Source: Wolbachia endosymbiont of Drosophila innubila
GTDB taxonomy: Bacteria > Pseudomonadota > Alphaproteobacteria > Rickettsiales > Anaplasmataceae
Reading direction: 5' to 3'
Length of the DNA: 32,000 bases
Assembly (NCBI RefSeq): GCF_021378375.1
Contig: NZ_CP076228.1
Coordinates: 1,050,001 to 1,082,000, forward strand
Below are positions 1-32,000 of this stretch, in pieces. The notes under the pieces were generated by a model, which searched no databases, was not told the origin of the DNA, and saw only the letters and a program-made list of their open reading frames with translations. Numbering within the stretch: position 1 is the first letter of the stretch; each line of letters begins with the position of its first letter. The position numbers and the translations under genes are program-made.

Positions 1-1331
1 TTCCGATATCGATTCCTGGATATATAGTAGCGTTCGTCTATGTAAATACGCTAGAGTTTTCAGGTCCGGTGCAGAGCTTATTAAGAGACATTTTAGATTG
101 GAGCAAAGGTGACTATTGGTTTCCTGAAATAAAATCCCTAGGTGGTGGAATATTAGTAATGGGATTCAGCCTATATCCATACGTTTATATGTTAGTTCGC
201 TCAAGTCTAAAGAATGTTAGTAACTCAGTCACTATTGCGTCAACGCTTGGGTTCTCCTCATTGAAGAGCCTGTTTTCTGTTATCATACCCTCCATACGCC
301 CATCAATTATAGCTGGGTTGTCTTTGGTACTAATGGAAGTAATTACAGATTTCGGCACACCACAGTTTCTTGCTATCGATACTTTTACGACAGGAATATA
401 TCGCACCTGGTTTTTACTGCATGACAAATATTCAACTACTGTTTTAGCAGTTGCAGAATTAATTTTCGTTGTGATACTAATAGCTATCGAAAAAAAACTA
501 CAAAAAAAAGGAATATCTTACTCTTCAATCAATACCAATTCGGACTATCACAACAAACGGAGTATAAGTGGCGCTATGCCGTTGATCTTTCCTTATCTTA
601 TGTGTGTATTGCCGATCTTAATAGGTTTTATTTTGCCAATGATTCCGCTCATATATTGGAGCATAGAGAAGGGGTTTTTCATATACGAAGCAAGATTCTA
701 TAACATAATAGCAAATAGCATTAGTTTATCATTTATCACCGCATTAATCTCAATTAGCATTGCAATAATGATTGGATATACGGCGCGTAAAAATAAGGTA
801 ATCAACAATATAGCGCGTCTCATTTCTTTAGGCTACGCAATTCCAAATGCAATTATCGCAATTAGTATAATAATATTTTTAAGCAGAATATCCTCTTTCA
901 TTACTCAATATGTTGTGGAAATTAGCTTGGTAGGAACTATTGGCGCATTAGTTTACTCATATTTATTTCGTTTTTTTGCTATATCTTTCAAGGCGGTAGA
1001 GTCAGGGCTCAAAAAAACACCAAATGAAATTGAGTGGACTGCATATACTATGGGTCATGGACCTATTTCCACATGTTTGAATGTTCATATCCCTCTCATC
1101 AAGAAGAGTATATTATCGGGATTTTTGCTCGTATTTATGGATACTATCAAAGAGCTCACAGCAACACTCATTATAAGACCATTTAATTTTGAAACTATAT
1201 CAACTAGAATATATGAACTTGTAAGCGATGAGCGCTATAGAGAAGCTGCCCCATTTTCGTTAATAATAGTTATAATAGGCTTAATCTCTACAATAACCTT
1301 ATTTACACTTGATGATAAGGATAAAAAATAA
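1..1331 (+). CDS. Iron(III)-type ABC transporter permease (two-domain FbpB/AfuB-like), 5' end upstream of window
   Basis: Frame 3 is open from base 3 (PISIPGYIVAFVYVNTLEFSGPV) into the 420-aa track ORF. Multi-pass hydrophobic protein with a permease loop region (IIPSIRPSIIAGLSLVLMEVITDFGTPQFL..DTFTTGIYRTWF) typical of FbpB-type permeases. Stop TAA 1329-1331. Confidence 0.8.
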   Translation, partial: PISIPGYIVAFVYVNTLEFSGPVQSLLRDILDWSKGDYWFPEIKSLGGGILVMGFSLYPYVYMLVRSSLKNVSNSVTIASTLGFSSLKSLFSVIIPSIRPSIIAGLSLVLMEVITDFGTPQFLAIDTFTTGIYRTWFLLHDKYSTTVLAVAELIFVVILIAIEKKLQKKGISYSSINTNSDYHNKRSISGAMPLIFPYLMCVLPILIGFILPMIPLIYWSIEKGFFIYEARFYNIIANSISLSFITALISISIAIMIGYTARKNKVINNIARLISLGYAIPNAIIAISIIIFLSRISSFITQYVVEISLVGTIGALVYSYLFRFFAISFKAVESGLKKTPNEIEWTAYTMGHGPISTCLNVHIPLIKKSILSGFLLVFMDTIKELTATLIIRPFNFETISTRIYELVSDERYREAAPFSLIIVIIGLISTITLFTLDDKDKK

Positions 1332-2074
1332 ACGTAACCGTTCACACTTAATTCTTCAATCTCACTAATAGAAAGGCCAGTAAACTTAACAATAGTGTTG
1401 ACATCAACATTATTAGCCAGCATTGCTTTTGCGACTTCAATTTTCCCTTCAATTTTCCCTTCAATTTTCCCTTCAATTTTCCCTTCAATTTTCCCTTCAA
1501 TTTTCCCTTCAATTTTCCCTTCAATTTTCCCTTCAATTTTCCCTTCAATTTTCCCTTTCTCTATACCTTTTTGTATACCTTTCTCTTCAGCAAGATCAAG
1601 TCTGTATTCAAGAATGGCTTCTTCTTTGCGCAGATCCATTATTCTTTCTTCATAAGTTATTAGATCTTTTTCATTCCAGTGAAACTTATCTAATTCATCA
1701 TATGCTAGCTTTATTATTGGTGATTTTTCCGCAATTTTTCTGAGATCTTCGTCCGTTGTTTCATCTGCATATTTGAAAAAAATAGCCAACGGTCTACTAC
1801 ACTTTCTAGTTGTTCTTCTCTACTCTTAGGAAATTTTGGCAGCTCTATGAAGATAAATTGAAAATCTTTTAAGTCATGCTCATTGGTTTTCATCTCTTAT
1901 GGTATGGCTAGATATATAGTCAAGCTTATCAGGGAATAAGGTACAATTTGAAATCGCGATAAAGAAAATCTTCTTTAAATCAACGTATTTACCAGATTTA
2001 TCAGCTTGTCTTGAGTAAGCCTTAGCAGCATAAAGTTGTGCGCGTTTTTCAAAGCCCTTAGTTTTAGCGACCTG
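1235..2074 (-). pseudogene. Rpn-family (PD-(D/E)XK) recombination-promoting nuclease/putative transposase, 3' exon, frameshifted
   Basis: The minus strand from 2074 reads QVAKTKGFEKRAQLYAAKAYSRQADKSGKYVDLKKIFFIAISNCTLFPDKLDYISSHTIRDE. It then shifts frame to TNEHDLKDFQFIFIELPKFPKSREEQLESVVDRW, and again to FFKYADETTDEDLRKIAEKSPIIKLAYDELDKFHWNEKDLITYEER... These are family-typical motifs. The frame breaks sit at homopolymers 1887-1890 and 1776-1782. The open frame runs 97 nt into the convergent permease gene, so the native stop is uncertain. Confidence 0.75.
1436..1555. repeat. Perfect 12-bp tandem repeat x10 (ttcaattttccc), encoding (GKIE)10 on the minus strand
   Basis: Counted directly: ten identical 12-bp units from 1436 to 1555. 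They lie in the C-terminal region of the Rpn pseudogene and create three repeat-frame phantom ORFs in the track. Confidence 0.95.
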
Positions 2075-4368
2075 GTTAGGTAAGGAAGTAGTATGCTACT
2101 ACTCCCTCCCTTAGAAACGCAGCATGCAGGTTTCTCCACACTACGCTTGAGCCCCTTATCTAAGTCCTTCTTTTCTCGAACCGGCTTGTCCTTCATGATT
2201 CCTCAGAAAACATCATTCTTAATGGTGACACCAACAGCAGAGAACCTTCTCTTGAGAAAGAGCTTGCTAACATTTTTGTTTGTTTCACTCTTTCATCAAA
2301 ATACTTTTTCCATTTTAAGTCAAGTGGATTTGCATCCGCCCTGATTTTAACATGTCGTCTGATAGGTATATCAATCAACCTAAGCAGTCTTAAATACCTT
2401 ATCTCTTTCGGTTTGTTCTTGCATATGGGTGCAGCAAAGACCCATTGGCGTTGTTTCATTACCTTGAAGTAACGATTCTTTATCCAACGTAATCCTTTAC
2501 GAGGATGTCTTTTTCTTTGCCCATTTCCATAGAGCACACATAATTTCATGGTCTATTTTGTTAAAAGCTCTTTTCGCACACACATGGCTGTAGTAATTTT
2601 CCCATCCCCTTAATAGGGAATTGAGCAACTTGATTAGTACGGCCTGAGTGTTCGCTATGTTTGCCTTTATCAATGTACGTGCTTTATTAAGTTTCTTAAT
2701 ACTTTCTTTTGAAGGTTTTATAATTAACTTCTTATTATACCTGCGTACATTACAACCAAGAAAAGTCAAACCCTGTTGTAATAGATGTAATTTTTGTTTT
2801 CTCTTCGGAAAGGATAAGACCTCTCTCCTGAAGAAAGGACGATACTAGAGGTTTTACTTCATTTTCCAGTACTTCACGTGTGATTCCTGAAATGATAAAG
2901 TCATCTGCGTACCTGATTACATTTACTCCACTTCTGATTTTGCTTCTTCTTTTACTGCCAAGTTTACCAAATTGACTTTCCAATGATTTTTCAAGTCCAT
3001 TTAGGGCTAGATTTGCTAGTATTGGAGAGATGATACTACCTTGTGGGGTACCTGCAGTTGTGGAATACAGAGTTTTTGATTCTAGGAAGCCAGCTTTTAA
3101 CCAGCTATGAAGAATTTTCTTCTCCATAGGAATATGCTTCATGAGCCATTCATGGTTAATGTTATCAAAACACCCTTTAATATCACCTTCGAGTATCCAT
3201 TGTAGTTGGTTACGGCTTGCCAGTAACAAGTGGCAAGCCACAGTAGCGTCTGCGCAGGATCTTTTTGGTCTAAAACCATAAGAGTGACGATCACTGATCG
3301 TTTCAGCTATCGGTTCCAAAGCAAACAAGTATAATGCTTGCATGGCTCTATCTTTTATCGTAGGGATTCCAAGAGGTCTTCTTTTGCCATTAGACTTACT
3401 GATGTATATCCGTTTTAGCGGAGAAGGTTTGTATCCTCTTTGTTTTAATAGCTTTATTCCTTGAAATTTTGTGTTGCAAGTTGACCATATTTGACGATCT
3501 ACACCTGCTGTGTTTTTTTCCTGGTTTTCAGTTACTCTCTTAACCGCCAAAGCTTTGCCGCTAAAAGAGCGTGTGAGAAGGTGTTGTAAAGTTTTCACCT
3601 TACCCCATCTGCCTTGTTGGACAGCCTTAACAATACGCCTCTGTAGCCTCATAACAACTTTTTGGCATTTCTTCCAGGGTAACTGGTTCCATGCTTCGGA
3701 GTTATTGGTAGGTGCACTTACAGTTGTACTTGTAATCATCTGCTTTCCTACCTTAAGTGGTTAACAAAGTTTCTTGTCATGAAGGACCAAATGGAAGTCT
3801 GCTCGTTTTCACGCGAATTAATGTTACAAATTCTATCCATTTCGTTACAAAATGGCATTCGCTTTCTCCATTATCCTTTACCTGCACATCCATCAGCATT
3901 CCTTGCGGGTTGCCTGCCATATAGGCGAAAATACAGGCTTATCCTGTTCCTTTTGTCATACAATAGTGGGTTAGGTGGCTTCTCTATACCGGTGGAATTA
4001 TTATTTGCGTACATCCAGAAATGAAAAATGTCACATTACCTTTTGGTCGGAGCTTATCAGCATCTTTAGCTCTTTAATCGTTACGATACTTATGAAGCTT
4101 CACTTACGTTCACCATACCACTAAGCCTAGCCCTCCAACCACATGATGCTTGTAGTTTATGCTTTCTCTCACGATTGAGCATCTTCTTTATCAAGAGGAG
4201 GTTCATTGTCCGCGTCGCTCGGCACCAACTGGTTACCCAATTCGCACTGATGCGTAGACTCAGATGGCAAAACATCTGGTTCAATAAGCTTTAGAATCCT
4301 TTCAGTTTCTTTCTGAATGAATTCCTCTCCTTTTATAAACAATATGACCGAAGGCTTTCAGGTCGCAC
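2075..4368 (-). mobile_element. Group II intron no. 1 (2294 nt) inserted in sense orientation in the Rpn gene
   Basis: 5' end GTGCGAC begins at 4368, immediately after host codon ATG (..ARYVIEM). A 34-nt domain V lies at 2115-2148 (AAGCGUAGUGUGGAGAAACCUGCAUGCUGCGUUU, AGC triad, paired arms). The domain VI helix has a bulged A 7 nt from the 3' end ..CCUAAC at 2075. The host frame resumes at 2074 with CAG GTC GCT (QVAK..). An RT/maturase ORF sits in the position of domain IV. Confidence 0.85.
2193..3739 (-). pseudogene. Group II intron reverse transcriptase/maturase (IEP), split into three frames
   Basis: 329-aa fragment with RT motifs (RPLGIPTIKDRAMQ, YGFRPKRS, GTPQGSIISPILANL, YADDFIISG). 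It continues in other frames as FLGCNVRRYNKKLIIKPSKESIKKL..LLRGWENYYSH (maturase/X domain) and RHPRKGLRWIKNRYF... Frame breaks are at run 2771-2774 (gacTTTTcttgg where TTT restores GFDFLG) and run 2510-2514. Confidence 0.85.
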
Positions 4369-4620
4369 CATTTCAATCACATACCTAGCCCCACTAGAGT
4401 CCCTGCAAAGAACATCAACTATACTTTGCTTATCAGAGGCAATTTCAGGATCCATTATAGTACTGAGGAATTCCACTTCTTGTATAGTATTTATCTCGGT
4501 AAACCCTAAAATATCATTCAAGAAATGTATGAGAATATTCTTATTTTTTTCAGTGCCAAATATTTTTTTGAAGGTTAAATCCAGCTTAGGGTCGAGAAAC
4601 TTAGATAAAGCCATAGCCAA
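4369..4620 (-). pseudogene. Rpn-family nuclease/putative transposase, 5' exon (84 codons)
   Basis: MAMALSKFLDPKLDLTFKKIFGTEKNKNILIHFLNDILGF..DKQSIVDVLCRDSSGARYVIEM is the conserved N-terminus of the family (D..IVEMQ nuclease core). The reading frame is then broken by intron GTGCG at 4368. Confidence 0.8.
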
Positions 4621-4689
4621 AGTGCTTAAAAATATTAATAATTATACACTATTATTAACAATTATTCAACCATATTTTTGAAGATAGCT

Positions 4690-4844
4690 ATGCCGCCGCG
4701 AACCGTCATACCGCCGCGGTATCTTAGCATAGATCCCGCTAACAAGTAGCGGGATGACGAATTACTTAACCGTCATACCACCGCGAACCGTCATACCGCC
4801 GCGGTATCTCGGCATAGATTCCGCTAACTAGTAGCGGAATGACG
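4690..4844. repeat. Cluster of family-1 double-hairpin palindromic elements (two full 56-bp copies plus partials)
   Basis: Copies at 4704-4759 and 4789-4844: cgtcataccgccgcggtat-ct..gcatagat-(t/c)ccgctaac.agtagcgg(a/g)atgacg. Each has two short hairpins (ataccgc/gcggtat and ccgcta/tagcgg). Confidence 0.9.
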
Positions 4845-4897
4845 ATTGTGTATCGTGTTTTGCTAAAAATCACAGAATGCAGTCTGGTTACATTACT

Positions 4898-6061
4898 CTA
4901 GCTATACGCAACAACTTTACTTTCAACAATTTTGTGAGCAATAATACGACTTTCATAATCAATATTTATTATATCAGATAGTGAATTAATATCAGTATAA
5001 CTACCAAAACTTTCCATTGTTGATTCCACTACCTCTACTATTTTTAAAAAGCCGATTCGTGACTTCAAAAATTCATTAACAGCTATTTCATTTGCAGCAT
5101 TGAGCACAATACTGTTTGTTTGTGGAGCAGAAGAGTTTAACACTGCCATGCTAAGCTTTAGCGCAGGAAAACGCTTATGGTCTGGTTCTTGAAAGGTCAA
5201 TTTTCCTTGCTTTGTTAAATCTAATTTACGATTTAAAGCTGATCTTTCCGGCCAAGATAGAGCATATGAAATAGGAATTGCCATGTCAGTTTCTGCAAGC
5301 ACAGCAAAGTTGAACCCATCCTTATAAGTTACAATTCCATGTACTATTGACTCAGGATGCACTATTGCTTCAATTTTATCCGGGCTGATATTAAACAAGT
5401 TATGTGCTTCTATTATCTCTAGTGCCTTATTCATCATTGTTGCGCTATCAACCGAGATTTTCTTTCCCATATTCCAAGTGGGGTGACTAAGCGCCTTATC
5501 TACCATAACATTTCTTAATTGCTCAAGGCTATAATTTAAGAATGGTCCACCAGAAGCAGTAAGTATGATCTTTTCTACGCATTTGTCGTCATTTTGCAAA
5601 ATTTGAAAAATTGCATTGTGCTCAGAGTCAATAGGGATTATTTGTACATTTTTTTCTTTAGCTTTTTTGAGTAATAACTTTCCACCGCAAACAATGCTTT
5701 CTTTGTTTGCCAATGCAATGACTTTGGTACCGCTTTCTATAACTTCCATAACTGGCCCAAGGCCTGCAATGCCAACTATTGCAACAACTGAGAGATCAAC
5801 AGGTATGGTAGCAATATTTGTAGCACCAATTGCTATTTTTACATCTGTACCAAGTAAACTTTCTTTCAAATCTTTGTAAAGCCTTTCATCGGAGATAGCA
5901 ACATATTTTGCATTTAGCAGTTTTGCTTGGTGTGCCAGTAGAGCAAAGTTCGAATGGGCACTTAGTGCTTCCACTTGGTATTCTTCTTTTCTCTTTGAGA
6001 GCAAATCTACAGTCTTTTTTCCAACACTTCCTGTTGATCCCAAAACTGAAACCTTTTTCAC
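4898..6061 (-). CDS. dxr: 1-deoxy-D-xylulose 5-phosphate reductoisomerase
   Basis: 387 aa. N-terminal NADPH motif VLGSTGSVGKKTVDL, plus LANKESIV, PIDSEHNAIFQ and SHPTWNMGKKISVDSATMMNK, which are characteristic Dxr motifs. GTG start at 6059-6061. Confidence 0.93.
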   Translation of the reverse strand: MKKVSVLGSTGSVGKKTVDLLSKRKEEYQVEALSAHSNFALLAHQAKLLNAKYVAISDERLYKDLKESLLGTDVKIAIGATNIATIPVDLSVVAIVGIAGLGPVMEVIESGTKVIALANKESIVCGGKLLLKKAKEKNVQIIPIDSEHNAIFQILQNDDKCVEKIILTASGGPFLNYSLEQLRNVMVDKALSHPTWNMGKKISVDSATMMNKALEIIEAHNLFNISPDKIEAIVHPESIVHGIVTYKDGFNFAVLAETDMAIPISYALSWPERSALNRKLDLTKQGKLTFQEPDHKRFPALKLSMAVLNSSAPQTNSIVLNAANEIAVNEFLKSRIGFLKIVEVVESTMESFGSYTDINSLSDIINIDYESRIIAHKIVESKVVAYS

Positions 6062-6133
6062 TAAGACAAACTCATAACAACAGCAACTTTTCTTATTAGG
6101 CCTTCTTCCAATTATTCAATAGTTTTTAAGTGT

Positions 6134-6631
6134 TTAACCAAGTTCATGTCCGTGGTCATCGCCAACAGATGGTGAAGGACCAGGTGAAAAAGATTGACCA
6201 TGGTGATCACCTGCATCATGCATGTCTTGCAAACCATCAGCATTATGAGCTATTTCGTTATTGGTATGAGGGTAATCATCTGAGTGATGTCCATCATCAC
6301 CATGAGCCATATCCATTTCTTCTGATGGCATATCTTCCCCACCTCCACCTGAAAAATATTCTGCAAGGCCTTCAAGAAGTTTTATGCCAAACATATTACC
6401 TGACTTTCCAAACAATGTTACTAGACTACTGCCACTCACCAAACCTTCAAACACGTTACTATAAGCAGCAATTGCTCCTTCATGAAAGTTGAACAACCAT
6501 TTCATTCCATCGACAACTGTTGAAACAGAGTCACTATGACCAAGACCAAAACCACTTTTCTCACCAGCAGCCTCTTGGTGTTGCTGCTGCGCTTGCCATT
6601 CTGCAATGTTTGGACCTTGAGCTTCACTCAT
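6134..6631 (-). CDS. Hypothetical acidic His/Asp/Gly-rich protein
   Basis: 165-aa ORF, ATG preceded by gagag about 10 nt upstream. The C-terminal third is GGGGEDMPSEEMDMAHGDDGHHSDDYPHTNNEIAHNADGLQDMHDAGDHHGQSF..GDDHGHELG. The region looks locally more GC-rich than its surroundings. I recognise no family. Confidence 0.55.
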   Translation of the reverse strand: MSEAQGPNIAEWQAQQQHQEAAGEKSGFGLGHSDSVSTVVDGMKWLFNFHEGAIAAYSNVFEGLVSGSSLVTLFGKSGNMFGIKLLEGLAEYFSGGGGEDMPSEEMDMAHGDDGHHSDDYPHTNNEIAHNADGLQDMHDAGDHHGQSFSPGPSPSVGDDHGHELG

Positions 6632-6777
6632 AAATTTTTACTCTCAATCTTAAGCTATTATTTTATCACAAATATTGCAAAATATCAATAGAGCTTTTGA
6701 ATATAGCTAATACAAACAATTTCTGTCATCCTATATATAGCTAAACTGACTTACGACAATTTGAAAAACGACAAATT

Positions 6778-6841
6778 CGTCATTCCGCTACTAGTTAGCG
6801 GAATCTATGCCGAGATACCGCGAATGAATCGCGGTATGACG
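6778..6841. repeat. Family-1 double-hairpin palindromic element (64 bp, inverted relative to the 4.7-kb copies)
   Basis: cgtcattccgctactagttagcggaatctatgccgagataccgcgaatgaatcgcggtatgacg. Confidence 0.9.
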
Positions 6842-6951
6842 TGTTAGCTATAGGATCCAGTTTGAAAAAAATCTGAATTCCAATGTTCACTACCTTTTAC
6901 AAAGTTAAAACTTAAAAATATGACTGTTAGCAATAGTGTATATATCTTTAG

Positions 6952-7653
6952 CTATATATAATGAATGAATTTTTTTATATATTCGTTATTAGTATTTTGT
7001 ATTTCCTGAACAGTTCCATGGGAAATGATCTCCCCTTCATATAATACTGCTATTTTATCAGCTATTTTAAATGCGCTATGAATATCATGTGTAATCGTGA
7101 TAATTGTAGGGTTAAGATCTCTAGATAATTTTATTATTATCTCGTTTACTATATCTGACATAATTGGGTCCAATCCTGAAGTTGGTTCATCCAAAATAAT
7201 GATTTCTGGATTGTGTGCAATCGCCCTTGCAAGTGCCACTCTTTTTTTCATTCCACCTGATAGCTCTATTGGAAACATATCTGCTATGCTTTCCTCCAGT
7301 CCAACATCATTTAACTTCTCGATTGCTAGCTGTTTTGCCTCTTTTTTGCTGATATTAAAGCGCTTTTTATAATTAAAAGATATATTTTCCCACACTGTAA
7401 CGTAGTCAAATAAAGCGGAATTTTGAAATAAACCCCCAAATTTATTTTTGCTTTTACTATTTATTTTAACAGACCCTGAGTCTGGAGCAAGCAAGCCGAT
7501 AATTGTTTTTGTTAATACAGATTTGCCGCTTCCTGAGCCACCAAGTATGACTAATGATTCCCCTTTTAATATATCAAAATTTAGATCTTTTAGTACTGTC
7601 CTATCATCAAAAGATAAGCTTAAGTTCAATATTGATATTATGGGGTTACGCAT
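6952..7653 (-). CDS. ABC transporter ATP-binding protein, MlaF-like
   Basis: 233 aa. Walker A GGSGSGKS, signature LSGGMKKRVALARA, Walker B IIILDEPTSGLD. It is 8-nt translationally coupled to the upstream MlaE-like permease. Confidence 0.88.
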   Translation of the reverse strand: MRNPIISILNLSLSFDDRTVLKDLNFDILKGESLVILGGSGSGKSVLTKTIIGLLAPDSGSVKINSKSKNKFGGLFQNSALFDYVTVWENISFNYKKRFNISKKEAKQLAIEKLNDVGLEESIADMFPIELSGGMKKRVALARAIAHNPEIIILDEPTSGLDPIMSDIVNEIIIKLSRDLNPTIITITHDIHSAFKIADKIAVLYEGEIISHGTVQEIQNTNNEYIKKFIHYI

Positions 7654-8428
7654 GTATCAAAGTAATCATGTAGTTTGCTAAAATGATCAGTATGGACGAT
7701 AAAACAACAGTTGATGTTGTAGCAACACCTACTCCTCGTGCACCTTCTTTGCAATGGTAACCGTAATAGCAGCTTGAGACAGAAATTATGGCGCCAAATG
7801 CAGTTGCTTTTATTAGCCCAGTTATAAAATCATACGTATTAAAGAACTGAGCTGTGTGTTTAATGTATATATTTAAATTGTGGTTAAATTCGAAGACTGC
7901 AGTGATGCATCCTCCAAATATTCCTATTAAATCTGCACATACTGTAAGTATGGGAAATACTATGATTGACGCTAAAATCCTTGGTGCAATTAAATATTTG
8001 AAAGGGTTGATGTTCAAAGTTGTAAGGGCATCTATTTGCTCGGTGATGCGCATCGTACCAATTTCTGCTGCAACTGATGATCCAACCTTTCCTACCATTA
8101 TTAAGCTGATCAAAACTGGTCCTAACTCTTTAATGATAGTGATCGTAACAAGTTTGGGTATTATCTGTTCTTGGTTAATTAATGGGTCACTCAAGCTACT
8201 TTGTAAAACTATCGCCGCTCCTATAAAAACTCCAGTGAGCCCAACAATTGGCAGAGAGAAAAAGCCTATCTCTATAATTTGTCTTGCTATGTTGCTAAAA
8301 TAATATGGTGGCACAAGGCAGTGGTATAGAGATTGAATAAAAAATATGAATGCACTACCAAGCCTTAACAAAAAATTGATAAAGTACCTACCAATTATTC
8401 TAACACTATTTATATCAAAAAAGCTCAC
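7646..8428 (-). CDS. ABC transporter permease, MlaE-like
   Basis: 260-aa multi-pass protein. The pattern IIEIGFFSLPIVGLTGVFIGAAIVLQS..ELGPVLISLIMVGKVGSSVAAEIGTMRITEQIDAL is typical of the MlaE/Ttg2B family. GTG start at 8428. Confidence 0.85.
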   Translation of the reverse strand: MSFFDINSVRIIGRYFINFLLRLGSAFIFFIQSLYHCLVPPYYFSNIARQIIEIGFFSLPIVGLTGVFIGAAIVLQSSLSDPLINQEQIIPKLVTITIIKELGPVLISLIMVGKVGSSVAAEIGTMRITEQIDALTTLNINPFKYLIAPRILASIIVFPILTVCADLIGIFGGCITAVFEFNHNLNIYIKHTAQFFNTYDFITGLIKATAFGAIISVSSCYYGYHCKEGARGVGVATTSTVVLSSILIILANYMITLIHA

Positions 8429-8573
8429 TTTGTATTCATTTTAGCTAGAGGTTAGTCTTACTGATTTTATTAAAATTTTTATTAACTTTATCGCAAAGTA
8501 TAGCTGAGATATGTTTTAAGTTCAATATACTTGATGTTTTAATTTAAAGCTTAACCCAAGAAAGGTTTCCCTA

Positions 8574-9200
8574 CGTCATACCGCCACGGTATCCACAACT
8601 GTACGAACGTTGTAGTTTGGGAGCAATTCCCACCAGTGGGCCAGTGCCCAGACACTGGGATGGCTTTGTTGCATCGCTACTTATGAAAGGCTAACTATAA
8701 TTAGGATTATAAGCAACTTATTGAAAATCTTGTTTTTTTGCAATCAATCTGATCAAATTTAAGAATAGTAATTTGTTATTTATATTAATAAATTTAATTC
8801 TATTGAAAATAGCTAAAGCATTGAAATTCTTGAATTTTAGCCAGATTAGTGAGTGGTAGTGAAATTTCTTTTACTCAAATTTAGGTATTCACTGACCGTT
8901 CTTGTTATAAATACCAGAATAATAAGCTACTGATATTCCCTATCTTTTTTATCTTTAATCCATCATAGCTAGCGATGCAACAAAGCCCACTGGGATCCAG
9001 CTTCTATGCAACTTAATTAAAAACGTTTGTTTTAGCATAAGACAACTACCTTTAGCTCATCAGCTCAGTTATAAGCAAAATTTCTGGATTCCAGACTGGA
9101 ATGACATCATCTGTTGTGCAATTTACCTTCAAAAATGAATGTTCGTACAGCTATGGATTCATTCGCGGTATAGATTCCGCTAACGAGTAGCGGAATGACG
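8574..9200. repeat. Composite MITE-like region with imperfect inverted ends, built from family-1 and family-2 modules
   Basis: Left end: cgtcataccgccacggtatccacaactgtacgaacgtt. Reverse complement of the right end: ccgtcattccgctactcgttagcggaatctataccgcgaatgaatccatagctgtacgaacatt. There is also an inner inverted pair, ggctttgttgcatcgcta (about 8662) and tagcgatgcaacaaagcc (about 8970). Confidence 0.6.
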
Positions 9201-9338
9201 GTTTTTCAAATTGTAGAGCCACTTTAGCTATAGAACTCAATTACATAAGCAAACCTTACTTATTTTACTATCCCTGTTTACTTCCTGTAAAAAACATGTT
9301 ACTAATGAATTGAATTTTGTAGTAGAATGGAGGAAGTT

Positions 9339-9521
9339 TTGGCAGTTCCAAAAAGAAAAAAGTCAAAGTCAAGGCGTAATATGCATCGTTCTCATCATGC
9401 TATTGAGCCTAAGAATGTTGTGGTATGTTCAACAACTGGGGAATTCATGTTGCCTCATAACGTAGCAGTTGATGGCAGTTACAAAGGAAAACGGGTTTTC
9501 ATTAAGCAACAGGCAGAGTGA
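9339..9521 (+). CDS. rpmF: 50S ribosomal protein L32
   Basis: (M)AVPKRKKSKSRRNMHRSHH is the universal L32 N-terminus. TTG at 9339 lies 4 nt after GGAGGA (9329-9334). The track start ATG 9327 overlaps that SD and would add 4 non-conserved residues. Confidence 0.9.
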   Translation: MAVPKRKKSKSRRNMHRSHHAIEPKNVVVCSTTGEFMLPHNVAVDGSYKGKRVFIKQQAE

Positions 9522-9531
9522 CTATTATGAT

Positions 9532-10569
9532 ATGTTATCTACGGTCAATAATAATATAGTTATTGCACTTGACGCTATGGGGGGCGATTTTGCGCCTCTT
9601 TCCGTAATTCATGGTGCTGGTTTTTTTTTAGACAACCTTGTTGACCCAGGCATTAAAGTTTTTTTTCATATTTATGGAGATAAGGAAGAAGTATCTCCTT
9701 TGCTTTTGAAATATAAAAAAGTAAGTAACAATTCTGAATTTACTCATTGTTCTGACAATGTCCTTGCAAATGATAAGCCATCTTTTGCGCTGAGACATCG
9801 TAAAGACTCAAGTATGAAAGCTGCAATTGTTGCAGTGAAAGAAGGTAAAGCTTTCGGAGTGGTATCTTCAGGCAACACCGGAGCGTTGATGGCAATTTCC
9901 AGATTTATTTTAGGAACATTACCAAACATTTATCGTCCTGCTATTGCCTCTATCTGTCCAACTAAGACAAAAAGCTTCGCTTTGCTTGACCTTGGTGCAA
10001 ATGTTGATTGTAATGCCGACTCATTATTTCAATTTGCGTTAATGGGTAGTATATTTGCAAAAATAGCATTAAAAATTGACAATCCTGAAGTTGCTTTGCT
10101 AAATATCGGCACAGAAGAAGTTAAAGGTAATGACTCAGTGCGCGGCGCTTTTGAGTTGCTTAAAAACGCTCCAGGCATTAATTTCAAAGGGTATATAGAG
10201 GCAAGTGAATTTTTAGAGGGTAATATAGATGTGATTGTTGCTGATGGTTTTGTTGGCAATGTAATGCTCAAAACGGCTGAGGCAACCGCTAGTACCTTTA
10301 TCAATCTAATAAAGCAGGAAGTATTCAATTCGTGGATAGCGAAAATGCTTGTTGGTATATTGTTAAAATCCAAACTAAATAAAGCTTTAACGCGTTTTAA
10401 TCCCAAAATTAGAAGTGGAGCTATGTTTTTAGGGCTGAATGGTATCATCATTAAAAGTCATGGAAATTCTGATGCTATTTCTTTTGCCCATGCCATAAAA
10501 TTTGCAGTAAATGCAATTAGTGAAAATTTAAATCAAAAGATAATTAACGGGGTAAGTCATATTGAATAA
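9532..10569 (+). CDS. plsX: Phosphate acyltransferase PlsX
   Basis: IALDAMGGDFAP, SSGNTGALMA and DGFVGNVMLKTAE are PlsX motifs. The start is taken at ATG 9532 (MLSTVNNNIVIALDAMGGD). The track start 9469 would overlap rpmF by 53 nt. Confidence 0.9.
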   Translation: MLSTVNNNIVIALDAMGGDFAPLSVIHGAGFFLDNLVDPGIKVFFHIYGDKEEVSPLLLKYKKVSNNSEFTHCSDNVLANDKPSFALRHRKDSSMKAAIVAVKEGKAFGVVSSGNTGALMAISRFILGTLPNIYRPAIASICPTKTKSFALLDLGANVDCNADSLFQFALMGSIFAKIALKIDNPEVALLNIGTEEVKGNDSVRGAFELLKNAPGINFKGYIEASEFLEGNIDVIVADGFVGNVMLKTAEATASTFINLIKQEVFNSWIAKMLVGILLKSKLNKALTRFNPKIRSGAMFLGLNGIIIKSHGNSDAISFAHAIKFAVNAISENLNQKIINGVSHIE

Positions 10570-11518
10570 AAGTTTCATATTAAGCACTGGATCTTACCTA
10601 CCAAGAAAAATGTTGAGTAACAACGAAATTGCATCGATAGTTGAGACGAGCGATGAATGGATAAGGCAGAGAACAGGAATAGTTCAAAGGCATATAGCAG
10701 ATGAAGGAGAACTAACGTCAGATCTAGCTGTAAATGCAGCAAAAAGTGCTATAGAAAAAGCTAAAATTTCAGTAGATGAAATTGACTTGATTATAGTTGC
10801 TACAACAACTCCTGATAAAACTTTTCCTAGCTGTGCAACGATTGTACAAAGTAAGTTAAAATGTAAAAACGCATTTGCTTTTGATGTACAAGCAGCATGC
10901 TCTGGTTTTATATATGCAGTTACAGTTGCTGATTCGCTCATAAAATCTAACAATAGAATTAAATATGCATTGGTTATAGGTGCTGAAATAATGTCTAGGA
11001 TTGTTGATTGGGAAGATAGGTCAACTTGTGTACTCTTTGGTGATGGTGCTGGTGCAGTGGTGATGAAATCAGAAATGGGTAGAAGCGGCATCATATCAAC
11101 AAACTTATACTCTGACGGCAATGTGGACATACTATGTACGAACGGAGGGATATCCTCAACTGGTGATTCTGGAAAAATATGCATGAATGGAAGAGAAGTG
11201 TTTAAACATGCAGTGGATAAGTTAACAGCCTCAGTAGAGGAAACTCTGAAATGCAATAATTTGAAAATCACTGATATTGACTGGTTAATTCCCCATCAAG
11301 CAAACATTCGTATTATTGAAGCAGTAGTAAAGAAATTAGATTTTCCTATAGAGAAAGTGATTAATACCGTTGATAAGCATGCAAACACCTCAGCGGCATC
11401 AATTCCACTGGCCTTAGACTATGCAATACAAGAATCAAAAATAAAATCAGGAAATCTGGTACTGCTGATTTCAATAGGTGCAGGCCTGACCTGGGGTTCC
11501 GTGTTGCTGCACTATTAG
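10562..11518 (+). CDS. fabH: 3-oxoacyl-ACP synthase III
   Basis: 318 aa. Active-site context AFDVQAACSGFIYA, plus PHQANIRII and NTSAASIPLAL. TTG start overlaps the plsX stop by 8 nt. The rpmF-plsX-fabH order is conserved. Confidence 0.92.
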   Translation: MNKSFILSTGSYLPRKMLSNNEIASIVETSDEWIRQRTGIVQRHIADEGELTSDLAVNAAKSAIEKAKISVDEIDLIIVATTTPDKTFPSCATIVQSKLKCKNAFAFDVQAACSGFIYAVTVADSLIKSNNRIKYALVIGAEIMSRIVDWEDRSTCVLFGDGAGAVVMKSEMGRSGIISTNLYSDGNVDILCTNGGISSTGDSGKICMNGREVFKHAVDKLTASVEETLKCNNLKITDIDWLIPHQANIRIIEAVVKKLDFPIEKVINTVDKHANTSAASIPLALDYAIQESKIKSGNLVLLISIGAGLTWGSVLLHY

Positions 11519-11535
11519 ACTTCCTGCATTACCTC

Positions 11536-11826
11536 CTGTCATCCAAGTACCCTCTTTGTCATTCCAGTGCCTCTTTCTCCTGTCATCCCAGTGCCCTGAC
11601 TACTTGGATCCAGAAAAAAGAATGGTGTCATGAAAGTAGCTGATACTGGTTTTCATCCAAGAGGGTGTCATCTCAGTGCCCTGACTACTTGGATCCAGGA
11701 AAGTTTGCTTGTAAGCAAGCAAACTAGCACAGAAAGTGGTTACAACATTTTCGATGAGATTATATGGAAAACTAGATCCCAGTGTCAAGCACTGGGATGA
11801 CAAAAAAAGGAGCACTGGGATGACAG
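11536..11826. repeat. Cluster of family-2 palindromic elements (gtcatcccagtg..cactgggatgac ends)
   Basis: Repeated gtcat(c/t)c(c/a)agtgcc modules. One roughly 138-bp unit runs from ggtgtcatctcagtgccctgactacttggatccag (about 11665) to ctagatcccagtgtcaagcactgggatgaca (about 11802). It generates phantom ORF 11600..11815. Confidence 0.85.
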
Positions 11827-11834
11827 CAGTCCTA

Positions 11835-11894
11835 CGTCATACCGCGATTCATTCGCGGTATCTCTAGATCCCGCTAACAAGCAGCGGGATGACG
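11835..11894. repeat. Family-1 double-hairpin palindromic element (60 bp)
   Basis: cgtcataccgcgattcattcgcggtatctctagatcccgctaacaagcagcgggatgacg. Confidence 0.9.
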
Positions 11895-11910
11895 GTTGTC
11901 GTTTAGCCAT

Positions 11911-12190
11911 AAATATTTAAGAAATTTACCAAATGAAAAAAAAGGCAAAAGAAGCCCTGGGGTTATTATCCGCTTTAAAATATTGGCGTTTTTTATGTTT
12001 TAAACGCTTGACAAGCGAGATTCAGCCGCTTTTAATTGCAACTAACTTACGCTGCAAATGTTTAAGAAATTTACTAAGCAGAAAAAAAGACAAAGAATCC
12101 CCGAGTTAGCTAGTCTTTTACTATCTCTGTCGAGTATTGGCATTTTTTGATGTCTTGTAACGCTTTATAAGCGCGTTCAGCTTATTTAGA
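11911..12190. repeat. Diverged tandem duplication, period about 145 bp, two units
   Basis: Units start aaatAtttaagaaatttacCaa (11911) and aaatGtttaagaaatttacTaa (12056). Both share ..gaaaaaaa.g.caaa.gaa.ccc.., ..tattggc.tttttt.atg.. and a conserved small hairpin cgctt-nnn-aagcg. Confidence 0.7.
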
Positions 12191-12360
12191 TAAAAATCTA
12201 GATGTAGATGAAGTTTTGTAAAGACATACAGTATCTATATACTGCAAAAAATTGAACATGAGACGCCGATACATTAAGTAATCCTTACCTTTTAATCTGC
12301 AGATTGGCGAAAGCAAATACAATAGCTTCAGTTTCATGATAAGGGGGCTAGCGAGGTTTG

Positions 12361-13377
12361 TCAAGGAAGTTTTTCTTTTCCGTGAATTCCCTTTGAGGTT
12401 GAATATTGAAAATTAACCGGAGAGTTGTGGATTACTTTGTATATGTCATAACAAGCCATGGCGCTCTCAGCAAAACCATTTAGTATTAATTTTAGTTTGC
12501 CTGAATAAATAGCTATATCTCCGATTGCATATATCCTATCTCTACTGGTTTTAAGTGTAGCTGGGTCGACAACTATGCGGCTATGTTCTAACTGTATACC
12601 CCAATTGTTTATTGGACCAAGATTCATTGACAATCCAAAAAATGGCAGCAAAAAATCAGCGGATATTTCTTTTTCTTCCTTAGAGGCAATGTTTTTTACT
12701 ATCACTGCGCTCAACTGCCCATTACCTCCTGCTAGTTCGTGTAATTGATATGGCACTACCAGTTCTATTTTTCCATCAATTTCAAGTGATTCTAATTTAT
12801 TTCTAGTTTCAGGAGTGCAGCGAAATTCCTTTCTCCTATGTATCACATAAATTTTCTTCGCAACTTTAGAAAGTTCTACAGTCCAATCAGCCGCAGAATC
12901 ACCCCCACCTGCAATGACTATAGTTTTGTCCTGAAAATCAGAAATTTTATTTACACTGTAAAATACAGATTTATTTTCATATTCTAATATACCACTTAAG
13001 GGTGGACGGTTAGGTTCAAACATTCCGTTACCTGCAGCAACAATAACGGCTTTGCATTTTACCTCTGTACCTATGTTCGTTATGACAGTAAAGCTTTCAC
13101 CTTCGTTATTTGAAATCTTTTCCACTTTTTGACTTAAATGGTAAACAGGCTTAAATGGCGAAGATTGCTCCATTAGTTGCTCAATTAATTTTTGGGCAGT
13201 GATTACAGGATAACCAGGTATATCATATATTGGCTTTTCTGGGTAAAGAGCTGTGCATTGTCCTCCTGCTTGATCCAAAACATCTATTATATGACATCTC
13301 ATATCAAGCATTCCCGCTTGAAAAGCAGTGAATATTCCAACAGGTCCTGCACCTATTATTACTATATCGGTTTTCAT
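12361..13377 (-). CDS. Ferredoxin-NADP(+) reductase, thioredoxin-reductase-like type
   Basis: 338 aa. FAD motif IIGAGPVGIFTAF, then GGQCTALYPEKPIYDIPGYP (signature of TrxR-like FNR), and a second dinucleotide fold IAGGGDSAADW. Confidence 0.88.
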   Translation of the reverse strand: MKTDIVIIGAGPVGIFTAFQAGMLDMRCHIIDVLDQAGGQCTALYPEKPIYDIPGYPVITAQKLIEQLMEQSSPFKPVYHLSQKVEKISNNEGESFTVITNIGTEVKCKAVIVAAGNGMFEPNRPPLSGILEYENKSVFYSVNKISDFQDKTIVIAGGGDSAADWTVELSKVAKKIYVIHRRKEFRCTPETRNKLESLEIDGKIELVVPYQLHELAGGNGQLSAVIVKNIASKEEKEISADFLLPFFGLSMNLGPINNWGIQLEHSRIVVDPATLKTSRDRIYAIGDIAIYSGKLKLILNGFAESAMACYDIYKVIHNSPVNFQYSTSKGIHGKEKLP

Positions 13378-13545
13378 ATTCAGATCGTGATCTATTTATA
13401 GATATTAGCTTTCTTTGCTAACAAGGTCAATTTACAAAGGGATGTATTTTTAAAAGATGTGGCTAGATTAGACAAGATTTCCAGCGTTATGAACCACATA
13501 GTCCAAATAAGCTCTAAAAATCAGCTAGCATAGCGAGATGCTGTG

Positions 13546-13633
13546 CGGACGGAATGGGATTCGAACCCATGGTACGCTCATCACGTACGTCAGTTTTCAA
13601 GACTGGTGCCTTAAACCGCTCGGCCATCCGTCC
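13546..13633 (-). tRNA. tRNA-Ser (anticodon UGA)
   Basis: The minus strand reads GGACGGATGGCCGAGCGGTTTAAGGCACCAGTCTTGAAAACTGACGTACGTGATGAGCGTACCATGGGTTCGAATCCCATTCCGTCCG. It has a 7-bp acceptor stem, anticodon loop CUUGAAA, a long variable arm and T-loop GGTTCGAATCC. One C-A mismatch in the anticodon stem. Confidence 0.9.
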
Positions 13634-13680
13634 ATTTCTTTTCTATCACAACATTTGATTTTAAGCAATCTATAAAAGCT

Positions 13681-15207
13681 TTACTTGCCCACGCAAAAGT
13701 TGCTAAACACACTACTCAATATTTCCTCAACATCAATAATTCCAATCACCGCACCAAGTTCAAATGCAGCAAGCCTCAAATCTTCAGATATCAACTCAAT
13801 TGGATTATCGATATTAAAACGTTGTAAATGTTCCAGTGCTTTCTTCATGTGATTCCTATGTCTTTGCCGAGTGATTACAGGAGTGTCTCTATCATGCCCA
13901 AATTTTTCCTCTGCCTTCTCTTTTATGAGAGAGATCAATTTGTTTGTACCTATTTCCTTTAGAATAGAAATGGGTAAAAGATCTATGCCATTAATTTTTA
14001 TATTGTGATTATTGATAACATCGTCAGCTTTGCTCAATACATAAATGGTGTCATTTTGGTCTGATGTCATGCAAGTAGCTGACACTGGAATCCAGCTATG
14101 AACATTGTTTTCAGCACATGTTTCTAGAATCCATTGTTTATTGCATAATTTGCAAGTATTTTTATATCTGGATCCCAGTGTCAAGCACTGGGATGACACC
14201 GTTTGTTGATTACAATATTTGCATAGTTGTGTGTCAACGACAGATGGTATATTGCCTGTGGCTTGATAATTGACATCGTGTCGTTGTTCAAAAGGAAATA
14301 GCTCTATTCTTAAATCAGCTTCAAAAGACCTCTTTTTCGCTCGACTTATACCTTCTAATTCTATTGGATCTGAACTTTCACGAATTCCAGCAGTATCAGA
14401 GAGAATGATTGGGTATCCGCCAATGTCAATATGAGCTTCAAGTATATCTCTTGTTGTGCCTGCATATTCAGAAACAATAGCAATATCACGCTTGGCTAAG
14501 AAATTAAACAGAGTTGATTTACCGACATTTGGTTCACCAGTTATTACAATATGTAAACCCTCACGCAACCTTTCGCCCCGTCTATTATCATTTAAATGCT
14601 CTTGTATCAACTGCACGAGAGATTGCACTTCATTATTAATTTTTTCCAATTCACTTTTTTCTGCCCAAATGTCCTCTGGAAAGTCTATATATGCTTCGAT
14701 TTTGGATTGTATCGTTATTAATCTTTGCCTCCAATTGCTGTATAGTCTCTCCAATTCTCCTGATATCTGCTTAATCGCTTGTTTAGCTTGCATTTTTGTC
14801 TCAGCATCAATTAAGTCTGCAATCCCTTCTATTTGCGTTAAGTCAAATTTACCATTTAGAAAAGCCCTAAGTGAGAATTCTCCAGGCTTGGCCATAACGA
14901 AAACTTTTGATAATTCCTCCAAGATGATTTTTATAACTGCCTTGCTTCCATGCACTTGTAACTCTATAACGTCCTCGCCAGTGAAACTGTTTGGAGCAGG
15001 GAAATAGATGATTATTCCATTATCTATCAATTGACTGGAATCATCATATAGATCAACTAAAGTAGCAAATCTTGGTTTAATTTCTTTCTTAATATGAAAA
15101 TGATTTAAAGCTTTAAGCGCGTAGTTGCCTGAAATTCTGATTACTGCAACTCCTGACTTACCAAATACGGTCGATAAAGCGAAAATAGTTTCATTTGTGT
15201 TTGTCAT
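13681..15207 (-). CDS. mnmE: tRNA modification GTPase MnmE (TrmE) carrying an in-frame repeat-derived insertion
   Basis: N-terminal [22 protein letters not shown]1 [10 protein letters not shown]3 DTAGIR, G4-like SKAD, C-terminal FCVGK. At 508 aa it is roughly 50-60 aa longer than typical MnmE; the excess lies between G3 and G4. Confidence 0.92.
14066..14197. repeat. Family-2 palindromic MITE-like element (about 132 bp) inside the mnmE coding sequence
   Basis: Ends gtcatgcaagtagctgacactggaatccag and ctggatcccagtgtcaagcactgggatgac match the intergenic copies at 11.7 and 16.0 kb. Translated in the gene frame it gives [46 protein letters not shown]. Boundaries are accurate to a few nt. Confidence 0.85.
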
Positions 15208-15311
15208 TATTTATATAAACTACTTAGCAATATTACACTTAAGAAACCAAAATACCTAAAAAGTCACCCAGGTGAAAATATTTATTTTGAAAACTGATAA
15301 TATGATTTATA

Positions 15312-15821
15312 ATGACTGACACAAGTTTTAAATATTTTATGCTCAAGAAATTAGCTTGGTACTGGTCTTTTGTAGAGTTAATTAAAGGGTTTGTTATTAC
15401 ATTAAAATATATGTTTAAGCCAAAGGTTACTTTGAGGTATCCTATGGAGAAGGGCCCTTTAAGTCCAAGGTTTCGTGGTGAGCATGCGTTGCGTAGGTAT
15501 CCAAACGGTGAAGAACGATGCATAGCTTGTAAATTATGTGAAGTTATCTGCCCTGCTCAAGCAATAGTTATTGAAGCAGAGGAAAGAGAAGACGGTAGTC
15601 GCCGCACCACGCGCTATGATATTGATATGACAAAATGCATATACTGCGGACTTTGCCAAGAGGCATGTCCAGTTGATGCAATTGTTGAAGGTCCTAACTT
15701 TGAATTTGCTACTGAAACAAGAGAGGAGCTAATGTACAATAAAGAAAAGTTATTGCGTAATGGTGAAGTTTGGGAAGACGCAATTGCACTCAGGTTAAAA
15801 AAGAATAGGCCTTATTATTAA
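15312..15821 (+). CDS. nuoI: NADH-quinone oxidoreductase subunit I
   Basis: 169 aa. Two 4Fe-4S ferredoxin motifs, [12 protein letters not shown] and [43 protein letters not shown] is typical NuoI. Confidence 0.93.
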
Positions 15822-15880
15822 TGTTCAGAGCTTATAACCCTGTTATCCATTATGATTTAGGGGCAGTGCCCACTAGGGGT

Positions 15881-16167
15881 GGTGTCATCCCAGTAGCTGA
15901 TACACAACTGTACGAACATTTGTTTGCGAGGGCAGTATGTTAAATGTTATAGCCTGTTTTGCCTCAAACACAAAGGTGTCATCCCAGTGCTTGACACTGG
16001 GATCCAGTAAAATTGATTGTGAACAAGCACACTATGCAACATTTTCAATGAAATTACAAAAAAGCTGGATTCCAGTGTCAAGCACTGGGATGACACCATT
16101 TGCTGTGCAATTTACCTTCGAAAATGAATGTTCGTATGGCTATGTGCGTGACACTGGGATGACACCG
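15881..16167. repeat. Nested family-2 MITE-like elements between nuoI and thrS
   Basis: Outer imperfect terminal inverted repeats are ggtgtcatcccagtagctgatacacaactgtacgaacattt and aatgaatgttcgtatggctatgtgcgtgacactgggatgacacc. An inner 123-bp copy lies at 15975-16097 (ggtgtcatcccagtgcttgacactgggatccag ... ctggattccagtgtcaagcactgggatgacacc). Confidence 0.85.
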
Positions 16168-16216
16168 TTGGAAGAAGCAAATCGCCTTCAAGCTACATGT
16201 CCGTATAGGTTTATTT

Positions 16217-18118
16217 ATGGTTAGGGTTACTTTTTCAACCGAACAAAAAGTAAAAGAATACAGTGGTAAAGTCACTGGCTTTGATATATTACAACCGGAT
16301 GCTTTGAAAGAAGTAGTTGCATTGAAAGTAAATGGTGAGCTATATGACCTCTCACGTGAAATTGAAGCTGATGCAGAGATAGAGGTGATACAACTGAGTG
16401 ACGAAGTGGGTTTAGATATAATAAGGCATGATGCTGCTCATATAATGGCGCAGGCAGTGAAAGAGCTATTTCCTAATACTCAGATTACTATCGGCCCAAC
16501 AATTCAGGACGGTTTTTACTATGATTTTGCTACAGATCGTACCTTCACTACGGACGATCTTACCGCAATAGAAAAGAAAATGAAAGAGATTGTAAAAAGT
16601 AACCACAGATTTGTTCGAGAAGTTTGGACTCGCAAGCAGTCAGTTGATTTCTTTAGTGGTATAGGCGAAAAATATAAGGTTGATATTATCTCATCCATAC
16701 CAGAGGGTGAAAACCTAACTGTTTATAGGCAAGGTGATTTTGTTGACCTATGCCGTGGTCCGCACTCACCATCAACCGGTAGAGTTAAAGCGTTTAAACT
16801 TATGAAAGTAGCGGGTGCATACTGGCGTGGTGATTCTAAGGGCCCAATGTTGCAGCGAATATATGGCACAGCATGGGGAAATAAGGATGAATTAAACGCT
16901 TACCTTGAGTGCCTCAAAGAAGCAGAAAAACGTGATCACCGCAAAATTGCTAAGGATATGGATTTATTTCACATTCAAGAGGAAGCTGTTGGGCAGGTTT
17001 TTTGGCATGAACAAGGATATATTCTATATAATGTTCTTGAGTCTTACATCAGAAAGAAGCTAATAAATAATGGCTATTTTGAGGTAAAAACTCCTATTTT
17101 AGTAAGTAAAGAGCTGTGGGAAAGATCTGGACATTGGGATAAGTTTCGTGAAAATATGTTTATTGTTGACGAATCTGAGAATAAAAAGTTAGCAATAAAA
17201 CCCATGAATTGTCCTTGTCATGTGCAGATTTTTAATTCTCACACCAGGAGCTACCGTGATTTACCAATACGTATGGCAGAGTTTGGCACATGCCATAGAA
17301 ATGAAAGCTCAGGCTCATTGCACGGACTGATGCGAGTGCGTGGTTTTACGCAAGACGATGCACACATTTTTTGTATGGAAGAACAAGTGAATTCTGAGAC
17401 TATAAAGTTTTGTGACCTTTTAAAAGAAGTATATTCAGAGCTTGGATTTAATGAAATTTCTGTGAAATTTTCAGACCGTCCAGATATTAGAGCAGGTAAT
17501 GATGAAGTGTGGGATAGAGCTGAAAAAGCGCTGCTTGAAGCCGTTAAAGAAGCGGGCTTGAGTTATAAACTTAACCCTGGTGAAGGTGCATTTTATGGTC
17601 CAAAGTTAGAGTTCGTTTTGAAAGACGCAATAGGCAGAAATTGGCAATGTGGAACATTACAAGTTGATTTCATTTTACCAGAACGTCTGGGAGCTTTTTA
17701 TATAGGGGCAGATGGGCACAAGCATCACCCTGTCATGTTACATAGGGCAATTCTTGGGACTTTTGAGCGTTTTATCGGAATTTTGATAGAAAATTATGCA
17801 GGAAAATTTCCAGTTTGGCTTGCTCCAACGCAACTTGCTATTCTGACCATTACAAATGAAGCTGACGGTTACGCCACAGAAATTAGCAATATTTTAAAAG
17901 AACAAGGTGTGAGAGTCAAGACTGATTTGACCAATGAAAAAATTAGTTATAAGATACGTTTGCATAGTTCAAACAAGGTTCCTATATTGTGGATTGTAGG
18001 CAAAAATGAAGTTACAAGTAAAACTGTGTCAGTAAGAAATTTAGGATCGGAAAGACAGGAGTCTTTTTCTTTGGAAAAGGCTAATGAATCGCTGTTAAAA
18101 AGTATTAATTTGAATTAA
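16217..18118 (+). CDS. thrS: Threonine-tRNA ligase
   Basis: 633 aa. TGS-like N-terminus, editing-domain HDAAH motif region, class II core ([42 protein letters not shown]), C-terminal anticodon-binding domain. Confidence 0.94.
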
Positions 18119-18130
18119 GGGAGTTAAAGT

Positions 18131-18649
18131 TTGCAAGTTAAAAAGAACAATAAAAACAGAATTAATGGATTTATCACAGCTAAGGAGGTACGCTTAGTTG
18201 ATCATAGTGGTGAAATGGTCGGAATCGTGCCAATAGAACGAGCTTTGGAATTTGCACAGGGTGTTGGTTTAGACTTGGTGGAAATTGCACCTGATTCAAC
18301 CCCTCCAGTATGTAAAATTCTGGATTATAGCAAGCAAAAGTATGATATAAAAAAGAAAGCAAGTGAAGCAAAAAAGAAACAAAAAACATTAACTATAAAA
18401 GAAATTAAACTGGGTCCCAATATTGGTGATCACGATTACGGAACAAAATTGCGTCAAGCAAGAGACTTACTTGCCCACGGACATAAAATTAAAGTCACAA
18501 TGAGATTTAGAGGGAGAGAGCTTATAAACACTGAAGTTGGACTGGAAAAATTAGAACGGCTAATTCGAGACACTGAAGATATCGCAAAGGTAGAATTGGC
18601 ACCTAAAAGAGAAGGGAATCAATATTTTTTAGCTCTGGTTGCTAAGTAG
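18131..18649 (+). CDS. infC: Translation initiation factor IF-3
   Basis: 172 aa. INGFITAKEVRLVDHSGEMVGIV, and KKKQK..KEIKLGPNIGDHDYGTKLRQARDLLAHGHKIKVTMRFRGRE. Non-ATG start (TTG 18131) 7-8 nt after AAGGGAG. The thrS-infC order is conserved. Confidence 0.92.
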   Translation: MQVKKNNKNRINGFITAKEVRLVDHSGEMVGIVPIERALEFAQGVGLDLVEIAPDSTPPVCKILDYSKQKYDIKKKASEAKKKQKTLTIKEIKLGPNIGDHDYGTKLRQARDLLAHGHKIKVTMRFRGRELINTEVGLEKLERLIRDTEDIAKVELAPKREGNQYFLALVAK

Positions 18650-18677
18650 CAAAACGGCTTAAGAAGTATAAGTAAAG

Positions 18678-19931
18678 TTAAATTATCGCTCTCTCTTTGA
18701 TAACATGGCGAAAATGTCTTATTAATCCTTGAATCGGCCAAGCTGCAGCATCGCCAAGTGCGCAAATTGTATGTCCTTCTATTTGAGTTGTAAGGTCAAG
18801 CAGCTTATCTATTTCATCAGGCTTAATATCTCCTGCCACCATCCTCTTCATAATCCTCCACATCCATCCAGTACCTTCACGGCATGGTGTGCATTGTCCA
18901 CAGGACTCATGCATATAAAAGTGTGATAACCTCTCTATTGCAGCTATTATATCAGTTGATTTATTCATCACTATTACAGCAGCAGTACCAAGCCCTGATT
19001 GTGCAGTTCTTAATGAATCAAAATCCATTTCAATAGTATCACATATAGATTTTGGAATTAATGGCACTGAAGACCCACCAGGTATTACAGCAAGTAAATT
19101 ATCCCAACCTCCTCGCACTCCACCTGCGTATTTTTCAATTAATTCACGTAATGGAATTCCGAGCTCTTCTTCAACATTACACGGGTTGTTTACGTGCCCT
19201 GAAATACAAAAGACCTTGGTACCAGTATTATTTGGTTTACCAAGAGATGCAAACCATTCTCCTCCGCGATTCAGAATATCTGGAACCATGGCTATAGTTT
19301 CAACGTTGTTTATTGTGGTTGGGCAGCCAAAAAGTCCAACACCTGCGGGAAATGGAGGCTTCATGCGAGGAAAGCCCTTTTTTCCTTCAATTGATTCGAG
19401 TTGAGCTGTTTCTTCCCCACATATGTAAGCTCCTGCGCCCCTATGGATAAACACATCAAGATCATAACCTGATTTGCAGGCATTTTTTCCAATTAAACCT
19501 TCTTTATAGGCTTCCTCAAGTGCTTTTTTTAGAACTAAATATTCATTATAAAATTCACCCCTGATATAAATATATGCAACTGATGCGCTGATCGCTTTGC
19601 CGGCCAGGAGAATTCCCTCAAGTAACTTATGTGGCTCATATCGCAATATATCTCTATCTTTACATGTACCAGGTTCTGACTCATCTGCATTGACTACTAA
19701 ATATGCTTTTGGGAGATTTTTGGGCATAAAGCTCCACTTAAGGCCGGTGGAAAATCCTGCACCCCCTCGACCTCTCAAACCAGATTTCTTTACTTCATCA
19801 ATGATCTTTTCTGATCCTAAATCCAGTAATTCCTTTGTTTTTTGCCAGCTACCACGTTTTTTTGCACCCTCAAGTAGTGGAGTTCCTTTACCATTTAGGT
19901 TGGTGAATATTTTGTCTTGTTCTTTTAGCAT
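18678..19931 (-). CDS. nuoF: NADH-quinone oxidoreductase subunit F
   Basis: [14 protein letters not shown].., [16 protein letters not shown] (FMN site), [12 protein letters not shown] (4Fe-4S). The start is set at ATG 19929-19931 (418 aa). The track start 19982 would overlap tRNA-Lys. Confidence 0.92.
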
Positions 19932-19950
19932 GTTTTTCAAAATTTGTGAG

Positions 19951-20023
19951 TGATCCCGACGCGATTCGAACGCGTGACCCACTGATTAAAAGTCAGTTGC
20001 TCTACCGGCTGAGCTACGGGATC
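19951..20023 (-). tRNA. tRNA-Lys (anticodon UUU)
   Basis: The minus strand reads GATCCCGTAGCTCAGCCGGTAGAGCAACTGACTTTTAATCAGTGGGTCACGCGTTCGAATCGCGTCGGGATCA. It has a 7-bp acceptor stem, anticodon stem ACTGA/TCAGT with loop CUUUUAA, and T-arm ACGCG-TTCGAAT-CGCGT. CCA is not encoded. Confidence 0.9.
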
Positions 20024-20140
20024 ATTTCATTTTTCAGCTATACTAAACATCAATACAGTTTTTATCCGTTTTAATCAAACTAAAATTTTCATGTATGGTT
20101 AAATAAATTATATAATATACTGCGTTAGTGATAATTTAGT
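20024..20140 (-). pseudogene. Probable heavily decayed continuation of a second Rpn-family gene (remnant)
   Basis: The minus strand downstream of the intron-2 insertion point reads D*IITNAVYYIIYLTIHENFSLIKTDKNCIDV*. This is loosely alignable to Rpn DILIHFLNDILGFTEINTIQEVEFLS..DKQSIVDVL (TIHENFS ~ TIQEVEFLS; DKNCIDV ~ DKQSIVDV). The remnant ends at tRNA-Lys. Confidence 0.35.
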
Positions 20141-22057
20141 GTGCGCCAAGAAGTGCGTAAGGAACAGTTGGTGAAAATCCAACACGGGTAAAGCTTAGCC
20201 GGCAACCTGGAACAAACCATTATGCTGCGTAAGGTAACGAGCGTAGTAAAGCTAATGGAATGGACAACATAGGGTGCAACGAAAGTGAAGGTATTGAGTC
20301 CCGTAATTCACGCGTCATGGGGGCTGACACTTTACATTTGGTGGAAGGCAACATGGGTAATAACGCTAAGGCAAGATATTACTCACCTCATCGGGATCGA
20401 AGGCCGCGTCATGTGTTGAGATGGACCTTACGTGAACTTGGGAGATCCTTTGTATTCCTGTAAGGGTACTCTGGAACAAGTCAATAAAGGCGAGGACTGG
20501 AGGAAGATGCAAAGGAAGTCGGACTAATTGATAGTACTCGGAGTGTGGGAAAGCCACATACAAGGGGAAGCGGTTAGCAATATAGTGACTGGTATAGGGA
20601 TTGCTATACCAATACAACAGAGATTAGAGGAGTATGCAAGGAAAACTAAACCAGATAGCAGTAAGGGCTAAGCAAGATAAGCGAGTAAAATTTACATCAT
20701 TAGTTCATTTGATTAATGAAGAGAATCTTGCAGAGTGTTATAAGGAACTAAACGCAACAAGGCTTGTAGTATAGATCGTGTGACAGTGGAAGCTTATGGA
20801 GAAAATCTAGAAGAGAAACTTAAAACACTAGTGGATAGTATGAAGAGAAAACAATATCAACCGCTACCAGTGAAAAGGGTATACATACCCAAAGCCGGGA
20901 GCAAAGAGAAGCGCGGTCTCGGAATACCATCAACGGAAGATAAGTTGGTACAGGTAATGCTAAAGAAGATATTAGAAAATATTTATGAAGCAAACTTTAT
21001 GGACAGCTCGTATGGATTTCGACCAGGAAGAAATTGTCATCAGGCGATAAACGCTCTAGATAAAGCAGTTATGCACAAACCAATTAACTATATTGTAGAA
21101 GTGGATATCAAGAAGTTCTTTGATAATGTTCAACATAAATGGCTAATGAATTGTCTAAGGGAACGAATAGCTGACCCAAATTTATTGTGGTTAATAAAAC
21201 GATTTCTAAAGGCAGGAATAGTCGAAGTTGGATGTTATAAAGCAACCGATCAAGGCACACCACAAGGTGGTATAGTAAGCCCTGTATTAGCTAATATATA
21301 CTTACACTATGTGCTGGACTTATGGTTTGAAAAGAAATTTAAGCCAAAAGCCAGAGGATATTTACAGCTAATAAGGTTTTGCGACGATTTTGTAGTTGGC
21401 TGCGAGAGGGAAGAAGACGCAAAAGAATTTCTAGAATTACTGAAACAAAGACTAAGTAAATTTGGGTTGGAAATAGCTGAAAATAAAACAAAAATAGTAA
21501 AGTTTGGTAAGAAAGAATGGTATCAAGCAGAAAGAGAGAAACGTAGGACGGCTAGCTTCAACTTTCTAGGATTTACACATTATTGTGGAAAAAGTCGTAA
21601 TGGTAAACTTATGATGAAGCAGAAAACTTCAAAAATAAGCCTAGCCAGAAAGATTAAAGAAATCAAAGAATGGTTGAAGATGGTACGAAGTCGTATCTGT
21701 TTCAAAGATTGGTGGCAGAAACTTAAAGCCAAACTAACAGGACACTATAGCTACTTCGGAGTTAGCGGAAATTATCGGTGTTTGATTCAATTCTATCGAC
21801 CGGTAACAAAGTTAGCATTTAAGTGGATAAACCGACGTAGTCAAAAGAAAAGTATGGATTGGGAACAATTTATACACTATTTAAAAAGTAAATCCATTAC
21901 CAAAACCAAAGGTATATGTTTCTTTATACACAGGAGCACTAGTGTGAACGCTGTATTGTGGAGCCGTGTGCGGGAAATCCGCAAGCACGGTTCTTTTGGG
22001 GAGACTATGGTTATGAGACCAAATCGCTGGTTTCAAGGTCATGAGTCTCTACCAGAC
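20141..22057 (+). mobile_element. Group II intron no. 2 (1917 nt), a different lineage from intron 1, with an En-less type IEP
   Basis: 5' GTGCGCC at 20141. Canonical 34-nt domain V at 21961-21994 (GAGCCGUGUGCGGGAAAUCCGCAAGCACGGUUCU). A long domain VI hairpin (GGAGACUAUGGUUAUGAGACC..GGUUUCAAGGUCAUGAGUCUCU) has a bulged A 7 nt before the 3' end ..ACCAGAC at 22057. The 3' flank is the antisense of an Rpn N-terminus. Confidence 0.8.
20634..21947 (+). pseudogene. Group II intron reverse transcriptase/maturase (IEP), two compensating homopolymer frameshifts
   Basis: ATG 20634 gives MQGKLNQIAVRAKQDKRVKFTSLVHLINEENLAECYKEL, then stop. The frame continues as KRNKACSIDRVTVEAYG.. if one A is added to the run 20750-20752. 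The main frame carries RT motifs (RGLGIPSTEDKLVQ, YGFRPGRNCHQA, GTPQGGIVSPVLANIYL, FCDDFVVG) and X domain (LTGHYSYFGV). The C-terminus VNPLPKPKVYVSLYTGALV* (stop 21945-21947, 13 nt before domain V) is in the original frame after the A5 run 21883-21887. Confidence 0.8.
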
Positions 22058-22133
22058 CTTTATTCTTCTCAGTACCAAAGATACGCTTGAACGCGTAATT
22101 GTTTTTTGGATCTAAAAACTTTGATAAAACCAT
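22058..22133 (-). pseudogene. Second Rpn-family gene, N-terminal 25 codons, cut by intron 2 in antisense orientation
   Basis: The minus strand reads ATG GTT TTA TCA AAG TTT TTA GAT CCA AAA AAC AAT TAC GCG TTC AAG CGT ATC TTT GGT ACT GAG AAG AAT AAA G, that is MVLSKFLDPKNNYAFKRIFGTEKNK. The upstream 35-40 nt (..cttaaaaaccattaatattatacactatt) is homologous to the sequence upstream of the first Rpn gene (4621-4660). Confidence 0.75.
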
Positions 22134-22184
22134 AAGAAATCCACTTAAAAACCATTAATATTATACACTATTTTCCGCGATCTT

Positions 22185-23072
22185 TCAACTTAATATTCTC
22201 CCTGTATTTACTTGATATGGCACTGTAACCTTTCCGGTTGATCCACTACGGTTTTTTGCAACATTTATCTCTAAGTCGTTATTAGAATCAGCCTTGTAAT
22301 AATTTTCTCTGTAGAGTAATAACACTAGATCAGCATCTTGTTCAATACTTCCTGATTCGCGTAGGTCTGCTAATTGTGGTCTTTTATTTTGTCTGTCTTC
22401 TACCTTACGGCTTATTTGTGATAATGCTACAATAGGAATATTAAAGTCTTTTGCTATATTTTTTAAAGTTCTACTGATTTCTGTTACTTCAAGAGTTCTA
22501 TTTTCGGTTACTTTCGATCCTCTGAGTAACTGTAAGTAATCAATGTATATGCATTTCATTTTATATTTTCTGCAAATTAATGAGATTTTTTTCTTTAGGA
22601 TATTTAAATCCATATTTCCTGAATTATCGACAAGAATATTTAAAAAAACTATTTGATTTATCCCTTTATGTAAAAGTTCTGTGTTTTGTTTCTTGATAAT
22701 ATTGTTTATTGTCTCATTGACTTCAATACTGATCATTCTATTGATTAACTGATTTGCTGACATTTCAAGTGAGAAAAAGCAGACATATTCTTGATTTTTC
22801 AGTAATTTTGCAGCTTGCAGAGCCATGTGTAGTGCTATTGAGGTCTTGCCAATTGAAGTACGAGCTGCAAGCACTGTTAATTCTCCTTCTTTTAAGCCAC
22901 CAGTTATAGTATCAAGTCTAGGTATTCCTGTTGTTATTCCTTCTATTTCATTGTTGTTTGCAAGTAGTTTATTAATGTAGCTTTTATAAGCTTCAAAATA
23001 ATCAATAATTGGCTTGATGTCTTCATCAACATGTGGCATTTGGTCGATCCTGACCACTCCTTCCTGATCCAT
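22185..23072 (-). CDS. DnaB-like helicase, C-terminal RecA-like domain only
   Basis: 295 aa. GIPRLDTITGGLKEGELTVLAARTSIGKTSIAL (Walker A), IYIDYLQLL (Walker B region), LSQISRKVEDRQNKRPQLADLRESGSIEQDADLVLLLYRENYY (DnaB motifs H3/H4). It lacks the DnaB N-terminal primase-interaction domain. Confidence 0.85.
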   Translation of the reverse strand: MDQEGVVRIDQMPHVDEDIKPIIDYFEAYKSYINKLLANNNEIEGITTGIPRLDTITGGLKEGELTVLAARTSIGKTSIALHMALQAAKLLKNQEYVCFFSLEMSANQLINRMISIEVNETINNIIKKQNTELLHKGINQIVFLNILVDNSGNMDLNILKKKISLICRKYKMKCIYIDYLQLLRGSKVTENRTLEVTEISRTLKNIAKDFNIPIVALSQISRKVEDRQNKRPQLADLRESGSIEQDADLVLLLYRENYYKADSNNDLEINVAKNRSGSTGKVTVPYQVNTGRILS

Positions 23073-23255
23073 TCTCTACCTTAAACCGGAGGCTCCTCAA
23101 ACTCTAAATCTTGTTTTCGTCGCCTCTCCCCTAATTATATATTATATATATAATAATATATAATATATAATTTATAGGGGGGTAACCAAAAAAATGAACT
23201 TTCTTTGAGCTGAGCGAAGCCACCTAAGGTAGAGAATGGATCAGGAAGGAGTGGT
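23053..23255. repeat. 203-bp palindromic region: perfect 31-bp inverted repeat arms around a 141-bp spacer with a 45-bp pure A/T core
   Basis: 23053-23083 (accactccttcctgatccattctctacctta) is the exact reverse complement of 23225-23255. The left arm contains the helicase RBS-like aaggtagaga, the ATG and the first 6 codons. The core 23132-23176 is 100 percent A/T, bracketed by CCCC (23128-31) and GGGGGG (23177-82). The spacer halves are weakly self-complementary. Confidence 0.9.
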
Positions 23256-23335
23256 GTATAAAATTATATATATAAAATCTTTAAGATTTTCTGTATAATT
23301 TACTCATGTAACTTGATAAAAAAGGAAGATAGAAT

Positions 23336-23635
23336 CTACTGAAGAGTATATGTATCGATTATCTTCAAAGCCTCTTCATAAATGGTGTCTCTATGCCCTA
23401 CTGCAACAATAGTTACTGCATGCTTTACAGTATTTACGCTATATATGATGCGATAATCACTAACTCTTAGCCTTCTGTGCCCTTTAAAGCTGTGGTGTAA
23501 TGGTTTACCAAGGTTCAATGGATCGACTGTAAGCCGATCATGTATTGCGTCTACAACTCTTGACCTTATCGTTTTTGGAAGGTCCGGAAGATTTTTCTTA
23601 AGAACGTTCCTTAAGAAGATAATAGTGTATTCCAA
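23336..23635 (-). CDS. Type II toxin, RelE/ParE (RelE/StbE-like) family
   Basis: 99 aa. MEYTIIFLRNVLKKNLPDLPKTIRSRVVDAIHDRLTVDPLNLGKPLHHSFKGHRRLRVSDYRIIYSVNTVKHAVTIVAVGHRDTIYE matches the RelE/StbE pattern (..L..L....GKPL...L.G..RLRVGDYRIIY.I......V.I..VGHR..IY). It overlaps the upstream antitoxin gene by 25 nt. Confidence 0.85.
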   Translation of the reverse strand: MEYTIIFLRNVLKKNLPDLPKTIRSRVVDAIHDRLTVDPLNLGKPLHHSFKGHRRLRVSDYRIIYSVNTVKHAVTIVAVGHRDTIYEEALKIIDTYTLQ

Positions 23636-23847
23636 TCTACATCCTCACTTCTAACCGTCTCTGCACCTTCAACGTCATACTCGTTAGCAACCACAGATAG
23701 TAAAAAGTCTTCCATTTCACGATCTATTGCTTCTTTAAATAGCCTTTCTGCTAATTCTTGAGTTGGCTGCTTAGTGAGCTCAACTAGCTTAGCAAAGTGC
23801 TGCAAAGTTTCTTTACTGAGAGCTATGTTAGTGCTTAAGTTTGCCAT
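23611..23847 (-). CDS. Antitoxin, ribbon-helix-helix type (RelB/ParD-like)
   Basis: MANLSTNIALSKETLQHFAKLVELTKQPTQELAERLFKEAIDRE.. fits a beta-strand/helix/helix RHH layout with an acidic C-terminal tail. It lies directly upstream of and overlapping the RelE-like toxin. The start at ATG 23845-23847 is preferred because the longer track start would include the predicted -10 box. Confidence 0.7.
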   Translation of the reverse strand: MANLSTNIALSKETLQHFAKLVELTKQPTQELAERLFKEAIDREMEDFLLSVVANEYDVEGAETVRSEDVDWNTLLSS

Positions 23848-23877
23848 ATGCTTTACCAAAGTTCTACTACTGTAACA

Positions 23878-23906
23878 ATTATACAACATTTTTCTGAACT
23901 TTTCAA
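23878..23906 (-). promoter_or_regulatory. Candidate sigma70-type promoter of the antitoxin-toxin operon
   Basis: The minus strand reads TTGAAA (23906-23901), a 17-nt spacer, then TATAAT (23883-23878), about 30 nt upstream of the antitoxin ATG. Both hexamers are consensus or near-consensus. In AT-rich DNA such matches also arise by chance. Confidence 0.45.
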
Positions 23907-24011
23907 TAAAGAAAGTTGATGATATGTAAAGAGAATTTTGTGCACCTGTGTTAATAAATTATTAATAATTTGGCATATACTGGAACTGGCTTTTGCTGAT
24001 GTTAGGGAGAA

Positions 24012-26534
24012 ATGACACAAAAGTTAATACTAAGTATAGTATTGCAAGATATTATCAAGAATAAGGAAGGTATGCCAGCTAGTGGGTACTGGATGTATTT
24101 TTATGATAAAAGAAGTCCAACTACTCTTCGTAATGCCTACTACAAGAACCAGGAGGGAAATGTCGTACCGGCACCAAACCCTTTGCAGCTTGATGAAAAC
24201 GGTGCTTTACCTCATAAGTTGTACTACTTTGTCGACGTTGATGATCCTGAAGATCGTTATACCGTAGAACTGAAGTGCAATTACGGTAATGCTGCAGCTC
24301 CTGAACTCATCTTTCATGATCTACCGTACTTTCAAGAACAATCCAAAGCAGATCCAGCTACATCTATATTATCTGATAACTTATTTATTGATGGTCAATT
24401 TAATATTGGTCTACAAATTAATGATAGAGGGCAGGGATCTGGTTATGTTTCACCTGAATTTTCGCAGGTGCCAATTGCTGGACTATCATGGCAGTTTTTA
24501 AGATCTTATGCTGATTCAGTACCGATACAGGATAGAACTGATGTAGACAGGATTTTCATTAAAGACATTACCGAAGCTGAAAGGATCGATGAAGGCAATC
24601 CTCGTTTTTATTTGAACGTTATTTGCGAAAAACCTAGCGAGACAACGCCACCTCTGCAGAAAGCTGTAACATTTAGGAGCTCTAATGTGTTATGGGGTAC
24701 TGATGCCAGAGCTTGGCTGAAGTTCTATGCTTGGAGAGGTGGTGATGATATAATAGTTAATTTACTGGCAATTCGTGATTTTGGTTCAAAATCATCAACA
24801 CCGCCACAAGTTATGTCAATTGATCAATTTTTAATTGATTCTGATACTCCGAAGGTTTATTACACTAGTTTAAGTTTGCTTGGCTTTGTAATACCTGCAG
24901 ATATTGGCGATGATCAAAGTTTGACATTGAAGTTTTTGTTACCACCGAATCGAGCATTTAATTTTAAAGCGACAAATTTTTATTGTGCAGAAGCCTCATT
25001 GCCAATACATGCAGTTGATTTTAAATACCCAACACAAAATTCTGATTTAGCAAAATCTAATTTATTATTTTCTTCATTTCGAGCAAATAAATATAGCATT
25101 GATAACAGTTACAATGAGCTAGTTTTTACAATTGATGGTCTTAAGTTTGTAGATAATATTGGTGAAATAGTTTCCTACCCAAAAGGAGCAAAAGTCGACG
25201 AGGAAAAGATAAATCTGCTCAAGTGCGATGGTCGCACACTTGATTCAACAGGTATTAGTCCGCTCGGCATTGAATACAAAAGGCTATATAACAAGCTAGA
25301 TCATGCTCCAATTACATTTGATATGCTTAAAACCAAAGACATACCAAATTGGTTTAATGCAATATCAAGTGAGTATATTAAGAAGTTTATTGCGGATAAT
25401 AATGTTAAAGTTAAATTCGAGGGAGATGGAGTAGTAAATCCGAAGCCCGAAGGTGATGATATAGGTCATCTATGGCTAGAAACTACATTCTATGCTAATT
25501 CAGATGTTAACTATGATTTTCAATATGTTGCAGCAGCAAATAGCATAGACCTTACTACTTGTTGTCATACGTTTGACATTACCACTAATTACTTAAGTAG
25601 TGGCATTCTAATGACTAATATGAATTTAAGGGAGATAAAATTTGCGGGTTCTGGTTCTGATTTTCCAGGTTATTTTCAAACTATAACTAAATTAAATTCA
25701 ATTTATAATTATACAAATAATGTTGTGCCATACAATAAAGGTATTGATAAAATAACTGAGCAAACTAAAATAAATTACTCTGTTAAAAAGAATTTTTTTT
25801 ATTTGACAGTAAGTCTTAATTATCAACAATTTCCGTATCCTTCCGGTTTATGTGGATTTTTTAATCCAGTTAATTTTAGTAGTAGAGTTTATGATATTGG
25901 TTTTCCTTTAAATATACCATCGGTTAGCGCTACTTTTTTGCAACACAATAATAATACTACTAGTACTTCACAAAGTTACTTTTTGTTTTCACCATGGTTT
26001 GTGTATTCAATGGCTTCAGTACATGGTACAAGTATTAGTTCTAGTGGTGGAGATTACCCTAGTTTCATTCATGGTGATTCTAGTGATTTATTAATGAAGT
26101 CATGGGGTGATTACGTTATTTACAAACAATCAGCAACGGACAAGAGAACACCAGGAAAACCGAATGTTCTGTTTGCTGGTAAAAATTCAGTGATAACCTA
26201 TGCTATACAGCATAAAGCTTTGTTTACGCAAAGATGCTTGTATGTCTTGAAATTTAAAGAAGTGAAAGCAGGAGACTTTATAGGTCTTAAAACATCTCAT
26301 AACACCCAAACTGGTAACAATTTTAACACAGTAATATGGTGGAGTGTTGATGGTGATGGAAAAGCACCAACTAATGTTACCGCCAAAGAATTTAGAGAAG
26401 TCAAAGCAACAAAAGATACGACACCAGAGCAACTCGCAGACATGATTGCCAATGATATTAACAATAAGGGAACAACTATATTCCACATTCCTAATATCAC
26501 TGACGATAAGTGTGACTACTACATAAGGTGCTAA
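24012..26534 (+). CDS. Large (840 aa) hypothetical protein; N-terminus reminiscent of phage tail-fibre/tailspike proteins
   Basis: Long uninterrupted ORF with a strong SD (tAGGGAGaaATG). It is rich in N/S/Y/F/T, suggesting beta-rich structure, and has no TM segment or catalytic motif that I recognise. The N-terminal pattern DIIKNKEGMPASGYWMYFYDKRSPTTLRNAYYKNQEGNVVPAPNPLQLDENGALP resembles the D..G.PL.GG.IY.Y..GT.TP...Y.D......NP..LD..G motif seen at tail-fibre N-termini. That resemblance is pattern memory, not a search result. Confidence 0.8.
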   Translation: MTQKLILSIVLQDIIKNKEGMPASGYWMYFYDKRSPTTLRNAYYKNQEGNVVPAPNPLQLDENGALPHKLYYFVDVDDPEDRYTVELKCNYGNAAAPELIFHDLPYFQEQSKADPATSILSDNLFIDGQFNIGLQINDRGQGSGYVSPEFSQVPIAGLSWQFLRSYADSVPIQDRTDVDRIFIKDITEAERIDEGNPRFYLNVICEKPSETTPPLQKAVTFRSSNVLWGTDARAWLKFYAWRGGDDIIVNLLAIRDFGSKSSTPPQVMSIDQFLIDSDTPKVYYTSLSLLGFVIPADIGDDQSLTLKFLLPPNRAFNFKATNFYCAEASLPIHAVDFKYPTQNSDLAKSNLLFSSFRANKYSIDNSYNELVFTIDGLKFVDNIGEIVSYPKGAKVDEEKINLLKCDGRTLDSTGISPLGIEYKRLYNKLDHAPITFDMLKTKDIPNWFNAISSEYIKKFIADNNVKVKFEGDGVVNPKPEGDDIGHLWLETTFYANSDVNYDFQYVAAANSIDLTTCCHTFDITTNYLSSGILMTNMNLREIKFAGSGSDFPGYFQTITKLNSIYNYTNNVVPYNKGIDKITEQTKINYSVKKNFFYLTVSLNYQQFPYPSGLCGFFNPVNFSSRVYDIGFPLNIPSVSATFLQHNNNTTSTSQSYFLFSPWFVYSMASVHGTSISSSGGDYPSFIHGDSSDLLMKSWGDYVIYKQSATDKRTPGKPNVLFAGKNSVITYAIQHKALFTQRCLYVLKFKEVKAGDFIGLKTSHNTQTGNNFNTVIWWSVDGDGKAPTNVTAKEFREVKATKDTTPEQLADMIANDINNKGTTIFHIPNITDDKCDYYIRC

Positions 26535-26566
26535 CATGAAATAAATTTAAAAATAGGAGAAAAAAC

Positions 26567-26824
26567 ATGATTGAACAAAACAGTAAAATCGATGAAATCG
26601 ATATTGAAATCAGTGAAAAAAATGCTGAAATCGATCATTTTTATGAAGAAACTTTAGAAAAAACGAAAAATATCATCGATGAGGCGATAGCCAAAGGGTA
26701 TACGCTTGGTGATGATGATCGTAAAGTTTTAGAGCTGGTAAAGGCTAATGAGAAATTTGCTGAAAAAGTTCTAAGAGGTTGTTCGGAAACTAGTAAATTC
26801 AAGCATATTCCCTCTTTAACATAA
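26567..26824 (+). CDS. Small acidic, probably coiled-coil protein, C-terminus replaced by IS sequence
   Basis: SD AGGAG lies 7 nt before the ATG and 32 nt after the 840-aa gene. The sequence [45 protein letters not shown].. is heptad-like and acidic. From codon 70 (26774) the ORF reads into the IS inverted repeat, so the last 16 residues are IS-derived. Confidence 0.6.
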
Positions 26825-27258
26825 CCCTACTCATAGCTAGGTATATGAAATTCTCAGTGGATGTTGTGAGTAAATCATACTCCTTCGATAGCCTTCTATT
26901 CCTATTAACCCAAGCAAAAGTCCTTTCTACAACCCATCTTCTTGGCTGTACTTTTAAACCCTTGTTCTCTTGTTGGTAGTAGCTCAGGTGGCGTATCTTT
27001 GTGCACCCAAAATCTACATGGAGGCCTTTTAACAATTTCAATATCTATGTCATATTCTTCCTTTATGTGATTCTTTAAATTTCTTCCTTGGTATCCCATG
27101 TCAGCCCACATTTTTTAACTTTAGTATATTTTGTTCTCATATTGTTTAATGCTATTTTAATACCATCTCTATCATTTTCGTTAGCAGCGCCTACGTAACA
27201 ACCTAGTATAAAACCCTGAGTGTCTGTAATTATATGCCTTTTTCTACCCTTTACTTTT
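26799..27258 (-). pseudogene. IS5-family transposase OrfB (DDE catalytic part) with an extra frameshift
   Basis: [67 protein letters not shown] is followed, in another frame, by [26 protein letters not shown]. The break is at tttAAAAgta (26952-26955 on the plus strand), where three As would give a continuous frame. Confidence 0.75.
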
Positions 27259-27628
27259 TACTTCCATCATAGCTTTGATCCCCCTTTTCTGTAGTCTTTA
27301 CAGATTGACTATCTACTATACAGGCACTCGGCTGCTCATTCTTTCCTATTTTTCTTCTACTATATTTTGTAATTTCATAATTCATTTTCTCAAAAATTCC
27401 CTGCTTCTTCCATTGCCTGAACTGCTCATACACAGTCTTCCATAGCGGAAAATCATTTGGTAAATACCGCCATTGACACCCTGTACGCAATACATAGAAA
27501 ATTGCTTCTAATATTTCTTTTTTGCTATACTTTGGCAGCCTTCCTCCTTTCTTGTATGATACTCTGAAGTGTTTTTCTATTCTTGCCCATTCCCTTTCGC
27601 TTAGATCTGTTGGATACTTTTTTCTCAT
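27251..27628 (-). CDS. IS5-family transposase OrfA (N-terminal DNA-binding part)
   Basis: 125 aa. MRKKYPTDLSEREWARIEKHF..RTGCQWRYLPNDFPLWKTVYEQFRQWKKQGIFEKM is the typical IS5/DUF4096 HTH region. It ends at AGT AAA AAG TAA, where an A5G run could support -1 slippage into the OrfB frame (KVKGRKRHIITD..). Confidence 0.8.
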   Translation of the reverse strand: MRKKYPTDLSEREWARIEKHFRVSYKKGGRLPKYSKKEILEAIFYVLRTGCQWRYLPNDFPLWKTVYEQFRQWKKQGIFEKMNYEITKYSRRKIGKNEQPSACIVDSQSVKTTEKGDQSYDGSKK

Positions 27629-27689
27629 CTTTACCCCGTACTAAAATTTCAGATATTATAGCCTTTTACTTGTTTCCGGACAACCTCTG

Positions 27690-28154
27690 ATTATAAATTT
27701 CAAATTTTTTGATAATTTGAATTACGTAAAAATCTATGCAAAGTGGATACACCAAGCTAATCAGGATACATTTCAGAACGCAGAGATCATAATCCCTATA
27801 CCGTTACATAAAATGCGCTTGTTTAAACGTAAATATAATCAAGCAGCACTGCTTGCAAAAGAATTGAGTAAGTTGTCCAATTTATCCTATACGCCATTTG
27901 CAATAAAACGCCTTCGCCATACTGCGCCTCAAGCTGGTCTTTCACTTAAACAGCGTGAAAAAAATTTAAAGAAGGCTTTTAAAACAAGCAACAAGAAAAT
28001 TATCGAAAATAAAATCGTGATATTAGTTGATGATGTGGTAACAACCGGAGCAACTGTAAGATCTTGCTCTCAGGAAATTTTAAACTCCGGTGCAAAAGAA
28101 GTGAGAGTGCTATCACTTGCAAGAACGGTGAATGATTGTGAGGCTATTACATAA
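27690..28154 (+). pseudogene. comF: ComF-family phosphoribosyltransferase-like protein, 5'-truncated by the IS
   Basis: C-terminal PRT fold: IVILVDDVVTTGATVRSC, PIPLHKMRLFKRKYNQAALLAKEL, QAGLSLKQREKNLKKAF. The frame is open upstream right to the IS end (..LIINFKFFDNLNYVKIYAKWI). The N-terminal zinc-finger part of roughly 80-90 aa expected for ComF is absent. A TTG at 27717 could still allow expression of 145 aa. Confidence 0.7.
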
Positions 28155-28221
28155 AATCTTGGCTTGCTTTTACTATATCCATAAAATTATAATTTATAGT
28201 TGAATAGTTGTTGGGGAGCGT

Positions 28222-29076
28222 ATGAGTATAAAAGAGCAAGAAATTGATGCTATATTCCAAGAAATAGAGCAAGAATCAAAAGAAAGTGACATAATTGAAG
28301 AAATTAAGCAAAAGCTGCTCGCATGTAACCAAGATACATACAATCAGTGGAAAAGACTTAATTTTCACATAGATCATTTATTTGAAATACGGCAAGAGAT
28401 TACCCATGCTTCTAGGTATTATACTACTGCGTTAAACATTGCTGCTCATAAAGGCTTAGTAAAAACAGTAAGACGTCTACTGGAGAAAGGTGCAGAGGTT
28501 AGTACACGCGATGGTGGTGGACACACTGCTCTGCATTGTGCCGCTAGCAGCGGTAATACGGAAATAATAGAATTACTACTGGAGCAAGGAGCACATATTC
28601 ACTCATGTTCTAAACTTGGCTCAACACCGCTGCATTTTGCTGCTACTAATAATCATATAAATGCAGTGAGGTGCCTGTTAAATAAAGGAGCTAGTCCTTT
28701 AGCACTAGATAATAATAATTCCATTCCCAGTATGTTTGCTACAGACAAAGAGGTGATTGCTGTCTTGGAGAAAGCAGAAGAAGAGAAGCATAAGGAAAAT
28801 GCTGCTGCTTTAAAGAAAGCAGAAGAAGAAAAACATAAGAGAGAAATGGAATGTAAGAAAAAAAGGCAAGCAAAAATGATTGCTGTAGGTGGTATTGCAA
28901 CTGCATTGATAGTGGCGGGTATTGGATACATTGTTGAATTACCTATACTAGTAACTATTGGTATATCTGTATCCATTGCATTAGTATCTGTTTGCATTGC
29001 GTACGTAATGTCAAAACCTAACACTAAAATGGAAGGAACAGAGAGCTCTGTACAGGAAATTGGTCAGAGTATATAG
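28222..29076 (+). CDS. Ankyrin-repeat protein with C-terminal transmembrane anchor
   Basis: Three to four ANK repeats (TALNIAAHKGLVKTVRRLLEKGAEV; HTALHCAASSGNTEIIELLLEQGAHI; STPLHFAATNNHINAVRCLLNKGASP). A duplicated KAEEEKHK segment follows, then two hydrophobic helices (MIAVGGIATALIVAGIGYIV; LVTIGISVSIALVSVCIAYVM). Confidence 0.88.
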   Translation: MSIKEQEIDAIFQEIEQESKESDIIEEIKQKLLACNQDTYNQWKRLNFHIDHLFEIRQEITHASRYYTTALNIAAHKGLVKTVRRLLEKGAEVSTRDGGGHTALHCAASSGNTEIIELLLEQGAHIHSCSKLGSTPLHFAATNNHINAVRCLLNKGASPLALDNNNSIPSMFATDKEVIAVLEKAEEEKHKENAAALKKAEEEKHKREMECKKKRQAKMIAVGGIATALIVAGIGYIVELPILVTIGISVSIALVSVCIAYVMSKPNTKMEGTESSVQEIGQSI

Positions 29077-29077
29077 G

Positions 29078-30652
29078 TCAAGATAAAACTTTACTTTTAA
29101 TAACTTCAACATCACTAAACTCAAAGGTTTGATTCCCTATGATTTGAAATTTCTCATGTCCTTTTCCTGCAACCAGCAGAATCATACCCTCGTTATAGGC
29201 AATATCTATGCCTTTTTCTATGGCTTCTTTCCTGTCCCCTATCTCCAGTGCACTAGGACAATATAGCAAAATATCGTGGCGAATTTTTGCAGGATCTTCA
29301 TCACGCGGATTGTCATCTGTGATTATTACTTTGTCTGCATACATTTGTGCTATTTTACCCATTTCTGAACGCTTCTTCCGATCACGATTGCCACCGCATC
29401 CAAAAACTAGGACTATTTTTTTGTTGAAGTGCCATTTTAAAGACAACAGGGCTTGTTTAAGCGCACTTGGAGTGTGTGCGTAATCCACGAATGCAAAAGG
29501 TTTAACTTTTTCCATTCTTCCTGGTGGAGAAACGAGTTTACCTATAGATATTTCTCTGTAATTCAGTCCAGACGAGGTAACTATACCAATTGCACACAAC
29601 AGATTATATGCTTGAAATTGCCCCAAAACTGGAAAAAACATGTTATAAATTTCATCGCCAATTTTAATTGTAAGGTATTGACCATTAGGGGTTGGTGTTT
29701 GCTCTAATAAAGTAATATCAGAACCTGTTTTTCCATAGGTGATAACTTTGTTGCTGCGTTTTTCAGCTATTTTAAGCAATGCATGGTACTCATTTATATC
29801 CGCATTTAAAATTACTGTTTCTCCCTCTGGTAGTACCTCATAAAATAACCTTTTCTTAGCCTCAAAATACTCATCGATACTCTTATGATAGTCCAAATGA
29901 TCTTGCGAGAAATTAGTAAAAGCTGCAGCAGTGAACCTAAGTCCATGAATTCTGTATTGGTCAATTCCATGGCTTGAAGCCTCTAATGCTAATTGTTCTA
30001 CGTTCTTACTATTTATACCACATAATGTGGAATAAAGGTCATCTGCGCCTGGAGTGGTAAGATTATCGCTATTATCTTCTCTGTCATTATTGATGCATGT
30101 TCCAAGTGTTCCAATAGACGCAGCATTATAGCCAGAGTTTTGCCAGATCTGGCGGCAAAATTCTACTACTGAAGTTTTACCATTTGTACCAGTTACAGCA
30201 GCAACATATTTGGGCTGTTTGAATTGATAAAACCTGCTGACTATTTCTCTGTATATTTCTTGAGGGTTTGGGTGGTCAAGCACTGCAAAACTCGGAGTAT
30301 TTGTCATGCAAGTAGCTGACACTGGAATCCAGTTTTTATTATGCAATTGCTTAGTGTGTTCATTTGCAATTAAATTTTCTGGATCCAAGTAGTCAAGCAC
30401 TGGGATGACATCTTTTTTGGTTCCTTGTATGACAACGTCTACACAGTCGTGTGCGTGATACTGGGATTCAGTAGGAAAAATCTGGATACATGCTGGTTTT
30501 CTAGATTCCAGCGTCACGCGCTGGAATGACACCGCAGACACACAAACAAAAAGATAACCTTCCTTTACTCTATTGGGATTACATGTAACGCCCTTGATTT
30601 CAATATCAAAGTTAACATCAATAATGTTATGCAGTAATTCTCTCAGTTTCAT
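29078..30652 (-). CDS. murE: UDP-N-acetylmuramoyl-L-alanyl-D-glutamate-2,6-diaminopimelate ligase with repeat-derived N-terminal insertions
   Basis: 524 aa. VTGTNGKTS (P-loop), LEASSHG, FTNFSQDHLDYH, DYAHTPSAL, GCGGNRD, DNPRDEDP and GKGHE are Mur ligase/MurE motifs. The P-loop is displaced about 45 residues further from the N-terminus than usual. Confidence 0.9.
   Translation of the reverse strand: MKLRELLHNIIDVNFDIEIKGVTCNPNRVKEGYLFVCVSAVSFQRVTLESRKPACIQIFPTESQYHAHDCVDVVIQGTKKDVIPVLDYLDPENLIANEHTKQLHNKNWIPVSATCMTNTPSFAVLDHPNPQEIYREIVSRFYQFKQPKYVAAVTGTNGKTSVVEFCRQIWQNSGYNAASIGTLGTCINNDREDNSDNLTTPGADDLYSTLCGINSKNVEQLALEASSHGIDQYRIHGLRFTAAAFTNFSQDHLDYHKSIDEYFEAKKRLFYEVLPEGETVILNADINEYHALLKIAEKRSNKVITYGKTGSDITLLEQTPTPNGQYLTIKIGDEIYNMFFPVLGQFQAYNLLCAIGIVTSSGLNYREISIGKLVSPPGRMEKVKPFAFVDYAHTPSALKQALLSLKWHFNKKIVLVFGCGGNRDRKKRSEMGKIAQMYADKVIITDDNPRDEDPAKIRHDILLYCPSALEIGDRKEAIEKGIDIAYNEGMILLVAGKGHEKFQIIGNQTFEFSDVEVIKSKVLS
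30303..30533. repeat. Two family-2 palindromic element copies inside the murE coding sequence
   Basis: 30303-30409: gtcatgcaagtagctgacactggaatccag ... ctggatccaagtagtcaagcactgggatgac. About 30451-30533: gtgcgtgatactgggattcag ... ctagattccagcgtcacgcgctggaatgacacc, whose ends match the 16.1-kb and 9.1-kb intergenic copies. These encode murE residues of about 40-117, including [10 protein letters not shown]. Confidence 0.8.
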
Positions 30653-31860
30653 CTGCCAGTTTTAGTGTTCAAACATGGCAACCTTGCTAGTGCAGCATTT
30701 AAATCAGAGATTAAATCTTCAGGATCTTCCAGTCCACAAAATATCCGTATAAAACTTCCACCATAATCTGAATTCATTACAGATCTTGACATAGATCTAC
30801 GATCTATTGGTAATATCAAACTGTCGCATCCTCCCCAAGAAGCACCGATACCAAAAATTTTCATGTGATCAACCATGCAGCTTAGTTCTTCACATGAATA
30901 TTCTCTATCTAGTGCTATACTGAATGTGCCGCTTGCTCCTTTGAAGTAACTTTTCCATAATTCGTGTTGAGGATGGGAGGGAAGTGCTGGATACAAAACT
31001 TTTTTGATTTTTGAATGTTTTTCTAGCCACTTTGCCACTTCCATTGCTGTATTTTGGTACCTTTTCATACGTGTGTACAATGTTCTAAGTCCCCTATGTG
31101 CAAGGTAGCAGTCGTGCGATTGAATGGTTACCCCATAATTTTTATAGCTCTCATAAAGCAATTTAAAAATTTCACCTTCAGCAATAATAGCCCCCATCAC
31201 TAAATCTGAGTGACCGGCTAGATACTTTGTCACCGCATATAGTGCAACATCAACTCCATAATCAAGCGGCTTAAATAACAAAGGAGTGGCCCATGAATTG
31301 TCACAAACGGTCACAATTTTATGTTCCTTAGCAACTTTTACTATATGCTCTATATTCGAAATCTCAAACGTTACAGAACCAGGAGTCTCGATCATTATCA
31401 ATGAAGTATTACTCTGAATTAAATCAGTTATATCCTGTGTTGGATCATAAAAAGTTACTTCTGTTCCTCTTTTTGGTAGCTCATTTTCTGCAAACCTCCT
31501 AAGCCTATAATAACTATTATCTTGAATTAAAACGTGCGAGCCTGCTTTAGCGAAAGTTAGAATAGCAAAAGTAAGTGCAAATAGTCCGGAAGGATAAATA
31601 AGCGCTTGTCCACTCCCTTCAATTTCAGCCAGTGCATTTGAAAGATAATGAACAGTAGGAGTACCAACATTACTGTAGCTATAATCCCTTGCAACACCAT
31701 CGTTGATTACATCGTATATACTTTCTCCATTTGCTGCATTTAAGTAGTCCTTGTAAGTAGGGAATAATATGGTAGAAGAATGATAAACTGGCGGGTTCAT
31801 GGAACCTTTATAGTCATTAAATTTTCTTCCTGCTTTAACTAATATAGACTCTTCCTTCAC
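30649..31860 (-). CDS. metC: Cystathionine beta-lyase (Cys/Met-metabolism PLP enzyme)
   Basis: 403 aa. MNPPVYHSSTILF, YSNVGTPTV, and YAVTKYLAGHSDLVMGA (PLP lysine context). The ATGA overlap with murE suggests co-transcription. Confidence 0.8.
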   Translation of the reverse strand: MKEESILVKAGRKFNDYKGSMNPPVYHSSTILFPTYKDYLNAANGESIYDVINDGVARDYSYSNVGTPTVHYLSNALAEIEGSGQALIYPSGLFALTFAILTFAKAGSHVLIQDNSYYRLRRFAENELPKRGTEVTFYDPTQDITDLIQSNTSLIMIETPGSVTFEISNIEHIVKVAKEHKIVTVCDNSWATPLLFKPLDYGVDVALYAVTKYLAGHSDLVMGAIIAEGEIFKLLYESYKNYGVTIQSHDCYLAHRGLRTLYTRMKRYQNTAMEVAKWLEKHSKIKKVLYPALPSHPQHELWKSYFKGASGTFSIALDREYSCEELSCMVDHMKIFGIGASWGGCDSLILPIDRRSMSRSVMNSDYGGSFIRIFCGLEDPEDLISDLNAALARLPCLNTKTGR

Positions 31861-31867
31861 ATTTTTA

Positions 31868-32000
31868 TTATTTATTTTTTAAATTGTACTCATCTTGCGT
31901 ATACAAGTGAAGAGAAATTGCATGTATTAGCTCTATCTCACCCTTCAATAACTCATAAATCAACTTGTGTCTTTTTAGAACGCTCATTCCAATAAAGCCG
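31868..32000 (-). CDS. BolA-family protein, C-terminal 43 codons (5' end beyond window)
   Basis: The minus strand reads ..FIGMSVLKRHKLIYELLKGEIELIHAISLHLYTQDEYNLKNK*. This matches the BolA C-terminal pattern (..R.VY..L...I...IHALS..TYTP.E). Not in the ORF track because it is short and partial. Confidence 0.6.
   Translation of the reverse strand, partial: GFIGMSVLKRHKLIYELLKGEIELIHAISLHLYTQDEYNLKNK

Follow-up and report, generated by a model that had tools for sequence, protein, structure and literature searches.

The 32-kb window analysed here, a stretch of the genome assembly of the Wolbachia strain wInn, contains a block (22134-26773) which a first-pass annotation had described as five ORFs lying between two mobile-element scars, raising the question of whether a replicon of plasmid or phage type, akin to the known Wolbachia plasmids and either integrated or in decay, occupies this site. 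The five ORFs, the intron border and the IS border were all found in place. BLASTN comparison with plasmid and prophage WO sequences bore out the suspected kinship, as window positions 22060-26779 are colinear, in one piece of ~4.7 kb and at 86.6-87% nucleotide identity, with pWALBA1 (NZ_CP101658.1, 3298-7963), an alignment that covers 97% of the block. The gene order Rpn, DnaB_C, RelE, RelB, HP2, HP3 is common to both, and dN/dS values against pWALBA1 of 0.04 to 0.31 across the block mark the ORFs as genuine genes rather than noise. Homology and gene content are direct observations. We consider it very probable that the block is a non-autonomous relic of an integrated pWALBA1-type Wolbachia phage-plasmid, whose borders were later reshuffled by recombination between repeats.

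Such an element is of a known kind, a pWALBA1-like chromosomal island, and is ordinary for Wolbachia. Islands of this type, including the 'Dozen island', were described by Martinez et al. 2022 (PMC9560607), who found transposable elements at their flanks and truncation by transposases, and who listed both wInn and the closely related wBor as positive for plasmid-like regions; the 'Dozen island' is also credited, in the citation given there, to Baiao et al. 2021. Judged by its sequence, our block is the left-hand third, or left five genes, of this 'Dozen island'. In close relatives of the wMel group the full island, whose 12 genes begin with DnaB_C and end in a truncated P22-like portal, has the same genes in the same order and is 99.7-99.85% identical to the block, whereas only genes 1-5 remain in the block, at the tRNA-Lys/comF locus, the island having been divided at an intron within Rpn and an IS within HP3. 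What our analysis adds to the published islands is the hybrid nature of the repeat borders, a tail fibre-like reading of HP2 and a family-wide palindrome with compensatory changes in its arms.

The helicase gene (22185-23072, minus strand) is intact and encodes 295 amino acids, of which residues 45-290 match Pfam DnaB_C (E = 1e-79; PHROG_19, 1e-77). In a PDB sequence search its residues 20-286 aligned with residues 160-431 of the 454 of DnaB and, as the alignment starts at DnaB residue 160, the N-terminal domain is absent. The protein therefore comprises only the linker and C-terminal domain, which rules out a cellular replicative DnaB carrying the N-terminal primase-binding domain and agrees with the initial reading of the gene as the RecA-like half of DnaB. 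A Walker A motif (GKTS) and a DYLQL motif are readable in the sequence, and the protein is 97.3% identical to the DnaB-like helicase of pWALBA1 (dN/dS 0.04).

Upstream of the helicase lies a gene for a RelE/ParE-family toxin of 99 amino acids (23336-23635, minus strand; Pfam ParE_toxin, 9e-10; PHROG_1213 RelE-like, 4e-18), which is 99% identical to RelE of pWALBA1. It is overlapped by 25 nt by the upstream gene of a putative RelB antitoxin (23611-23847, minus strand), in an ORF that is open to 23889 but probably starts at 23847, giving the 78 amino acids annotated in pWALBA1. The putative RelB had no Pfam match and no PDB sequence match; it is 98.7% identical to the pWALBA1 'RelB', for which HHpred gave 98.9% for a ParD/RelB ribbon-helix-helix protein (PMC9560607 S3). 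A promoter-like site, TTGAAA-17-TATAAT (23878-23906, minus strand), matches the consensus at 11/12 positions, by consensus comparison only. Toxin, small overlapping upstream gene and promoter-like site together give the layout of a type II toxin-antitoxin module of the RelBE/ParDE kind, so that the proposed relBE-type module with a near-consensus promoter stands, as does the parallel with Wolbachia plasmids carrying a DnaB-like helicase and RelBE, given amino acid identities to pWALBA1 of 97% for DnaB_C and ~99% for RelE and RelB. A DnaB_C-type helicase and RelBE loci are likewise found on pWCP of wPip (Reveillaud et al. 2019, PMC6401122).

An alternative reading, in which the block derives from prophage WO and not from a plasmid and would be the replication module of that phage, draws on relBE, which share 66% nucleotide similarity with RelB/RelE annotated in WO records, and on the position of some islands beside WO regions in spiders (PMC9560607). 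However, DnaB_C, the palindrome and HP2 have no counterpart in any WO record, only 48 nt at the end of the IS match WO apart from relBE, and colinearity with pWALBA1 extends over the entire block. At the level tested a WO origin is refuted, and we regard it as scarcely credible.

Between the helicase and relBE, a nested palindrome of 203 bp (23053-23255) confirms the reported palindrome with an A/T core in front of the helicase. It has perfect outer arms of 31 nt, G/C-rich inner arms of 39 nt that pair at 74%, and a core that varies in length; its predicted DNA fold has an energy of -56 kcal/mol (z = -13.5 against shuffles), and its left arm overlaps the ribosome binding site and first seven codons of dnaB_C. 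The palindrome is kept in every family member examined, namely pWALBA1 of wAlbA (where it occupies the same place as in our block), pWALBA2, the wCon plasmid, the Cantharis island (in two copies) and two metagenome contigs. Seven of the 31 arm pairs have changed on both sides, with 99.7% remaining paired, which amounts to compensatory covariation of the arms. It lies just upstream of DnaB_C in pWALBA1 and the islands, or of a RuvB-like AAA+ gene in pWALBA2, and adjoins a helicase/ATPase gene in the wCon plasmid. The cumulative GC-skew minimum of pWALBA1 falls near it, a signal confounded by gene orientation.

This circumstantial evidence makes the palindrome a candidate origin or regulatory hairpin. 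A comparable element may exist on pWCP, where an 'extragenic palindrome' of 209 bp, intergenic and made of two nested palindromes, was reported with its role unassigned (PMC6401122); the two are likened by size and architecture only, and the oriV of pWCP has been predicted elsewhere on that plasmid, at 16-nt VNTR iterons (PMC12934988). We tentatively raise the broader possibility that, throughout the family of Wolbachia plasmids, this conserved palindrome of ~200 bp serves as the replication origin or as an essential control hairpin acting in cis, and that HP2 makes the family members complete phage-plasmids. If so, the palindrome, DnaB_C and RelBE, all intact here, would form a minimal replicon, and HP2 would be the elements' own receptor-binding fibre, making them podovirus-like phage-plasmids and not satellites of phage WO. 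To our knowledge, particles have yet to be demonstrated for plasmids of the pWALBA1 type.

HP2 (24012-26534, plus strand), which encodes a protein of 840 amino acids, opens the phage-like structural operon. It has no Pfam or PHROG match, is 76.5% identical to HP2 of pWALBA1, and has close homologues only in Wolbachia plasmids and islands. A profile search recovered ~45 distant homologues of roughly 800 amino acids each; three of the ten checked end in C-termini of PHROG tail-collar-fibre type, and the gene of one homologue, P0063, comes last in a podovirus-like structural module. In a structural model of HP2 of modest confidence, with a mean pLDDT of 52.6, in which residues 430-740 were left unmodelled, the N-terminal half matched tail fibres in BFVD (Foldseek, E down to 9e-17), and the PDB matches were to CBM22/11/4 and tailspike domains. 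The model resembles phage tail fibres and tailspikes (CBA120 TSP4, K2-2 TSP, T7-like fibres) in its CBM-type beta-sandwich, but HP2 itself has no sequence-family match. Modelled fold, distant homologues and gene context together support, if indirectly, the reading of HP2 as most likely a tail fibre-like receptor-binding protein with a CBM-type beta-sandwich that heads the structural operon.

The next gene, HP3 (26567-26774, plus strand), survives as a 5' fragment, the IS having interrupted it at a TAA after ~70 of its 179 codons; an ORF of 85 amino acids (26567-26824) runs from it into the IS. The intact HP3 of 179 amino acids, with the empty site GTTCTAAGTGGTGAAG, is present in L034, L037 and pWALBA1; searches of Pfam, PHROG and further collections gave no family match. 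The 840-amino acid orphan and its small partner, which the first-pass annotation had taken for a two-gene cargo, are real as ORFs but not cargo, since they correspond to the genes with which the pWALBA1 structural operon opens, HP2 and HP3. On this reading the block retains two parts of the element. Its module for replication and maintenance consists of the palindrome, DnaB_C and the addiction genes relBE, while HP2, the probable tail fibre, and the HP3 stub are the start of its virion structural operon.

The remainder of the element is missing. pWALBA1, a free circle of 18.8 kb, has ParA/ParG/HP1 and genes for coat, portal, RuvC-like and TerL proteins, and both its Rpn and its HP3 are intact; the block lacks all of these. 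No ParA-like, ParG-like or HP1 partition ORFs were found in or adjoining the block by ORF list and Pfam, and therefore the block is a fragment rather than a complete replicon; we infer that it has lost autonomy. Likewise, the window right of HP3 contains no coat, stabilisation protein, P22-like portal or TerL gene, while head and packaging genes are present in the relatives L033-L037 and L039-L041.

The left border is formed by a group II intron of 1917 nt (20141-22057, plus strand), recognised by its 5' GTGCG at 20141, by Rfam matches to group-II-D1D4-6 at 20174-20406 (RF02005, 132 bits) and to the domain V model Intron_gpII at 21959-22057 (RF00029, 51 bits), and by a reverse transcriptase ORF (20780-22090; Pfam RVT_1, E = 3.5e-42). 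This ORF may be defective, because it reads through domain V/VI and had no maturase match. Next to the intron lies a stub of Rpn, a PD-(D/E)XK nuclease/transposase, consisting of only the first 25 codons (22059-22133, minus strand; Pfam PDDEXK_2 positions 1-19), which matches Rpn of pWALBA1 (3298-3371) and the 5' ends of pWALBA2 Rpn at 96-97%; the insertion point was set from the uninterrupted Rpn of L033. Window positions 6217-20140 are 99.8% identical to wMel-type chromosomes, in which the site is empty, and this colinearity ends exactly at the first base of the intron. The intron thus has a chromosomal 5' flank, on the tRNA-Lys side, and plasmid Rpn codons 1-25 as its 3' flank, so that the earlier description of a decayed Rpn carrying a group II intron was correct as to stub and intron but not as to carriage, Rpn being on the 3' exon side only. 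wBor shares intron and island, but there the 5' flank is different (bioY-DUF1284).

At the right border, an ISWpi1-like element of the IS5 family (26775-27687, minus strand; 913 bp), which is bounded by inverted repeats of 16 nt and has ORFs that match Pfam DUF4096 and DDE_Tnp_1_2, is followed by a 3' fragment of chromosomal comF (27688-28154, plus strand; Pfam Pribosyltran). As first described, the IS cuts both the last ORF of the cassette, HP3, near the 70th of its 179 codons, and comF, which is left with 145 of 241 amino acids. Comparison of IS flanks across the window, L020, L029, L033, L035 and L036 showed that those in the window are mismatched, with TAA from HP3 and TGA from comF, whereas the flanks are TAA/TAA within HP3 in L033 and TGA/TGA within comF in L029, where the same insertion retains both comF halves. 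A simple IS5-type insertion is ruled out, as the matching 3-bp TNA target duplication is lacking although ORFs and inverted repeats are present. It follows from the TAA/TGA mismatch that two insertions recombined to give the present IS copy.

The first-pass annotation had suggested comparing synteny around nuoF-tRNA-Lys and comF. Close relatives do not have the block at this locus, some have comF intact (241 amino acids in L027, L028, L030 and L031), and they carry the island elsewhere, adjoining hemC-murB or pgm. On both sides of the block the chromosomal flank matches wMel-type chromosomes at 99.8-99.95% identity. In OX366379.1 the two chromosomal breakpoints are 76,273 bp apart. The hybrid junctions themselves are observed directly, and the fact that both borders are hybrid repeats indicates that the island was split by repeat-mediated rearrangement. 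We infer the following order of events. The intron in the island's Rpn would have recombined with a second copy of the same intron, presumed to have lain beside tRNA-Lys and found in no genome compared, and the IS in HP3 would have recombined with the copy inserted in comF, placing the fragment between nuoF-tRNA-Lys and comF. The present borders would then be hybrid copies of two dispersed repeats and not the island's own insertion scars. The predicted reciprocal junctions are Rpn remainder-intron-TAAAAAATCTATG and comF 5' half-IS-TAAGTGGTGAAG; neither these nor the rest of the island were found within the 32-kb window.

That both borders are repeats would also fit a block belonging to an active replicon, either a free plasmid mis-joined at intron and IS copies or an integrated copy able to excise and replicate through the palindrome and DnaB_C. 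In favour of this, DnaB_C, RelBE and the palindrome have stayed intact and show strong conservation, free plasmids among the related elements occur at 4- to several-fold depth (PMC9560607), and the breaks of a short-read contig, L016, coincide exactly with the palindrome and the IS. We nevertheless hold this to be very unlikely, as only 4.7 of ~18.8 kb is present, with the partition and packaging genes missing, no recombinase or attachment site is present, the chromosomal flanks are wMel-like on both sides, and the HP3'-IS-comF junction is seen again in an independent assembly, that of wBor (L015). Both borders of the block are repeats, which are typical places of assembly mis-joins, and the left flank differs between the window and the wBor draft.

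A second alternative is domestication, in which DnaB_C, RelBE and HP2 would have been retained for the benefit of Wolbachia, in stabilising the region, in defence or, for HP2, as a host-directed surface adhesin, a role for which the modelled carbohydrate-binding-type fold might be suited. At least eight strains (wInn, from which the window comes, wBor, L033, L035-L038, and L034, which has no called relE) keep all four ORFs intact against heavy pseudogenisation elsewhere in the island, and dN/dS is low against pWALBA1, but the dN/dS figures mainly reflect evolution in plasmid lineages. The block, moreover, is 99.7-99.85% identical among strains and no more conserved than its flanks, and therefore the intactness of the ORFs may reflect youth only, while other Wolbachia have truncated HP2 copies of 345-615 amino acids. 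Domestication thus appears very improbable. In calling the block a phage-plasmid relic, we apply the word to the element as a whole and not necessarily to each gene, its four complete ORFs all being intact.

The window is Wolbachia chromosome, as positions 6217–20140 (thrS, infC, nuoF and tRNA-Lys) are 99.8% identical to genomes of the wMel group and positions 27688–32000 (3' part of comF, an ankyrin gene, murE and metC) match that group at 99.95% identity. All features named in the first-pass annotation were found, located between these two wMel-like flanks: a DnaB_C-only helicase (22185–23072, − strand), which aligns to residues 160–431 of a 454-aa DnaB; a RelE/ParE toxin (23336–23635, − strand); a small ORF overlapping and upstream of RelE, whose likely start at 23847 gives 78 aa; an 840-aa ORF (HP2; 24012–26534, + strand); and an 85-aa ORF reading into an IS. 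The promoter-like site assigned to relBE scored 11/12, and the 203-bp palindrome (23053–23255) proved real and far above chance, with 31-nt perfect outer arms and z = −13.5 when folded as DNA.

The proposal that this block derives from a plasmid- or phage-like replicon is supported by its colinearity with pWALBA1, the 18.8-kb plasmid of Wolbachia wAlbA (NZ_CP101658.1). BLASTN against plasmids gave a single 4.7-kb alignment of 86.6–87% identity, spanning the 5' end of Rpn, DnaB_C, RelE, RelB, HP2 and HP3 in equal order and orientation. Protein identities were 97.3% for DnaB_C, 99% for RelE, 98.7% for RelB and 76.5% for HP2, with dN/dS values of 0.04, 0.09, 0.13 and 0.31, respectively. Pfam and PHROGs returned no match for HP2, HP3 or RelB, and a search of genome contigs with DnaB_C found cellular DnaB of unrelated phyla only, and no Wolbachia; nor did the DnaB_C protein have an exact database match. 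A WO prophage origin was excluded, because phage records matched only relBE, and weakly (66%). Divergence at synonymous sites from pWALBA1 was very uneven along the block (dS of 0.26 for dnaB_C, 0.04–0.05 for relBE and 0.49 for HP2), which suggests recombination between plasmid lineages, as inferred for other genes by Martinez et al. (PMC9560607).

Martinez et al. 2022 (PMC9560607) reported P22-like portal, TerL, coat and stabilisation genes on pWALBA1, described ‘pWALBA1-like chromosomal islands’, and in their S4 table list both wInn and wBor as ‘yes’ for plasmid-like regions. HP2 of the window is identical at every residue to HP2 of wInn (UID81164.1) and of wBor, and the window departs from the wBor draft at 19 substituted sites and in the left flank, so that wInn is its most likely source. 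Close relatives carry a complete island, 99.7–99.85% identical to the block, which comprises Rpn (interrupted by another intron), DnaB_C, RelE, RelB, HP2, HP3, coat, HP4, a stabilisation protein, two small ORFs, a 608-aa protein and a truncated portal; the block is therefore the left five genes of the twelve-gene Dozen island. The element is therefore of a published kind, in a strain previously flagged as a carrier, and the locus itself is of small importance, being another rearranged piece of a published island. Three points are new: that the junctions are hybrid and the island was split, that HP2 resembles tail fibres, and that the palindrome is conserved and covaries family-wide.

The right border is formed by an IS5-family element (26775–27687) with 16-nt inverted repeats, intact copies of which are flanked by 3-bp duplications. 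At an unrelated chromosomal site in genome L020 these are TAA/TAA. In L033, where the IS lies in HP3 at the same position and orientation as in the window and the island carries on past it, the flanks are also TAA/TAA, and in OX366379.1, where it lies in comF at the same position as in the window and the remaining comF follows, they are TGA/TGA. The HP3 site is free of the IS in L034, L037 and pWALBA1. The window copy, with HP3 on its left and comF on its right, is flanked by TAA/TGA, and this mismatch, together with the separate insertions in relatives, rules out one insertion cutting two neighbouring genes. These flanks, the two single insertions and the empty HP3 site instead identify the window IS as a hybrid of two older insertions, joined via homologous recombination. 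Two further relatives (L035 and L036, 12764–13680) carry the IS in HP3 at the identical TAA in the orientation opposite to that of the window; L035 retains TAA/TAA and the far flank of L036 is unrelated (TTA...), which indicates either in-place inversion or reuse of the same target, plus more rearrangement at the IS.

The left border is a group II intron (20141–22057) which starts with GTGCG at the exact end of wMel colinearity and ends abutting codon 25 of Rpn. The corresponding wMel site is empty of intron, and Rpn is uninterrupted at that point in L033. Plain insertion into a resident Rpn is ruled out, since the 5' flank is wMel-type intergenic DNA; given this flank with its empty site and the Rpn sequence on the 3' side, the intron, like the IS, is a recombination joint. 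In wBor the same intron and island are present, but joined to bioY-DUF1284, so that either at least one more intron-mediated rearrangement separates wBor from the window or the draft is mis-joined. The RT ORF of the intron (20780–22090) had no maturase-domain match and continues through domains V/VI and 33 nt of the Rpn exon, and its wBor counterpart is just 220 aa long; the intron has probably lost its mobility.

The two breakpoints in the chromosome are separated by 76,273 bp in OX366379.1, with relative orientation unchanged, so that the net effect in the window is a 6.6-kb intron-plus-island fragment in place of a 76,273-bp segment. Segment exchange, nested inversions or deletion could each have led to this arrangement, and the window alone cannot tell between them. 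Segment exchange by repeat recombination would predict two reciprocal junctions, the Rpn remainder followed by the intron and TAAAAAATCTATG, and the 5' half of comF followed by the IS, TAAGTGGTGAAG and then coat, which would locate the other seven island genes. The locus offers a clean worked example of Wolbachia chromosomes being reshuffled via recombination among group II intron copies and among IS copies, with the consequence that ‘flanked by mobile elements’ does not equal ‘inserted by them’.

No other non-coding element of the plasmid family is as conserved as the palindrome. It is present in pWALBA1, pWALBA2, the wCon plasmid, all Dozen-island copies and both copies in the island of Cantharis Wolbachia; a pattern search found none in viral contigs and, in metagenomes, two short contigs only. 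The region is on average 87% identical in members whose HP2 proteins are 68–77% identical, with near-invariant asymmetric inner parts and an A/T core of variable length. Among ten sequences compared, both sides had changed in 7 of the 31 outer-arm pairs and 99.7% of cells were still paired, a covariation reached by none of 500 shuffles, which shows that the inverted repeat is maintained. Either selection on a hairpin or cruciform or conversion between the arms would explain this pairing. All six one-sided changes were G-U-compatible on the + strand, an observation set aside as too few independent events.

In pWALBA1-type elements the ribosome-binding site and start codon of dnaB_C lie within the left arm; in pWALBA2 the palindrome instead precedes a RuvB-like ATPase gene, at a distance of about 150 nt. 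Such placement points to a role at the level of DNA or in cis regulation, coupled to the replication gene, rather than to a simple copy of the dnaB 5' end. The pWCP palindrome was described as a 209-bp ‘extragenic palindrome’ of unknown role (Reveillaud et al. 2019, PMC6401122), and a 2026 preprint (PMC12934988) places oriV of pWCP at 16-nt iterons instead, so that the suggestion of a candidate origin is plausible but unproven. The GC-skew minimum of pWALBA1 falls near the palindrome, a position confounded by gene orientation. An equally live reading is that relBE read-through transcripts form a hairpin there that acts in translation or processing. As a set, the palindrome, DnaB_C and RelBE are an evident candidate for the minimal replicon of the family, a reading which we hold rather doubtful and which, if true, would be useful for Wolbachia genetics. 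We know of no transformation system for Wolbachia to date, and both this set and the likeness of HP2 to tail fibres could be relevant to the building of genetic tools. The right arm also mirrors the dnaB_C start, creating a 20-codon mini-ORF (MDQEGVVYKIIYIKSLRFSV; 23233–23295, + strand) with its own RBS copy, heading towards and antisense to the 3' end of relE; it is conserved along with the arm and is probably meaningless.

HP2 had been regarded as accessory cargo, a view which does not hold, because HP2 is always the first gene of a plus-strand operon in which HP3 and coat and, further on, portal and TerL follow. Close homologues occur in Wolbachia only, and a profile-seeded word-index search likewise returned Wolbachia proteins only; about 45 distant relatives of roughly 800 aa (E 1e-11 to 1e-4) came out of an exhaustive profile search. 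Three of the ten examined had PHROG ‘tail collar fiber’ or ‘tail protein’ C-termini, and one distant relative lies at the end of a structural module in a podovirus-like contig that, as pWALBA1 does, encodes a Phage_stabilise protein. With close Wolbachia homologues as the sole input, AlphaFold gave a model too poor for use (pLDDT 37). Adding the distant homologues gave a mean pLDDT of 52.6, with good quality at about residues 20–100 and 180–340 and poor quality at 430–740. In BFVD this model had 137 matches at E ≤ 1e-3, and those of the best 50 that bear a name are mostly tail fibres or CenC-like carbohydrate-binding proteins; it also matched CBM22, CBM11 and CBM4 modules and tailspikes in the PDB. 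HP2 is thus probably a tail-fibre-like receptor-binding protein, a role which its higher dN/dS and variable region (about residues 520–700) would fit, and which is relevant to the question of whether the plasmids produce infectious particles of their own. HP3 had no detectable relatives; its helical character and position directly upstream of the coat gene lead us to guess at a scaffold.

A second Rpn copy (1531–4653, − strand), 75–78% identical to that of pWALBA1, is split between the equivalents of pWALBA1 positions 3106 and 3126. The group II intron that splits it differs from that at the left border (Rfam group-II-D1D4-7 at 4131–4279, − strand), and its RT has decayed into ORFs of 118, 90 and 329 aa. 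Positions 2073–4801 match the right end of the Dozen island in L034 (portal stub, intron and Rpn) at 98.9% identity, and may thus represent a further border of the island that was displaced. Next to this Rpn copy, an array of perfect 12-nt tandem repeats (CTTCAATTTTCC, about 10 copies, 1411–1590) overlaps the 3' end of a 184-aa ORF (1235–1789, − strand). In Wolbachia of Cantharis cryptica (OZ195521.1, 1–9900) the island holds two inverted copies of a module of Rpn, DnaB_C, palindrome and RelBE, and HP2 is preceded by a stack of four or five toxin-antitoxin-like pairs, which makes for a maintenance region much larger than that of pWALBA1. Matches to Rfam WsnRNA46 (Wolbachia sRNA 46) at 15958–16113, where both strands score, and at 30289–30424 coincide with a dispersed palindromic repeat of 36–41 nt (TGTCATCCCAGTG...CACTGGGATCCAG) found in at least eight places in the window.

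Follow-up and report, generated by a model that had tools for sequence, protein, structure and literature searches.

What does the longest open reading frame (ORF) in a decayed stretch of Wolbachia chromosome encode? In the window, that is, the whole 32,000-nt stretch of DNA analyzed here, one ORF of 840 aa (24012–26534) stands out, and the next-longest has 633 aa. An SD sequence, AGGGAGA, lies 3 nt upstream of its ATG, and the protein ends in ...DDKCDYYIRC. Compared with the housekeeping proteins of the window, the product contains more Y (1.7-fold), F, P, T, and N, and less E and R. Sequence searches with the 840-aa protein gave no match in Pfam, PHROGs, or the PDB, and a tblastn search of 50,697 phage records, including cultured phages, was also negative. 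The promoter and terminator scan at the locus performed no better than on shuffled sequence. A preliminary description of this DNA had pointed to the longest ORF in the window, its strong SD, the lack of a nameable domain, and decayed neighbors. These observations hold; the neighbors include IS5 ORFs in fragments, an N-terminal Rpn stub, and a group II intron. We propose, with a probability of roughly 0.7, that the ORF encodes the tail fibre, or receptor-binding protein, of a pWALBA1-type phage-plasmid and is preserved in one shard of a chromosomally integrated copy, the so-called Dozen island.

The preliminary description regarded the protein as an orphan, which it is not. Using tblastn, 100% of the query aligned with 'Hypothetical protein 2' (HP2) of the plasmid pWALBA1 at 75.1% aa identity, and homologues of HP2 are present in 27 Wolbachia clusters at 61–100% identity. 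A scan of genome contigs, where Wolbachia is represented by a few species representatives, found three loci. At the nucleotide level, positions 22100–27000 of the window match pWALBA1 with 87% identity across 95% of their length (blastn). The segment 22058–26779, from the helicase through RelE/RelB and HP2 to a fragment of HP3, is collinear with both pWALBA1 and the chromosomal Dozen island. The gene order common to pWALBA1 and the window is a DnaB-like helicase, RelE, and RelB, followed divergently by HP2 and HP3. The window HP2 differs from copies in intact Dozen islands by 0–2 aa. The features of the locus are as follows.

20134–22057, plus strand: group II intron forming the left shard boundary; RT ORF at 20780–22090 with an RVT_1 domain.
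22058–22133, minus strand: stub (aa 1–28) of an Rpn/PD-(D/E)XK transposase, located by tblastn with the pWALBA1 Rpn.
22185–23072, minus strand: DnaB_C gene (Pfam DnaB_C, 1.2e-79), 97% aa identity to the pWALBA1 gene.
23336–23635, minus strand: RelE/ParE toxin of 99 aa (Pfam ParE_toxin, 9e-10), 99% identical to pWALBA1 RelE.
23611–23889, minus strand: RelB-like antitoxin, 98.7% identical to pWALBA1 RelB.
24012–26534, plus strand: HP2, 840 aa, diverged phage tail-fibre homologue.
26567–26824, plus strand: HP3', comprising aa 1–71 (26567–26779) of the 179 aa of HP3 and reading on into IS sequence.
26774–27688, minus strand: IS5-family element with DDE_Tnp_1_2 and DUF4096 ORFs, forming the right boundary and truncating HP3.

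RelB was assigned by HHpred (PMC9560607, S3 Table), and pWALBA1 is annotated with a 78-aa version of it, corresponding to 23614–23847 in the window. The block is a recombinant mosaic, with dS values against pWALBA1 of 0.04 for RelBE, 0.26 for the helicase, and 0.49 for HP2. According to the pWALBA1 annotation, HP2 is the first gene of a 12-gene operon that includes a putative coat gene and genes for a gp10-like protein, a P22-like portal, and TerL. HP2 lies inside this virion structural module on pWALBA1, in intact islands, and in related elements, but not at the window site. Its position outside any tail module and next to a replication/addiction cassette had been considered unexpected. In fact, the adjacency is the normal gene order of the plasmid, and the structural genes are absent beside the window copy because recombination involving the IS and the intron appears to have split them off.

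Both boundaries of the shard are mobile elements. The intron matches Rfam RF02005 at 20174–20406 and RF00029 at 21959–22057. The Rpn stub is the first island-derived sequence, and homology to intact islands begins at 22058. On the right, the IS5 element carries 24-nt inverted repeats at 26774–26797 and 27665–27688, and homology to uninterrupted islands stops at 26779. A second island shard of wInn has the order IS5, HP3 C-terminus, coat gene, HP4', and intron. Its intron is 99.84% identical to the left-boundary intron of the window, and its IS5 is 99.2% identical to the right-boundary copy. In wInn, truncation affects HP3 as well as HP4. The part of the wInn genome covered shows no gp10-like, portal, or TerL gene next to either shard, and such genes may persist at other sites. 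The island is thus shattered in this wInn-like genome, and the coat gene lies elsewhere. In the proposed course of events, a phage-like plasmid would have integrated into the chromosome and later been broken up by mobile elements. IS5 would have cut HP3, and recombination between IS and intron copies would then have moved the coat gene away. Given these two events, the window copy of HP2 is most likely a young, non-functional relic.

The co-oriented ORF downstream of HP2 is explained by the same break-up. As described previously, an acidic ORF of 85 aa (pI 4.8) begins 32 nt 3' of HP2, and AGGAG lies upstream of it. The suggestion that it encodes a chaperone or assembly partner of a fibre is rejected, since it is not a complete gene. 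By BLASTP, aa 1–71 are 82% identical to pWALBA1 HP3, and the remainder of the ORF is IS sequence. The rest of HP3 (aa 69–179) is located on another wInn contig, adjoining the coat gene. No chaperone family in Pfam or PHROGs matched the ORF or HP3; the fragment matched only phrog_12880, weakly (E 0.3), and full-length HP3 matched no Pfam or PHROGs family. The small ORFs in the equivalent position of related elements showed no similarity to HP3. Full-length HP3 also has a pI of 4.8, with 37 acidic residues. On pWALBA1, HP3 (7751–8290) overlaps the start of the coat gene at 8290, although the identification of the latter as a coat gene is weak (P22_CoatProtein, E 0.013; phrog_283, E 0.018). This position upstream of the coat gene suggests that full-length HP3 is a putative scaffolding protein.

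The relationship of HP2 to tail fibres was detected by profile comparison. In an exhaustive profile search, approximately 40 proteins of 770–840 aa matched HP2 positions 5–430, with E values as low as 4e-11. The N-terminus alone was matched by three proteins of 935–1104 aa. Alignment of the HP2 family with the approximately 800-aa fibres by hhalign gave a probability of 99.87% (E 9.5e-32, 407 columns). A reverse HMM, which contains no Wolbachia sequence, matched the window HP2 at 4.8e-49 in two domains, with i-E values of 1.9e-45 for the first and 4.8e-6 for the second. The second domain is present in all full-length Wolbachia orthologues. The two homologous regions are placed as follows.

24018–25307, plus strand: HP2 aa 3–432, homologous to the N-terminal half of the approximately 800-aa fibres of P22-like phages.
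26268–26501, plus strand: HP2 aa 753–830, small alpha/beta domain homologous to the repeated domain located before the collar tip of distant fibres.

The relatives themselves are recognizable as fibres. Their C-termini match families of PHROGs annotated as tail collar fibre or tail fibre, as well as the T4 gp12 tip (1pdi/1ocy, E 1e-6). In cultured phages, relatives are annotated as short tail fibre or tail collar fibre genes. The genes for the approximately 800-aa fibres close the structural module, after P22_portal, coat-sized genes, and Phage_stabilise. In addition, a profile of the combined family finds a tail spike of solved structure (9vyg/9vyh, E 2e-4), matching it in its N-terminal part. 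A Wolbachia-only HP2 profile had no match in the PDB. With a profile of the N-terminal 115 aa from the pWALBA1-like group, PDB matches stayed at chance level (XPB, SEH-associated protein), and no PHROG was matched. Single-sequence phmmer searches of Flavobacterium-type phage modules with pWALBA1 proteins found nothing, and the connection is seen only at the profile/Pfam level. Since HP2 has no direct match in Pfam, PHROGs, or the PDB, its link to characterized tail proteins is transitive or structural.

The alignment of HP2 to the fibre HMM extends to position ~687 of 785. Positions ~690–785, containing the collar tip with its HxH motif, are absent. The collar tip is the domain by which the relatives are recognized as tail fibres, and this is exactly the part that HP2 is without; for this reason, the name 'tail collar fibre protein' (PHROG 523 / 327) was rejected for HP2. 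The collar tip may have been lost or replaced in HP2. Inspection by eye suggests a resemblance to the ends of the collar domain for two HP2 segments only, 'IFHIPNI' and the terminal 'YYIRC'. A 'split collar domain', made up of a CDG...Y motif at aa 402–426 and the terminal strand, likewise came from inspection by eye and was not used as evidence. Another candidate, P0036 (3587 aa, with 24 repeats matching positions 49–92), was discarded as a low-complexity FN3-type repeat protein with a repeat-inflated match. Taken together, profile comparisons and the structure model support the assignment of HP2 as a diverged phage tail-fibre homologue, and the tail-fibre-like N-terminus noticed in the preliminary description is supported by the homology over aa 3–432.

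An AlphaFold model based on a 56-sequence alignment was used; it replaced a model from a 24-sequence Wolbachia alignment, which was unusable (pLDDT 36.9). Residues 1–340 are modeled with pLDDT 70–94. Three further parts of the protein can be distinguished.

24012–24326, plus strand: HP2 aa 1–105, conserved N-terminal module, proposed as the virion-attachment (tail hub-binding) domain; pLDDT 69–90.
24369–25016, plus strand: HP2 aa ~120–335, predicted beta-sandwich of about 10 strands with a CBM/CenC-like fold in the model; pLDDT ~65–94.
25308–26267, plus strand: HP2 aa 433–752, Wolbachia-lineage-specific distal region with a fast-evolving patch at aa ~526–735; pLDDT below 50.

The distal 40% of the protein is left without a reliable model, and the lineage-specific region within it has sequence matches in Wolbachia only. 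The small domain at aa 753–830 is modeled with pLDDT 56–80. Foldseek searches with the model matched tail fibres of Burkholderia, Ralstonia, Xanthomonas, Agrobacterium, and Synechococcus phages (1e-9 to 1e-7), as well as the CBA120 and K2 tailspikes. The model also matched CBM4/11/22/30 (2e-6 to 1e-4; TM (target) 0.55–0.68), a similarity at the fold level of a predicted model, and phage proteins annotated as 'Carbohydrate-binding, CenC-like'. No Pfam CBM family matched HP2. The P22 head-binding domain (2vnl, 9jg6_P) was matched over ~103–109 columns with E ~1e-3. Foldseek output gives no query ranges for these matches, and the limits of the beta-sandwich were read off the secondary structure. 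The model thus agrees with the beta-rich, fibre-type architecture that had been anticipated from amino acid composition.

Rates of substitution differ along the protein. Overall, dN/dS of the HP2 family is 0.15–0.31 in a comparison that spans lineages and includes plasmid copies, which indicates that the family is under purifying selection. The values are lowest at the N-terminus (0.04 for the first 60 codons, 0.04–0.10 for aa 1–105), remain low at aa 753–830 (0.09–0.21), and reach 0.6–1.1 at aa 540–707. With these values and its occurrence in 27 clusters, HP2 as a family is not the strain-specific, neutrally evolving ORF that the preliminary description had allowed for. The chromosomal copies are another matter, as they differ by only 0–2 nt in 2.5 kb. 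The near-identical copies have three unique substitutions in total, all nonsynonymous, and their dN/dS is uninformative. The youth of the copies, rather than any demonstrated selection, accounts for the intact ORF in the window. Its intactness amid decay, which had been taken as a hint of function, loses its force accordingly. HP2 fragments of 193–615 aa occur in the cluster of at least 90%, some of which may be contig-end artefacts. In wBiau, pieces of 345 and 193 aa lie on one 1.18-Mb contig, and therefore decay of HP2 does occur. Both wCle and the Wolbachia of D. citri have truncated copies as well. In the wInn draft, the shard of the window is found again with HP2 intact.

These data bear on three other explanations. 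HP2 could be a virion structural protein other than the receptor-binding fibre, such as a head fibre, decoration, or tail accessory protein, with the true receptor-binding protein being another hypothetical protein, such as that of 610 aa, or one supplied by phage WO. The placement of HP2 in pWALBA1-like elements, where it lies between TerL and the scaffold-position and coat genes and does not close the module, and the missing collar tip that marks its relatives as tail fibres are in line with this idea, and hijacking of WO tails has been raised as a possibility, although it was deemed unlikely (PMC9560607). However, the approximately 800-aa homologues with their gp12-like tip occupy the tailspike/fibre slot of P22-like modules, a conserved N-terminus is combined with swapped distal parts, and the model resembles tail fibres and tailspikes, with the P22 head-binding domain among its matches. 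A non-fibre role is unlikely on this evidence. Exaptation, in which a phage-derived fibre is retained independently of a virion as an adhesin or effector acting on the host cell or on other bacteria, was suggested in the preliminary description but found no support here, and we consider it quite unlikely. Such retention would fit an intact ORF with a strong SD in a genome where HP3 and the virion module are broken, as well as the intact copy in the same shard of the wInn draft, and the predicted CBM-like beta-sandwich could bind glycans. Against this, the few differences between copies leave intactness explicable without selection, closely related chromosomal copies are often truncated, and the purifying selection was measured between lineages, plasmid copies included. 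Moreover, the family scans of HP2 (Pfam, PHROGs) revealed no signal peptide, secretion motif, or eukaryote-like domain.

The chromosomal copy might instead still serve the mobile element, either as a recombination reservoir or as a fibre supplied in trans to a resident pWALBA1-like plasmid or to other shards in the same cell. The mosaic dS values, the pervasive gene flow between plasmids and chromosomes in Wolbachia (PMC9560607), and the survival of the coat gene elsewhere in wInn are compatible with such a service. Nevertheless, the data examined gave no sign of a plasmid in this strain, both HP3 and HP4 are cut short in wInn, and neither shard is accompanied by gp10-like, portal, or TerL genes, which makes this explanation very improbable. 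The origin of HP2 as the tail fibre gene of a phage-plasmid, now stranded in the chromosome, accounts best for the locus. On the virion, the N-terminal module would dock the fibre on the tail hub in the manner of the P22 tailspike head-binding domain, and the CBM-like beta-sandwich and the lineage-specific distal region may bind a structure on the Wolbachia surface.

Wolbachia plasmids were first described in 2019–2022, and they carry terminase, portal, and coat-like genes. It has been unclear whether they make infectious particles, because no tail gene had been identified. HP2 is probably the tail gene that was earlier not found on them. Its conserved, proposed docking end and its fast-evolving distal end make it a concrete candidate for the missing host-recognition component, and through it Wolbachia plasmids are connected with a broader group of small P22-like elements. 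Whether particles carry plasmids from one Wolbachia strain to another becomes a question that experiments can address, which bears on the difficulty of manipulating Wolbachia genetically. A bolder and still doubtful proposal is that HP2 is the functional fibre of an undescribed podovirus-like phage-plasmid lineage of ~20 kb with a P22-type portal and a gp10-type hub, and that pWALBA1-like plasmids are a second Wolbachia virus family besides WO. If this were true, the fast-evolving distal region would decide which Wolbachia strains pWALBA1-like elements enter. There would also be a particle-based route for the transfer of plasmids and cif genes, and a possible delivery vehicle for transforming Wolbachia. 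For the window itself, the meaning is more modest: HP2 there belongs to a piece of a known plasmid that integrated and was stranded recently, and it is neither an orphan nor a demonstrated effector.

Among known systems, the closest are pWALBA1 and the Dozen island, which share with the window a full-length HP2 orthologue, the gene order, flanking transposable elements, and truncated genes. The window site differs in retaining only a 4.7-kb shard, with the coat gene moved elsewhere. Plasmid-like islands bordered by transposable elements and containing truncated genes have been described by Martinez et al. (2022, PLoS Genet, PMC9560607). That account assigns HP2 of pWALBA1 no function and reports tail genes as undetected, whereas HP2 is linked here to phage tail fibres. 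As points against the fibre reading, no virus particles have so far been demonstrated for plasmids of this kind (PMC9560607), and a 2026 preprint finds the transmission of pWALBA1 within wAlbA to be strictly vertical. The tail-fibre module of phage WO is likewise a phage receptor-binding apparatus in Wolbachia genomes, but no WO protein matched in any HP2 search.

Fibres of P22-like podoviruses (~770–840 aa, uncultured, e.g., a Flavobacterium sp. contig) are of similar length and homologous to HP2 over aa 3–432 and 753–830, and their genomes also carry a P22-like portal and a gp10-like protein (Phage_stabilise). They differ in having only ~20% identity to HP2 and in ending in a T4-gp12-like collar tip. 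A lineage-specific region of ~320 aa in HP2 replaces their two tandem small domains, and the HP2 gene stands at the start of the structural operon, whereas the fibre gene of the podoviruses stands at its end. The likeness to P22/Sf6-type tailspikes (gp9) would lie in a small conserved N-terminal beta domain seated on the gp4/gp10/portal hub and a variable receptor-binding part. As in P22/Sf6-type genomes, a P22-like portal and a gp10-like protein are encoded by pWALBA1. In contrast, P22 gp9 has no detectable sequence similarity to HP2, which has a predicted CBM-like beta-sandwich body and no predicted beta-helix.

Elements of ~20 kb with TerL, portal, and coat homologues carry an HP2-like gene between TerL and the coat gene. 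Three uncultured pWALBA1-like elements of ~14–20 kb (Logan contigs SRR35668515, SRR13494285, and ERR11641687) encode fibres of 935–1104 aa. These have in common with pWALBA1 the N-terminal module of ~100–170 aa (P0040, P0048, P0065), a divergent DnaB-family helicase, and homologues of TerL, portal, coat, g169, and g610. Their distal fibre parts are wholly different, the helicase is fused to a primase, and no ParA/ParG or RelBE was seen. A conserved N-terminus with swapped distal parts is the classical pattern of receptor-binding proteins. HP2 and these three fibres fit this pattern, as only the N-terminal ~100–170 aa are common to them and a distal stretch of HP2 (aa 540–707) evolves with a dN/dS of 0.6–1.1.

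The longest ORF of the window encodes an 840-aa protein, and a small ORF in the same orientation lies downstream. Both were real when checked: their coordinates, the AGGGAGA ribosome-binding site of the large ORF (3 nt 5' of its ATG) and the C-terminus of the large protein were verified. The features are as follows:

24012-26534, + strand: HP2, 840 aa, longest ORF of the window, C-terminus ...DDKCDYYIRC
from 26567, + strand, 32 nt 3' of HP2: HP3', acidic 85-aa ORF (pI 4.8) with its own AGGAG
26774-27688, - strand: IS5-family element with 24-nt inverted repeats

HP2 is richer in Y, F, P, T and N and poorer in E and R than the housekeeping proteins of the window. Direct searches of Pfam, PHROGs and PDB (by sequence), and tblastn against cultured phages, gave no match. 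The protein had been called an orphan, a view refuted by 27 clusters of homologues (61-100% identity), found only in Wolbachia supergroups A, B and F or in spider assemblies containing Wolbachia sequence. The single plasmid match, over the full length at 75% identity, is pWALBA1 of Wolbachia wAlbA. Its 823-aa homologue is gene 1 of 12 tightly packed co-oriented genes and carries the name 'Hypothetical protein 2' (HP2) in Martinez et al. 2022 (PMC9560607), where HHpred gave it 'weak similarities with various proteins'. The operon also encodes a putative coat protein, a 'stabilisation' (P22 gp10-like) protein, a P22-like portal and TerL; tail genes were reported as undetected on these plasmids, and degraded chromosomal copies, among them the 'Dozen island', were described (PMC9560607). 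Our rescan of the operon recovered the portal (P22_portal, 2.6e-32), TerL (phrog_38, 3e-42) and a weak coat signal. Later literature that we found assigns no function to HP2. Positions 22100-27000 of the window are collinear with pWALBA1 (87% nucleotide identity), in the order DnaB-like helicase, RelE/ParE, RelB, HP2 (divergent) and the small ORF. The seemingly unexpected site beside a replication/addiction cassette thus has an ordinary explanation, since the cassette belongs to the collinear block.

HP3' had been proposed as a chaperone or assembly factor. This role is unsupported, and the ORF is a truncated HP3 that reads into the IS5 region. Its residues 1-71 share 82% identity with the N-terminus of the 179-aa pWALBA1 HP3, the remainder is foreign sequence, and homology of the window to uninterrupted islands stops at 26779. 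Full-length HP3 is acidic, and the putative coat gene begins in overlap with the HP3 stop codon, which is where a scaffolding gene usually lies; sequence searches gave no support for a scaffolding role.

The nature of HP2 emerges from distant homology. An exhaustive search with the HP2-family profile covered 1.84 billion representatives. Besides Wolbachia fragments, it returned approximately 40 proteins of 770-840 aa (profile positions ~5-430, E 4e-11 to 1e-3) and three of 935-1104 aa with similarity confined to the N-terminal 100-170 aa. In a profile-profile comparison, the Wolbachia family matched the distant set, which contained no Wolbachia sequence, with a probability of 99.87% (E 9.5e-32, 407 aligned columns, HP2 3-436). 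An HMM of the distant set alone matches the window HP2 at 4.8e-49 in two domains, residues 3-432 and 753-830, and the second is present in every full-length Wolbachia orthologue. HMM positions ~690-785 of the distant fibres have no counterpart in HP2. In the relatives, these positions match PHROG tail-collar-fibre and tail-fibre families, the tip of the T4 gp12 short tail fibre (1pdi/1ocy, E 1e-6), and annotated short tail fibre or tail collar fibre genes of cultured phages. It is thus exactly the positions missing from HP2 that identify the relatives as tail fibres. Positions 23-92 of the combined family profile, a region present in HP2, match a solved tail spike at its N-terminus (9vyg/9vyh, E 2e-4). 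This link is transitive because Wolbachia-only and pWALBA1-group-only profiles reach no PDB entry.

By eye, HP2 residues 402-426 (25215-25289, LLKCDGRTLDSTGISPLGIEYKRLY) and 823-840 (26478-26531, IFHIPNI...YYIRC) resemble the first half and the last strand of the tail-collar domain. In the distant fibres this domain seems to be split by inserted domains, and in Wolbachia HP2 its HxH-containing core would have been deleted.

Predicted structure points the same way. A model from a 24-sequence alignment was unusable (pLDDT 37). With 56 sequences, pLDDT reached 70-94 for residues 1-340 and was moderate for 380-430 and 750-840, with no model for 430-745. Among viral models, Foldseek matched uncultured Caudovirales proteins at 3e-19 and, at 1e-9 to 1e-7, the tail fibres of phages infecting Burkholderia, Ralstonia, Xanthomonas, Agrobacterium and Synechococcus; CenC-like carbohydrate-binding proteins were matched as well. 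In the PDB, beta-sandwich CBMs matched at 2e-6 to 1e-4. The PDB search also returned the tailspikes of CBA120 and Klebsiella K2, the P22 tail complex and, at ~1e-3 over 103-109 columns, the head-binding domain of the P22 tailspike. We place this last match tentatively at residues 1-105, as the Foldseek matches came without query ranges. The preliminary description was right in its structural intuition of a beta-rich fibre with a tail-fibre-like N-terminus. The tail gene so far undetected on the Wolbachia phage-like plasmids has a good candidate in HP2.

These plasmids also fall into a broader family of small P22-like elements. Genes for the ~800-aa fibres close P22-like structural modules consisting of P22_portal, scaffold- and coat-sized genes, Phage_stabilise, large genes and the fibre. 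The three N-terminus-only relatives sit on 14-20-kb contigs:

SRR35668515 contig, 20.5 kb: HP2-like fibre gene, DnaB-family helicase as a 975-aa primase-helicase fusion
SRR13494285 contig, 19.2 kb: HP2-like fibre gene, DnaB-family helicase
ERR11641687 contig, 13.7 kb: HP2-like fibre gene

These uncultured contigs (GC 30-42%) encode an HP2-like fibre together with homologues of pWALBA1 TerL (1e-44 to 1e-57), the P22-like portal, coat, g169 and g610; neither ParA/ParG nor RelBE genes were seen on them. One has the order portal, g169, TerL, HP2-like gene, small ORF and coat, which makes the fibre gene an integral part of the structural gene set in this element family. In pWALBA1, the plasmid-maintenance cassette lies between TerL and the fibre gene. 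Judged by gene content, the contigs form a coherent family with pWALBA1, and may represent free or lytic forms related to the Wolbachia plasmids.

Exaptation as an effector or adhesin had also been suggested for the intact window copy, and nothing supports it. Over the 2.5 kb, all near-identical chromosomal copies of HP2 together show just three unique substitutions, each of them nonsynonymous, and closely related strains hold fragments of 193-615 aa. The intactness of the window HP2 reflects youth and is no evidence of selection. Its DNA is identical in the wInn draft of Wolbachia from D. innubila (window 20139-32000 matches a wInn contig at 99.7%), which shares the junction of HP2, HP3', IS, ankyrin protein, murE and metC. 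In other strains the islands are contiguous, with either an intact HP3 or the same IS insertion, in which case the coat gene and the remainder still follow. The wInn coat gene is found on a different contig, in the order IS5 copy, HP3 aa 69-179, coat, HP4 aa 2-78 and group II intron copy; two structural genes, HP3 and HP4, are thus truncated. The IS and intron copies there match, at 99.2% and 99.8% identity, those at the ends of the window shard, whose left boundary is the end of a group II intron (22057/22058). It follows that recombination between repeated mobile elements shattered the island. Neither shard in wInn has a gp10-like, portal or TerL gene beside it.

Several further observations concern the islands and the flanks. 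In two otherwise contiguous Dozen islands, another group II intron has inserted into the P22-like portal gene (17000-18523 in the coordinates of those loci) and leaves 359 aa, so even 'intact' islands are unlikely to make particles. A second Rpn/PD-(D/E)XK transposase gene (window 1570-4620, - strand; aa 1-82 at 4614-4369, aa 76-245 at 2095-1589) is split by a different group II intron class (Rfam RF02012 at 4131-4279, RT ORF 2750-3739). The region shares 97.9% identity with the Rpn::intron left end of intact Dozen islands and hence may be a displaced island piece or a paralogous copy. A tRNA-Lys(TTT) (19950-20023, - strand), ~110 nt from the 5' end of the shard-bounding intron and between nuoF and the mobile-element cluster, may be a preferred insertion or recombination point. 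Past the IS5 inverted repeat by 29 nt, a ComF-like 145-aa phosphoribosyltransferase-domain ORF (27717-28154, + strand, TTG start) looks 5'-truncated by an IS-associated rearrangement. The 284-aa ankyrin-repeat protein (28222-29076, + strand) adjoins the IS, as in wInn, and its hydrophobic C-terminal tail resembles transmembrane segments. Rfam WsnRNA46 (Wolbachia sRNA 46) matches 15958-16113 on both strands (162 bits on +, 71 bits on -), a pattern more suggestive of a palindromic repeat element than of a single-copy sRNA gene; a second match (30289-30424, - strand) lies inside the murE-like ORF.

Each of five diverged HP2 orthologues is intact, and dN/dS between pairs of them lies at 0.15-0.31. 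Relative to pWALBA1, dS along window 22100-26779 is 0.04 for RelBE, 0.26 for the helicase and 0.49 for HP2, a more than 10-fold change over 4.7 kb that indicates a recombinant mosaic. Lineages have evidently swapped the TA cassette in recent times, and did so separately from the fibre gene. Omega against pWALBA1 is 0.31 for HP2 and 0.04 for the helicase, with hot patches at HP2 aa 211-315 and 526-735. Among the five orthologues, dN/dS is 0.04 in the first 60 codons and 0.6-1.1 at residues ~540-707. A constrained N-terminus with a swapped or fast-evolving distal part is the pattern classically shown by phage receptor-binding proteins.
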